Virus genome (UHGV): UHGV-0353285
DNA length: 16,819 nucleotides
Reading direction: 5' to 3' (one strand)
From: a virus
How positions within the stretch are numbered: the stretch's first letter is position 1; the number at the start of each line of letters is the position of its first letter. The notes under the pieces were generated by a model. It worked only from the letters and a program-made list of their open reading frames with translations, had not been told where the DNA came from and did not search any database. Below, one piece after another: positions 1 to 16,819 of this stretch. Made by a program: the position numbers and the translations under genes.

Positions 1-2
1 TT

Positions 3-1574
3 ATGACTGCTCAGCAGTTGCTCGGGCCCGACGGTAAAACGCCACTACGCCGTTACGCGGGGTATAACGGCGGCGGTCCCGGCTTCGGTGGCCAGCTGAT
101 TGACTGGAATGCACCACAGCAAAGCGCCGATGCGGCACTGCTGCCTAATTTTTATCGCGGTAACGCGCGAGCAGACGATCTCGTTCGTAATAACGGCGTC
201 GCGTCGAACGCCGTGCAGCTGCATCAGGATCATATCGTCGGCAATCTGTTTAAGTTGAGTTATCGCCCTAACTGGCGTTACATCGGGATATCTCGCGAGG
301 ACGCCAGGGCGCTGGCGCGTGACGTTGAGGTCGCGTGGACTGAATACGCCGAGGACCCTCACTGCACGATTGATATCGAGCGGAAACGGACGTTCACAAT
401 GATGATTCGCGAAGGCGTGGCCACTCACGCGTTCAACGGTGAAACCTGCGTACAACCGGTGTGGGAGAGCTGCGCCGGCAGCGTTTTTCGGACGCGATTC
501 AAAATGGTCTCACCGAAACGAATTCGAAATCCTGGCTACGCAGCTGACACTCAATTTCGCCGCGCCGGTGTTGATATCGATAAAAACGGGGCCGCGGTTG
601 GGTACTGGATAGCCGAGGATACCTATCCCCTCGGCGGAGTTGGTAAATGCCGGCGCATACCAGCAAAACTCAGCAGCGGCAGACACGCATTCATTCACAT
701 ATTCGAGCCGCTCGAGGACGGACAAACCCGCGGAGATAACATTTTTTACAGCGTAATGGAGCGGCTGAAAATGCTCGATACGCTGCAGCAAACACAGCTG
801 CAGAGCGCCATCGTGAAGGCGATGTACGCCGCCACAATCGAATCAGAGCTCGACAGCCAGCAGGCGTTTGAATATATCGCCGGCGCGGGTACTGATATCG
901 ACTCGAACCCGCTGAGTTCGTTTATTCAGAGTTACGTGACGTACTACAACGGCGCAAATATCAAGCTCGGTGGTGTGAAAGTTCCCCACCTGCATCCCGG
1001 CGACAAACTCAGTTTACAGACCGCTCAGAATGCTGATGCTGGTTTCAGTTCGCTGGAAAAATCACTCCTGCGTTACGTTGCCGCTGGCGTCGGCGCGTCA
1101 TATGAGGAACTGAGTCGGGACTACAGCCAGGTCAGTTACTCCAGCGCGCGGGCCAGCGCAAACGTGAGCTGGCGTTTTTTCATGGGCCGTCGACGTTTTA
1201 TCGCCGCACGACAGGCGTCACTGATGTTCTGCTGCTGGTTTGAGGAAGCTCTGGCGCGCGGAGTTATCACCCTGCCACGCTCAGCGGTCCGGTCGTTTTA
1301 TGAAGCGCGGAACTCCTGGACGAACGCGCTCTGGATCGGCGCTGGTCGCATGGCGATTGATGGGCTGAAAGAGGTTCAGGAGAGCGCCATGCGCATCACG
1401 ACTGGCCTCAGCACGTATCAGAACGAACTCGCGCTGCAGGGGCAGGACTACGAGGAGGTCATGGAACAACAGGAATACGAAATTCAGCGCCGGCGCGAAA
1501 TGGGGCTGAGCGAACCATCCTGGTCAGTATCTCACCCCTCAAATACCAACGATAACGGCTGGGGAGGTAACTGA
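3..1574 (+). CDS. Portal protein (lambda gpB-like)
   Basis: 523-aa ORF. The N-terminus (LLGPDG...YAGYNGGGPGFGGQL...LLPNF.RGNARADDLVRNNG...QLHQDHIVG) and the whole-length profile match lambda portal protein B as I recall it; size is close to lambda B. ATG at 3 is at the window edge, so a few N-terminal codons may be missing. Confidence 0.9.
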   Translation: MTAQQLLGPDGKTPLRRYAGYNGGGPGFGGQLIDWNAPQQSADAALLPNFYRGNARADDLVRNNGVASNAVQLHQDHIVGNLFKLSYRPNWRYIGISREDARALARDVEVAWTEYAEDPHCTIDIERKRTFTMMIREGVATHAFNGETCVQPVWESCAGSVFRTRFKMVSPKRIRNPGYAADTQFRRAGVDIDKNGAAVGYWIAEDTYPLGGVGKCRRIPAKLSSGRHAFIHIFEPLEDGQTRGDNIFYSVMERLKMLDTLQQTQLQSAIVKAMYAATIESELDSQQAFEYIAGAGTDIDSNPLSSFIQSYVTYYNGANIKLGGVKVPHLHPGDKLSLQTAQNADAGFSSLEKSLLRYVAAGVGASYEELSRDYSQVSYSSARASANVSWRFFMGRRRFIAARQASLMFCCWFEEALARGVITLPRSAVRSFYEARNSWTNALWIGAGRMAIDGLKEVQESAMRITTGLSTYQNELALQGQDYEEVMEQQEYEIQRRREMGLSEPSWSVSHPSNTNDNGWGGN

Positions 1575-2884
1575 TGCCGTGGAACAATTTTCCGCACCTC
1601 GCCGCTAGGGCGTTCAATCAACCGCTTTTGCTGGAGCCCGCCTACGCGCGGGTATTTTTTTCTGCGCTGAGCGACCGGTTCGGTACCGGGCGACTGATTG
1701 ATACAGCGTCAGGAGAGGTAATGAACAGCGACGAAATGAACGCGCTCGCGATGGGGTGGGACAGCAGCGAGCGAACACGCCAGAAATCGTATCGCGTGGA
1801 GCGTGGTATAGCCGTTCTGCCGGTTACCGGGACGCTGGTTCATAAATTGGGTTATATCAATCCGGTCAGCGGGATGAGTGGTTACGACGGAATCGCAAAA
1901 CGCCTGCAGCAGGCGATTTCTGATCCCGATGTTAAGGGGATCCTGCTGGATATTGATTCCCCTGGCGGTGAGGTCGCCGGCGCGTTTGATACCGCTGATT
2001 TAATCGCCCGGGCGCGAGAGCAAAAACCGGTGTGGGCGCTGGCCAGCGATACGGCCTGCAGCGCCGCATATTTGCTGGCGTCAGCGTGTTCGCGCCGGCT
2101 GATAACGCAGACCGGCACGGTTGGTTCAATCGGTGTCCTGATGGCTCACCGCTGCGTCGAAAAGGCGCTGGAGATTGCCGGCGTTGACGTGACGCTGATT
2201 TACGCCGGCGCGCACAAAGTCGACGGGAACCCGTATTCCCAGCTGCCCGACGACGTTCGCGACGAATTCCAGCTGAGTATTAACAGCACACGCGAGCAGT
2301 TCGCGCAAAAAGTCTCGGATTATACCGGGCTGAAAAAATCCAGGGTGCTGGCCACAGAGGCCGCAGTATTTATCGGCGCGGACGCGATTAAATCTGGTCT
2401 CGCTGATCAACTCGTTAATTACGCGGACGCTATCGCAGTGATGGCCGACGCACTGAAACCAAAAACGGAGCGATTTATGCCAGGTACAACAGAAACCACG
2501 GCGGAGACCACGACCACAGAACAAACCGCGGCTACGACTACGGTCGCGCCGGTTGAGTCCAACGCGGAGCAGATTCGCGCGGACGCCGCATCGAGCGAAC
2601 TGGCACGCGTGATGGCCATCATCAACTGTCCCGAAGCTGTTGGGCGCGAGGCGCAGGCAAAAGCGCTCGCTGCCGTCCCCGGGATGACGGTCGGGCAGGC
2701 GCAGGCTGTCCTCGCGGCAGCACCGCAAACAGCGCAGGCGCGGACAGAAACGGCGCTCGATACACTCATGAGCACTGAATCACCGGAAACTATTCAGGAT
2801 GCCGGCAGCACCACGGCAACAGGAACAACCGCAAACGTCTCGATGCTGGTCGCGGCAGGGCGTTCAATTTTAGGGGATGAATAA
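1574..2884 (+). CDS. Head maturation protease / minor capsid protein C (S49 ClpP-like peptidase family)
   Basis: 436-aa ORF directly after the portal, with GGAGG Shine-Dalgarno upstream and ATG overlapping the portal stop. Lambda gpC-like blocks are present (GIAVLPV.GTL, GYDGI..RLQQA..DP.V.GILLDIDSPGG, KPVWALA, HKVDGNPYS.LPDDVR). The C-terminal third is Thr/Ala/Gln-rich, as in the scaffold portion of lambda C. Confidence 0.88.
   Translation: MPWNNFPHLAARAFNQPLLLEPAYARVFFSALSDRFGTGRLIDTASGEVMNSDEMNALAMGWDSSERTRQKSYRVERGIAVLPVTGTLVHKLGYINPVSGMSGYDGIAKRLQQAISDPDVKGILLDIDSPGGEVAGAFDTADLIARAREQKPVWALASDTACSAAYLLASACSRRLITQTGTVGSIGVLMAHRCVEKALEIAGVDVTLIYAGAHKVDGNPYSQLPDDVRDEFQLSINSTREQFAQKVSDYTGLKKSRVLATEAAVFIGADAIKSGLADQLVNYADAIAVMADALKPKTERFMPGTTETTAETTTTEQTAATTTVAPVESNAEQIRADAASSELARVMAIINCPEAVGREAQAKALAAVPGMTVGQAQAVLAAAPQTAQARTETALDTLMSTESPETIQDAGSTTATGTTANVSMLVAAGRSILGDE
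2477..2884 (+). CDS. Putative nested scaffolding protein (Nu3-like), from an in-frame internal start within the protease gene
   Basis: In lambda, Nu3 is translated in frame from the 3' third of gene C. Here in-frame ATGs at 2441 and 2477 would give ~135-147-aa products with the same C-terminus. This is an inference by analogy; no strong SD was seen. Confidence 0.4.
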   Translation: MPGTTETTAETTTTEQTAATTTVAPVESNAEQIRADAASSELARVMAIINCPEAVGREAQAKALAAVPGMTVGQAQAVLAAAPQTAQARTETALDTLMSTESPETIQDAGSTTATGTTANVSMLVAAGRSILGDE

Positions 2885-3213
2885 TGACCACAGAAACGTA
2901 TAGCCCGGATGATTTTATTCTGGGACCCGATCTTGTTGTGACGACCGTCGGTCATTTTCAGGGCGGGATCAACGTACCCCGGCTGACACCGATTATGCTC
3001 GACGCTACTGCCGGGACGTTTAAAGTCTGGGACGGCTCAATTGGTAAGGCGGTTGGTCTCACAGCCACAGCAGTTAATACAGGCTCCAGTTCTGCAGACT
3101 GCTCGTACTACAAATCAGGATCGTTTCGTTATACGGCGATTAACTGGGGTACGGTTACTGACGTCGCTAAACGCAAATCAGCGTTTGCTGGTACGCCAGT
3201 CAGCGTTGGCTGA
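2884..3213 (+). CDS. Head decoration protein (lambda gpD-like)
   Basis: 109-aa ORF between protease and major capsid genes. Motifs LTPIMLDAT...KVWDG...YYKSGSFRY...AFAGT resemble lambda gpD (110 aa). SD AGGGGA upstream; start overlaps the upstream stop (TAATG). Confidence 0.8.
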   Translation: MTTETYSPDDFILGPDLVVTTVGHFQGGINVPRLTPIMLDATAGTFKVWDGSIGKAVGLTATAVNTGSSSADCSYYKSGSFRYTAINWGTVTDVAKRKSAFAGTPVSVG

Positions 3214-3234
3214 TAGCAAAAAAAAACTCAAAAC

Positions 3235-3259
3235 AAGCCGCCTCCGGGCGGTTTTTTTA
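3235..3259 (+). terminator. Rho-independent terminator-like hairpin between decoration and major capsid genes
   Basis: Stem CCGCC (3238-3242), loop TCCG, stem GGCGG (3247-3251), followed by T7 (3252-3258) and preceded by an A-run (3218-3226). Likely partial or attenuating, since the capsid gene follows in the same operon. Confidence 0.55.
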
Positions 3260-3273
3260 TACAGGATATATAA

Positions 3274-4308
3274 ATGAGCGATTCGTTTACTACGTCAGAA
3301 CTGATTACCGCAACGCAGCAGGTATTTAAGTTCAATCCGTTGTTTTTAAAATTGTTTTTCCGTGAGACCTACACGTTTACGAGCGAAGAGGTTTTTCTGG
3401 ATAAAATCCCGGGCAAAGTCAATATGGCGGTATATTGCGCCCCGATGATCACCGGCAAAGTTGACCGCACTCGCGGCTATTCAACGAACCACTTTAAACC
3501 GGGTTACACGAAACCGAAACACACGATCAATCCGAATATGAGCATCAAGCGCGCCGCCGGTGAGCAAATTGGCCAGCCAGAAACGCCGGTCGAACGTCGT
3601 GCAAAAATCATCATGCAGAATTTGCTCGACGAGGAGCTCAGCATCAGCCAGCTCGAAGAGTTCCAGGCAGTGCAGGCGGTTCTGTACGGTAAATACACCG
3701 TTTCCGGCAGCAATATCGAGACCTATGAGATCGACATGAGCCGCAGCGCGACGAATAACGTCACTCAGTCCGGTTCGACCGCCTGGTCGACTCAGGACGC
3801 GGAAACGTATGACCCGAGCGACGATATTGAATCCTATGCAGACCTCGCCTCCGGTGCGGTTAACGTGATCATCATGGACGGTAAAGCCTGGAAGCAGCTT
3901 AAACGCTTTAAAAAATTCTGGACGGCACTGGATACGCGCCGCGGCTCAAACAGTCAGCTCGAAGTCGCGCTGAAAAACCTGGGCGATGTCGTTAGCTTTA
4001 AGGGCTATTACGGCGACACGGCGCTGTTCGTTTACAAGGGTCAATATATTGACCCGCTAATAGGCACTGAAACGCGTTATATGCCGGATAACACGATGAT
4101 CCTGGGCAACACAAAAAATCGCGGGCTCCGCACCTATGGCGCGATCCAGGACGAGGACGCGCTGAAAGAGGGTATCTGCGAAGCCACGCGCTATCCAAAA
4201 GTGTGGACGACGACCGGCGATCCGGCAGTGACGCAAACAATGACGCAATCCGCGCCAGCAATGGTCCTCACCGACGCTGATGCGTTCGTCGTCGTAAAAA
4301 TCGCGTAA
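3274..4308 (+). CDS. Major capsid protein (lambda gpE-like)
   Basis: 344-aa ORF. Strong resemblance to lambda E across the length (FKF.PLFL.LFFRE, PGYTKPKH, IIMQN..DEEL.I.Q.EE.QAV.AVL.GKYT, TYDP.DDIE.YA, DTRRGSNS.LE, RGLRTYG.IQD, RYPK.W.TTGDP). AGGA SD upstream. Confidence 0.92.
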   Translation: MSDSFTTSELITATQQVFKFNPLFLKLFFRETYTFTSEEVFLDKIPGKVNMAVYCAPMITGKVDRTRGYSTNHFKPGYTKPKHTINPNMSIKRAAGEQIGQPETPVERRAKIIMQNLLDEELSISQLEEFQAVQAVLYGKYTVSGSNIETYEIDMSRSATNNVTQSGSTAWSTQDAETYDPSDDIESYADLASGAVNVIIMDGKAWKQLKRFKKFWTALDTRRGSNSQLEVALKNLGDVVSFKGYYGDTALFVYKGQYIDPLIGTETRYMPDNTMILGNTKNRGLRTYGAIQDEDALKEGICEATRYPKVWTTTGDPAVTQTMTQSAPAMVLTDADAFVVVKIA

Positions 4309-4330
4309 GAGCCGAAGGCTCTTTTTTTTA
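4306..4330 (+). terminator. Rho-independent terminator-like hairpin after the major capsid gene
   Basis: Stem AGAGCC (4308-4313), loop GAA, stem GGCTCT (4317-4322), then a T-run (4322-4329). Overlaps the TAA stop of the capsid gene. Confidence 0.6.
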
Positions 4331-4340
4331 AGGAATTAAC

Positions 4341-4760
4341 ATGAGCACAAAAACAGAATTGCTGGCGCGCATTGACGATTTGAGCGCCCAGCTCGGTCGC
4401 GAATTACCGCGCAGCGGGACTATTGCTGAACTGGAATCAATCGTCGCCGGCGCTGAGTCAGAGCTCGATATTCTGAACGAGCAATCTGGTGACGCGGGAG
4501 GCATCGAGATCACGGTGAATGCTGCGCCCGGGACGGATAGCGATCTCGCTCAATCAATCGCGAGCGCTATCGTTTCACAGTCACAAGAACCGGAGCTCGC
4601 ACCGGCTACGCACCGCGTTAAGCTGCGAAACACGCTGGACGTTTATCACTACGTGAACGGGCGTCGCGTTCGCGAGATTGTTGCTGCTGGCCGGGAAATT
4701 GTTGTTGATTCACCGGAGGTTGCAGACCTCATCGCAGCTGATCACGTTTACGCGCTATGA
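4341..4760 (+). CDS. DNA packaging / head assembly protein, lambda FI-like
   Basis: 139-aa acidic ORF in the position of lambda FI. The N-terminus (MSTKTELLARIDDLSAQLGREL) resembles the start of lambda FI as I recall it. AAGGA SD upstream. Confidence 0.55.
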   Translation: MSTKTELLARIDDLSAQLGRELPRSGTIAELESIVAGAESELDILNEQSGDAGGIEITVNAAPGTDSDLAQSIASAIVSQSQEPELAPATHRVKLRNTLDVYHYVNGRRVREIVAAGREIVVDSPEVADLIAADHVYAL

Positions 4761-5137
4761 GCTACTACGATGACCTCCGGGCTGGCGACGAGGAGATGAT
4801 CCGTGAGTGGGGACGGCCCGTTAAATTACGCGGTAAAACCGACCCCATTATCGCTATTTTCAACGAGCCTTACGCGCGCGTTGACGTTCCTCACGCTGGT
4901 TTTATTACCGGTACAGTAACGAGCCTGACAGCGCTCTCAGACGACGTCGCTGGCGTTGTTGCGCGTGACGTTGTCCAGGTCCCAAAGCAGCGCAGTATCG
5001 CTGCTGACGGCTCTGTTACCTGGTCTGACTGGACCGATTACGTGGTTAAAGAGCCTCAACCGGATGGCATCGGTCTCACGAATATTTTTTTAGAGCCTCA
5101 CACGTCCAGCGAAAACAGCGAGTATTCAAAATACTAA
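4757..5137 (+). CDS. Putative head-tail joining (head completion) protein, FII-like by position
   Basis: 126-aa ORF with start overlapping the FI-like stop (ATGA). Assignment is by synteny with lambda FII and small size; sequence resemblance is not confidently recognised. Confidence 0.4.
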   Translation: MSYYDDLRAGDEEMIREWGRPVKLRGKTDPIIAIFNEPYARVDVPHAGFITGTVTSLTALSDDVAGVVARDVVQVPKQRSIAADGSVTWSDWTDYVVKEPQPDGIGLTNIFLEPHTSSENSEYSKY

Positions 5138-5157
5138 GTGGGACCGCGGTCCCACTT
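5136..5157. repeat. 22-bp perfect palindrome AAGTGGGACCG/CGGTCCCACTT
   Basis: Read directly: aagtgggaccgcggtcccactt, a perfect inverted repeat centred on a CCGCGG core. It overlaps the stop codon of the FII-like gene and has no downstream T-tract. Confidence 0.6.
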
Positions 5158-5168
5158 AAGGGGGAACC

Positions 5169-5849
5169 GTGGCCGATTTACGTAGTAACGCGCAGATGTT
5201 CGATATCGATGTTTCGGCGCTGGAGCAGCTCAGAGTCGAAATCAGCGCGACGCAACATCAGATGCTGATGGCATACAACAGAGCGCTGAACCGAACTGCA
5301 AAGTATATGCACCGAATTTCAGCAGGAATGATTTTGACTGCACTGGCAGCTAAAAATCATAAGGCCGTAAATAAACGAATCAAACCGTTCATTAAGCGCC
5401 GCAATTTTACAAAAGAAGGGGCAGGAGATCTGAGTAGCGTAAAACTCTGGTACGGCCTGAACGATTTCCGTGTATCTGAGCTAAAGGGGCGATTACAAAA
5501 TCCCAGGAAGCAGAAGCAGCCTCGCAATCCAGAGACCGGTCAATTTTTGAAAACAAAAAAAGGCGCTCGAGGGGCGGCTTTTACACCCAAAAGTGCAGGG
5601 CTGGCGATGATGAGTTGGCCAGATTCATTCGTAGCTAAGCGCTACGGTGCGAAAAGTGTCTGGATTCGGCTGGCTCGCGGAGGAATCGAAGAGGCTCGCG
5701 TACCTGTGCACGACGCGCTGGAGGATGCTATCGATGATTATATTTTTGAAAACATTGGCTCTGTTTTTATGGGCTTTTTTGAGAAAGATTTACGCGGTCG
5801 AGTGAAAGGTAATGTCCACGTAGACCCAAAAACAGGGAAACGATTATGA
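5169..5849 (+). CDS. Putative tail completion protein (lambda gpZ-like), basic
   Basis: 226-aa ORF with GTG start preceded by AGGGGGA. Lys/Arg-rich with loose resemblance to lambda gpZ and in the equivalent position after FII. The functional call is tentative. Confidence 0.4.
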   Translation: MADLRSNAQMFDIDVSALEQLRVEISATQHQMLMAYNRALNRTAKYMHRISAGMILTALAAKNHKAVNKRIKPFIKRRNFTKEGAGDLSSVKLWYGLNDFRVSELKGRLQNPRKQKQPRNPETGQFLKTKKGARGAAFTPKSAGLAMMSWPDSFVAKRYGAKSVWIRLARGGIEEARVPVHDALEDAIDDYIFENIGSVFMGFFEKDLRGRVKGNVHVDPKTGKRL

Positions 5850-6382
5850 GCGGGCTGGATGCATTTGACGAATATCTTGATCGCGTTAAAGGCGCGGTTT
5901 TACAAATACCGTTCATCAAAACATTCGGCATTTATCCAGAAATTCCGGCAGGATTTGAAACGCCAGCTCTGTTCCTGGAAATCAGCAACTGGTCACAGAG
6001 TGACGAAGCTGTTCCAGGCTCAATTCAGTCAGTCGAGCTGTCGTGTAATTTGTATTTGCTGCGTGAGTTTGCTGCAGATCAGTACGGACTGAAATCGCAG
6101 AATGCAGCGCTCTATATGACGAGCTGGATTGATGGGCGAATGTTCGGTCCCGGAACTAAACCGGCAAAATTCAGCGACGCGGAACCATGTGACTGGATTA
6201 AAAACGGGCAGTCAGTCGGTTCGCATTCAGTTCAGTGCGTGTCGTTCACGCAGGTTGTAGGCGTTGGTCCAGATATTTTCGATTATCCCTCACAGGGAAC
6301 CCTGAAAAATATATACGTCGGAATAGCGCCAGATATCGGCGCAGAACACGAGAGCGACTACTATGGCCCAATCGGACGATGA
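5846..6382 (+). CDS. Hypothetical virion morphogenesis protein (possible tail terminator/completion protein)
   Basis: 178-aa ORF with ATGA overlap to the upstream gene and AGGGA SD. It lies between head-completion genes and the baseplate genes. No confident family recognition. Confidence 0.3.
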   Translation: MSGLDAFDEYLDRVKGAVLQIPFIKTFGIYPEIPAGFETPALFLEISNWSQSDEAVPGSIQSVELSCNLYLLREFAADQYGLKSQNAALYMTSWIDGRMFGPGTKPAKFSDAEPCDWIKNGQSVGSHSVQCVSFTQVVGVGPDIFDYPSQGTLKNIYVGIAPDIGAEHESDYYGPIGR

Positions 6383-7265
6383 ATATGCTGCAGCGGAGAA
6401 CGCGCGCAGGCTGCGTGACGCAGTTAAACGAGGCACGATAGCTGCAGTTAAAATGAATCCTCCCCGCTGCCGAGTCTCATTTGGTGGCGAACACCAGTCA
6501 GGCTGGCTGCAGTGGTTTACTCACGCCACCTCAGAACGCGTCGACTGGAGCGCACCATCAGTGGGCGATCCCGTTACTGTTGTTTCTGAGGGTGGGGACA
6601 CGCGGAACGGCGTAGTTATGCTCGGGCTGCACATTGACAACAAAGCTCCGCCCAGTAATGACCCCCATGATCATGTCACTGCATACTGTGACGGGGCTAC
6701 GATGACGTATAACACAAAAAATCACACTCTGACATGGCAGGGCGTACCGGACGGCGTAGTAAAAATACTCGGTGAGTCTGAAATAGAAATATTCGGACGT
6801 GCAGACGTTACTATTAATAGCGAAAACGTTGTCAATATTCACGGTGGAAAATTAATTAACGCAGACGCTGACATTATTAATGTGACAGCAACAGACACAA
6901 TTAACGCACATGCTGATTTAGTGAACGTTATAGCAACGAGTTCTGTTAGTGTTACTGCTGCGAACAGAATATCGCTGACAGCTCAAACAATCAGTGCGTG
7001 GGCTCCGGGTGGGATAACACTAGCTGGTCCAACTCATATTACCGAGACATTAGTAGTAGATAAATTAGCGACATTCCGTAACGATATTTCTGTCACTGGA
7101 GATAACGGTGGAACAGGTAATATCACAACCCGCGGTAGTGTGTTAGCAGGGCAAGAGGTACGGGACCGACAAGGCACAATGAATGAGATGCGTATTACAT
7201 ATAACGGGCATACGCACATATGCCCTGACGGAGAAACAGAGAAACCAAATCAACCAATGGCGTAA
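6363..7265 (+). CDS. Baseplate central spike / assembly protein V (P2 gpV-like)
   Basis: 300-aa ORF. The N-terminal domain has the gpV-type signature (RCRV..GG...GWLQW..HA......W.APSVGD.V). The middle is a beta-helix-like repeat region (INADADIINVTATDTINAHADLVNVIATSSVSVTA). The C-terminus carries a His-rich apex (YNGHTHICPDG). Confidence 0.85.
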   Translation: MAQSDDEYAAAENARRLRDAVKRGTIAAVKMNPPRCRVSFGGEHQSGWLQWFTHATSERVDWSAPSVGDPVTVVSEGGDTRNGVVMLGLHIDNKAPPSNDPHDHVTAYCDGATMTYNTKNHTLTWQGVPDGVVKILGESEIEIFGRADVTINSENVVNIHGGKLINADADIINVTATDTINAHADLVNVIATSSVSVTAANRISLTAQTISAWAPGGITLAGPTHITETLVVDKLATFRNDISVTGDNGGTGNITTRGSVLAGQEVRDRQGTMNEMRITYNGHTHICPDGETEKPNQPMA

Positions 7266-7267
7266 AT

Positions 7268-7609
7268 ATGCTTGGAATGAACCGTGACACCGGTAAGCCT
7301 TTATCGGGGACTGATCACATTTGTCAGTCTATCGTTGATATTTTAACGACCCCGCTGGGAACCCGTGTAATGCTGCCGGAATATGGAAGCAAATTATTTG
7401 ACCTTGTTGATAATCCCACAGATCCATCGCTTGCTATGCGGATAATTATGGAAAGCGCTGGCGCAATAGCACGCTGGGAACCACGCGTCAGAATTGACAG
7501 AATAAATGTGTTAGCAGTGGATATCGGGAAAATAACAATATTAATTATCGCAACAGATATCGAAACACAACAGCGATTAGAGTTTAATAATATGGAGCTG
7601 ATATTTTGA
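7268..7609 (+). CDS. Baseplate wedge protein W (GPW/gp25 family)
   Basis: 113-aa ORF immediately after V. Motifs GMNR.TG, I.QSI.DIL.TP.G.RVM.P.YGS and WEPRV are typical of gpW/gp25 proteins. Confidence 0.85.
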   Translation: MLGMNRDTGKPLSGTDHICQSIVDILTTPLGTRVMLPEYGSKLFDLVDNPTDPSLAMRIIMESAGAIARWEPRVRIDRINVLAVDIGKITILIIATDIETQQRLEFNNMELIF

Positions 7610-8526
7610 TAACATCAACAGTTCAAAACTCGATAGTGAAAACTATTGATATGAGTCTGCTTCCGCCGCCAGCATTCGTTAAAACCCCGTTATTTTCAGA
7701 TGTTAAATCTAATCTACTGTCAGAGCTGCAGATATTATATCCACAATTTAACGCGCTCCTGGAGTCAGACCCAGCAGTTAAACTGCTGGAAATAGTTGCA
7801 TACAGAGAAATTATCATTACAGCCCGGGTAAATCAGGGGATGCTCGCTGTATTGCTCGCATTCGCAAAAAATAGCGATCTCGACCAGATTGGCGCTAATT
7901 TTGACTGCCTGCGGCTGTTGATAACGCCAGCTAATCCCGACTCAGTCCCCCCGACTGAAGCGGTTTACGAGAGTGACGACGAGTATCGTCATCGCATACA
8001 ACTATCATGGTACGCGCGGAATACTGCCGGCAGTACAAACGCGTATAACTATTTCGCGCTATCGAGTGATCCCGATGTTCTGTCAGCGCAGGCATACGGC
8101 CCGCCTGTGACTCAGCCAGGGTACGTCGATATGTACGTTTTGTCCCGGACAGGCGACGGTGTACCCCCGCAATCACTACTGAATACAGTGAATGCGGCCC
8201 TGTCTCCTGACGACACTCGGCCACTAACTGATTTCGTGACCGTAAAACCTGCGTCGAACCTGAATTACCGGGTTGAGGCCGTTATCGTAGCGGGGCTCGG
8301 TCCCGACCAGAACGTATTACTCAACGGCGCGCAGAGCGATCTTGAAGTCTACGTGACCACACAACATAAAATCGGGGCAACAGCAGCTCTGTCAGGAATT
8401 TACGACGCGATACATCGCGACGGCACTGAGCGTGTGATTCTGATATCACCGACAGAGGATGCGATCGCCGGCGTCGGACAGGCTCCACACTGCACAGAAA
8501 TCAAACTCAGCGTACAGATGGGGTGA
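7606..8526 (+). CDS. Baseplate protein J (P2 gpJ-like)
   Basis: 306-aa ORF following W with gpJ-like blocks (LLE..AYRE, IGAN...RL.ITPA, DDEYR.RIQ). The start is uncertain: TTG at 7606 overlapping the W stop, or ATG at 7651 (MSLLPPPAF). Confidence 0.85.
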   Translation: MITSTVQNSIVKTIDMSLLPPPAFVKTPLFSDVKSNLLSELQILYPQFNALLESDPAVKLLEIVAYREIIITARVNQGMLAVLLAFAKNSDLDQIGANFDCLRLLITPANPDSVPPTEAVYESDDEYRHRIQLSWYARNTAGSTNAYNYFALSSDPDVLSAQAYGPPVTQPGYVDMYVLSRTGDGVPPQSLLNTVNAALSPDDTRPLTDFVTVKPASNLNYRVEAVIVAGLGPDQNVLLNGAQSDLEVYVTTQHKIGATAALSGIYDAIHRDGTERVILISPTEDAIAGVGQAPHCTEIKLSVQMG

Positions 8527-9155
8527 CAATGACGAGCCAGAGTGTACTGCCTCCTAACGCAGTAACACCAGAAAGAGCGCTGGAAGCCGTTTTATCTCAT
8601 GTCGGCGATTTGCCTGGTGATATACGAATTATTAAAAATCCCGACCTGTGTCCCGCAAATTTGCTCCCATGGCTAGCGTGGGAATACGCGGTTACGTACT
8701 GGAATCCGGACTGGAGTGAGCGACAAAAACGCGAAATTATCAAAGCAGCCGCGTGGCAAAACAAACACCGCGGCACCCGTGGAGCTGTTGAACGCGCGTT
8801 ATTAACTGTCGGATTTAATAGCAAAATGCGCGAGTGGTTTGAAGCCACACCCAGGGACGACCCGTATACATTCGCAATTAAAATATATCTGCTAAAAAGT
8901 ATGGGGTTAGATTTAGAGCTATTGAATACATTTATTGCACAAATATTTGATGCAAAAAATTGTCGTTCATTATTAAAAGAAATAAATTTCGAAACTGGTG
9001 TTGATGGTGAGTTTTTTATAGCTGGTACACCTTACGCGAAAATAGGCGTAAATATACCGGCAGATGGTGATGGCGGCGTGAAATTAAATGGCGGATTATA
9101 TATATCAGGCTCACCAATTGTTAGTTTAAATGTGGAGATAGGGCCAAATGGCTGA
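8523..9155 (+). CDS. Baseplate/tail protein I (P2 gpI-like)
   Basis: 210-aa ORF with conserved N-terminal block (LLPWLAWEY.V..W...WSE..KR..I). Start is GTG at 8523 (overlapping the J stop) or ATG at 8529. The C-terminal third is markedly AT-rich. Confidence 0.82.
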   Translation: MTMTSQSVLPPNAVTPERALEAVLSHVGDLPGDIRIIKNPDLCPANLLPWLAWEYAVTYWNPDWSERQKREIIKAAAWQNKHRGTRGAVERALLTVGFNSKMREWFEATPRDDPYTFAIKIYLLKSMGLDLELLNTFIAQIFDAKNCRSLLKEINFETGVDGEFFIAGTPYAKIGVNIPADGDGGVKLNGGLYISGSPIVSLNVEIGPNG

Positions 9156-10065
9156 AAATAAAATTTACGCAGTACTGACAGACCGCGGCGCACAACTCGA
9201 AGCCGCTGCGCTGGCGTCAGGCGTGCCGGTGGTGCTGAACAAATTTGTTATCGGTGACGCGAACGGAAACGACGACGTAACACCGGATCCGGCGCGTACT
9301 GCATTAATTCACGAGACGTATCGCGGGGATATTAAATCGTCAGAAAATAGTGGTAACCAGGTTATCTTTACACTATACGTACCACCGGAAACCGGCGGCT
9401 ATACTATCCGTGAGGTGGGAATATTAACCGATAAAGGCGAACTGTACTCAGTTGCACGTTCACCGGATATTTTAAAACCTACGGACAGCAACGGCGCGCT
9501 GATTTCAATTACGTATAAATACACGCTCGCGGTGTCCAGCACGTCTACTGTTAACGTAGTTATTGATAACAGTAGTGGAATGAGTCAGGCCGATGCTGAT
9601 AAGCGATATTTGCAGATAAGAAAAAATTTATCTGAAATTAAAGACAAAGGCGCGGCGGCGCAAAAAACGGCACGGGAAAATATCGGCGTTAATCTTGATG
9701 ATTATTACACCAAAAAGGACGTAGACAATTTAATTGATGATAGCGATGACCTCGCACCGGTGGTGCCTGCGTTTGCAGCTGTCGGCTCAGTTGTTTATGC
9801 AGGATTTGGATTTAGTAACGAGACTGTTATGCACTATAAACCCGGGGATACTATTGCAGGTTCATTGATTTTTCCTGCGTATATATATAGAAAAAATGCG
9901 CAGTTAATTAGCGACGTTATTATTAGTATAGGATTTTCAGCAGAATCCCTGCCTGGCTTGTGGGCGCTCTCAGGGTATATGCCGTCGAGTTCCGAACCGA
10001 CAGACGGTAATGCCGAAGCTATTTTTACAGCGAGTTTTGCAACAAATTTCATTAGAGTAGCCTAA
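9148..10065 (+). CDS. Tail fibre protein (P2 gpH-like N-terminal baseplate-attachment domain, divergent C-terminus)
   Basis: 305-aa ORF with start overlapping the gpI stop. The N-terminal ~130 aa (KF.IGDANGNDD..PDP..TALIHE.YRG...S......V.FT...PPE.GGYTIREVGI.TDKGELY) resembles the conserved fibre N-terminus. The C-terminal half is AT-rich and unrecognised. Confidence 0.75.
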   Translation: MAENKIYAVLTDRGAQLEAAALASGVPVVLNKFVIGDANGNDDVTPDPARTALIHETYRGDIKSSENSGNQVIFTLYVPPETGGYTIREVGILTDKGELYSVARSPDILKPTDSNGALISITYKYTLAVSSTSTVNVVIDNSSGMSQADADKRYLQIRKNLSEIKDKGAAAQKTARENIGVNLDDYYTKKDVDNLIDDSDDLAPVVPAFAAVGSVVYAGFGFSNETVMHYKPGDTIAGSLIFPAYIYRKNAQLISDVIISIGFSAESLPGLWALSGYMPSSSEPTDGNAEAIFTASFATNFIRVA

Positions 10066-10070
10066 ATAAA

Positions 10071-10304
10071 ATGTTTAAAGATGATGATTTTTCAAATATA
10101 AAATTACCGCGCTATTCTAGCACATCAGGCAATAGTATTGATGTTAAATGTGATATCAGAGGTATCGGTAGTGATATTTTATTTACTGCATCTAAAACCG
10201 ATTCCACATTATATGGAAGGAATTTATACGAGCGAGCTTTGGCCGGTGAATTTGGTGATGTCGCTGAATATGTGGCTCCAATTATAATCGAATCAGGAGA
10301 GTAA
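10071..10304 (+). CDS. Hypothetical small protein (possible tail fibre assembly chaperone or accessory gene)
   Basis: 77-aa AT-rich ORF in the slot where P2-like tails carry the fibre assembly gene. No clear SD and no recognisable family. Confidence 0.3.
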   Translation: MFKDDDFSNIKLPRYSSTSGNSIDVKCDIRGIGSDILFTASKTDSTLYGRNLYERALAGEFGDVAEYVAPIIIESGE

Positions 10305-10309
10305 AAGAA

Positions 10310-10651
10310 ATGAGCACTAATTTTTTACATGGGCCTCGCACGCTCGAATACGACGACGGCACAAAAGAGATCAACACAGTCGATATTTCAGTTATCGGGA
10401 TTGTTGGTACTGCACCGGATGTTGGGCTAGGGGAGAGGGCATCATTAACGTGGGGATCACCGCTGGCAAATAATGTAGTCACCTTTTTCCCGGTCTATTA
10501 TGGGGATTACGGAAATAAATTTGCAGTTGAAATTATTAAGAAGGGTATTTCTGGAATTAAATACGGATATAGCACACTTCCAGACGGAACAATAAAATTA
10601 ACGCTCGGGACCGACAGCACAACAAGCCGGAACGGCTGGCGCAAGACGTAG
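10310..10651 (+). CDS. Small ORF carrying a tail sheath N-terminal motif (sheath 5' fragment or split sheath N-terminal part)
   Basis: 113-aa ORF with strong SD (AGGAGA, 10292-10297). The first ~37 residues (MSTNFLHGPRTLEYDDGTKEINTVDISVIGIVGTAPD) match the conserved N-terminal strand of contractile sheath proteins. The stop TAG (10649-10651) overlaps the GTG of the downstream sheath ORF. Confidence 0.5.
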   Translation: MSTNFLHGPRTLEYDDGTKEINTVDISVIGIVGTAPDVGLGERASLTWGSPLANNVVTFFPVYYGDYGNKFAVEIIKKGISGIKYGYSTLPDGTIKLTLGTDSTTSRNGWRKT

Positions 10652-11802
10652 TGACTCACGGTGAAGGGCGAACCGCTGAGGATTGTATTTGTGTAGGCAT
10701 TGACGAGGACAGTAAAAATGACGGAATTGTTTATCAGATGCCCGTCACGAGCCTGACGGGCGGTTCTGACGCTCCATTTCCAGTCAACATACCCACACTA
10801 ATTGCAGGTAGTCAGAAAAAAGCGGCGCTCCTGGGTGCAGCAGGCACTCTCCCCGCAGCCATCACTGATATTTTAAATCAGACAGATGCGCTAATTGTTG
10901 TTGTTCGCGTAGACGAAAACACAGACGCGACAAAAGAGCGTGAGAACGTAATCAACGGAATTAACGTTTTGTTAACATCGGGACAAATAAACCAGGTGAC
11001 TCCACGAATTTTGATTGCACCTGATTACAGCGCTAATGACGACGTCGCTGCCGCGCTGGAGGTAGTCACAAATAAATTACGTGGAGTCGGCTATATTGAT
11101 TCTCCACGCACGGCATCGCCCGCAGACGTCGTTAACCGCCGCCATAAATATAGCGCGCGCATGGAAATACTACGCCCGCGTGTGTTTTCCACGGGCGATC
11201 TCAGTGATCTGTCGCGTCCATATTCAGCTATCGCCGCTGGTTTACGAGCCAGAATTGACAACGAAAAAGGGTTTTGGTGGAGCAAATCTAATCAAAATAT
11301 TTATGGAATAACAGGGCTTGAGCAGGTTGATGATTTCATTATTGGCGAGACAAACTGCACGGCGAACCTGCTGAACGCTAGTCAGGTAAGCACCATCATT
11401 CGCTATGATGGATTCCGACATTGGGGTAACTATCTGTGCAGCCTGGATCCGCAGTGGTCGTTTGAATGCGTTCGTCGGACAGCTGACGTAATTGAAGATT
11501 CTATAGCCCGGGCAATGATGACAGATTTTATTGATCGCCCGATAGACCTGCATCTCGGAACAGACGTTGTCGAGTCGATAAACGCATATCTGCACAAATT
11601 AGAGGAGCAGGGTGCGATTAACGGAGGGCGTGCGTGGTTAGACGGTGAGTTGAATACAAAAGAAAGTCTGGCCGCTGGTAATCTTTATATTAATGTTGAT
11701 TTTGGTCCGAAATCTCCGGCACAAACAATTACGTTAATGTACCGCATTAATAATGACTATACAGTTGAAGCGCTGGCCTCCCTTTTTAAAGAAACAGCCT
11801 GA
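10651..11802 (+). CDS. Tail sheath protein (P2 FI-like)
   Basis: 383-aa ORF with sheath-like blocks throughout (FPVNIPTLI.GSQKKAA, ALIVVVRVDE, PRILIAPDYS, LRARID.EKGFWWS.SNQ.I.GITG, C.ANLLNA..V.TIIRYDGFR.WGN, LYINVDFGP). GTG start with weak SD; the frame is open upstream only back to 10573. Confidence 0.88.
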   Translation: MTHGEGRTAEDCICVGIDEDSKNDGIVYQMPVTSLTGGSDAPFPVNIPTLIAGSQKKAALLGAAGTLPAAITDILNQTDALIVVVRVDENTDATKERENVINGINVLLTSGQINQVTPRILIAPDYSANDDVAAALEVVTNKLRGVGYIDSPRTASPADVVNRRHKYSARMEILRPRVFSTGDLSDLSRPYSAIAAGLRARIDNEKGFWWSKSNQNIYGITGLEQVDDFIIGETNCTANLLNASQVSTIIRYDGFRHWGNYLCSLDPQWSFECVRRTADVIEDSIARAMMTDFIDRPIDLHLGTDVVESINAYLHKLEEQGAINGGRAWLDGELNTKESLAAGNLYINVDFGPKSPAQTITLMYRINNDYTVEALASLFKETA

Positions 11803-11819
11803 TAATTCGGAGAGTAAAT

Positions 11820-12332
11820 ATGTCAGATAGCAACGCTTACCGCGCGTTTGCGCTATTCGTGCAGGGTGAACGGGTTTTAAATTGTACTGAATATACTCCA
11901 GTCGATATGAAAATAATCGAAGACGAGTTTAAAACAGGCGCGATGGATACAGCCATCACCTTGGATGGTGGTATGGAGAAAATGTCAGCAAGTTTTAAAG
12001 TTTCAGGTTCTGATTCTGGTGTTATGAGCTATTTCGGGTTAATACCGGGAGTCAAGACGCGGTTTGAAATTCGTAGTGCGTACACAGACTCATATGGAAT
12101 AAATTTTGAGCGTATTGATACCTACGAGGGACTTATTACAGCAATCACTGATGACGCTCAGGGGACTGATTCAAAATCGTCAGTGGGGCAATCAGTAACG
12201 ATTGCGCCGAGCTATTATAAACGAGTTCAAAACGGACGAATTATTTACGAAATTCATCCTGCAAAAATGAAGCGCGTTATTAACGGTGTTGATGTTCTTG
12301 CGGGCGTCGCTCGAATCCTTCATGTATATTAA
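11820..12332 (+). CDS. Tail tube protein (P2 FII-like)
   Basis: 170-aa ORF directly after the sheath with GGAGAG SD. Size and motifs (GGMEKMSASFKVSG, SYYKR, INGVD.LAG) fit the tail tube family. Confidence 0.85.
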   Translation: MSDSNAYRAFALFVQGERVLNCTEYTPVDMKIIEDEFKTGAMDTAITLDGGMEKMSASFKVSGSDSGVMSYFGLIPGVKTRFEIRSAYTDSYGINFERIDTYEGLITAITDDAQGTDSKSSVGQSVTIAPSYYKRVQNGRIIYEIHPAKMKRVINGVDVLAGVARILHVY

Positions 12333-12344
12333 AAGGCAAATAAA

Positions 12345-12626
12345 ATGGAATCATTATTAGACAGTATGACTATTACGCTCTCTCGCCCGTTTATTATTAA
12401 AGGCGAGAGCTGCGATACAATTACTATTCGCGAACCAAAATTACGCGATCGTATTATGTTCAGTAACGATAAAAGTGGTCTTGAAGAGCGGACAGCGACA
12501 ATGCTGGCACGCTTGGCAAATCTGGAGCGAGAGGATTTATATGCACTGCCTGCGTGCGATTACGATCAAATGGAGGCCGCGTTTAACGAACTGGTAAAGC
12601 CCCCGAAAGACCGACATCAGATATAG
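12345..12626 (+). CDS. Tail assembly chaperone E (P2 gpE-like)
   Basis: 93-aa ORF between the tube and tape measure genes, the conserved position of the tail chaperone. The N-terminus (ITLSRPFIIKGE..DTITIREPKLRD) resembles gpE-family proteins. Confidence 0.75.
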   Translation: MESLLDSMTITLSRPFIIKGESCDTITIREPKLRDRIMFSNDKSGLEERTATMLARLANLEREDLYALPACDYDQMEAAFNELVKPPKDRHQI

Positions 12627-12757
12627 TTATTCTGATTCCGTTTATTGCGAAAAAACTTGCTATCCCGCCCGATACGCAAATGGACCTGCCGTATCGGGTT
12701 TTTAATTTCTATGTAAACGAGGTCATGAAAACCGATGGCTATTTCTCAAAACTTTAA
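12345..12757 (+). CDS. Putative E' (E+E') product made by -1 ribosomal frameshift near the 3' end of E
   Basis: The -1 frame is open from 12485 to a TAA at 12755-12757 and would extend E by ~50 aa (…PFIAKKLAIPPDTQMDLPYRVFNFYVNEVMKTDGYFSKL), ending 23 nt inside the tape measure gene. No canonical X_XXY_YYZ heptamer; nearest candidates are GGTAAAG (12593-12599) and the C5 run 12600-12604. Confidence 0.45.
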
Positions 12758-14375
12758 AACGCAGGTTGTATTTGGGGGGCGAATAGACCCGTCGTTTCGG
12801 CGCGGTACAACAGAACTCAACGACGCCATTCGGCAGACGTCGTCTACTGTCGGAAAATTAACGAAAAGCCAGGATAAATTAAAAGACAAAATCGCAGCAA
12901 TGAAACTGGCGGGTAAAGACGTTTCTGATTTATCTGCTCAGTATCAAAAGCTGGACCGTCGGATAAAAGCGACAACACAGGACCAGGAAGCTCTGAATAC
13001 TCAGCTCGCCAAAAAACAGCGGCTGGAGAATTGGACGGGGCGCGCAAAAGGGGCTGCAAAATGGGGAGGGCGAGCCGCCGCAGGTGCGGTGAGGGCCACG
13101 GGACGGGGTATCAAATGGGGGACGCTAGGGGCTGTGGGGCTGCTCGGCGGCGCGGCTGCTGGCGCGCTGGCAATGAATGCAGAGACGTCAGAAAAGCTCG
13201 GTCTGGCGAAGTCCTACGGTGTTGGCATCGAAAAATACGCTGCGTGGGAAAATATTGGTAAAGCTGCAGGGCTGAATGGCGAAAACGTAGGAGATCTGTC
13301 GGAGGAGTTGACTAATAAAATCGGGGAGGTTGGAAACGAAAAAAACCTGAATCCCATGTTGTTTCAAATTGGCCTGACAAAAAAACGGATGGCTAAATGG
13401 GATCGAGAAAAACAGTTCAATGAAGTTATGCGGCGTATCTCTGAAATGAAGGATGATCAACAGGCGGCGAGTCTGGCTGATCAGCTCATGGGGGGAGAGG
13501 CTAATAAAATAATGACCTATATGCGGGCGACTGGTAAAAGCTGGGAGCAGACTATGTCGGACGCTCAAAAATCGAACCTGCTAACGAAAGAAGGGGCTGA
13601 GGGGGCAGCGCGCGCGCACGTATCCGTCACGAATCTATGGGGGGCAATTACATCGGGGTTGGCAGATACGCTCGGTAAAATCGGGGGGGAACTCGCGCCG
13701 ACGTTTGACGCTATGCGAGACGAGCTGGCATCCTGGTTTAAAGAGAATCAAGGGGGGGTTGTTGATAGTATTAAAGAATGGGTTAAGCCAGAAAATATGA
13801 AAAAAATGTGGGAGGGGATAGTCAGTTTTGGCGAGGCGTGCGTTAAATTCGGAAAAATAATTTGGGCAGTAGCAAAAAAACTTGAGTGGTTAATACCGGA
13901 CGAGAAAACAGACGAGGAACAGCGCGTATATAACGAAGAATATAATAAAGCGTATCAGGAATTCATGGATAGTGGTGGTAAATATTCACCGAACCCAGGA
14001 CTGGCAGCAGATAATGTAGCAAAAGCAAAGGCCGACGAAGCCGTAGATAATATGCGACACCCTGAACGTCTTGCTCGTGCAAAATCACAGGCTGAATCAA
14101 TGCTCTCGTTTGCTAACCCGTTTACTGGATTAATAAATAAAGACTCAACGCCTGAATCACAAAACTCAGCAACCTTGAATATTGACGCGCTGAGACAGGC
14201 AGTCGCAACTCCAGCGCCAGAGCAAAACAATAAAATTGAAATCAATATTATCGGAGCGGCAGATCCACAATCAACACAGCAGGCTGCTGCATCGGGTGTG
14301 CTCGACGGGTTGAGACAAGTTGCGAGTTCGTATAATCGTGGCGCGATGTTTGATAAACCAGCGGCGGCGGGGTGA
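12735..14375 (+). CDS. Tail tape measure protein
   Basis: 546-aa ORF downstream of the chaperone with GAGG SD. It has a coiled-coil-like N-terminus, a Gly/Ala-rich hydrophobic segment (GTLGAVGLLGGAAAGALAM) and a long alpha-helical, low-complexity body. Confidence 0.8.
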   Translation: MAISQNFKTQVVFGGRIDPSFRRGTTELNDAIRQTSSTVGKLTKSQDKLKDKIAAMKLAGKDVSDLSAQYQKLDRRIKATTQDQEALNTQLAKKQRLENWTGRAKGAAKWGGRAAAGAVRATGRGIKWGTLGAVGLLGGAAAGALAMNAETSEKLGLAKSYGVGIEKYAAWENIGKAAGLNGENVGDLSEELTNKIGEVGNEKNLNPMLFQIGLTKKRMAKWDREKQFNEVMRRISEMKDDQQAASLADQLMGGEANKIMTYMRATGKSWEQTMSDAQKSNLLTKEGAEGAARAHVSVTNLWGAITSGLADTLGKIGGELAPTFDAMRDELASWFKENQGGVVDSIKEWVKPENMKKMWEGIVSFGEACVKFGKIIWAVAKKLEWLIPDEKTDEEQRVYNEEYNKAYQEFMDSGGKYSPNPGLAADNVAKAKADEAVDNMRHPERLARAKSQAESMLSFANPFTGLINKDSTPESQNSATLNIDALRQAVATPAPEQNNKIEINIIGAADPQSTQQAAASGVLDGLRQVASSYNRGAMFDKPAAAG

Positions 14376-14800
14376 CAATGAGTGATGCAATAAACGGTGC
14401 TGAGGATATCATGCTCGGCCTGGGTGATTTCATTTTTGCTATATCAACAGTAGCGTACAACAAACTGCAACGTAGTGACGCCTGGCGCTGGGCTCAGCAA
14501 ACACGATTCGGGAAAAACGACGCGTTGCAGATAACCGGACGACCGAACCCCACAATCACTATCGATGGAAAGATAAACGCTTTATTTCTTGACGGGTGCG
14601 GCGTCGGCCTGTTGACAGATTTGCGTGCGCTTGGGAACACGGGAGAACCCCAGCAGCTAGTGCTGGGGACCGGGGAGGTGAAAGGGTACTGGGTGCTGCG
14701 AGAACTAACTGAAACGCAAAACAGCTTTTTGATGGGCGGAACCCCAAAATCGCAGGACTTTTCACTCACGCTCGAATATTATGGAGCTTCGCTAGATTAA
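14372..14800 (+). CDS. Tail protein U (P2 gpU-like)
   Basis: 142-aa ORF overlapping the tape measure stop (GTGA). gpU-like motifs (LGLG.F.F, Y..LQR...WRWA.Q.R.G) and the conserved position after the tape measure. Start is GTG 14372 or ATG 14378. Confidence 0.82.
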   Translation: MTMSDAINGAEDIMLGLGDFIFAISTVAYNKLQRSDAWRWAQQTRFGKNDALQITGRPNPTITIDGKINALFLDGCGVGLLTDLRALGNTGEPQQLVLGTGEVKGYWVLRELTETQNSFLMGGTPKSQDFSLTLEYYGASLD

Positions 14801-14973
14801 TATAAAATCAAGCGCTACCAGAGCACTTAACAAGTATAAAAATAATAAAAAAAACTACGAACATAAATGTAAAACAACCTGATGGTATTTTTTTTGACGC
14901 CGAAATACTAATACCTCTCCGACTACTAAAATTAATTCTCATTATGAAATCCTTTTAATTAATGGGGCCCCAA

Positions 14974-15186
14974 ATGATTACATACACTACACGGGACGGT
15001 GACCGTCTCGATCAGATCTGCCTTGCTGTCTACGGGAGAACAGCAAAAACGACAGAAACCGTGTTATATCAGGTTTTAAATTACGGCGTAACGGATATGT
15101 GTGCCGTGTTTCGTGCAGGAGAAAAAATTGTTTTACCAGAAATCGACCCCGAACCGGTTAAAAAAGAAACGCAATTATGGGATTGA
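14974..15186 (+). CDS. Tail protein X (P2 gpX-like, LysM-type)
   Basis: The frame is open from ATG 14962, but ATG 14974 (MITYTTRDGDRLDQIC..YGRT...ETVL) has the better G-rich SD and matches the gpX N-terminus. About 70 aa, ending ...QLWD, typical of gpX. Confidence 0.8.
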   Translation: MITYTTRDGDRLDQICLAVYGRTAKTTETVLYQVLNYGVTDMCAVFRAGEKIVLPEIDPEPVKKETQLWD

Positions 15187-15189
15187 TGA

Positions 15190-16233
15190 ATGAGTGATTA
15201 CGTAAATACTGGCGTGGAAGCATGGAAGCCCAATTTTTATATATCTGCTGATAATGAAAACATCACGGATAAAATAAGAAAAGGTTTGATCAATATCACG
15301 CTCACAGATTATGGCGGTTCGAGTAAACAGACAGACGAATTACGCGTAGCAATCGTTTCTGAAACTCTGAAAATTCCGGCCCGTGGCGTGAAGATCAGTG
15401 TCGGACTCGGTTTCGGTAATCAGATAATTGATAAGGGTATATACATCGTCGACGGTGCGAGCAGTGGCGGTGAACCTCGGGTAGTTGATTTCACAGCAAA
15501 AGCGGCTCCGATGAACGCGTCAAAAGGCTCTCCGACAGTTCAGAGCAAAAAAACTCGCTCCTGGAGCGACGTCACTGTCAGCAATATCGTTGCAACAATA
15601 GCGAGCGATAACGGGCTAAAACCACGTGTATCAAAGCGGTTTGCAGACAATATTATCACGCAACTCGATCAAGTCGGCGAGTCAGATATGCACCTGATGT
15701 CGAGACTAGCAACACGATTCGATGCGGTGAGTAAACCCGCGGGAGGGTACTGGATATTCCTGCCGCGCGGCGCGGGCGAATCTGTTAGCGGAGCGCCGCT
15801 TCAGCACTACACGCTCACGCGTCGTGATAACTCCAGCTGGGGTTATTCACGAAACGGACAAAGTGGCGATAGTGGTAGCGGTGGCGAAAATCCGGAACCG
15901 ACGTATCTGATTAAATATCACGACACAGCAACTGGGCAGATCAAAGAATTGCGGACAGGTAGTGGCGGCGATCCTGTCATTGAATGGCCGGCAGTTGAGC
16001 CGTCGCTCGACGCAGCGAAAGAAGCTGCACCAGGGCTCAAGGGCGGTGCAGCTAAAAAAGAGTTCTCTATGACGTACACGACGCCAGCGACGCTCGATTT
16101 AGTGTCGCTGACAGCAGAATGCAAAGTCACAACTCAAGGATTCGGGACCGAGGAGGACCGGGACTGGACTATCAACACGCTGAGCCTGACGCTTGCTGAA
16201 AACGGCTTTTCGGTTCGACTGTCTCTGGAGTAA
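15190..16233 (+). CDS. Tail protein D (P2 gpD / late control gene D family)
   Basis: 347-aa ORF immediately after X (stop/start TGATGAATG), in the conserved U-X-D arrangement of P2-like and R-pyocin tail clusters. Size and sequence are gpD-like. Confidence 0.82.
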   Translation: MSDYVNTGVEAWKPNFYISADNENITDKIRKGLINITLTDYGGSSKQTDELRVAIVSETLKIPARGVKISVGLGFGNQIIDKGIYIVDGASSGGEPRVVDFTAKAAPMNASKGSPTVQSKKTRSWSDVTVSNIVATIASDNGLKPRVSKRFADNIITQLDQVGESDMHLMSRLATRFDAVSKPAGGYWIFLPRGAGESVSGAPLQHYTLTRRDNSSWGYSRNGQSGDSGSGGENPEPTYLIKYHDTATGQIKELRTGSGGDPVIEWPAVEPSLDAAKEAAPGLKGGAAKKEFSMTYTTPATLDLVSLTAECKVTTQGFGTEEDRDWTINTLSLTLAENGFSVRLSLE

Positions 16234-16399
16234 ATTGGCTCGGCGAGCCGGTGGCGGGTATGAATTTAGTATTAACGACTGTCGACTGCAAACGGCACCT
16301 GCGATATTTTTAGGCGTAAGCCGGAGAACGAAGAGTCTCTGGTGCTGAACGTTGTTATCGTTAGATGCTGACATTTTTTAATATTGGGAGTTTTCAAAC

Positions 16400-16819
16400 A
16401 TGGTCGTTAAAAATGCTCTTGCCTGTGGGATTATGCTTACTCTTGTCGGTTGTGCTACAAAACCTGTCTCAAATGAACAAGCCACTCCTGTTCCTGAAAA
16501 ACAAATTATCAGTACCGTGTTACTCGAAAAACGAGACGGTACGGGAGAGGTGATCATCAAGCGTGACTCGGGGTTCTTTGGAAGCGCGTGCTTTTCCCGT
16601 GTTTATGTTGATGGTAAAGAGGTGGCAGATTTAGGTACAGCTCAGAAAGTCGTTGTATACCCAACGATTGGTGATCATGTCTTCAGCGCGTGGCCTAAAG
16701 GGGTATGTGGCGGTGGTATGAGTGAGCAGGCGGGTAAGGTGACAACAGATCGTACTTTGATGTATCGCATAGGGTATGGATCAAACGGTGAATATGGCAT
16801 TCACCCAACTGCGTTTTAA
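16400..16819 (+). CDS. Putative lipoprotein (signal peptide with lipobox LVGC); phage moron or flanking host gene
   Basis: 139-aa ORF with GGGAG SD 9 nt upstream. The N-terminus (MVVKNALACGIMLTLVGCATKP) is a typical lipoprotein signal peptide with the Cys at the cleavage site. TAA stop at the window end. Confidence 0.6.
   Translation: MVVKNALACGIMLTLVGCATKPVSNEQATPVPEKQIISTVLLEKRDGTGEVIIKRDSGFFGSACFSRVYVDGKEVADLGTAQKVVVYPTIGDHVFSAWPKGVCGGGMSEQAGKVTTDRTLMYRIGYGSNGEYGIHPTAF

Follow-up and report, generated by a model that had tools for sequence, protein, structure and literature searches.

The window analysed here, the whole stretch of 16,819 nucleotides of the virus genome UHGV-0353285, is very probably the late structural operon of a temperate Escherichia coli myovirus prophage, which belongs to an old and widespread lineage carrying a lambda-type head (terminase A, W, B, C/Nu3, D, E, FI and FII) on a P2/R-pyocin-type tail. 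A first-pass annotation had described a siphovirus-type head combined with a myovirus-type tail in one element, and had taken the combination to be recent; the pairing is borne out, but the recency is not. The join exists, but it is old and was known before, and the element is not a fresh hybrid. That phages exchange head and tail genes as modules is textbook knowledge, and the present case matters little beyond annotation; the gain lies in a finer mapping of the joint within a known architecture. In addition, names can now be given to two genes usually labelled 'hypothetical', one for a tail completion protein, probably of the gpZ type, the other for a tail terminator of the PA0615 type.

The Lambda-Type Head Module

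The head genes occupy positions 3-5137 and, as had been proposed, follow the lambda order B, C/Nu3, D, E, FI and FII, as identified with Pfam and PHROG:

3-1574, + strand, portal protein of the lambda gpB family (PF05136, E = 4e-90; phrog_21; 63% amino acid identity to lambda B)
1574-2884, + strand, S49 head protease with C-terminal scaffold, lambda C/Nu3 type (PF01343, E = 3e-38; phrog_53)
2884-3213, + strand, gpD-family head decoration protein (PF02924; phrog_49)
3274-4308, + strand, major capsid protein of the lambda gpE family (PF03864, E = 8e-59)
4341-4760, + strand, FI, DNA-packaging chaperone (PF14000; phrog_92)
4757-5137, + strand, FII-type head closure protein or stopper, Hc1 (PF05354; phrog_82)

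The last five of these lie above the Pfam cut-offs. The protease is 55% identical to lambda C, and the scaffold family phrog_8399 matches on its residues 307-407. Four near-identical records aside, lambda E is the top capsid match among sequenced phages, with 57% identity. For FII, tblastn finds no match to lambda FII, and the link is made through Pfam only. Terminase and gpW sit upstream in the relative L001, an element integrated adjoining yecA, in which Q, lysis genes and terminase make up a full lambdoid set; the window itself contains no replication or lysogeny genes.

The Two Genes between Head and Tail

Two genes follow FII, which the first-pass annotation had called the least recognisable of the window and had regarded as linkers of head and tail. 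Both can be recognised, and both are genes of the tail module:

5169-5849, + strand, probable tail completion protein, lambda gpZ family (Ne1/TCP) (phrog_27, E = 2e-42)
5846-6382, + strand, tail terminator or collar, homologue of R2-pyocin PA0615 (family profile against PDB 6u5f_A)

The family profile of the first, a protein of 226 aa, aligns with lambda Z in hhalign (E = 3e-5, 150 columns, probability 72%), and 36 of the 86 aligned family members match PF06763 (Minor_tail_Z), the window protein itself falling under the Pfam threshold. In its AF2 model (pLDDT 85), a beta domain is flanked by one long helix at the N-terminus and another at the C-terminus. Lambda-type completion proteins have been described as a pair of long helices into which a beta domain is inserted (bioRxiv 10.1101/2024.12.10.627806), and the agreement of the two architectures supports membership of the gpZ family.

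The second protein, of 178 aa, was identified only through a PDB sequence search and a fold search. Its family profile matches 'Collar PA0615' (6u5f_A) over the full length (E = 9e-17), while lambda U, P2 R and P2 S, compared with this profile directly, gave no match; for both seam families, the hhalign probability against P2 R and S stayed below 2%. Structure prediction, which had been suggested for the two genes, gave different outcomes. The AF2 model of 5846-6382 (pLDDT 85) has a terminator fold, with the pyocin collar 6u5f as the first Foldseek match (E = 2e-7), followed by the Mu terminator 9khy (7e-6), with lambda gpU (3e-4) and T4 gp15 among the further matches, and the gene is placed directly upstream of the tail genes. 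The model of 5169-5849, in contrast, has no matching solved fold in the PDB, and against BFVD it finds unnamed matches and weak HK97-gp10-like ones only.

The Contractile Tail Module

From 6363 onward the genes are, by Pfam and PHROG, those of a contractile tail of the P2/R-pyocin type, as previously noted, the contractile nature being read from the genes:

6363-7265, + strand, central spike gpV, with an OB-fold domain to about 6755, a long beta-helix and an apex with an HxH motif (PF04717)
7268-7609, + strand, gpW baseplate wedge (wedge block gpW/gpJ/gpI: PF04965, PF04865, PF09684)
7606-8526, + strand, gpJ baseplate wedge (match to R2-pyocin chain PA0618, E = 4e-58)
8523-9155, + strand, gpI baseplate wedge (Pfam matches of the same wedge block)
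9148-10065, + strand, tail fibre of 305 aa (PF12571 on the N-terminal part)
9148-10304, + strand, variable cassette made up of the fibre and a small low-GC open reading frame of 77 aa (DNA identity to relatives 40-60% from about 9600)
10310-11802, + strand, tail sheath, split into two open reading frames, each matching phrog_23
11820-12332, + strand, tube (tube-to-gpD block: PF04985, PF10109, PF06995, PF05489, PF05954)
12345-12626, + strand, chaperone E (-1 frame open to about 12757, from reading the sequence)
12735-14375, + strand, tape measure (phrog_3654)
14372-14800, + strand, gpU (within the tube-to-gpD Pfam block)
14962-15186, + strand, gpX (within the same block)
15190-16233, + strand, tail gpD (same block; PF05954 weak, under cut-off)

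The P2 genes expected from gpV onward are present, but their order is not, as had been stated, exactly that of P2, since the window has U-X-D and the X gene of P2 adjoins L. No slippery heptamer for an E/E' frameshift was identified, the only finding being that the -1 frame stays open. The sheath gene has a 1-nt deletion near 10625, where one C is missing in the alignment with the intact 497-aa gene of L001; the intact form matches the pyocin sheath PA0622 (E = 2e-50). With this frameshift, the present copy may not make particles at all.

The frameshifted sheath, together with the genes from the collar on, which run in step with PA0615, PA0618 and PA0622 of the R2 pyocin, would suit a reading as two adjacent elements, namely a headless R-type tailocin cluster next to the decayed head region of a lambda-like prophage. 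We find this hardly credible, as the genes form one dense same-strand array whose stops and starts overlap across the joint, a gpZ-type completion protein and an FII stopper would serve no purpose in a particle without a head, myoviruses that form plaques or were induced have the same array, and the lambdoid set of L001 is complete. The contiguity of the head genes with the tail led to the rejection of the tailocin reading.

Position of the Module Joint

The first-pass annotation had looked for the joint between 4341 and 7265, with the tail-type order beginning at gpV. The joint does lie within this interval, not at gpV but at the 3' end of FII:

~5050-5080, no strand, module joint of head cassette and tail module (start of Salmonella homology and GC change point)

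Two Salmonella relatives, L011 and L012, have the same tail (56-86% amino acid identity) after an unrelated head cassette with a ClpP-capsid fusion, and in blastn the DNA homology to L011 starts at 5057. When FII is compared with its counterpart in the Salmonella relative that has the alternative head, identity is 20% over residues 1-97 and 66% over residues 98-126. The strongest compositional change point of the whole window, at 5080, falls in the same place: GC drops from 0.557 to 0.469, and the log-likelihood gain is 55, whereas none of 1000 shuffles exceeds 11. The last ~29 codons of FII (about 5048-5137) are inherited together with the tail module.

In lambda, the beta-hairpin and the C-terminal loop of gpFII touch gpU (PMC10721106). 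As the joint is inside FII, ~29 codons upstream of its stop, the tail-contacting C-terminus of FII would be inherited with its terminator. We tentatively propose, at somewhat less than even confidence, that the last ~29 residues act as a portable docking peptide, co-evolving and inherited with the PA0615-type terminator, and that the conserved 3' end of FII is a preferred site for swapping whole head cassettes onto one tail; the head types found before this tail are the lambda S49, D and E type and the ClpP-capsid fusion type. If true, this would give the lineage a defined, testable rule of head-tail compatibility. The mapped joint could help to engineer chimeric phages or tailocins with compatible necks.

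Age and Linkage of the Architecture

The order Nu1-A-W-B-C-D-E-FI-FII-Z-collar-V-W-J-I-H-sheath-tube-E-T-U-X-D is also found in the Vibrio myovirus Valp1 and in Aeromonas phiARM81ld, and a contiguous A-to-D order occurs in four further relatives (L009, L037, L038 and L039). Of 5,426 E. coli genomes, 443 have the head segment and 443 the tail segment at a coverage of at least 80%, and 444 have the whole window; the element occurs in about 8-9% of complete E. coli genomes. In three enterobacterial relatives, the amino acid identities of the portal (91/88/79%), capsid (83/76/67%), gpJ (86/80/71%) and tube (78/67/64%) fall in step, which indicates that head and tail diverge in parallel. Among species-representative genomes, a scan based on an alignment of close collar homologues returned one locus, in Escherichia whittamii, with about 90% DNA identity. 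In IMG/VR, the collar stands directly before V and J in all 23 loci carrying a collar homologue, with Z before the collar in 21 and FII before Z in 17 of them, that is, in every contig reaching upstream; the peptide pattern used is biased to the Jilinvirus-like branch, and hence the scan allows no inference on the frequency of either head type.

These data bear directly on the claim of the first-pass annotation that the element is a recent mosaic of lambda and P2 with two novel neck proteins as the bridge. The nearest capsid genes among sequenced phages are those of lambda-group siphoviruses and the GC step between head and tail is sharp, as such a mosaic would have it, yet we regard it as very improbable. 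Identity is only 40-63% to lambda and 26-41% to P2, the arrangement is conserved in Vibrio and Aeromonas myoviruses and in the metagenomic loci, with both 'neck' genes included, and these genes are ordinary gpZ and terminator homologues. Moreover, it has already been published that HAP1-like viruses share with P2 only the V and F tail operons (PMC2771037). A literature search found no publication pairing 'lambda-like head' with 'P2-like tail'. The order shared with Valp1 and phiARM81ld, the parallel divergence and the 443 genomes largely point to an established single lineage in place of a recent mosaic. That its heads always carry this tail is nevertheless too strong a statement, as the nearest head among sequenced phages is that of lambda (57%) and the Salmonella branch has the tail with another head.

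Several observations count against the old-lineage explanation that we prefer, among them the missing tblastn match of FII to lambda FII, the gpZ homologue under the Pfam threshold and with no solved structure matching its model, and the sheath frameshift. In addition, the nearest capsid among sequenced phages, the four near-identical records aside, is lambda's and not a myovirus's, and third-position GC (GC3) is 0.62 in the head and 0.44 in the tail of the window, a difference of 0.18, while six relatives differ by 0.06 or less.

The GC3 gap is a hint that some module was replaced in this E. coli branch. The architecture may be old and this element's head and tail may still come from two different members of the family, joined by recombination in the conserved FII 3' end, the tail then coming from a lower-GC background. 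We consider this rather doubtful, and it would add to the main explanation without excluding it. The coincidence of the 5080 change point with the joint mapped in Salmonella is in keeping with such a recombinant, as is the GC3 gap itself. The E. coli relatives L009 and L010 have 67-84% DNA identity over 5200-6400, with flanks mostly at 90-96%, and this local drop indicates that the region does recombine. Against this, no candidate donor carrying a close low-GC relative of the tail came to light, the two modules are strictly linked across E. coli genomes and diverge in parallel from those of relatives, and the GC of the tail is patchy, not uniformly low.

Compositional Change within gpV

Within gpV, a switch from a GC-rich N-terminal part to an AT-rich part from ~6700 had been noted, and it is significant, yet the main compositional break of the window is the one at 5080. 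GC and GC3 are 0.57 and 0.54 over 6363-6698 and 0.44 and 0.35 over 6699-7265, and the optimal change point, 6756, is reached in only 1 of 1000 codon shuffles. It lies just past the OB fold, where the similarity to P2 gpV (3qr8, residues 12-132, E = 3e-17) and to 4s37 (residues 8-147, E = 1e-13) stops. Since GC3 falls too, amino acid composition alone is an insufficient explanation, and the Salmonella gpV orthologue is without the drop (GC3 0.69 and 0.68). All this would accord with a spike-tip domain, beta-helix and apex, swapped in from a low-GC phage. Such a swap is nonetheless unlikely: over three gpV segments, the identity to Salmonella orthologues is even (66/71/62% and 69/64/63%), and E. 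coli relatives are 96-97% identical along the entire gene. The low-GC tract, moreover, continues across gpW and reaches about 7800, early in gpJ; the drop is therefore not limited to the spike tip. Comparable patches occur in gpI, the tube and the tape measure gene, the gpV drop being one of many in the tail. This evenness of protein identity over the domains was the reason for setting the domain swap aside.

A Proposed Assembly of the Neck

In the old lambda-head, P2/R-pyocin-tail lineage that we favour, the gpW adaptor and a hexameric FII-type stopper would seal the filled head. The tail, assembled on its own, would have as its cap a hexamer of the PA0615-type terminator (5846-6382), ending both tube and sheath, and the gpZ-type completion protein (5169-5849) would sit on the tail, probably within the neck lumen. 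By analogy with lambda gpFII on gpU, the FII ring may then dock onto the terminator ring.

Comparison with Known Systems

The same element is found in Escherichia phages vB_EcoM-705R4, 720R5, 569R10 and 783R5 (ON470624 and others) and in the prophage of E. coli TUM13936 adjoining yecA, with the same genes and order and 92-96% DNA identity over 93-96% of the window. The window differs from them in another C-terminal cassette of the tail fibre and in the 1-nt sheath deletion; in vB_EcoM-705R4, the N-terminal part of the sheath is only 67% identical to that of the window.

Telomere myoviruses of the Hapunavirus type (Valp1, VP882 and Halomonas PhiHAP-1) and phiARM81ld have the identical structural order from small terminase to gpD, including FI, FII and the gpZ and collar homologues, with a protein identity of only 25-58%. 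Valp1 is reported to be a myovirus whose tail is contractile (PMC11054321). These phages are linear plasmid prophages with a protelomerase, whereas the E. coli element (L001) is chromosomal, with lambdoid Q and lysis genes.

In Jilinvirus/Iiscvirinae (Escherichia phage ECO1230-10), Citrobacter phage Chris1 and P0004-type Salmonella prophages, FII-Z-collar-V-W-J-I and the sheath and tube genes are shared with the window, the tail module of the Salmonella prophages being 56-86% identical, but the head has a ClpP-capsid fusion and a cement protein in place of S49, D, E and FI.

With lambda, the window shares the head genes B, C, D and E (40-63% identity, same order), FI and FII at the Pfam level, a probable gpZ family match and the gpU fold of the terminator. 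The lambda tail genes V, G, T, H, M, L, K, I and J gave no match in tblastn; the terminator of the window is of the sheath-capping pyocin type, and its tail is contractile by gene content.

P2 has homologues of V-W-J-I-H and of sheath-tube-E-T-U-D (26-41% amino acid identity), while its head genes Q, P, O, N, M and L are absent from the window and its gene X is placed elsewhere. The P2 neck consists of portal, gpL and gpR (bioRxiv 10.64898/2026.09.14.750843).

The collar PA0615, the gpJ-like PA0618 and the sheath PA0622 of the R2 pyocin (PA0615-PA0628) are the top solved-structure sequence matches, their locus tags in step with the collar, gpJ and sheath of the window. The window has the gene order of R-type pyocins, in which a PA0615-type collar precedes V-W-J-I-H-(chaperone)-sheath-tube-E-T-U-X-D. 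The R2 pyocin presumably also has X between U and D, as in the window. It is without head genes, FII and a gpZ homologue, whereas the window has a complete contiguous head module, which makes the element a phage and not a tailocin. The R-pyocin gene set, collar included, is collinear with the tail module of this lambda-headed lineage, and that of P2 is not.

Genomic Context and Gene Content

The window represents a known and common prophage type with a real module boundary. Among 5,426 complete genomes of E. coli, it has matches in 489, with at least 80% of its length covered in 444. Four GenBank records named "Escherichia phage vB_EcoM" are 92% identical to it, and a prophage adjoining yecA in E. 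coli TUM13936, which carries lambdoid Q, lysis genes, terminase and gpW upstream of the operon, reaches up to 96% identity. Every long ORF lies on the plus strand in a single packed array, and Pfam and PHROG assignments confirm the gene map of the first-pass annotation, namely a lambda-family head set followed by a contractile-tail set from 6363.

Features of the head and tail sets, all assigned by Pfam and PHROG
3–1574, +, portal, lambda-family head set
1574–2884, +, S49 protease with C-terminal scaffold
2884–3213, +, gpD decoration protein
3274–4308, +, gpE capsid protein
4341–4760, +, FI
4757–5137, +, FII, head closure protein
6363 onward, +, contractile-tail set: gpV, gpW, gpJ, gpI and tail fibre
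further along, +, contractile-tail set: sheath, tube, chaperone E, tape measure, gpU, gpX and gpD

Short matches (34–44 nt, 93–100% identity) to 3500–3543, 4772–4805 and 7173–7207 occur in several hundred E. coli genomes, O157:H7 strains among them, at sites that are annotated as CRISPR or unannotated; they look like CRISPR spacers targeting this prophage family. One of the four phage records, vB_EcoM-705R4, is reportedly mentioned in a study of CRISPR spacers in E. coli (PMC12736100).

The Two Genes at the Head–Tail Junction

The two ORFs between FII and gpV had been regarded as neck linkers and the least recognisable genes present; both appear to be ordinary tail-end components rather than novel linkers, of putative gpZ type and of PA0615 type, respectively. 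ORF 5169–5849 (226 aa) matches PHROG 27, "tail completion or Neck1", and its family profile aligns with lambda gpZ over 150 columns (E = 3e-5). The Pfam family Minor_tail_Z is passed by 36 of its 86 aligned relatives, the window copy falling below threshold. Its AlphaFold model (pLDDT 85), in which a beta domain lies between long helices on the N- and C-terminal sides, has no match among solved structures, and agrees with how lambda-type tail completion proteins have been described (bioRxiv 10.1101/2024.12.10.627806).

The sole PHROG match of ORF 5846–6382 (178 aa) is unnamed. Its family profile, however, matches the "Collar PA0615" of pyocin R2 (PDB 6u5f chain A) over the full length (E = 9e-17), and the fold nearest to its model (pLDDT 85) is that same collar, followed by the phage Mu terminator, the monocin cap, lambda gpU and T4 gp15. 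Because sequence and predicted fold both lead to collars and terminators, this ORF is identified as the tail terminator. The neck genes seem to exist as several alleles circulating in E. coli: two E. coli relatives (L009 and L010) share only 85% (gpZ) and 75% (collar) amino acid identity with the window, though their other DNA is mostly 90–96% identical, and the E. whittamii collar is 98% identical to the window's.

Position of the Joint

Salmonella prophages found through their collar homologue (P0004) possess a tail module, spanning the gpZ homologue to the tape measure, with 56–86% identity to that of the window, and in front of it an unrelated head cassette with a ClpP-capsid fusion, a cement protein and a portal of 23% identity. 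DNA homology between these prophages and the window begins at 5057. Within FII, residues 1–97 are 20% identical and residues 98–126 are 66% identical. As an independent line, the strongest single GC change point in the whole window lies at 5080 (GC 0.557 to 0.469; gain 55, where none of 1000 codon shuffles exceeded 11). On these three grounds, the joint is assigned to the 3′ end of FII rather than to gpV; this placement and the names of the two seam genes are what the present analysis adds. In lambda, a beta-hairpin and the C-terminal loop of gpFII touch the gpU terminator ring (PMC10721106). By analogy with this contact, the FII C-terminus, inherited with the tail module, would be the terminator-docking segment.

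Recombination between family members at the FII joint may have produced the E. coli branch itself, a reading that we consider possible but somewhat doubtful. It is suggested by the GC3 contrast in the window (head 0.62, tail 0.44), as against a head–tail difference of 0.06 or less in each of six relatives, and by the DNA identity to L009 and L010, which falls to 67–84% over 5200–6400 between the more conserved flanks (mostly 90–96%).

Composition within gpV

The GC switch reported inside gpV is real, with a change point at 6756 that was reached by 1 of 1000 shuffles (GC3 0.54 to 0.35). It follows directly on the OB-fold domain, at the point where resemblance to P2 gpV (3qr8) and 4s37 ceases. 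A Salmonella orthologue of the same length shows no such drop (GC3 0.69 and 0.68), and its identity to the window protein is even over three segments (66, 71 and 62%), while E. coli relatives are 96–97% identical along the entire gene. The low-GC tract extends beyond gpV via gpW into gpJ, and gpI and the genes for tube and tape measure have comparable patches. A domain swap is considered unlikely, and the drop is read as one of many compositional patches in the tail module. The C-terminus (7190–7262) ends in the spike sequence YNGHTHICPDG with an HxH motif, similar to ...LHTHKHPGD... at the equivalent position of P2 gpV; in P2, this motif forms the spike's iron-binding apex.

Age of the Head and Tail Combination

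A recent mosaic, or fresh siphovirus–myovirus hybrid, is contradicted by several observations. The full gene order, beginning at the small terminase and continuing through the head genes to FI-FII-gpZ homologue-collar homologue-V-W-J-I-H-sheath-tube-E-T-U-X-D, also occurs in Vibrio phage Valp1, reported to be a contractile-tailed myovirus (PMC11054321), and in Aeromonas phiARM81ld, at 25–58% protein identity. Head and tail diverge in parallel in three enterobacterial relatives retaining the lambda-type head (portal 91, 88 and 79%; capsid 83, 76 and 67%; gpJ 86, 80 and 71%; tube 78, 67 and 64%). The head segment (1–5040) is covered to at least 80% in 443 E. coli genomes, and so is the tail segment (5170–9150), likewise in 443. 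In addition, a peptide-pattern scan of IMG/VR, biased toward the Jilinvirus-like branch, gave the order collar-V-J in 23 of 23 loci with a collar homologue, and in every case where the contig extends far enough, Z lies upstream of the collar (21 loci) and FII upstream of Z (17 loci). Thus, the single lineage that the first-pass annotation had named as the alternative largely holds, but "always" carrying this tail is too strong, as the nearest capsid among sequenced phages, with the four near-identical records set aside, is lambda's (57%).

Variable and Accessory Features

Within the sheath gene (10310–11802), one C is missing near 10625 (ACAACAA^GCCGG), giving ORFs of 113 and 383 aa; the deletion was called against the intact 497-aa gene of TUM13936, from which just two other positions differ, and points either to a sequencing error or to a prophage that is defective. 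DNA identity to most relatives is 40–70% over 9600–10304, which covers the C-terminal third of the tail fibre and a 77-aa ORF behind it (GC 0.35 in the ORF), and a similar 77-aa ORF is present in L009; the pattern is a typical case of receptor-binding cassette exchange. Between gpU and gpX, the low-GC gap holds a 44-aa ORF (14808–14942, minus strand) whose C-terminal half is hydrophobic. An annotated 44-aa gene lies at the matching place in 705R4, and since L010 carries an Imm_superinfect family gene there, the gap suggests a moron or superinfection-immunity slot. The last ORF (16400–16819; 139 aa), which has no Pfam match, is kept at the yecA-side end of the TUM13936 prophage and of L002, is absent in L009 and L010, and may be a cargo gene.

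Comparison with P2 and R-Type Pyocins

Downstream of chaperone E (12599–12757), the -1 frame is free of stops for some 50 codons and closes just past the tape-measure start at 12735, an arrangement shared with P2 E/E′; a classical slippery heptamer was not identified there, just CCCCCG. Gene order departs from that of P2, in which X adjoins L, whereas the window has U-X-D. According to Lavigne et al., HAP1-like viruses have just the V and F tail operons in common with P2 (PMC2771037). With R2 pyocin, the best sequence-matching chains have locus tags collinear with the window genes, PA0615 matching the 178-aa protein, PA0618 gpJ and PA0622 the sheath.

Follow-up and report, generated by a model that had tools for sequence, protein, structure and literature searches.

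Why does a long, perfect inverted repeat lie at the boundary between the head and tail genes of a phage, and does it act as RNA, as a binding site for a protein, or not at all? We address this in the window, by which we mean the whole stretch of DNA analysed, 16,819 nucleotides of the virus genome UHGV-0353285 (features in Table 1). A first-pass annotation had placed a 22-bp palindrome at 5136-5157, and AAGTGGGACCGCGGTCCCACTT is found there as claimed, the perfect symmetry running one base further on each side to give 24 bp (TAAGTGGGACCGCGGTCCCACTTA, 5135-5158). The palindrome had also been described as overlapping the stop of the FII-like gene, as lying shortly upstream of a GTG start and as lacking a U-tract, all of which we confirm: the 24-bp form holds the entire TAA (5135-5137), 10-11 nt separate its end from the GTG at 5169, a start also used in the RefSeq annotation, and the + strand shows no T-run after it. 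No other palindrome in the window is as long, the runner-up measuring 18 bp, and a half-length of at least 12 was reached in 2 of 500 dinucleotide-preserving shuffles of the window. A second perfect palindrome of 18 bp (GGGTCAATATATTGACCC, 4038-4055, within the major capsid gene) may be due to chance, because half-lengths of at least 9 arose in 44 of 500 shuffles. The stretch GGGACCGCGG at 5141-5150 is similar to GGGAACCGTGG at 5162-5172, as is TAAGTGGGA-CCGCGG to TAAGGGGGAACCGTGG; the 5' arm thus looks copied from the stop/Shine-Dalgarno/start region, which may hint at the origin of the segment.

Table 1. Features at and around the palindromic junction, in window coordinates.
Feature	Position	Strand	Remarks
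Perfect palindrome TAAGTGGGACCGCGGTCCCACTTA	5135..5158	.	Longest in window; 2 of 500 shuffles as long
SopB (F-type ParB) box TGGGACC-GC-GGTCCCA	5139..5154	.	16/16 consensus match
22-bp presence/absence segment	5135..5156 (equivalently 5139-5160)	.	TAAG direct repeats 5135-5138 and 5157-5160
FII-like head-closure gene	4757..5137	+	PF05354 Phage_attach, phrog_82 head closure Hc1
Shine-Dalgarno AAGGGGG of next gene	5158..5164	+	Adjoins palindrome; read from sequence
Tail-completion/Neck1 gene, GTG-initiated	5169..5849	+	phrog_27, E = 1.8e-42
Predicted alternative RNA helix	5132..5184	+	MFE structure of 5110-5190

The gene order bears out the first-pass reading of this place as a head/tail module boundary, with lambda-type capsid E, FI and FII/head-closure genes upstream, and the Neck1/tail-completion gene, baseplate V/W/J genes and a phrog_1072 gene downstream. 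Identity profiles against eight relatives gave 95-99% over 5000-5299, the variable patches lying elsewhere, at ~4500-4600 and 5300-5500. The palindrome was therefore rejected as a mosaic breakpoint, identity being 95-99% across the junction, which is a functional head/tail boundary and not a recombination breakpoint. The region is 95-97% identical to a prophage in 451 of 5,426 complete E. coli genomes, four vB_EcoM-* phage records also match it at 95-97% identity, and all 453 places that match the 2.1-kb junction region are chromosomal, none being on a plasmid. In strain TUM13936 the element spans ~47 kb from a tyrosine integrase beside tRNA-Leu through to yecA and encodes CI/Cro-type regulators, RepO, a replicative helicase, a Q antiterminator and lysis genes, after which come the lambda-like head and contractile tail genes of the window. 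The host element is an integrated lambdoid prophage at tRNA-Leu with a tyrosine integrase, and the late operon should therefore be read under Q antitermination. A promoter scan around the junction returned none on the + strand, with counts at shuffle level. A classical intrinsic terminator (AAGAGCCGAAGGCTCTT followed by TTTTTTT, 4307-4323, T-run to ~4330) stands directly after the major capsid gene (3274-4308), and a stem-loop is annotated in the corresponding position of N15. Within the FII-like gene, positions 4772-4805 match, at 34 of 34 nucleotides, a CRISPR-annotated feature of E. coli ZF8-1 (NZ_CP178597.1, 1060616-1060649), a natural spacer that appears to target this gene in the phage family of the window.

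The core of the palindrome has the sequence of a known protein-binding site. Positions 5139-5154 read TGGGACCGCGGTCCCA and match the consensus of SopB, the ParB protein of plasmid F, TGGGACC-PuPy-GGTCCCA, at 16 of 16 positions. The SopB site in sopC is a 16-bp inverted repeat (TGGGACCACGGTCCCA in the sopC2 probe, PMC3597684), and its consensus was defined by Pillet et al. 2011 (PMC3177203), who found that specificity is set by the 16 bp alone with zero contribution from bases outside, that arm positions 2, 4, 5, 6 and 7 and a Pu-Py centre are required, that an A-to-G change giving a G-C centre binds like the consensus in vitro, and that centres other than Pu-Py lose about half of the binding signal (PMC3177203). 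In the window all five of these arm positions are intact and the centre is G-C, a Pu-Py dinucleotide. By our own arithmetic, the chance of such a match anywhere in 16.8 kb is ~1.6e-5, and the chance that a given perfect palindrome would have these arms and a Pu-Py centre is ~3e-5. From the published specificity rules, we strongly infer that the site would be competent to bind SopB. The box is F-type and not N15-type, because arm position 3 is G and not C, and the N15 sequence TGCGACC..GGTCGCA is not what is found here. The three roles proposed in the first-pass annotation were an RNA stability or processing hairpin, a translational coupling element for the GTG-initiated gene and a protein-binding operator; the last comes nearest, given the 16/16 SopB box, though which protein would bind had not been recognised.

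The setting of the box differs from that of known centromeres. It is single both in the window and in the whole prophage (a 68-kb region), even at up to 3 mismatches, and SopA and SopB were absent from the window and ~68 kb of the full prophage, as judged by tblastn with F-type and N15 proteins and by annotation. With one box and neither SopA nor SopB, the prophage therefore has no need for the site in cis. A sopC-type centromere consists of at least 3 tandem 43-45-bp repeats by sopA-sopB on a plasmid, and an N15-type dispersed centromere has several boxes on a replicon that encodes its own SopAB and persists as a plasmid; the window, with a single box in an integrated element, has neither, and it qualifies as a SopB box only, because there is one box and no sopA/sopB. 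The likeness to F sopC thus lies in the full consensus fit, including the specificity positions and the Pu-Py centre, whereas sopC-type loci hold 3-17 tandem 43-45-bp repeats beside sopAB on a plasmid, and the window has a lone chromosomal box within a prophage late operon, where binding is predicted from sequence. Tandem sopC-type arrays occur only on plasmids according to Pillet et al. (PMC3177203), and our literature search found no paper mentioning the 14-mer core in a prophage.

The same box is found on plasmids and on phage-plasmids. A weak BLAST match led to the E. coli plasmid pJNE23-001_1, in which TGGGACCGCGGTCCCA is part of a tandem repeat with 43-bp spacing, ~180 bp away from a parB/sopA pair, the boxes being identical to that of the window. 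In E. coli, matches to a 48-nt junction query were limited to the prophage family of the window and a few plasmid sopC-like arrays; a repeated E. coli element was rejected, as the two places per genome are a self-match of the palindrome on both strands. A degenerate pattern search of viral contigs found many genomes with several copies of GTGGGACC-NN-GGTCCCAC, these multi-copy contigs having 2-9 copies of TGGGACC-NN-GGTCCCA each, and they are N15-like linear phage-plasmids, because they encode homologues of the N15 protelomerase (TelN) and RepA. One N15-like contig (L003) holds the exact 22-mer of the window, there followed by a T-run. Contigs of the window type and of a diverged lineage (L031, see below) had one site each in whole-contig pattern scans. 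Across 43 GTGGGACCNNGGTCCCAC 18-mer sites the centre is Pu-Py in 81%, against 25% expected, and the GTGGGACCNNGGTCCCAC pattern was found in 35 stretches; two control palindromes of matched composition were found in 10 and 21, and never in multiple copies. The IR1-IR4 sites of N15 belong to a sister type, TGCGACC-NN-GGTCGCA, one site being annotated as a putative stem-loop terminator; F-consensus sites scattered over the genomes of three phages are noted, without analysis, by Pillet et al. (PMC3177203). Boxes in head-gene spacers are not unique to the window, because another lambda-like head module (L092) has two boxes 45 bp apart in its E-FI spacer. That spacer is the same spot at which the window has its post-capsid terminator.

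The N15-like genomes therefore share with the window isolated palindromic boxes on a phage genome with lambda-like head genes, there scattered, often intergenic and annotated or usable as stem-loop terminators, and the F-type sequence itself occurs on N15-like contigs. They differ in that the boxes of N15 proper (TGCGACC..GGTCGCA) have another specificity, and in that N15-like phage-plasmids have 2-9 boxes with their own sopAB, protelomerase and RepA, whereas the prophage of the window combines a lone box with an integrase and lacks sop genes. The phage-plasmids themselves hold further variety: boxes of the form TGGGGCC..GGCCCCA, with a symmetric position-5 change, lie at 6771 and 13898 of the N15-like L096, a hybrid box (TGGGCCCCGGGTCCCA) lies at 2132 of L093, and both types may represent further Sop specificity classes. 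One SopB box in N15-like phage-plasmids falls within the repA coding sequence, where it encodes GGTVVPL (L079 1846, L084 4360, L129 7742), the same place as IR1 of N15 (L138, 33480). An 83-kb contig (L060/L070, IMGVR_UViG_3300012078_000004) has nine consensus F-type boxes in ~27 kb and a distant S49 protease homologue, and is probably a phage-plasmid of larger size whose centromere boxes are dispersed.

Conservation at the junction had been proposed as a check on any function, and the outcome is divided: the element is present in most close relatives, yet it is precisely absent from one relative at 94% identity and absent from others at 84% and 70%. We collected thirteen distinct junction sequences from viral, metagenomic and genomic collections, a limited sample of the diversity, because the genome-contig scan gave one locus and the metagenome scan twelve. 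In the 94%-identical relative (L046, by its Neck1 gene) the junction reads AATACTAAGGGGGAACCGTGG, the sequence of the window minus exactly 22 bp, and the junction is also empty in L042 (E. whittamii) and L035; from the exact 22-bp difference the element is a presence/absence segment bounded by TAAG repeats. Relatives at 88-97% identity keep the element with a different interior: the centre is GC (as in the window), GT (which fits Pu-Py) or TC (which does not), and the arms show a C-to-A change at left-arm position 6 (GGGAAC), or a C-to-T change at right-arm position 2 together with the loss of one T. In the L031 lineage (~74% protein identity) a symmetric A-T to C-G change has produced another palindrome, also perfect, GTGGGCCCGCGGGCCCAC, and a sister of this lineage has an imperfect version. 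In L037 (67% identical) a textbook terminator, GCGGGCTTGCCCGC followed by T8, occupies the same junction; the Neck1 homologue of L037 is split (3001-3683, open-reading frames 3001-3399 and 3441-3683) by a frameshift or a sequencing error.

Among complete E. coli genomes 446 of 452 junctions are filled, so that 446 of 5426 genomes (~8%) carry a filled junction, of which only 17 match the window exactly across 48 nt, most having a single mismatch. The commonest E. coli haplotype, which includes an ST131 example, has the TC (Py-Py) centre, at which about 50% of SopB binding is expected from the published rules. The symmetric change of L031, at position 5, should abolish binding of F SopB; it could, as a speculation, mark another ParB specificity (N15 differs at position 3, L096 at position 5). 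Judged by their junction sequences, the relatives show no clear selection to keep SopB binding, because the Py-Py centre dominates, required arm positions are altered and the box is dispensable, L046, L042 and L035 doing without it. F-type sopB itself is present in 2257 of 5426 complete E. coli genomes (42%), almost always on plasmids.

Our preferred reading, to which we give a probability of roughly 60%, is that the palindrome is built around an orphan centromere box for F-type SopB (ParB), of the kind found in sopC repeats and N15-like dispersed boxes, acquired from phage-plasmids or plasmids. For this known kind of SopB site a prophage late operon is an unusual setting, and any function of the box there is hypothetical; it could also be neutral. 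The absence of sop genes, the single copy and the weakened or empty junctions of relatives speak against the reading. The most likely origin would be exchange with phage-plasmids or plasmids, whose boxes also occupy intergenic, hairpin-like spots. Should an F-type Sop system be present in the same cell, SopB would be expected to dock as a dimer on the paired TGGGACC arms, and this one box would suffice to seed a SopB complex midway along the late operon. In published work relayed by Pillet et al. (PMC3177203), one sopC repeat was sufficient to assemble a functional partition complex, and a SopB complex would for this reason be expected on the box in Sop+ cells. The outcome might be sequestration or titration of SopB leading to centromere incompatibility, late transcription that is impeded by a roadblock or modulated, or use of the plasmid partition system by the excised phage genome. 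Incompatibility is the expected effect of SopB binding at wrong positions, again as relayed by Pillet et al. (PMC3177203), and SopB complexes can silence neighbouring genes. In cells without SopB the box would be a transcribed hairpin only and may be a neutral passenger.

That the segment currently does nothing in any context, being a neutral palindromic indel that recombination or template switching/slippage left behind and drift has kept, is possible, though we consider it unlikely. Slippage across hairpins typically produces such a presence/absence pattern with TAAG microhomology, several haplotypes carry damage in the box, in the stem or in both, and the prophage encodes no partner gene. 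The element nevertheless persists at one position across lineages as far apart as ~74% protein identity, the two changes in L031 are symmetric, and the filling of 446 of 452 E. coli junctions sits poorly with drift; an intact consensus box, moreover, could hardly be inert in the 42% of genomes that encode SopB.

Somewhat less probable again is that the element works as an intercistronic RNA hairpin after the FII stop, protecting the head mRNA from 3' exonucleases or acting as a weak pause or terminator that sets the head:tail ratio, its SopB match being coincidental. The isolated hairpin has 10 pairs (-15.7 kcal/mol), at least 8 pairs are kept in all filled haplotypes, and in the commonest centre variant the loop of the transcribed strand reads CUCG. 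The L031 lineage has the both-sided change, from A-U to C-G, and two further changes give G.U pairs. Over eight haplotypes 96% of cells are paired, yet this single covariation event is not significant, as 61 of 500 shuffles do as well; the stability or processing hairpin of the first-pass annotation has in its favour a stable stem and one compensatory pair that falls short of significance. The junction of L037, with its classical GC hairpin and T8 terminator, and the classical terminator 3' of the capsid gene of the window also speak for the hairpin reading. The palindrome resembles a Rho-independent terminator in being a GC-rich stem-loop at a head/tail junction, but it is not an intrinsic terminator: the + strand after the hairpin reads AAGGGGGAACC, there is no U-tract on the transcribed strand, and in the full prophage the operon is governed by the Q antiterminator, which speaks against a role in termination. 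The close relative L046 does without the hairpin, an RNA hairpin needs neither a self-complementary loop nor an exact SopB consensus, and an Rfam scan of 4800-5500 on both strands (E <= 1) gave zero matches.

The hairpin reading draws further on the G4-type microviruses ID11 (L140, AY751298.1, 2563-2580) and Lilleput (L141, MK629525.1, 2438-2456), which have an identical 18-mer, GTGGGACC(GC/AC)GGTCCCAC, as their J-F hairpin in the region of the leaky terminator TJ. The TJ of phiX174/G4 is a leaky terminator that stabilises the upstream mRNA, its disruption speeding mRNA decay, and the 18-mer of ID11 and Lilleput, like that of the window, comes directly after a stop codon and directly before the Shine-Dalgarno sequence of the next structural gene. 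The microvirus hairpin is, however, followed by the U-rich UCUAUUU and that of the window by AAGGGGG, and microviruses, which are ssDNA phages, are not known to have any connection with Sop, so the sequence of a SopB box can exist as a plain RNA or ssDNA hairpin. The match may be a coincidence or have a shared cause, ~0.5 chance matches being expected in that database by our own arithmetic.

A translational-coupling switch, the remaining role of the first-pass annotation, we regard as improbable. Here the 3' arm would pair either with the 5' arm or with the G-run/GUG of the Neck1 gene, masking the start unless a ribosome terminating at the TAA melts the helix. The predicted minimum free energy structure of 5110-5190 is indeed a long helix (5132-5184, -27.7 kcal/mol, z = -3.2) with the stop codon in its 5' strand, and the start codon is predicted to be unpaired with a probability of 0.00 in GC-centre haplotypes vs 0.63-0.64 in empty-site relatives. 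In the L006, L031 and L033 haplotypes, however, the palindrome hairpin is favoured, which leaves the start codon free, and the long helix lacks compensatory changes, with 500 of 500 shuffles pairing at least as well. It exists because TAAGTGGGA-CCGCGG resembles TAAGGGGGAACCGTGG, so that it stems from local similarity between the 5' arm and the Shine-Dalgarno/start region and is lineage-specific. A helix masking the Shine-Dalgarno sequence and GUG was thus rejected as a conserved device, the structure being neither conserved among relatives nor supported by covariation, and what is left of the coupling claim is sequestration predicted in silico for the haplotype of the window. Finally, a terminator for antisense transcription, with the minus-strand hairpin followed by UAUUUUGAAU, is very improbable and was rejected: the terminator scan does list a minus-strand site (11 pairs, 5 T in 8), but its T-run is dictated by the conserved C-terminal codons TCA AAA TAC (SKY*), of which it is the reverse, it is present in relatives without the hairpin and displaced by 4 nt in L031, no minus-strand promoter or dependent gene was seen downstream, and terminator-like sites occur at shuffle level.

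If the orphan SopB box is more than a passenger, it could functionally link a widespread E. coli prophage with F-type plasmids, a proposal we make very tentatively and think doubtful: SopB from a plasmid in the same cell might silence or tune the late genes, the plasmid thereby modulating induction, excised or replicating phage genomes might use plasmid partition, or phage DNA in multiple copies might titrate SopB and destabilise the plasmid, and the weakened TC variant that dominates in ST131, a group rich in F plasmids, would then reflect selection against interference. The high sequence specificity of SopB is thought, in the account of Pillet et al. (PMC3177203), to stop partition complexes from forming at wrong sites, and a consensus or near-consensus box is present in ~8% of complete E. 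coli chromosomes while F-type sopB is present in 42% of genomes. Were SopB to load at the box, the stability of F plasmids would be affected, as would the reading of ParB_F ChIP and imaging in natural isolates, and the expression of prophage late genes may be affected too; were SopB absent from the box, or its loading without effect, the element would be a hairpin that the phage can spare and that matters little. As the present case illustrates, a perfect palindrome inside an operon can be a borrowed plasmid centromere box instead of an RNA signal.

Follow-up and report, generated by a model that had tools for sequence, protein, structure and literature searches.

Mosaic genes encode the tail fibres of P2, Mu, P1, lambda and the T-even phages, and their exchange reportedly takes place at conserved junction motifs (Haggard-Ljungquist et al. 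1992; Sandmeier 1994). In T2-type phages, gp38 contributes to receptor recognition. The P2 operon runs V-W-J-I-H-G, with a fibre (gpH) of 669 aa and a cognate accessory protein, gpG, of the Caudo_TAP type (PF02413), as are lambda Tfa and Mu U. Another kind of accessory protein has been described in Alteromonas phages, where models of DUF4376 chaperones resemble intramolecular chaperones and have three beta-strands at the N-terminus paired with the head of the fibre (PMC10579305).

The DNA analyzed here (the window; 16,819 nt, all features below being on its + strand) is an E. coli prophage with head genes of the lambda type, in which it differs from P2, and a contractile tail of the P2 type, the order V-W-J-I-fibre-accessory gene being common to both. 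The E. coli prophages E24377A, SE11, E62 and C41 and several GenBank "phages" (vB_EcoM-720R5 and others) belong to the same family; they share its gene order, and where the flanks align their backbones are ~85-93% identical to the window at the nucleotide level. The distal domain of the fibre and the accessory gene vary by cassette type. A literature search showed that the four GenBank "phages" with this backbone are uncharacterised prophages identified in clinical isolates. Another locus, L010 (20.9 kb), is 100% identical to the window over the compared stretch 7606-12700.

Unlike these E. coli prophages, in which the tail sheath gene is intact, the window carries a sheath gene (10310-11802) that is split near 10625 into ORFs of 113 and 383 aa. 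The gene is 1493 nt long, compared with 1494-1506 nt in relatives with an intact copy, and the alignment near 10625 (ACAACAA-GCC in the window, ACAACAACGCC in the relatives) places a 1-nt deletion there, a state also present in L009-L013. Programmed frameshifting was considered and rejected, as the ORF of the relatives is intact with one extra C and no slippery heptamer is visible at the site. The deletion probably renders the prophage defective.

The fibre ORF (9148-10065) encodes 305 aa, of which the first 143 (9148-9576) form the baseplate-attachment domain. Residues 4-143 match the tail-collar N-terminal domain PF12571 (4.6e-32, 111.5 bits against a cut-off of 23), and the domain aligns with P2 gpH aa 28-151 at 34% identity, with no significant alignment to gpH past its residue 151. 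Among six fibres of the family, residues 1-143 hardly vary, and at least four unrelated C-termini come after them. Between the constant and variable parts lies a helical linker (aa 144-186, 9577-9705) with the motif KNLSEIK...AQ..AREN(I/L)G, which is conserved in all six family fibres, across every cassette type of the family, and also matches aa 80-110 of the Mu tail fibre protein S (PDB 5yvq); AF2 places a helix at aa 147-179, albeit within a poor model (pLDDT 31). The earlier note had called the fibre unusually short. This is true relative to P2 gpH only; family fibres are 305, 317, 374, 382 and 394 aa long, so that 305 aa is a normal length for this prophage family.

To map the break points of the variable part, the window was compared with a small number of loci by blastn and by sliding identity. 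Homology to the window ends at 9639 in L004 and L005 or at 9708 in L003, that is, within or at the end of the linker, and resumes at 10297-10309, from where that of L003 and L004 runs to 10420 at 92-93% identity through the conserved 5' end of the sheath gene (10310-10420). That the fibre C-terminus is a horizontally exchanged, putative receptor-binding region, as the earlier note had proposed, is thus borne out, since backbones that are otherwise ~85-93% identical lose similarity and regain it at these points. The proposed right-hand limit at 10065 needs to be moved, as the exchanged segment (9640-10297) continues past the fibre gene to include an ORF of 77 aa (orf77, 10071-10304). The accessory gene also differs by cassette type, being orf77 in the window type, an ORF of 129 aa in L005, a Caudo_TAP Tfa in L004 (5.4e-17 to PF02413) and a fused module in L003. 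On the basis of these alignments, the distal domain and orf77 constitute one cassette (~9640/9708 to 10297), of which at least four unrelated versions are carried by near-identical prophages. Relative to the same-type loci L001 and L002, the sequence is most variable at 9826-10185, a core that comprises the distal half of the fibre domain and the N-terminal half of orf77; here identity falls to 0.48-0.67 at the fibre end and 0.63-0.75 in the first half of orf77, compared with ~0.9 in the flanks.

Cassette types were counted in 5,426 complete RefSeq E. coli genomes. The backbone was present in 482 of these and the L005-type cassette in 428, while 15 genomes carried a cassette related to that of the window (69-74% nucleotide identity), six the E24377A type and one the L004 type with its Caudo_TAP Tfa. 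No match to the window cassette above 74% nucleotide identity was found in this set.

Taken together, these results make it probable that the fibre is modular and that its tip is exchanged by recombination. The exchange would proceed by homologous recombination, with the conserved linker motif, in which the left junctions fall, as the left arm and the conserved 3' end of orf77 together with the 5' end of the sheath gene as the right arm. Two dedicated mechanisms of fibre variation were rejected. For an invertible tail-fibre segment of the Mu G, P1 C or e14 P type there are no inverted repeats in 8400-10800 beyond a sole pair with 14-nt arms of 86% complementarity, and no invertase or resolvase domain occurs among the genes of L010. 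A diversity-generating retroelement would call for a template/variable repeat pair and a reverse transcriptase, but direct repeats in 8400-10800 do not exceed 19 nt and no reverse-transcriptase domain occurs among the genes of L010. Repeats of either orientation in 8400-10800 were confined to 14-19-nt pairs at chance level, in agreement with the earlier note, which had seen no invertible-segment repeats, invertase or reverse transcriptase.

An alternative to exchange is that the differences in the distal domain arose in place, by rapid diversifying selection on a receptor-binding surface. Consistent with this possibility, the same-type alleles (window, L001, L002 and L014) can be aligned end to end, with the framework motifs VYAGF, VMHYKPGD and ATNF.R conserved and variable sequence between them, and the most variable block is sharply confined to 9826-10185. 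However, the cassettes of L003, L004 and L005 cannot be aligned with that of the window and differ from it in length and in accessory gene, and so cannot be the product of point mutation. Synonymous differences among same-type alleles are raised as well (0.37-0.53 in the distal domain, 0.26-0.31 in the N-terminal domain), which suggests older divergence or exchange and not only positive selection, and the window domain is as far from the E. coli same-type alleles of L001 and L002 (58-65% amino acid identity) as it is from L006 (62%). We therefore consider diversification in place improbable as the source of these differences and retain exchange by recombination as the explanation.

The distal domain (aa ~187-305, 9706-10065) is the putative receptor-binding part of the fibre and is unrelated to the corresponding part of L003, L004 or L005. 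No Pfam, NCBIfam or PDB match was obtained for the last ~115 residues, and the description of the fibre C-terminus as unrecognisable holds to that extent. In an exhaustive phmmer search of 1.84 billion cluster representatives only one protein, P0004, carried the domain, a second (P0005) being a SHIRT-repeat protein. A word-indexed protein search with the domain returned three proteins, all of them aligned mainly via the linker, and the same kind of search with a profile of four distal-domain sequences returned no match; two peptide patterns likewise found no relative among the GTDB species-representative genomes. The domain is carried by seven IMG/VR loci, and the exact fibre protein is present on 228 contigs of a larger collection. 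Among the carriers, L006 has the same domain type on a far more divergent backbone (gpI 73%, fibre N-terminal domain 59% and distal domain 62% identical), and in L014 a 93% allele of the domain accompanies a sheath insert and an N-terminal fibre extension that are both different. These results suggest that the fibre ends in a compact domain of an uncharacterised family.

Structure prediction of the whole fibre from five sequences gave an unusable model (pLDDT 31, pTM 0.23), and because of this the distal domain is taken as the part that would bind the receptor from its position only. A SHIRT domain (PF18655) was rejected as an assignment, since aa 185-305 gave no Pfam hit at E <= 1. Pairwise similarity of the distal domain to the SHIRT repeats of P0005 is 27%; the phmmer score of P0005 is a sum over seven repeats, the fibre is not hit by the Pfam SHIRT model, and P0005 is an unverified lead.

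Composition had been the starting point of the earlier note, which regarded the N-terminal parts as typical and the C-terminal parts of both gpI and the fibre as strongly AT-rich. For the fibre, the N-terminal domain is indeed typical (GC 0.485, 48th percentile), but its C-terminal half is only mildly AT-rich (GC 0.434 for 9706-10062, 20th percentile; 0.421 for 9607-10062, 12th percentile), as are the conserved tube gene (0.425) and gpW (0.421). A second AT trough, outside the coordinates proposed previously, coincides with orf77 (10071-10304; GC 0.355, GC3 0.23, 2.6th percentile). Local GC and divergence showed no significant correlation (r = 0.03-0.15), and a high AT content does not mark exchanged sequence at this locus.

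The 3' third of the gpI gene, in comparison, is as AT-rich as had been claimed. GC at 8868-9152 is 0.344 and GC3 0.22, where the window mean GC is 0.496, which puts the patch at the 0.5th percentile of all 285-nt windows; in its core (8868-9050) GC is 0.30 and GC3 0.18. This segment is nevertheless neither unrecognisable nor swapped in. The gpI gene (8523-9155) lies between gpJ and the fibre, as in P2, and encodes 210 aa from a GTG at 8523, the relatives being annotated from an ATG at 8529 (208 aa). The protein matches Tail_P2_I (PF09684) over aa 9-148 (1.6e-37, 128.9 bits against a cut-off of 20.6) and TIGR01634 (104.8 bits against 30.05), the match to PHROG 48 spans aa 1-199, and aa 3-171 align with aa 1-166 of P2 gpI (34% identity, E 2e-31, BLASTP) with the AT-rich segment colinear. 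The homology thus extends along the whole length of P2 gpI, to which the window protein adds a C-terminal extension of ~23 aa. Sliding identity to L001 and L002 over 8866-9045 is 91-97%, gpI and the fibre N-terminal domain are 97-100% identical to those of the same two loci at the amino acid level, and the patch lies inside unbroken blastn alignments of five of five relatives, whichever fibre cassette they carry. Even in the distant relative L006 it is 66% identical at the amino acid level, compared with 73% for the gpI N-terminus, so that the C-terminus is conserved together with the N-terminus across relatives, which for gpI is an outcome that the earlier note had itself named as refuting its proposal. 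The AT-rich end is therefore ordinary conserved gpI that lies outside the cassette; the patch is probably either an old homologous one from a relative of lower GC or the product of local constraint.

A related possibility is that selection on the DNA itself, and not ancestry, accounts for the AT-rich patches (the gpI 3' end and orf77), which might serve as an internal promoter of the fibre operon or in H-NS silencing, to name two examples. GC3 in the gpI patch is extreme (0.05-0.25, compared with 0.40 in L006 and 0.45-0.60 in P2) though the protein is conserved, and L006 has a trough at the same position of gpI, both of which would fit this explanation. That trough is, however, far shallower than in the window and absent from P2, and synonymous differences still occur in the patch (0.14 relative to L001 and L002, 0.45 relative to L006). 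Scanning 8500-10700 for promoters and terminators revealed no enrichment, with 4 promoter-like sites where 5.8 +/- 2.1 were expected and none on the + strand upstream of the fibre gene, which leaves the internal-promoter idea unsupported. DNA-level selection is accordingly an account to which we give little credence, and the old patch or local constraint named above is the preferred reading of gpI.

The product of orf77 is related to phage tail fibre assembly proteins. Its N-terminus matches PHROG 1795 and 1141, the tblastn hits, among them PhiR5_1 and P-Eib ORF-191 (E 6e-6), are phage genes annotated as "tail fiber assembly", and it aligns with aa 1-70 of the PhiR5_1 Tfa (31-32% identity), whose DUF4376 region is aa 72-182. 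There was no hit to the alpha-helical body of DUF4376 (PF14301) and none to Caudo_TAP even at E <= 1. The last ~65 aa of the E24377A-type fibre are also 38% identical to the protein, and it can be noted that this module exists on its own, in an extended form and as part of a fibre. An AF2 model of modest confidence (pLDDT 62) shows three strands followed by helices, and a Foldseek search of PDB with this model gave nothing below E = 1. We conclude that orf77 is a stand-alone homologue of the N-terminal module of DUF4376-type chaperones. It would copy their beta-sheet region and may bind the fibre head via its three predicted beta-strands, as a cognate chaperone or cap, with the same module fused to the fibre C-terminus in fibres of the E24377A type. 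The chaperone role is an extrapolation from partial homology, as the DUF4376 body and the Caudo_TAP domain are both absent.

Whether orf77 might instead be a functionless, truncated remnant of a full-length DUF4376-type assembly gene was also considered. It covers just the first ~70 residues of a 192-aa homologue, and it lies in a prophage that is already decaying, as the sheath frameshift indicates. On the other hand, an intact ORF of 77-83 aa follows the fibre gene in every same-type locus whose ORFs were examined, including the distant L006-L008 (79 aa, 48% identical) and prophages with an intact sheath gene; the sheath gene starts 6 nt past the orf77 stop, which leaves no room for a lost 3' part; and the same module, at about equal length, ends the E24377A-type fibre. 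A remnant is thus very unlikely, and a stand-alone module remains the preferred assignment. Alleles of orf77 vary at aa 1-36 and are nearly invariant at aa 37-77. A bolder proposal, which we put forward as speculation and hold to be rather doubtful, is that orf77 is a minimal stand-alone cap that keeps just the three-stranded fibre-binding sheet of the DUF4376 type and stays on the fibre tip, where it would pair with an undescribed, possibly SHIRT-like receptor-binding domain of ~115 aa; its variable aa 1-36 and the distal half of the receptor-binding domain would evolve in concert, and aa 1-36 would aid receptor recognition in the manner of T2-type gp38, and the E24377A-type fusion would be the covalent form.

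Lastly, the view of the earlier note, in which a single AT-rich host-range cassette brought in both the C-terminal third of gpI and the C-terminal half of the fibre, can be given almost no weight: both regions are below the window mean in GC and L006 shows poor conservation of the final ~34 aa of gpI (30% amino acid identity), but the gpI patch is conserved in L001 and L002, unbroken in all five relatives and alignable with P2 gpI, the constant fibre N-terminal domain (429 nt, GC 0.485) stands between the two regions, and GC is uncorrelated with divergence. In this prophage family, exchanged host-range modules are thus poorly predicted by local AT-richness, and it is break-point mapping against relatives that finds them. 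The cassette has usable boundaries, the linker motif marking its left end and the orf77/sheath junction its right end, and these could help in designing fibre swaps for engineered phages or tailocins. In addition, the analysis flags a rare, uncharacterised, putative receptor-binding domain together with its 77-aa accessory module. Given the frameshifted sheath gene, the cassette of the window is probably a silent reservoir and not a working host-range determinant. The practical value of these observations is modest, and the understanding of tail-fibre evolution is unchanged by them.

In comparison with the described systems, the locus is an ordinary mosaic with a swappable host-recognition cassette of a well-known kind. 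Relative to P2, the 305-aa fibre is less than half the length of gpH and resembles it in the N-terminal domain only, the accessory protein is not a Caudo_TAP protein like gpG, and the sheath gene comes directly after the accessory gene, without the intervening terminator or the fun(Z) gene. Unlike Mu-type mosaic fibre systems, the window has no invertible segment, invertase or inverted repeats, and outside the linker motif its distal domain bears no relation to Mu S or S'. The motif itself (NLSEIK..GA.AQ.TARENL), which Mu S has as well, sits precisely at the point where the cassette types cease to be homologous, and, as in the mosaic fibre genes of P2, Mu and the other phages named above, the C-terminal part of the fibre and the downstream accessory gene are exchanged together. 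As for the DUF4376-type chaperones (Alteromonas V22 gp27 and A5 gp9, lambdoid PhiR5_1), orf77 is without their alpha-helical DUF4376 body and their beta-hairpin "tentacle"; it likewise lies directly downstream of the fibre gene, and the AF2 model gives it three beta-strands, like the fibre-head-binding strands modelled for the V22 and A5 proteins. The logic of P2, in which a constant N-terminus is followed by a variable C-terminus and a cognate accessory gene downstream, is thus found in the window as well.

The earlier note had read the C-terminal third of gpI and the C-terminal half of the tail fibre as one AT-rich, exchanged host-range cassette; our analysis partly confirmed the observation and partly supported the interpretation, which is right for the fibre tip and wrong for gpI. 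Every long ORF of the window lies on the + strand, with a lambda-type head module (portal, S49 protease, decoration protein, major capsid E, FI and head-tail joining protein) followed by a P2-type contractile-tail module consisting of gpV (6363-7265), gpW (7268-7609), gpJ (7606-8526), gpI (8523-9155), the fibre (9148-10065), a 77-aa ORF termed orf77 (10071-10304), the sheath (10310-11802), the tube (11820-12332) and then gpE, tape measure, gpU, gpX and gpD. The gene assignments come from domain and family matches of the window ORFs and from precomputed Pfam hits of a 20.9-kb locus (L010) that shows 100% identity to the window across the compared stretch, 7606-12700. Of 5,426 complete E. coli genomes, 482 carry this backbone in the chromosome as a prophage, with relatives ~85-93% identical to the window at the nucleotide level in aligned flanks. 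The exact fibre protein is recorded, under the name 'phage tail protein [Escherichia coli / Enterobacteriaceae]', on 228 contigs, and in five loci that carry it (L009-L013) the genes adjoining the prophage have Pfam domains of yecA, tyrP and ferritin type. Between the two modules, a perfect 11+11-nt palindrome (AAGTGGGACCGCGGTCCCACTT, 5136-5157) starts on the final two bases of the head-tail joining gene's stop codon, stops short of the first tail-module ORF and is kept in 4 of 5 relatives; it may form a hairpin that serves in termination, attenuation or RNA stability.

The break points were sharp when the window was compared by blastn with five E. coli prophage relatives: homology ends at 9639 (fibre aa ~164) for L004 and L005 and at 9708 (aa ~187) for L003 (E24377A type), and picks up again at 10297-10309, where orf77 ends and the sheath gene begins. 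Alignment of the family's fibre proteins showed near-invariant residues 1-143 followed by unrelated C-termini, and the proposed exchange of the fibre C-terminus is thus borne out. Each cassette type brings its own accessory gene, a 77-83-aa ORF in the window type, a 129-aa ORF in the L005 type and a 192-aa Caudo_TAP Tfa in the L004 type, while the E24377A type has no separate gene and carries the module fused to its fibre. Among the 5,426 genomes the L005-type cassette was found in 428, a window-related cassette in 15 (13 E62-like, 74% nt; 2 C41-like, 69% nt), the E24377A type in 6 and the full-length L004 type in 1. The fibre had also been called unusually short, which is valid only against P2, where gpH has 669 aa (gpI and gpG have 176 and 175 aa); fibres of this prophage family total 305, 317, 374, 382 or 394 aa. 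As the note had stated, no inverted repeats were found in a repeat search around the fibre, and no invertase or reverse transcriptase among the gene domains of L010.

The window's type of distal domain is also present on the far more divergent backbone of a distant metagenomic relative (L006; 62% identity), and a further locus (L014) joins a 93% allele of it to a sheath insert and a fibre N-terminal extension that are both different; these two loci show that the distal domain assorts independently. Alleles of the same type diverge mostly in 9826-10185, the distal half of the fibre domain and first half of orf77, where synonymous differences are also raised, and positive selection alone is therefore not the explanation. 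Two fibre N-terminal variants exist in the family at the gpI/fibre overlap (window 9148-9180 and the L001 and L014 equivalents), MAENKIYAVL or the 9-aa longer MAKLKSNLK..ASQVYAVL, and they assort independently of distal-domain type.

For gpI, neither the exchange nor the supposed lack of recognisable sequence held. The Pfam Tail_P2_I profile spans aa 9-148 and PHROG 48 aa 1-199, and residues 3-171 are colinear with P2 gpI (34% identity, E 2e-31), so that the AT-rich stretch, starting at ~aa 116, falls inside this alignment; the window protein extends past P2 gpI by ~23 residues at the extreme C-terminus only. The patch at 8866-9045 is 91-97% identical to the two relatives with the window's cassette type (L001, L002), equal to or above its flanks, and gpI aligned without a break in all five relatives fetched, independent of the fibre cassette carried. 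Even in L006 the patch is conserved along with the N-terminus (66% and 73% aa identity), and the AT trough sits at the same position. Joint conservation of the two parts among relatives was an outcome that the note had named as refuting its reading, and gpI shows it. GC3 of the patch is 0.05-0.25 in the window, 0.40 in L006 and 0.45-0.60 in P2; our preferred guess is that this homologous patch was taken up long ago from a relative of lower GC, and an internal promoter as the cause of the AT patch found no support.

Against a mean window GC of 0.496, the strong AT-richness of the gpI 3' part is real (8868-9152, GC 0.344, GC3 0.22; core 8868-9050, GC 0.30, GC3 0.18; both at the 0.5th percentile of same-length windows). 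The fibre N-domain (9148-9576; GC 0.485, GC3 0.48) lies at the 48th percentile, and the fibre C-terminus, also described as strongly AT-rich, is only mildly low (9706-10062, GC 0.434, GC3 0.37, 20th percentile; 9607-10062, GC 0.421, GC3 0.36, 12th percentile), not below the conserved tube (0.425) or gpW (0.421). The second true trough is orf77 (10071-10301; GC 0.355, GC3 0.23, 2.6th percentile), outside the region originally named. Tail genes range over GC 0.42-0.51, compared with 0.52-0.59 in the first six head-side genes, and local GC was no guide to divergence (r = 0.03-0.15, not significant). AT-rich dips are spread across the window, with troughs of GC 0.36-0.40 in conserved core genes, e.g., at the gpW/gpJ junction (7351-7800) and the gpX/gpD 5' region (14701-15450).

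The sheath gene measures 1,493 nt in the window and 1,494-1,506 nt in relatives; one C is absent near 10625 (ACAACAA-GCC vs ACAACAACGCC in intact relatives), leaving ORFs of 113 and 383 aa, and the identical defect recurs in the five independent loci with the exact window fibre. An IS21-family element (IstB and rve transposase) occupies 605-2574 of L009 in the portal/protease region, and L011 has lost its head genes, with lambdoid Q, holin and lysis genes in their place (1-6738). Given a sheath defect common to five loci and further head-gene damage, the window lineage probably carries a defective prophage, whose cassette probably serves as a reservoir and not as a working determinant. The sheath gene also contains a second exchanged block (10420-10800), with unrelated sequence in L002, L003, L004, L005 and L014; this block assorts independently of the fibre cassette and is probably a surface-exposed insertion domain.

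The distal ~115 aa of the fibre matched nothing in Pfam, NCBIfam or PDB, and phmmer, run exhaustively against 1.84 billion cluster representatives, returned two proteins only, another fibre (P0004) and a 1,868-aa S-layer-type surface protein (P0005), each of whose seven SHIRT repeats is ~27% identical to the fibre at aa ~219-298 (9800-10040). Because the fibre gives no hit to the Pfam SHIRT model, we keep this likeness as a lead only. The orf77 product is homologous to the N-terminal ~70 residues of phage proteins annotated 'tail fiber assembly', is 47% identical to the accessory ORF of the L005 cassette, and resembles the C-terminal ~65 residues of the E24377A-type fibre (38% identity, E 2e-10); in the E24377A/SE11 cassette the 382-aa fibre itself ends in an orf77-like module, fused in frame (L003 5440-5694). 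In the PhiR5_1 assembly protein the ~70 residues precede a DUF4376 domain, and its gene follows a side tail-fibre gene. DUF4376 proteins are experimentally supported tail-fibre chaperones of Alteromonas phages V22 and A5; in published models three N-terminal beta-strands pair with the head of the fibre, and the alpha-helical body is similar to intramolecular chaperones (PMC10579305). In its AF2 model (pLDDT 62) orf77 forms three strands (aa 7-41) and then helices; a fold search with this model against PDB gave no match. From these homologies, the model and the chaperone analogy, we infer that orf77 could be the fibre-binding module alone, acting as a cognate chaperone or cap.

The left junction falls within a helical linker bearing KNLSEIK..G..AQ..AREN(I/L)G, a motif kept in all cassette types. 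Conserved motifs of this kind are said to have been proposed, by Haggard-Ljungquist in 1992 and Sandmeier in 1994, as cross-over points in mosaic fibre genes. The window linker motif is matched by aa 80-110 of the Mu tail fibre protein S (PDB 5yvq). The exchange is a textbook case of a mosaic tail-fibre cassette, and the distal domain and its free-or-fused 77-aa module are uncharacterised members of this kind.

Follow-up and report, generated by a model that had tools for sequence, protein, structure and literature searches.

Probable inactivation of an Escherichia coli prophage tail sheath gene by a one-base deletion

Introduction

The N-terminal arm of a contractile sheath protein must belong to the protomer in order to link subunits, as is evident in the structures of the pyocin R2 and T6SS sheaths. 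In the stretch of viral DNA considered here (UHGV virus genome UHGV-0353285, 16,819 nucleotides, referred to as the window), that arm and the sheath core are encoded by two separate open reading frames (ORFs). This arrangement raises the question of whether the pair is a disrupted gene, the outcome of a duplication or recombination, a genuine two-part sheath, or simply an error in the assembled sequence. The anatomy of the two ORFs given in a preliminary description of the window holds: ORF1 (10310–10651) has an ATG start and encodes 113 amino acids, and ORF2 (10651–11802) has a GTG start and encodes 383 amino acids. Their frames differ, and the TAG that ends ORF1 (10649–10651) shares a base with the GTG of ORF2 (10651–10653) in the overlap TAGTG, giving the pair a joint span of 1493 nt (10310–11802).

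Results

The region was found by megablast in 453 of 5426 complete E. coli genomes and was chromosomal in every case. Four relatives were fetched for examination of the homologous position, TUM13936 (L001), RM10042 (L002), EC28 (L003) and vB_EcoM-569R10 (L004), and all have a single sheath ORF there, of 1494 nt in the first two and 1503 nt in the other two, so that the range in related E. coli prophages is 1494–1503 nt (497–500 amino acids). The N-terminal arm and the core are on one uninterrupted ORF in all the fetched relatives and are not so in the window. A further relative, L008, likewise has a single ORF, and tblastn placed both window ORFs in a shared frame in L001, L002 and L008.

The closest relative is strain TUM13936, whose sheath gene has 99.6% nucleotide identity to that of the window. 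A global alignment of positions 10310–11802 with L001:2514–4007 (1493 versus 1494 nt) has one gap, together with substitutions at 10685 and 10959. The gap represents a missing C in codon 106, which changes from ACG to AGC, with ACAACAACGCCGG in TUM13936 corresponding to ACAACAAGCCGG in the window, and the context of the missing base, CAACAA[C]GCC, has no homopolymer. Upstream of the gap the gene is identical to the intact TUM13936 allele. Where the intact protein reads ...DSTTTPERLAQDVVTHGEG..., ORF1 has an out-of-frame tail that is terminated by a premature stop codon (Table 1). Fourteen complete E. coli genomes have this domain allele and all of them differ from the window at the deletion, the best match among them having 98.9% identity with one gap and one mismatch.

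Table 1. Positions of the parts of the disrupted sheath gene in the window
Feature	Position	Strand	Details
5' part of sheath gene, native frame	10310..10625	+	codons 1–105 and first base of codon 106
Extra surface-type domain of two-domain sheath	10385..10770	+	residues ~26–150; contains the frameshift
-1 frame with the rest of the sheath	10573..11802	+	open from 10573; native sequence from 10626
Site of one-base deletion	10625..10626	+	C of intact allele missing
Out-of-frame tail of ORF1 and premature stop	10626..10651	+	SRNGWRKT (8 residues), TAG 10649–10651

The part of the gene that precedes the deletion encodes the N-terminal arm (residues ~1–25) and the first two thirds of an extra outer domain. 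The first start codon in the -1 frame is the GTG at 10651, which is Val115 of the intact 497-residue protein, and ORF2 supplies the remaining third of the extra domain as well as the conserved core and the C-terminal arm, with 99.7% amino acid identity to TUM13936. Residues 106–114 are encoded in the -1 frame before its first start codon and are absent from both products. ORF2 had been considered to be of full sheath length, but it begins at Val115 and has no N-terminal arm. Its match in length to a minimal sheath is a coincidence, as it is composed of ~35 residues of the extra domain plus the core.

Both ORFs belong to the tail sheath family. The start of ORF1 had been recognized as a sheath N-terminus, and its first ~37–62 residues indeed match phrog_23 "tail sheath" (E 1.3e-9, profile positions 19–80), setting aside the possibility, also raised, that ORF1 is a member of an unrelated family. 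A Pfam scan of ORF1 alone gave no match, and its sheath N-terminus was evident only via PHROGs. ORF2 exceeded the Pfam cut-offs for both Phage_sheath_1C (53.6 bits, cut-off 26.9) and Phage_sheath_1 (42.3 bits, cut-off 31.4). The protein repaired at the deletion matches phrog_23 over residues 1–495 (E 1.3e-102), and its residues 149–489 align to residues 33–383 of the pyocin R2 sheath (3j9q; phmmer, E 1.8e-50). Homology to pyocin R2 therefore resumes at residue 149, window ~10754, in keeping with the earlier estimate that ORF2 is sheath-like from ~10771. Since this alignment starts at pyocin residue 33, ORF2 has nothing that corresponds to the first ~32 residues of the pyocin sheath. Pyocin R2 sheath chains were also the top Foldseek matches of the core (E ~1e-13), although for part of the core the AF2 model is of only moderate confidence (pLDDT below 50 for residues 340–385). 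Residues 1–24 and 490–497 were modeled as disordered, as would be expected of arms that become ordered only within the assembled sheath.

The ~350 nt that separate the two regions of sheath similarity had been proposed as an insertion. However, this segment is a native domain. A homologue search of a large protein collection returned 581 proteins, of which 56 (487–522 amino acids) were aligned, and the segment is in frame in all 56. Within it, residues ~45–145 are the stretch of the protein with the lowest conservation among those homologues. AF2 modeling with the homologue alignment produced a compact domain for residues ~26–150 with a pLDDT of ~90, consisting of three strands, a short helix, three strands, a helix (residues 107–118) and two strands; modeled alone, the extra domain had a pLDDT of 82.8. 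Helix 107–118 begins just past the frameshift break in the model. Published modeling has described the sheath core as being formed jointly by N- and C-terminal portions of the protein, between which additional domains are inserted, and two-domain sheaths as spanning 426–713 amino acids (PMC9230969). The 497-residue protein has this known two-domain (type 2) sheath architecture, with a compact added domain between its N-terminal part and the rest of its conserved core. A Pfam scan of 25 extra-domain sequences produced only a faint Phage_sheath_domII signal in three of the 25 (best E 0.036). A mobile insertion in the sheath gene (IS, intron or intein) was considered and rejected, as the ~350-nt segment is kept in all the aligned homologues.

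The extra domain also differs from the rest of the gene in its divergence. Nucleotide identity to L003 and L004 is 0.57–0.59 over the domain versus 0.81 over the core and 0.89 over the N-terminal arm. Such fast divergence points to diversifying selection on an exposed surface of the tail, or to domain exchange.

The frameshifted allele is frequent in sequence databases. The exact 113-residue product, including its eight wrong residues, was identified on 263 contigs and in 376 index blocks (NCBI, ENA and Logan), and the exact ORF2 on 226 contigs. Over 16.5 kb the window is 100% identical to GCA_032097535.1 (L005), and two variant products (P0002 and P0007) have the same out-of-frame tail plus a further substitution. 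The deletion allele is in none of the 5426 complete E. coli genomes of RefSeq, the exact 38-nt pattern across the deletion was absent from GTDB species representatives and IMG/VR, and no literature was found on the assembly accessions. The closest intact allele is on 15 contigs versus the 263 of the frameshifted allele. A higher database count of the latter is expected for a well-sampled clone, and is compatible with tolerance or selection.

Other disruptions were observed among the relatives. An assembly with the same sheath frameshift, GCA_036604055.1 (L006), has its tape measure gene (L006:12426–14074) split into ORFs of 149 and 413 amino acids. Its only difference from the window is one 8-nt indel, possibly located in that gene, and the split may reflect continuing decay of this prophage or else a mistake in the assembly. 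In TUM13936 (NZ_CP134358.1), three places match this region. A separate 128-residue "hypothetical protein" of that strain (WP_310984158.1, P0004) is a sheath N-terminus truncated elsewhere (...AEDYIV), and is an independent disruption of a second sheath copy.

The genomic context of the sheath gene is that of a contractile-tail module. Upstream of it are the genes for baseplate V, W, J and I and a fiber, and downstream are Phage_tube (11820–12332), adjoining the sheath gene within the module, and Phage_TAC_7 (12345–12626). This P2-like tail module comes after a lambda-like head module with a portal, an S49 protease, a gpD-like decoration protein, a gpE-like capsid protein, FI and FII. Further upstream, relatives (including L008:1–10000) have a Q antiterminator, holins, a lambda-type gpA terminase and gpW. 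The right prophage end adjoins yecA-tyrP, and the flanking chromosomal yecA, tyrP, yecH, ftnA and yecR are 100% identical to those of E. coli. The element is a lambdoid E. coli prophage having a lambda-type late/head region and a P2-type contractile tail. The 20 other head and tail genes of the window that were tested are all full length in comparison with the relatives.

This structural module is covered by four GenBank records of ~20–27 kb (ON470596, ON470604, ON470624 and ON470627), which are named "Escherichia phage vB_EcoM-...R" and carry the label of complete genomes. Because a preprint on phages located within clinical E. coli isolates names two of these, the records seem to represent genome-derived prophage sequences and not isolated phages.

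The tail-fiber cassette that precedes the sheath gene (9148–10304), which encodes a 305-residue fiber and a 77-residue protein, is mosaic and has a low GC content (0.35–0.43). Its proteins have ~80% identity to those of the L002/L008 type, and in its place L001 and L003 have different, longer fibers, L003 having an additional 129-residue protein. The 77-residue ORF (10071–10304), located between the fiber and the sheath, matched no Pfam family but matches the N-terminal ~70 positions of the tail-fiber families phrog_1795 (E 3.4e-10) and phrog_1141, and is kept at 79% identity in RM10042-type prophages. Potentially, it may be a small fiber-associated protein or a fragment of a fiber gene.

Discussion

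Our analyses indicate, with a probability that we place at about 0.9, that positions 10310–11802 represent one two-domain sheath gene of an E. coli prophage that has been inactivated by the loss of a single C. Of the earlier proposal that a sheath gene had been disrupted by a ~350-nt insertion or a frameshift, the frameshift stands, as one base at 10625/10626, and the insertion falls away. The intact protein consists of an N-terminal arm, the variable domain of ~125 residues, a core of the pyocin R2/P2 FI type and a C-terminal arm. Translation of the window's gene from its true start would produce residues 1–105 and eight wrong residues and then stop, and the remaining 383 codons would be left in the -1 frame, where they start with a GTG that lacks a ribosome-binding site. 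The residues missing from both products, 106–114, form the start of the extra-domain helix. As the deletion is inside the extra domain, the N-terminal arm and the core would no longer be on one chain. With the arm on a 113-residue fragment and the core starting in a broken domain, a functional contractile tail would not be expected to form unaided, and we infer that the prophage is unable to build a working contractile sheath by itself. The lesion is probably recent, since all the other structural genes tested are intact.

Could the true genome have an intact 497-residue gene and the window a sequencing or assembly error, as the preliminary description allowed? Sequencing errors do classically appear as single-base indels, and one allele-bearing assembly (L007, CP114369.1) has many other broken genes. 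However, two other assemblies, L005 and L006, carry the allele amid clean neighboring genes. Because the exact frameshifted product is on so many contigs from several sources, GCA_032097535.1 matches completely, the variants share the out-of-frame tail despite their own substitutions, and there is no homopolymer at the missing base, the deletion is, judged from assembled contigs, a genuine mutation that is passed on within an E. coli lineage, making an error highly unlikely. Practically negligible is the chance that ORF1 is the leftover 5' fragment of a second allele, placed by recombination or partial duplication before a complete sheath gene. The length of ORF2 is near the 386 residues of the minimal pyocin sheath, and a mosaic junction lies shortly before the gene (~10297), with similarity to L001 falling there from 99.4% to 86.7%. 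Yet there is no junction inside the gene, as both ORFs are collinear with one intact allele at 99.5–100% per segment (arm 100%, insert 99.5% and core 99.9%), and this alignment to L001 already refutes the second-allele explanation. Nor is there a degenerate second copy of the ORF1 N-terminus at the start of ORF2, as had been suggested: their best local alignment scored 16 versus 20.6 ± 4.4 for shuffled sequences, with 92% of 2000 shuffles reaching at least the observed score, and ORF2 has no arm of its own. The 5' part had also been described as AT-rich, but GC content is 0.459 in the arm, 0.474 in the insert and 0.472 in the core, with no compositional break.

If the deletion is real, the sheath might still be rescued. 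Programmed -1 ribosomal frameshifting or transcriptional slippage could restore the full-length protein, as ORF2 is in the -1 frame and that frame is open for 76 nt (10573–10648) before the ORF1 stop codon, so that a shift within this zone would yield a near-native protein. This is extremely unlikely, as the zone has neither a slippery X XXY YYZ heptamer nor a run of ≥5 identical bases. In addition, the gene is one ORF in all relatives examined, for which reason the two-frame layout represents a recent mutation and not a conserved recoding site. We regard as very improbable that ORF2 is produced by termination-reinitiation at TAGTG and that the two fragments reassemble non-covalently into a working protomer, a recent change from a one-chain to a two-chain sheath. 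Two-chain contractile sheaths do occur in T6SS (TssB/TssC, VipA/VipB), the overlap could support translational coupling or reinitiation, and the frequency of the allele in databases is the sole hint toward a tolerated split. Against this, the break is inside a folded domain just before a helix, residues needed to complete that domain's sequence are in neither product, and GTG 10651 is not preceded by a Shine-Dalgarno sequence. A genuine two-part arrangement, another of the explanations proposed earlier, is common to no relative examined, and the gene is only three changes from the intact allele, and therefore has had no time for adaptation to two chains. A two-gene sheath of the TssB/TssC type was likewise rejected, as the pair is not conserved and ORF2 has no Shine-Dalgarno sequence of its own. 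Together, the lack of a slippery site, of a Shine-Dalgarno sequence and of any relative with this layout leave programmed recoding and a conserved two-gene sheath unsupported.

The window's sheath gene is a lineage-fixed frameshift pseudogene of an already known and annotated two-domain sheath family, and as such has little significance beyond annotation. In public records, ORF1 is a "hypothetical protein" and ORF2 a "sheath C-terminal domain-containing protein"; a single annotation as a frameshifted sheath pseudogene would describe the pair better. Accordingly, the prophage of this E. coli lineage is best scored as tail-defective, a status that we infer, despite its otherwise intact late-gene module. 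More generally, given the extra domain of ~125 residues in this family, even a truncated gene can leave an ORF of "full sheath length".

Comparison with known sheaths places the E. coli protein among several systems. Its conserved core is common to the minimal one-domain sheaths of R-type pyocin (PA0622, PDB 3j9q) and P2 (FI), and the gene order of the window is P2-like. However, in the pyocin sheath the N-terminal arm runs directly into the core, whereas the E. coli protein adds ~125 residues between them. With the two-domain (type 2) sheaths DSY3957 (PDB 3hxl) and phiCD508 gp55 it has only the architecture in common, the extra domains having weak similarity, with a large rmsd, no significant Foldseek match and no Pfam model. 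The T6SS sheath proteins TssB/TssC (VipA/VipB) resemble the window in forming the protomer of a contractile sheath from two adjacent genes, but that arrangement is ancient and conserved, whereas the one in the window is barely removed from an intact allele and cuts a folded domain. The closest counterparts are the RefSeq E. coli proteins named "phage tail sheath C-terminal domain-containing protein", WP_310984150.1 of TUM13936 (497 amino acids) and WP_039264465.1 of RM10042. They are products of the same gene, found at the corresponding position in prophages of the same family, the window having 91.6% nucleotide identity to the RM10042 type in addition to its near identity to TUM13936, and they share with it a tail fiber upstream and the tube, assembly chaperone and tape measure downstream. 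The window differs from them in that one C of codon 106 has been lost, leaving ORFs of 113 and 383 amino acids where its relatives have one.

Follow-up and report, generated by a model that had tools for sequence, protein, structure and literature searches.

Frameshift pairs of tail assembly chaperones, of the lambda G/GT and P2 E/E+E′ type, were reportedly described by Xu, Hendrix and Duda in 2004. The locus analyzed here lies in a 16,819-nt viral genome (UHGV-0353285; this whole stretch is referred to as the window) and carries a chaperone gene, E, that is separated from the tape measure gene, T, by an apparent "gap" of 108 nt. It raises two questions: does E belong to such a pair and, if so, at which codon would the ribosome change frame? 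An earlier note, made from the sequence alone, had predicted an E/E′ pair produced by −1 frameshifting upstream of the tape measure gene. Protein family, gene order, a conserved extension that has no start codon and a position equivalent to that in P2 all argue for that prediction, and the locus is very likely, on sequence grounds, an unannotated member of a well-known class of tail-chaperone frameshifts; neither PGAP nor the phage records mark a frameshift product.

Prophage setting and homologous loci

The window is a prophage: among 5,426 complete E. coli genomes, 455 (~8%) carry it at 95–99% identity, in every case chromosomally, and four partial "vB_EcoM" phage records match it at ~90%; a search for literature on this prophage found none. 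Head genes of lambda type occupy the left half: a lambda-family portal, an S49 protease, a decoration protein like gpD, a capsid like gpE, FI, and a head-tail attachment protein. The right half encodes a contractile tail of P2 type, with baseplate V/W/J/I, fibre, sheath, tube, chaperone, tape measure, gpU, gpX, and gpD; around E the genes run in the order sheath–tube–E–T–U–X–D (Table 1), and in this copy of the prophage the sheath gene is broken.

E lies between the tube and tape-measure genes and ends in TAG (12624–12626). Its product matches PF10109 (Phage_TAC_7) with an E-value of 5.8e-16 and 58.7 bits against a gathering score of 25, residues 9–84 corresponding to profile positions 1–78 of 79, and PGAP names its relatives "phage tail assembly protein." By this profile match E is a tail assembly chaperone of Phage_TAC_7, the family shared with P2 gpE. 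Among solved structures no sequence relative of E or E+E′ was found.

Homologous loci were gathered by a protein search together with the encoding contigs, by scans of IMG/VR with E and, independently, with E′, by a metagenome scan and by a genome scan. They comprise 16 distinct lineages from Escherichia, Salmonella, Leclercia, Enterobacter, and metagenomes, in which E is ~48–74% identical to that of the window, except for one near-identical lineage (L012). The 16 lineages are related rather than independent, and the evidence for A_AAG given below is comparative. Genome, viral and metagenome contigs, when scanned, kept yielding one small set of lineages; the additional ones were reached through protein matches and their contigs.

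Table 1. Coordinates of the features discussed (positions in the window).
Feature	Position	Strand	Basis or remark
Tail tube gene (FII-like)	11820..12332	+	PF04985 Phage_tube, E=8e-22; directly 5′ of the chaperone gene
Gene E, tail assembly chaperone, 93 aa, zero-frame product	12345..12626	+	PF10109 Phage_TAC_7
Shine-Dalgarno-like GGAGG, possible weak stimulator	12572..12576	+	16 nt 5′ of the heptamer
−1-frame TAA bounding the shift window on its 5′ side	12584..12586	+	translation; TAA or TGA at the equivalent place in 16/16 lineages
Heptamer G_GUA_AAG with the proposed shift site A_AAG (12596–12599)	12593..12599	+	A_AAG in 16/16 lineages
Predicted E′ extension, 52 aa + stop, −1 frame	12599..12757	+	same length in all lineages; codon pattern of a translated frame
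CCCCCG, not the conserved site	12600..12605	+	base before CCG/CCA is C in 12/16 lineages, G in 4/16
Weak AU-rich hairpin, 8 nt 3′ of the heptamer	12608..12643	+	MFE fold of the window; not conserved
Terminator-like hairpin followed by a U-run	12667..12699		dG −17.7 kcal/mol, z −3.7
Tape measure gene T, 546 aa	12735..14375	+	ORF list; between E and gpU (PF06995)

The −1 extension of E

In the three-frame translation the −1 frame is open from 12587 to 12757 (56 codons and a stop), passes the E stop and ends at a TAA (12755–12757) that lies 23 nt inside the T ORF, the start of which is at 12735. This is the layout that the earlier note had described, except at its 5′ end: the frame had been said to open at 12485, and it opens at 12587, directly after the TAA at 12584–12586. 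By our own arithmetic a frame of 56 codons stays open by chance with a probability of (61/64)^56, ~0.07, so that the open frame is unremarkable alone; it is the comparative data that decide. In all 16 lineages the −1 ORF opens two to three codons 5′ of the same site, ends at an equal distance and overlaps the start of T. Because −1-frame stops sit 2–3 codons upstream, a shift is confined to an overlap of 13–15 codons. In the window it must fall within ~12 zero-frame codons of E (12587–12623), in place of the ~46 that an opening at 12485 would allow, and these read GAA CTG GTA AAG CCC CCG AAA GAC CGA CAT CAG ATA.

Whether the extension is translated was judged over the 99 nt that only the −1 frame can read (12635–12733) in 11 diverged sequences. 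This stretch contains no stop in the −1 frame versus 31 and 23 in the other two frames; sites vary at 18, 12, and 30 of 33 first, second and third codon positions of the −1 frame; and 46% of the differing codons are synonymous in that frame versus 9% and 8% elsewhere. The +1 frame is not conserved among the homologous loci. Alignment of the −1 extension among relatives, which had been proposed as a check on the prediction, finds it conserved as a protein at every homologous locus examined (16 lineages), and the pattern of substitution indicates that it is under purifying selection as a protein.

These data also bear on the possibility that the spacer between E and T is untranslated, its conservation being due to RNA or DNA elements such as the hairpin at 12667–12699 and its open −1 frame being incidental. 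A stable hairpin with a U-run does lie inside the region (85% of cells pair, with 2 compensatory pairs), and no annotation pipeline calls a gene there; against this, the three-periodic substitution, the synonymous share and the lack of stops in the 11 sequences are a protein-coding signature, and five lineages from which the hairpin is absent keep both the ORF and its length, so that an untranslated spacer is very unlikely.

About equally improbable is that E′ is translated alone, without fusion to E, from a start codon of its own. ATGs do occur in the E′ frame, at 12686 and 12731 only, and gene callers sometimes report a short ORF in relatives (P0127, 40 aa; a 39-aa "hypothetical protein" of Hafnia phage yong2), but the positions of these ATGs are not conserved among lineages, and from 12587 to 12685 the frame is devoid of ATG, GTG, and TTG. 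Initiation at these ATGs would omit the N-terminal half of E′ (DIxILxPFxxKxLxIPPDTQ), which is strongly conserved and under purifying selection. When 1.84 billion representative proteins were searched with E′ by HMMER, no gene for E′ by itself or in a natural fusion came up; one 40-aa fragment was returned, which is P0127, called from an internal ATG. One further match in the same search was a repetitive false positive. Two 137-aa database proteins that look fused (P0001 and P0002) were rejected: their junctions differ (NE joined to TGKAPER, and ELVKLSER) and resemble assembly indels, and frame errors, +1 or other, occur in sibling entries. E′ has no match in Pfam, NCBIfam, or PHROGs. An extension that is coding, conserved, found only 3′ of E and devoid of its own start bears the signature of a frameshift product.

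The A_AAG tetramer and its surroundings

No in-frame X_XXY_YYZ heptamer is present anywhere in E, in agreement with the earlier note, which had offered GGTAAAG and CCCCCG as the closest candidates; both lie where it had placed them (Table 1), and comparison among lineages separates them. The first contains, in GTA AAG, a tetramer of the Z_ZZN type, A_AAG, from which AAG re-pairs to AAA, and A_AAG is the sole slippery motif of the overlap that is present in 16/16 lineages. Across these lineages 30 columns of E hold an invariant amino acid with degenerate codons, and the codon varies in 29 of them, including two-fold ones; the single codon-invariant column is Lys85 (AAG, 12597–12599). In the 11-sequence set four of 36 columns are codon-invariant, among them the adjacent GTA and AAG, a third being a Pro codon in the dual-coding overlap. 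The genes of the window contain 11 in-frame A_AAG in 5,238 codons, one of which is in E, and ~0.025 would be expected in the overlap.

The codon that precedes AAG is GTA in 14/16 lineages, GCA in 1/16 (Val to Ala, a Salmonella prophage) and CTA in 1/16 (Val to Leu); since the amino acid before Lys changes and the third-position A stays, the conserved element is A_AAG and not re-pairing in the P site. Such re-pairing (GUA to GGU, GCA to GGC, CUA to GCU) is not conserved, and that of GUA to GGU involves a mismatch at the middle position. The suggestion that GGTAAAG is a lambda-like candidate is therefore supported for the site and fails for the lambda-like P-site re-pairing, and the proposed shift site is, as had been suspected, non-canonical as a heptamer, yet a standard bacterial tetramer site. 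A literature search on GGUAAAG/GGTAAAG found nothing relevant; non-canonical slip sites in tail-chaperone genes are already recognized as common (PMC10885494).

In E. coli the tetramers rank A_AAG >> U_UUC > U_UUU > C_CCY > A_AAA, and A_AAG reaches up to 5.6% with a strong pseudoknot (PMC4066793). The shiftiness of AAG has an accepted explanation in the single tRNA-Lys of E. coli, which reads both codons (PMC5009743), and the logic of the A_AAG tetramer operates in bacteria with a single tRNA-Lys (PMC5009743, PMC4066793). On these grounds a second, longer chaperone, E+E′, is probably made by a −1 slip of the single tRNA-Lys on A_AAG. The majority of ribosomes translating E would stop at its TAG and yield the 93-aa chaperone; a minority would slip back one nucleotide while decoding Lys85, the sole tRNA-Lys re-pairing from AAG to the overlapping AAA (12596–12598), would read GCC at 12599 as the next codon in the −1 frame and would continue to the TAA at 12755–12757. 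The predicted product, join(12345..12599, 12599..12757), has 137 aa; its sequence runs through AFNELVK, the last zero-frame residues, into APERPTSDIVILIPF and ends in GYFSKL, and the E′ peptide APERPTSDIVILIPFIAK is encoded in the −1 frame within 12599–12685.

A −1 shift one or two codons downstream, by slippage of tRNA-Pro on the C-run (C_CCG, 12602–12605), is unlikely. CCCCCG is present in the window, a C_CCG or C_CCA tetramer occurs in 12/16 lineages, CCG does not vary among the 11 sequences, and in E. coli C_CCG combined with a pseudoknot gave 1.8–3.6 times the background (PMC4066793). Dual coding in the overlap nevertheless leads one to expect an invariant CCG, and the C-run tetramer is missing in four lineages (ACG CCG twice, CCG CCG, and ATG CCG) in which E′ is intact, which speaks against CCCCCG, the second candidate named earlier, as the main site; C_CCG is, moreover, far less shift-prone than A_AAG (PMC4066793), and a shift on the C-run leaves the frozen synonymous sites of GTA/GCA/CTA-AAG unexplained. 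More remote still is a fusion made by transcriptional slippage, in which RNA polymerase and not the ribosome would add a base. The overlap does contain short homopolymers (AAA and, in the window, CCCCC); the longest conserved run, however, is AAA, the C5 run is not conserved, and productive transcriptional slippage normally needs ~6–9 or more A or T (PMC5009743, and general knowledge).

Tetramer sites of the A_AAG class are expected to have a stimulator, either a structure 5–9 nt downstream or an SD 6–17 nt upstream. Downstream hairpins and upstream Shine-Dalgarno-like sequences were examined in the family; no convincing stimulator was found among them. An SD-like motif lies 14–17 nt before base 2 of the heptamer in 12/16 lineages, a spacing at the outer edge of the range of 6–17 nt used by Sharma et al. 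(PMC4066793); the other four (L007, L069, L070, and L076) either lack such a motif or have it out of range. RNA structure prediction downstream of the site, another check that had been proposed, yielded a weak hairpin (12608–12643) and no conserved stimulator: across the family 65.5% of cells pair versus 63% in shuffles, and RNAalifold gives no consensus structure. An alternative register with a CGGAA/UUCCG stem was rejected (70% of cells pair, with 0 compensatory changes and no excess over shuffles); both of its arms are constrained by dual coding. Per-sequence downstream folds have z-scores from +0.5 to −2.2, hairpin potential being present in most lineages with no covariation, and Rfam gave no match, either across the window at the gathering threshold or near the proposed shift site at E≤1.

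Bare tetramers without a stimulator barely exceed background in E. coli reporters (mean 0.147% vs. 0.112%; PMC4066793), so that efficiency here may be low, or an unrecognized enhancer may act. A stronger reading, that bare A_AAG without an RNA stimulator sets the chaperone ratio and that the slip motif has repeatedly been swapped across PF10109 at one codon position, is unlikely. If bare A_AAG did work at a lambda-like efficiency (a few per cent), some unrecognized booster of slippage would be needed, for which the candidates would be the nascent peptide ...CDYxxLExAFNE[LM]VK, strongly conserved, while in the exit tunnel, or coupling to the conserved terminator-like hairpin 68 nt downstream.

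Relation to known frameshifts and implications

Overlapping ORFs between the tube gene and T, a recognized chaperone, a conserved −1 ORF without a start and a slippery sequence, the sequence-level features by which a chaperone pair is identified, are all present at this locus; in an established pair a trans-frame fusion is also produced, at a low fixed ratio, and tail assembly requires it. The resemblance to P2 is close: P2 gpE also matches PF10109, both genomes arrange the genes as FII (tube), E, T, U, D, the sizes are similar, with 91/142 aa in P2 and 93/137 aa here, and E′ overlaps the start of T in both. The annotated P2 shift, on T_TTT_TTG (record feature 19685), falls at gpE residues 84/85, that proposed here at Val84-Lys85, and both sites are at the end of the domain, at PF10109 profile position 78 of 79. 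P2 differs in its canonical heptamer, whereas only the tetramer A_AAG is slippery here, and the head module here is lambda-like. Its E′ also differs, matching PF06528 (Phage_P2_GpE) at ~1e-21 (E+E′, 1.2e-21), whereas E′ here matches no family; searched with PF06528, E′ of the window and of 11 family members gave no match at E≤10, and in a direct comparison of E′ with P2 E′ BLASTP was not significant and hhalign gave a probability of 3%. Both E′ sequences have an hPP[SD][ET] motif.

The role of E′ is assigned by position only, because it has no Phage_P2_GpE match and its hhalign comparison with P2 E′ is non-significant. In the paradigms of chaperone function, which are lambda and P2 (PMC5009743, PMC2628397), the lambda proteins gpG and gpGT are absent from virions (PMC5009743). 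If the pair works as P2 E/E+E′ and lambda G/GT do, the tape-measure protein would be bound by the shared E part, and E′ would bring tube subunits to the complex of chaperone and tape measure, neither part being retained in the virion. The occurrence of the shift, the slippage of a single tRNA on A_AAG, its efficiency and this role of E′ are all points that we infer.

Lambda gpG/gpGT (G_GGA_AAG, with G:GT at roughly 30:1) resembles the present site in that the A-site AAG re-pairs to AAA, but lambda has re-pairing in the P site as well (GGA to GGG), whereas here GUA to GGU is mismatched at the middle position; lambda is, furthermore, a siphovirus, and its chaperone is of another family. Alike in decoding are G_CGA_AAG of IS1222 and A_CGA_AAG of Bacillus subtilis cdd, known sites with a P-site codon that does not re-pair (PMC5009743), and tetramer sites of the IS3/IS1 families: in these, one tRNA-Lys slips and the upstream codon cannot re-pair, as proposed here, but they are transposase or incidental sites, most of which have a structure downstream or an SD upstream, and the present one is in a phage tail chaperone.

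Within PF10109 a further comparison is with a large sister clade of enterobacterial prophages and phages that includes Hafnia phage yong2 and Citrobacter phage Chris1 ("AFNVFMLPP" chaperones). Its E is homologous (37–41% identity) and is followed by a conserved −1 extension of similar length, in which E′ is recognizably alignable and the stretch open to a shift falls at the equivalent place in the alignment; the clade differs in having GTT_TTT (a U_UUU tetramer) instead of A_AAG, and an "AFNDFLL" variant (L071) has T_TTT_TTG. Burkholderia phage Mica has A_AAT_TTT at the aligned position, and in its record the frameshift product is annotated. In the aligned sequences of the PF10109 chaperone family, then, the predicted position of the shift is fixed and the slip motif turns over.

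The E/E′ locus leaves the understanding of tail assembly and of frameshifting unchanged, the trick being an ordinary one among phages. Its predicted product E+E′, probably essential for tail assembly, is nonetheless missing from the annotation of the prophage and of related phage records, and for lack of a start codon the E′ domain hardly appears in protein databases. Frameshift finders limited to X_XXY_YYZ will keep overlooking both the A_AAG clade and its sister. To the tail-chaperone frameshifts that would rely on a tetranucleotide the locus contributes a case with good comparative support, and a slip motif that changes at a fixed position makes this family a convenient system for measuring how far bare A_AAG slips in its native context.

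Conservation of the chaperone extension and its entries in public records

The −1 extension (E′) of gene E, which encodes the tail assembly chaperone, is likewise conserved in the sister clade, a large set of enterobacterial chaperones of the 'AFNVFMLPP' type (proteins P0043-P0126) from Klebsiella, Pantoea, Erwinia, Serratia, Providencia and other hosts. A canonical heptamer is missing in this clade also, where the slippery option is GTT TTT ATG, which offers a U_UUU tetramer only; in the record of Hafnia phage yong2, part of the E′ reading frame is annotated as a 39-aa hypothetical protein of its own. A variant of the sister clade, of the 'AFNDFLLPP' type (L071), has the canonical T_TTT_TTG at the aligned site, as in P2, a phage whose chaperone gpE belongs to the same family. 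This variant also carries an in-frame G_GTA_AAG five codons 5′ of the T_TTT_TTG and within the open −1 window; this motif may serve as a second slip site or be there by chance.

Among public assemblies, chiefly those of Logan and ENA, there are chaperone 'variants' joined at differing positions to the −1 or +1 frame (P0001-P0004, P0014, P0017, P0026, and P0027), including two E+E′-like proteins of 137 aa; these have the look of indel errors and might lead homology-based annotation astray. The record of phage vB_EcoM-783R5 (ON470627.1) divides its annotation of the tape-measure gene between two overlapping ORFs, which hints at a frameshift or an error of sequencing there.

A terminator-like hairpin within E′

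A stable hairpin (ΔG −17.7 kcal/mol; z −3.7), formed by the arms CCCGATACG and CGTATCGGG and followed by TTTTTAATTT, lies in the E′ coding region, and the tape-measure gene (T) starts 36 nt downstream of it. Eight to nine of its nine positions are paired in 11 of 16 lineages, with two compensatory pairs, and complementarity holds at all six synonymous positions of the arms; the hairpin is missing from 5 of the 16. Because it is 68 nt from the proposed A_AAG slip site, it is too distant to be a classical frameshift stimulator. With its U-run, the hairpin resembles an intrinsic terminator or an attenuator, and it might reduce expression of T relative to E.

Coordinates of features in the window and in related records
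Feature	Record	Position	Remarks
Tail sheath gene	window	10310-11802	break near 10625
Sheath ORF, first part	window	10310-10651	113 aa
Sheath ORF, second part	window	10651-11802	383 aa
Hairpin	window	12667-12699	U-run to about 12709
PAM	window	12680-12682	ATG
Protospacer	window	12683-12714	in E′
gpU-gpX interval	window	14800-14962	160-nt gap
Imm_superinfect gene	L004/L005/L007	about 5357-5655	minus strand
Sister-clade locus L030	Hafnia phage yong2	1419-1610	
Sister-clade locus L031	Citrobacter phage Chris1	1386-1568	
'AFNDFLLPP' variant	L071	601-885	
Tape-measure gene, annotated as two ORFs	vB_EcoM-783R5 (L001)	2434-4085	2434-2886 + 2883-4085

A mosaic prophage and evidence of earlier immunity

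The prophage is a mosaic of 1-10065 and 10310-16233, and couples a module for head and packaging that is lambda-like (portal PF05136, S49 protease, gpD, gpE, FI, and head-tail attachment) with a baseplate and contractile tail that are P2-like. Relative to an E. coli prophage of 99.7% identity, a 1-nt deletion (ACAACAA-GCCGG in the window versus ACAACAACGCCGG) cuts the tail sheath gene in two; joined, the two ORFs correspond to the single 497-aa sheath of NZ_CP134358.1. Either the prophage is defective in this copy, or the copy carries an error of sequencing. In several relatives, the stretch between gpU and gpX contains an Imm_superinfect gene (PF14373; 80 aa) that runs on the opposite strand; the interval in the window is a mere gap, whose 44-aa minus-strand ORF has no family match.

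E. coli SZQ1 (NZ_CP173996.1) carries a type I-E CRISPR spacer, in an array that adjoins cas1e/cas2e, which matches the protospacer in E′ at 32/32 positions; the protospacer is accompanied by a functional PAM. Match and PAM together are evidence of earlier immunity against the phage family to which the window belongs.

Follow-up and report, generated by a model that had tools for sequence, protein, structure and literature searches.

An AT-rich gap separating the tail genes U and X of an Escherichia coli prophage is probably the 5' stub of a deleted antisense cassette

The U-X interval and its prophage setting

The DNA analysed here, a stretch of 16,819 nucleotides from UHGV virus genome UHGV-0353285 (hereafter the window), corresponds to the late region of a prophage of E. 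coli, in which lambda-like head genes (encoding the portal, an S49 protease, a decoration protein, the major capsid protein and FI) are combined with a P2-like contractile tail module. From position 10297 onwards the window is 99.3% identical to the TUM13936 prophage that adjoins yecA/tyrP, and positions 14700-15050 are 100% identical there, with the same U/X boundaries in the RefSeq annotation. The tail genes bordering the interval belong to well-defined families (Table 1). The gpU ORF can be read from a GTG at 14372, the RefSeq start being the ATG at 14378, and the gpX start is backed by homologous N-termini in W284 and Salmonella. The latter gene is preceded by a Shine-Dalgarno sequence, GGGG at 14965-14968, which lies 5 nt before the start codon and within the palindrome GGGGCCCC. 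Pfam support for the next gene, gpD (15190-16233), is weak.

The sequence-only reading of this DNA had described an AT-rich gap of about 160 bp between gpU and gpX. The AT-richness stands, with a GC content of 30.1% against 49.6% for the whole window, and the length has to be corrected to 173 bp. No other part of the window is as poor in GC: only 0.7% of all 173-nt segments reach so low a value, and every one of these overlaps the gap. It is also the longest intergenic gap within the window. The remainder do not exceed 60 nt, except for the E-T gap of 108 nt, which is the usual E' frameshift region, and the gap of 166 nt between gpD and the next ORF. In distant relatives with the gene order T-U-X-D (ECOO78 and the Burkholderia phage vB_HM795) the U and X genes overlap. 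The A- and T-runs that had been remarked upon in the gap could be located as two homopolymers of eight (Table 1).

Table 1. Features in and around the U-X gap (positions in the window)
Feature	Position	Strand	Remarks
gpU tail gene	14378..14800	+	PF06995, E 3e-31; left border of the slot; TAA at 14798-14800
U-X gap	14801..14973		173 bp, 30% GC; cargo slot between U and X
Deletion junction	14801..14817		17 nt of unknown origin, minus strand TAGCGCTTGATTTTATA; replaces ~1.1 kb
Terminator-like hairpin, then UUUUAUAUU	14807..14831	-	5' arm in stub, 3' arm in junction
44-codon ORF with TGA stop (14810-14808)	14808..14942	-	last two codons and stop are junction sequence
Stub: ATG (14942-14940), first 125 nt of the 166-aa gene	14818..14942	-	phmmer, BLASTP, DNA alignment
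A8 on plus (T8 on minus)	14847..14854		homopolymer run in the gap
T8 on plus (A8 on minus)	14888..14895		minus-strand codons Ser16-Lys17-Lys18-Ile19
TTGACG	14894..14899	+	no -10 hexamer at 15-19 nt
Former cassette leader	14943..14973	-	31 nt; aligns with the 33-nt X-to-gene-1 spacer of L019/L022
Protospacer 14980..14949 with 5' PAM ATG 14983..14981	14949..14983	-	exact type I-E spacer match
gpX tail gene	14974..15186	+	PF05489, E 6e-16; ATG at 14974; right border of the slot

Several observations concern the rest of the prophage. The sheath gene (10310-11802) carries a 1-nt deletion near ~10625 relative to TUM13936 (ACAACAA-GCCGG versus ACAACAACGCCGG), which yields two ORFs, 10310-10651 and 10651-11802; this points either to a tail defect of the prophage in the window or to an error in sequencing. 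The tail-fibre region (9652-10297) has no match in TUM13936, though the rest of the window does, and its ORFs are split (9148-10065 and 10071-10304). In TUM13936 a second, partial copy of the prophage head region (L002 29444-36351) lies ~9 kb downstream of the first prophage. Its terminase gene is split, its portal gene is frameshifted, and the copy abuts a truncated araH. At the right end of the window (16234-16819), the 166-nt gap after gpD is followed by an ORF of 139 aa without a family match; in TUM13936 the host gene yecA comes next. W284 and ETEC1738 have a gene for a tail-fibre N-terminal domain within 5 nt after D, and thus the right end of the prophage is variable as well.

Promoter signals in the gap

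A promoter or regulatory site inside the operon was one of the options left by the sequence-only reading, which had also noticed that the TTGACG of the gap lacks a properly spaced -10 element; the latter was borne out (Table 1). The prediction with sigma-70 and phage late-activator models that it had proposed as a check was run and gave nothing above background in the gap. A sigma-70 promoter should have -35 and -10 hexamers 16-18 nt apart and a score above background; in consensus and PWM scans of both strands of the gap no sigma-70-like site exceeded the background. The consensus scan returned zero sites on the plus strand, and the best plus-strand PWM scores of 7.0-7.3 should be read against a window in which a score of 6 or more is reached by 273 sites, and one of 8 or more by 67. 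P2 late promoters controlled by Ogr/Delta have a TGT-N12-ACA dyad upstream of a weak promoter; such a dyad has 0 matches in the whole window. These scans lend no support to the promoter option; being computational, they leave room for transcription starts in the gap.

The best promoter-like site in the vicinity, TTGAGA-15-TATAAT at 14310-14336 on the plus strand, has a PWM score of 12.8, a level (at least 10) reached by only 10 sites in the whole window. It falls within the tape-measure gene, at its 3' end shortly before U, and the 15-nt spacing is suboptimal.

A promoter or activator site in the gap that drives or tunes X-D on the plus strand would be in line with the AT-richness of the DNA, with the TTGACG and with a gene X that is not coupled to U but preceded by a Shine-Dalgarno sequence of its own. 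We nevertheless consider it very improbable: the scores lie in the bulk of the window background, the dyad is absent, and sister prophages (see below) keep X-D with unrelated coding DNA in the same place, so that X-D needs no conserved sequence there.

A minus-strand ORF related to a longer Salmonella protein

The earlier statement that the gap holds no convincing ORF overlooked the minus strand, on which an ATG-initiated ORF of 44 codons runs from 14942 to 14808. An AAGGA sequence (14954-14950) sits 7 nt upstream of its ATG. The ORF codes for a charged N-terminus followed by a hydrophobic membrane or signal segment with a 17-residue hydrophobic stretch, and an ORF of such length arose in 50 of 5000 dinucleotide-preserving shuffles of the gap (1%). 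It is labelled a hypothetical protein in three of four phage records, and PGAP annotates nothing there. A search for the terminal inverted repeats of a mobile element gave only weak AT-rich matches.

A word-indexed protein search with the 44-aa ORF returned only the element itself and frameshift variants of it; contig L008 was left out because it is error-ridden. An exhaustive HMMER search of 1.84 billion protein representatives, by phmmer, found a protein of 166 aa that matches residues 1-43, with an E-value of 1.1e-6 library-wide. By BLASTP the ORF is identical to P0006, a relative of that protein, at 27 of 42 positions (64%), ungapped. A type I toxin, as one might read a small hydrophobic ORF, was dropped as a candidate since the ORF is the N-terminus of a longer protein.

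The gene for the 166-aa protein is found in rare Salmonella prophages. There it occupies the interval between X and U in antisense orientation to the tail genes, with a second gene, for a protein of 220-236 aa, behind it. Intact loci were found in Salmonella enterica (L019-L023, from serovar Seattle and subsp. salamae) and in an IMG/VR contig (L041). The two-gene cassette (L019 3968-5233) fits the interval tightly: 33 nt separate it from the start codon of X, and at its other end the stop codons of gene 2 and U overlap. Read on the minus strand, the gap is in register with the Salmonella loci, from X through a leader of 31-33 nt, the ATG and the A8 tract down to TGCTCTGG at 14818. The coding DNA over this distance measures 125 nt in the window and in Salmonella alike, with an identity of 74-79%. 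Beyond 14818 the alignment resumes only inside U, skipping 1,118 nt of the Salmonella locus (L019 4126-5243). What has been lost thus comprises codons 43-166 of gene 1 together with the whole of gene 2, with end points that are set against loci ~25% diverged, no full-length cassette of the E. coli type having been found. None of the 5,426 complete E. coli genomes contains the deleted part of the cassette. The 17-nt junction shows no similarity to the 3' end of the Salmonella cassette. The intact cassette has a GC content of 33% and the stub one of 30%, against 49-52% for the flanks. The scar of a lost gene, which had been the last of the options offered for this gap, is hence borne out, in that its minus strand is co-linear with the 5' UTR and the first 42 codons of a 166-aa Salmonella gene.

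One could argue that the gap is an unrelated AT-rich insertion and that its likeness to the Salmonella gene is a matter of chance among low-complexity hydrophobic sequences, as the match spans just 42-43 residues and is partly hydrophobic. This is extremely unlikely. The polar N-terminus (MRIN.SSR...S.SASKKIPSGC) and a KCSG motif are matched too, the similarity continues into the non-coding leader, and the slot, the strand and the distance from X are all equal.

When viral and metagenome contigs were scanned for the conserved 17-mer TCAAAAAAAATACCATC, most hits were random; the scans added one intact locus of the Salmonella type (L041) and further alleles of the stub. Distant DNA searches with the gap against phages and plasmids gave only chance AT-rich matches. 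The A8 tract at 14888-14895, which encodes the two lysines of codons 17-18, is conserved in Salmonella (L019 4047-4054; L022) despite a divergence of ~25% around it, and it is variable in length among the E. coli alleles; it could be a slippage-prone switch or a coincidence.

Both cassette proteins have an N-terminal hydrophobic helix or membrane segment. Searches of Pfam, PHROGs, PADLOC and NCBIfam with the stub and the two proteins gave no significant match; for gene 2 there is a weak WCOB match with an E-value of 0.004, below the cut-off. Each of the two families consists of only two 90%-identity clusters among 5.8 billion, and the AlphaFold models of the proteins are unusable (mean pLDDT 36 and 40). 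From the position and strand of the cassette, and from the company of the Imm-like allele described below, a role in superinfection exclusion at the membrane is at most a reasonable guess.

RNA structures

The sequence-only reading had also suggested a small RNA. With Rfam 15 at a permissive threshold the best scores for the gap were 14-18 bits, against thresholds of 43-66, with E-values above 1. The gap does not fold better than its shuffles (z-scores of -0.09 for the plus strand and -0.26 for the minus strand). The small-RNA option thus finds no backing in these computations. A sense-strand intrinsic terminator or attenuator, i.e. a GC-rich hairpin followed by a U-run, was not found between U and X.

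The minus strand does contain a terminator-like hairpin with a U-run (14831-14807), at which a small or antisense RNA could end that acts on the tail-operon mRNA or in trans. Antisense RNAs are indeed known inside prophage late genes, e.g. STnc6030 of BTP1, which mediates superinfection exclusion (PMC7067206). Since the 5' arm of the hairpin is stub and its 3' arm is junction, the structure was created by the deletion and is to be seen as its by-product. There is moreover no Rfam match, no promoter and no folding energy beyond that of the shuffles, while the sequence diversity is too small for a covariation test. We regard such an RNA as highly unlikely.

Variation of the stub in E. coli

The gap is present in 435 of the 5,426 complete E. 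coli genomes, in most of them once, and in 424 of the 435 with an identity of at least 99%; O25:H4 strains are among the carriers. Five substitutions were seen in the stub, of which three are non-synonymous (M27I, F28L and G42D) and two synonymous. In a 169-nt allele the A8 tract at 14888-14895 is reduced to A7, which cuts the ORF to 28 aa; this allele occurs in the complete genome of ETEC1738 and in an independent IMG/VR contig. It has further lost 3 nt of the AATAAT adjoining the 14847-14854 run, and in L007 that run is one base shorter. Both of the latter changes alter the frame at the C-terminus of the ORF. In the 169-nt and L007 alleles U, X and D are intact. The ORF is therefore unprotected: one allele truncates it and the other shifts its C-terminus.

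The prophages that carry the gap are mosaic, with breakpoints at the gap edges (14372-15789 versus L001, L006, L009-L015 and L018). Among the E. coli prophages the stub differs by 0.6-2.3%, compared with up to 7.5% in U and 6.6% in X for the more diverged flank of each comparison; a shared gap allele can thus be joined to versions of U that differ by up to 7.5% and to versions of X that differ by up to 6.6%. The stub is always accompanied by a window-like flank, which places the breakpoints at the stub edges. This pattern suggests that a single young deletion allele has been spread by recombination, rather than that the sequence is held by constraint, although the low divergence could also be taken as a sign of constraint instead of recency.

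A rival reading takes the stub for a gene that still works and makes a single-pass membrane peptide of 44 aa from the minus strand, kept for its benefit to the lysogen, e.g. by superinfection exclusion in the manner of Imm-type cargo. The elements of a gene are present in the right order, from an ATG with AAGGA 7 nt upstream, through the 17-residue hydrophobic segment, to a 3' hairpin with a U-run; the ORF is longer than in 99% of the shuffles, and at least 424 of the 435 gap-carrying genomes have it intact, with low divergence. The same gene-like order, and the improbability of an ORF of this length, are among the points that count against a scar. We consider a working gene rather unlikely all the same. 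The ORF corresponds only to the signal or anchor segment of a protein of 166 aa, natural alleles are frameshifted while U, X and D are intact, and the short form has no homologue outside the element among 5.8 billion clusters. No promoter above background was found upstream of the ORF, either in the window or in the intact loci L019 and L022. The carriers are mostly near-identical, which leaves the intactness of the ORF with little weight, and T-rich DNA yields hydrophobic ORFs in any frame.

A CRISPR spacer against the stub allele

The right-hand part of the gap also matches a CRISPR spacer. A 32-nt spacer from the iap-proximal type I-E array of E. coli GCM39-10-2-9-3-1 (L004 1501-1532) is identical to 14949-14980 over all 32 positions (Table 1), with a canonical repeat on the crRNA strand of the spacer. 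The ATG that adjoins the protospacer is a permissive type I-E PAM. The matched DNA covers the leader of the stub together with the first 7 nt of X, and is thus specific to the stub allele. The spacer is the only CRISPR-annotated match among the matches listed, and its exactness shows that an E. coli type I-E system has sampled phages with this very allele.

Alternative cargo between U and X

A comparison of homologous U-X junctions, which had likewise been proposed for this gap, revealed three cargo states: the stub, the two-gene cassette and an Imm-like gene. The last of these is a minus-strand gene of 86 aa belonging to PF14373 (Imm_superinfect), in a U-X interval of 237-242 bp; it is found in W284 and 17 other complete E. 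coli genomes, in E. whittamii and in two IMG/VR contigs (L016 and L017). The W284 gene scores 42.5 bits against PF14373, at a cut-off of 27.9, and the ORF of the window has no match to this family. By subtraction, roughly 10 further E. coli genomes match the flanks at 95% or more and carry neither the gap nor a match to the Imm allele. Since sister prophages have a T4 Imm-like gene here, the U-X interval is a site at which cargo is swapped.

We also considered the gap as a decayed Imm allele, and rejected this because the two alleles share no residual similarity: the homology between the window and the Imm-type sisters stops exactly at the U stop codon and restarts exactly at the X ATG.

The Imm-like gene occupies positions 3074-3334 of L003 and 2908-3168 of L005, and is present in L016 and L017 as well. 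The Imm-type sisters carry the palindrome GAGGCCTC at the place equivalent to that of the palindrome before gpX in the window. It could serve as the Shine-Dalgarno sequence both for X on the plus strand and, on the minus strand, for the Imm-like gene when read from Met7.

Origin and meaning of the gap

Taken together, the gap is probably what remains of the 5' end of an AT-rich accessory cassette of two genes, which had entered the tail operon between U and X in antisense orientation. The analysis shows homology and co-linearity with the Salmonella gene, which lies in the same slot and on the same strand; it also shows the deletion, a base composition foreign to the surroundings, and the T4 Imm-like gene that sister prophages carry as alternative cargo. 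In the intact Salmonella form the cassette, with its genes of 166 aa and 220-236 aa, fills the U-X interval tightly. In the lineage of the window a deletion of ~1.1 kb took everything past codon 42 of gene 1, leaving 31 nt of leader, 125 nt of coding sequence and the 17-nt junction. The remnant may now be functionless except for its right-hand ~10 nt, which would serve as the ribosome-binding site of X, a gene that depends on such a site now that its coupling to U is lost. Judged from the sequence, the GGGG at 14965-14968 is probably the sole functional element of the gap DNA. The gap would persist as a single young allele that is carried along by recombination among related prophages.

A more far-reaching proposal would be that the U-X interval is an undescribed hotspot for genes of superinfection exclusion or defence that act at the membrane, that the orphan Salmonella cassette is a new exclusion system, and that the E. 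coli stub is kept since its 44-aa anchor peptide or an antisense transcript still acts, e.g. on the translation of X or on an incoming phage. As a whole we think this unlikely.

The deletion of an antisense cassette explains an odd non-coding island in a prophage of 435 of 5,426 complete E. coli genomes without new regulation. Two annotations may be corrected accordingly: what phage records list as a 44-aa "hypothetical protein" is a fragment of a gene, and RefSeq's "empty" spacer is a pseudogene remnant. The intact occupants of the interval, i.e. the T4 Imm-like gene and the orphan pair of membrane proteins, are candidates for phage exclusion tests.

Comparison with known systems

Morons are known from the late operons of prophages (Juhala 2000 and Cumby 2012, both as cited in bioRxiv 10.1101/2024.10.15.618418), and an antisense orientation to the prophage lytic genes is characteristic of accessory loci (PMC7067206). 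The U-X cargo resembles these in that it is additional DNA at the border of a gene, which only some of the close relatives carry, in its foreign, low GC content (30% for the stub and 33% for the intact cassette, with flanks of 49-52%), and in its orientation antisense to the lytic genes, with a superinfection-immunity gene among the alternative cargo. It differs in that only a truncated stub is left here, with 42 of the 166 codons of gene 1 and nothing of gene 2, and in that neither the stub nor the intact cassette appears to have room for a promoter and terminator of its own, given the 33 nt upstream and a stop codon that overlaps that of U. As to the promoter and terminator that would flank such cargo, no promoter above background was found upstream of the ORF in the window or in L019 and L022; the minus-strand hairpin is terminator-like but was made by the deletion.

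The hotspots of P2-type phages listed in a recent preprint survey are old/tin, Z/fun and a third site between a tail gene and the CI repressor gene. Like these, the U-X interval is a fixed site, flanked by conserved structural genes, at which unrelated AT-rich accessory genes are exchanged, and Z/fun likewise lies among tail genes. The interval is not one of the three hotspots of that preprint, however, and only three cargo states were seen here; moreover, the phage of the window combines lambda-like head genes with a P2-like tail. As to the T4 Imm-type proteins (PF14373), a gene of this family occupies the exact slot and orientation in the sister prophages, whereas the ORF of the window has no match to it and the DNA is unrelated to that allele.

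Finally, the stub is comparable to the pseudogenes of decaying prophages, being a 5' gene fragment that remained after an internal deletion and having frameshift variants that segregate; the sheath gene of the window is frameshifted too. It differs from those in being unusually uniform across prophages that are otherwise mosaic. The U-X gap thus adds one more case to a familiar class, that of accessory genes left truncated in the cargo slots of prophages.

Follow-up and report, generated by a model that had tools for sequence, protein, structure and literature searches.

We analysed a 16,819-nt stretch of viral DNA (UHGV virus genome UHGV-0353285), referred to here as the window, and focused on the end of its P2-like tail module and the gene behind it. 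The last structural gene of this module is a plus-strand ORF at positions 15190-16233 (TAA stop at 16231-16233) encoding a gpD-like tail or late control protein. Its match to Pfam PF05954 is weak and lies below the cut-off (E=2.7e-4); the gpD label is nevertheless acceptable, since RefSeq names the gene in near-identical prophages as a late control protein or a member of the VgrG/Pvc8 family. It is followed on the same strand by a non-coding spacer of exactly 166 bp (16234-16399), in agreement with the preliminary description of this DNA. Small ORFs overlapping the spacer are not conserved as coding sequences, because 1-nt indels break them in the variant of this prophage found in ST131, and a simple scan of the spacer found neither a consensus sigma-70 promoter nor a terminator. 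Rfam gave no match over the spacer, the downstream gene and the sequence from there to attR, the only hits being sub-threshold noise, all of it downstream of the gene. The hairpin GGCTCG/CGAGCC that had been described at ~16227-16240 is a real palindrome of the plus strand (GGCTCG-G-CGAGCC), but it lies at 16237-16249 and its fold is not significant (-10.5 kcal/mol versus a shuffle mean of -9.8, z = -0.29, with 68 of 200 shuffles equalling it). It has no U-tract after it, and is no credible terminator or other feature.

The remainder of the window is occupied by a plus-strand ORF at 16400-16819, which encodes a lipoprotein precursor of 139 aa belonging to the phrog_890 family, as indicated by the ORF and a profile match. 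The last letter of the window is that of its stop codon, as had been noted before. Two plus-strand signals precede it, namely, an extended -10-like element, TGtTATCGT, at 16353-16361 (motif TGTTATCGT), a candidate promoter of the gene's own with a predicted start site at ~16368-16370, and a Shine-Dalgarno sequence, GGGAG, at 16386-16390, 9 nt before the ATG. The GC content of the gene (~0.44-0.47, 0.46 overall) is lower than that of the 3' part of gpD (0.54-0.57) and falls within the range of the tail module (0.37-0.57), so the gene is not clearly foreign by this measure.

Complete E. coli genomes place the element between tRNA-Leu (leuZ) and yecA. A search for att direct repeats, as the preliminary description had suggested, revealed a 125-bp repeat with one mismatch that flanks the element and runs from the tRNA-Leu anticodon loop through the tRNA terminator. 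The integrase is located at attL, and attR, which repeats the 3' part of tRNA-Leu together with its terminator, starts 221 nt past the lipoprotein stop, with yecA ~470 bp downstream of the lipoprotein gene. The gene is thus inside the prophage, as its last gene, and not on the host side of a prophage boundary as had been considered, although this guess was close, since attR begins so shortly beyond the end of the window. An uninterrupted glyW-cysT-leuZ-yecA site without the lipoprotein gene is present in 3793 of 5426 E. coli genomes, so that the gene is not a core chromosomal gene of strains lacking the prophage, a status that would have spoken against a prophage origin. It occurs in ~436 genomes, essentially always together with the same gpD, and on chromosomes only with this prophage.

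The prophage, integrated in the tRNA-Leu gene leuZ, has a head of lambda type, a contractile tail resembling that of P2 and a lambdoid early region. Hundreds of genomes of ST131 and other ExPEC carry it, and within E. coli ST131 it is common. Damage is seen elsewhere in it, the portal gene having an internal stop in EC28 and the sheath gene being frameshifted in this window. A 44-aa minus-strand ORF in the gpU-gpX gap is unrelated to the Imm-like gene that relatives have there. We rejected the 'phage' record vB_EcoM-705R4 as virion evidence, because it includes yecA and must therefore be a predicted prophage segment; the records vB_EcoM-569R10 and -720R5 have the lipoprotein gene at the same coordinates as in 705R4.

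The N-terminus of the encoded protein reads MVVKNALACGIMLTLVGC followed by ATKP, and contains a basic n-region (K4), a hydrophobic core and the lipobox L15-V16-G17-C18. The signal peptide (residues 1-17) and lipobox LVGC are encoded at 16400-16453 and the lipobox itself at 16442-16453. The signal peptide ends in the pattern [LVI][ASTVI][GAS]C by which substrates of Lgt/LspA are recognised, and the residues G17-C18-A19-T20 are at least 90% conserved in an alignment of 37 homologues. The earlier identification of a secreted lipoprotein is thereby confirmed, the sequence features marking the ORF product as a Sec/SPase II lipoprotein. The predicted mature protein has ~122 aa and ~13 kDa, with the lipidated Cys18 as its first residue. 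Positions +2 and +3 are Ala19 and Thr20; since +2 is Ala rather than Asp, no inner-membrane retention signal is present, and the +2 rule for lipoprotein sorting predicts an outer-membrane location. Residues K54-R55-D56, G58, G61-S62, C64, G105 and R123 are invariant among the homologues, and C103 and a C-terminal PTAF are conserved; the protein ends in GIHPTAF and has no C-terminal transmembrane segment. An AF2 model (pLDDT 88.6) is all-beta and represents a generic beta-sandwich. The pN/pS ratio of the gene is 0.077, compared with 0.045 for gpD versus the EC28 copy, showing that the lipoprotein gene is under purifying selection.

A homology and structure search had also been proposed as a check, and its two halves differed in outcome. 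The PHROG 890 profile, annotated "lipoprotein", gives a full-length match to the protein (E=7e-52, 175.6 bits; residues 4-139 against positions 2-136 of the 136 in the profile), but the AF2 model has no informative structural relative, and a profile search of PDB sequences with the protein gave no match. The Pfam and NCBIfam searches returned nothing meaningful, the XopV hit (E=0.084) being noise. We found 84 homologues, and the family comprises 1443 clusters at 50% identity; homologues occur in 63 phage records and 632 plasmids, the latter mostly non-mobilisable and of phage-plasmid size. Members include HK639 gp16, mEp390 gp17, SSU5 gp122, H20_0031 of Vibrio phage H20 and a putative lipoprotein of Y. 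pestis pMT1, to which the window protein is 68% (HK639 gp16), 45% (H20), 28% (mEp390) and 24% (SSU5 and pMT1) identical. These proteins and that of the window share their size, the lipobox, the conserved Cys pair and the C-terminal PTAF. As for DUF2846 (PF11008), 9 of the 37 homologues match it weakly (best E=1.2e-6) and one database homologue carries it as a precomputed domain; the window protein itself gives no match even at E up to 10 and does not reach the gathering threshold, although it resembles DUF2846 proteins in being small, secreted or lipidated, and beta-rich. Membership would add nothing on mechanism, because DUF2846 is without known function, and Bd1399, the only DUF2846-annotated structure in the papers found, has been re-assigned to DUF4360 by its authors.

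Genes for homologues of 24-75% identity are found in unrelated phages and phage-plasmids in no fewer than five distinct slots, three of which fall in siphovirus tail operons. In Salmonella and Yersinia, the homologue has the G/T chaperone genes on one side and the tape measure gene on the other, in the gap that holds the HK97 gp15 exclusion moron (PMC3594210). Those of HK639 and Enterobacter lie between the tape measure gene and gpM; gpK and gpI flank those of Klebsiella, mEp390, Citrobacter and Pseudomonas. The homologue of Vibrio phage H20 follows a genuine cI (HTH_3 + Peptidase_S24) at a distance of 15 nt and is read in the same direction, which is the classic position of lysogen-expressed genes, and that of SSU5 lies in an accessory region. 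The window gene differs in following a contractile-tail gpD beside attR, a slot not seen among the other members examined. DNA homology around the lipoprotein genes ends at the edges of the coding sequences, and related prophages with the same tail module have another gene after gpD together with a 3' remnant of the lipoprotein gene. By the Juhala/Hendrix definition, a moron is an extra gene that is absent from the same position in close relatives or varies in position, and the gene does both. Comparative evidence thus supports the view, put forward earlier as a candidate only, that it is an accessory, moron-type prophage gene, given its place inside the att repeats, its absence from the empty site, its phrog_890 membership and its varying slots in unrelated phages.

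The candidate promoter element TGtTATCGT aligns with TGTTAGGAT (HK639, Enterobacter) and TGTTACCAT (Citrobacter), which lie upstream of homologues in other slots. Of 9 independent contexts, 5 have the pattern TGnTAnnnT no more than 50 nt from the start codon, compared with 2.8% of background windows (binomial P ~2e-6, for a pattern set post hoc). In the window, TATCGT matches four of the six positions of the -10 consensus and there is no good -35; since the evidence for an own promoter in the window is weak, expression of the lipoprotein may be mainly late and lytic. On the downstream side, 7 of the 10 homologue contexts show a canonical intrinsic terminator immediately behind the gene. In near-identical genomes, a hairpin lies just past the window (-16.4 kcal/mol, z = -4.5) with a poor U-tail, CUUUACCU; a related prophage still has this hairpin next to its gene remnant, where a compensatory change has turned G-C into A-T. 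The terminators and the enriched extended -10 motif would fit an independent transcription unit. We rejected the LF82 transcriptome as a source of expression data, as its Cyrano is an SSU5-like phage-plasmid with other genes in the slot, judging by gene order and size.

Taken as a whole, the explanation that we favour, at slightly under an even chance, is that of an accessory prophage lipoprotein which is expressed from its own weak promoter and brings about an envelope change that excludes phages. In a lysogen, the gene would be transcribed from the weak extended -10 promoter, and during lytic growth it would be read through from the late operon, as nothing terminates transcription after gpD. 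Cys18 would be lipidated and, since +2 is Ala, Lol would then sort the protein to the inner leaflet of the outer membrane. A flexible linker of ~30 residues could hold the beta-sandwich in the periplasm, stabilised by a C64-C103 disulfide, where it may bind a conserved envelope component through an invariant KRD / GGGM / R123 / YGxNG surface. The protein probably modifies the lysogen's cell envelope, and incoming phages, or progeny meeting cell debris, would consequently fail at adsorption or DNA entry.

The specific proposal that the lipoprotein is an envelope-acting superinfection-exclusion factor, similar in action to Llp, Cor and Rtp45 while unrelated to them, is plausible but has the odds somewhat against it. 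The preliminary description had reasonably suggested a role of this sort, either superinfection exclusion or the blocking of receptors. The known exclusion lipoproteins are T5 Llp and phi80/N15/HK022 Cor, which target FhuA, and Rtp45, which targets LptDE. The mechanism of Llp and Rtp45 is structurally established; both are small outer-membrane lipoproteins that contain a disulfide, face the periplasm and attach to the receptor on its periplasmic side (bioRxiv 10.1101/2025.07.07.663478). Like these proteins, the window lipoprotein is phage-encoded, lipobox-anchored, predicted to be periplasm-facing, equipped with conserved cysteines suggesting a disulfide, dispensable, and located beside tail or host-range genes. 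However, it has no sequence or profile similarity to them in Pfam, PHROGs, PADLOC or the PDB profile search: no Cor, Llp or Bor family of Pfam or PHROGs matches it, nor does any PADLOC defence model. Its mature form, at ~13 kDa, is a full beta-sandwich, while Llp, Cor and Rtp45 have ~6-8 kDa. Moreover, unlike theirs, its family is found in phages with unrelated receptor-binding proteins: lipoproteins 65-75% identical to each other occur in phages with entirely different receptor-binding proteins and hosts, which speaks for a conserved target and against masking of the particular receptor that the individual phage itself uses. HK97 gp15 provides a second comparison, in that it sits in the slot taken by the Salmonella and Yersinia homologues of the window lipoprotein (PMC3594210) and is likewise a small envelope protein dispensable for the virion, but gp15 is an inner-membrane superinfection-exclusion protein, not a lipoprotein, and the two share no homology. 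The T6SS protein TssJ, a transthyretin-like outer-membrane lipoprotein, is similar in size, but is only 12-13% identical, the window gene has no T6SS context, and the TssJ score is within the range of dozens of unrelated beta-sandwiches. The literature that we searched (DUF2846, morons and lipoproteins, HK639/mEp390, phrog_890, H20-like phages, the leuZ and ST131 EC958 prophages, and superinfection-exclusion lipoproteins) contained no functional study of the family.

We consider it unlikely that the lipoprotein instead serves the phage's own lytic cycle, as a late passenger of the tail operon that masks receptors on debris or aids tail/envelope events at lysis. Most homologues are indeed embedded in same-strand tail operons with short gaps, our scan found no terminator or consensus promoter between gpD and the lipoprotein gene, and such exclusion factors have been described as stopping adsorption to post-lysis cell fragments (bioRxiv 10.1101/2025.07.07.663478). 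However, neither the H20 copy, which follows cI in the immunity region, nor the SSU5 copy in its accessory region is part of a late operon, and the terminators and enriched extended -10 motif would fit separate transcription instead. In addition, related prophages have lost the gene, except for its 3' remnant, while retaining the same tail module, and the gene is therefore dispensable for virion production. Lytic and lysogenic roles are nonetheless compatible with each other.

To a similar degree we doubt a role as a Bor-like moron for host fitness or virulence, conferring serum resistance, envelope robustness or colonisation, although this would explain retention in the pandemic ST131 lineage. 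Lambda Bor, a serum-resistance factor encoded near the lysis genes, and Iss are likewise prophage-encoded outer-membrane lipoprotein morons, but the window protein has no homology to them or to any virulence family. The abundance of the prophage among ST131 and other ExPEC genomes accords with a host benefit, of which morons offer well-known examples (PMC3594210; PMC9928086); the family, however, is also spread over phages of environmental Vibrio, Pseudomonas and Xenorhabdus and of wastewater metagenomes, and is not confined to pathogens. The lipoprotein ORF is intact and under purifying selection while the portal (EC28) and sheath (window) genes are damaged, but this intactness is not special, because purifying selection on gpD is equally strong.

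That the protein acts in lysis, as an o-spanin or unimolecular spanin displaced from the lysis cassette, is very improbable. Spanin genes belong to that cassette; o-spanins are small, rich in proline and partnered by an i-spanin, and u-spanins have a transmembrane segment at the C-terminus. The protein is a phage-encoded outer-membrane lipoprotein with weak PHROG matches to Rz-like spanins (E=0.05 and 0.13), but these are limited to residues 2-33, that is, the signal peptide and lipobox; it has twice the size of a typical o-spanin, is modelled as a folded beta-sandwich, and lacks the C-terminal transmembrane segment. Besides, the gene is ~20 kb from the lysis genes, and the cassette already encodes a 64-aa lipoprotein immediately behind the endolysin (L002, positions 25544-25738). 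Least probable of all is a host chromosomal gene with the prophage ending before it, a reading prompted by the end of the window at this gene and the proximity of yecA, but refuted by the att repeats and the empty-site count, and opposed by the restriction of chromosomal copies to genomes with this prophage and by the homologues in phage tail operons.

The lipoprotein is an addition to an already catalogued, widespread family and, as an ordinary accessory gene, is of modest interest; its value at present lies chiefly in the cleanly delimited prophage boundary and in a candidate gene that is well defined for functional work. We would rather doubt, though it merits stating, that the phrog_890 lipoproteins constitute a new and very widespread class of outer-membrane-anchored, disulfide-stabilised beta-sandwiches that bind a conserved periplasm-exposed envelope component, instead of the receptor particular to their phage, and block many phages at adsorption or DNA entry. 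If the target is indeed conserved, this would account both for the movement of near-identical copies between unrelated tails and hosts and for the fixation of one copy in the ST131 prophage. The family, with at least 1443 clusters, is carried by prophages and phage-plasmids of E. coli ST131, Klebsiella, Salmonella, Yersinia pestis (pMT1), Vibrio and Pseudomonas. Were the role proposed here true, it would represent a general phage-exclusion or envelope-remodelling device, with implications for the treatment of these pathogens with phages and for the influence of prophages on how susceptible their lysogens are.

The gpD-like ORF (15190-16233) is followed on the same strand by a 139-aa ORF (16400-16819), whose TAA stop forms the last bases of the window. 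The spacer between them is exactly 166 bp, as the preliminary description had stated, and a further copy of this prophage has single-base indels that disrupt the small ORFs overlapping the spacer. The product begins with MVVKNALACGIMLTLVGC/ATKP; its signal peptide has a lysine in the n-region, then a hydrophobic core and the lipobox L15-V16-G17-C18 (16442-16453), which bears out the earlier reading of a lipoprotein with lipobox LVGC, and a Shine-Dalgarno sequence (GGGAG) lies 9 nt upstream of the ATG. The hairpin previously placed at about 16227-16240 does not hold up: the palindrome GGCTCG-G-CGAGCC lies at 16237-16249, some 10 nt away, folds no better than shuffled sequence (-10.5 kcal/mol, z = -0.29), has no U-tract 3' of it and is not a feature. 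Relative to the EC28 allele, the lipoprotein gene has 12 synonymous and 3 non-synonymous differences (pN/pS 0.077, similar to 0.045 for gpD); it is a maintained gene under purifying selection.

Of 5426 complete E. coli genomes, 435 have a match to the final 720 bases of the window, always on the chromosome, the best being strain TUM13936 (99.3%) and most of the others ST131 strains (about 96.5%). The annotated order in EC28 runs from uvrC, pgsA, tRNA-Gly, tRNA-Cys and tRNA-Leu into the integrase and a lambdoid early region, then through lysis genes, a lambda-like head module and a P2-like contractile tail module, to gpD, the lipoprotein gene, yecA and tyrP. The att-site direct repeats that had been suggested as a check exist: a 125-bp repeat with one mismatch flanks the prophage, beginning in the anticodon loop of tRNA-Leu(UAA) and including the terminator of that tRNA, and only the left copy contains the intact tRNA. 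In EC28 and TUM13936 alike, 221 nt separate the lipoprotein stop codon from the right repeat. A composite query for the empty site, in which yecA directly follows glyW-cysT-leuZ, is matched without interruption in 3793 of the 5426 genomes. Therefore, the gene is prophage cargo, the last gene before attR and not a core host gene, and the alternative that the host chromosome begins at this gene is discarded.

The protein matches phrog_890 ("lipoprotein") in PHROGs over its full length (E=7e-52), which on sequence makes it a member of this family, whereas two weak PHROGs spanin matches are confined to its signal peptide; Pfam, NCBIfam and PADLOC searches gave nothing useful. A large protein database holds 84 homologues, mostly of 136-139 aa, from Escherichia, Salmonella, Citrobacter, Klebsiella, Enterobacter, Yersinia, Xenorhabdus and others, and a profile search of 1.84 billion representatives returned 1443 clusters with E no higher than 1e-3, almost all of them proteins with a single domain and about 135-145 aa. 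Pfam DUF2846 is weakly matched by 9 of 37 homologues and not by the window lipoprotein, for which membership is not demonstrable. Invariant in the homologue alignment are K54-R55-D56, G58, G61-S62, C64, A76, G105 and R123, and near-invariant are C103-G104-G105-G106-M107, G125-Y126-G127, N129-G130 and a C-terminal P-T-A-F. The +2 residue after the lipidated Cys is a conserved Ala; with no Asp at this position, the protein would by established rules be sorted to the outer membrane, and C64 and C103 are likewise predicted to form a disulfide in the periplasm. Confidence in the AF2 model is high (pLDDT 88.6). A low-confidence signal/lipid-anchor segment at the N-terminus leads into about 30 residues that are modelled confidently but contain little regular secondary structure, and then into an eight-stranded beta-sandwich. 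Structure searches with this model, also proposed earlier, returned only generic transthyretin/Ig-like sandwiches, and no solved structure is related to the lipoprotein by sequence; the predicted fold yields no functional assignment.

A moron is recognised when one gene turns up at non-homologous positions, flanked by conserved genes, and is present in some relatives but absent from others. By tblastn, 63 phage records and 632 plasmids carry the gene, the plasmids being mostly non-mobilisable and of phage-plasmid size (47-56 kb or 100-115 kb), with Y. pestis pMT1 among them. The homologues (percentages are identity to the window lipoprotein) lie between the tape measure gene and gpM in HK639 (68%) and Enterobacter (68%), between gpK and gpI in Klebsiella (65%), Citrobacter (75%), mEp390 (28%) and Pseudomonas siphophages (28%), and between the G/T chaperone genes and the tape measure gene in Salmonella (75%) and Yersinia (61%), the last being the slot of the HK97 gp15 superinfection-exclusion moron (PMC3594210). 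The Vibrio phage H20 homologue (45%) lies 15 nt downstream of cI on the same strand, and the HTH_3 and Peptidase_S24 domains of this neighbour mark it as a genuine cI-type repressor; the homologue of SSU5 (24%) adjoins a FljA-like gene in an accessory region. Other mobile settings house more distant homologues, one of which neighbours a resolvase and a type I restriction-modification system. At the nucleotide level, the E. coli gene resembles its homologues from inside the signal-peptide region as far as the stop codon, where the similarity ends. Prophages with the same tail module, integrated near yodB beside a partial tRNA, have a tail-fibre-N-domain gene 3' of gpD: a 335-aa PF08400 'prophage tail fibre N-terminal' protein replaces the lipoprotein (L016 3900-5134; L017 4780-5790), and an approximately 100-nt remnant of the lipoprotein-gene 3' end lies behind it. 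Since these relatives keep the tail module with only a remnant, the gene is dispensable for the virion. Judged by its positions, it behaves as a moron, as had been suspected. Its base composition is not clearly foreign: GC is about 0.44-0.47, compared with 0.54-0.57 for the 3' part of gpD and 0.37 to 0.57 across the tail module. Catalogues already include the family, and several phage genomes annotate it as "lipoprotein"; we found no functional study of it in the literature. What is new here is a further member and its slot, which lies beside attR and behind the gpD gene of a contractile tail. In the Salmonella prophage (L012), a 173-aa ORF (6436-6957) starts 18 nt after the lipoprotein homologue; its product is hydrophobic at the N-terminus and assigned to no family, and the two genes may form a two-gene cargo unit.

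Variation was also seen elsewhere in the prophage. The AT-rich 160-bp gap between gpU and gpX (14801-14961) is another place in the tail module where the cargo varies: related prophages carry there, on the minus strand, a gene for an 85-aa PF14373 'superinfection immunity' (T4 Imm-like) protein, and the window holds only a 44-aa minus-strand ORF (14808-14942), unrelated to it on comparison. Within the tail-fibre region (9148-10304), positions 9652-10297 have no match in the otherwise near-identical TUM13936 prophage; this looks like an exchange of the tail-fibre C-terminus and the small ORF behind it, a common event in host-range cassettes. The tail sheath gene (10310-11802) is split into ORFs 10310-10651 and 10651-11802 by a 1-nt deletion near 10626 relative to the 99.3%-identical TUM13936 copy, reflecting either a sequencing error or a defective prophage, and the EC28 portal gene contains an internal stop. 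In TUM13936, part of the late region is present again about 9 kb further downstream (L001 30044-40720), in a copy that interrupts araH, contains several frameshifted genes and is either a tandem/duplicated prophage or an assembly artefact.

A simple scan upstream of the lipoprotein gene found no consensus sigma-70 promoter. An extended -10-like element, TGTTATCGT (16353-16361), aligns with TGTTAGGAT (HK639, Enterobacter) and TGTTACCAT (Citrobacter), and TGnTAnnnT occurs within 50 nt of the start codon in five of nine independent contexts versus 2.8% of background windows (P about 2e-6), an enrichment that we take as suggestive only because the pattern was defined post hoc, after the data had been seen. 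No terminator follows gpD, so late-operon read-through should also express the gene. A canonical intrinsic terminator stands directly 3' of the gene in seven of ten contexts; for the E. coli prophage, a strong hairpin (-16.4 kcal/mol, z = -4.5, 0/200 shuffles as good) with a poor U-tail is predicted immediately past the window end, and it persists beside the remnant in the yodB-side relatives, where one G-C pair has become A-T by a compensatory change. In TUM13936, downstream of the lipoprotein gene and ahead of attR (L001 20838-20903, + strand, 117-183 nt past the window end), the sigma-70-like matches TTCACA-16-GATAAT (10/12) and ATGAGA-17-TATGAT (9/12) are directed outward to yecA, their number being not above shuffle expectation.

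As to function, superinfection exclusion or receptor masking is the likeliest phenotype, a tentative proposal made by analogy and held at somewhat less than even probability. The protein would be anchored in the outer membrane facing the periplasm, as a disulfide-stabilised beta-sandwich binding a conserved envelope component, and would be expressed weakly from its own promoter in the lysogen and by read-through during lytic growth. The nearest precedents for such exclusion are T5 Llp, acting on FhuA, and Rtp45, acting on LptDE, both of them small lipoproteins with a disulfide that engage their receptor on its periplasmic face (bioRxiv 10.1101/2025.07.07.663478). We detected no homology to Cor, Llp, Rtp45, Bor, HK97 gp15 or spanins; the lipoprotein may work like the Cor/Llp/Rtp45 class but is not homologous to it, nor to Bor or HK97 gp15. 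Since phages whose receptor-binding proteins are unrelated carry 65-75% identical lipoproteins, a conserved target is favoured over masking of the receptor that each phage itself uses. A passenger role in the lytic cycle seems unlikely, and we give the same low probability to a host-fitness role like that of Bor. A spanin is highly improbable: the lysis cassette has its own 64-aa lipoprotein (MKKLLLAVAFFTLAGC..., L002 25544-25738, directly after the endolysin), and the window lipoprotein has no C-terminal transmembrane segment. The 64-aa protein, annotated only as hypothetical, is itself a candidate spanin-type lysis lipoprotein. Least credible of all is a host gene, refuted by the flanking repeat and the empty site. 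By its positions, the lipoprotein gene is a tidy, ordinary moron.
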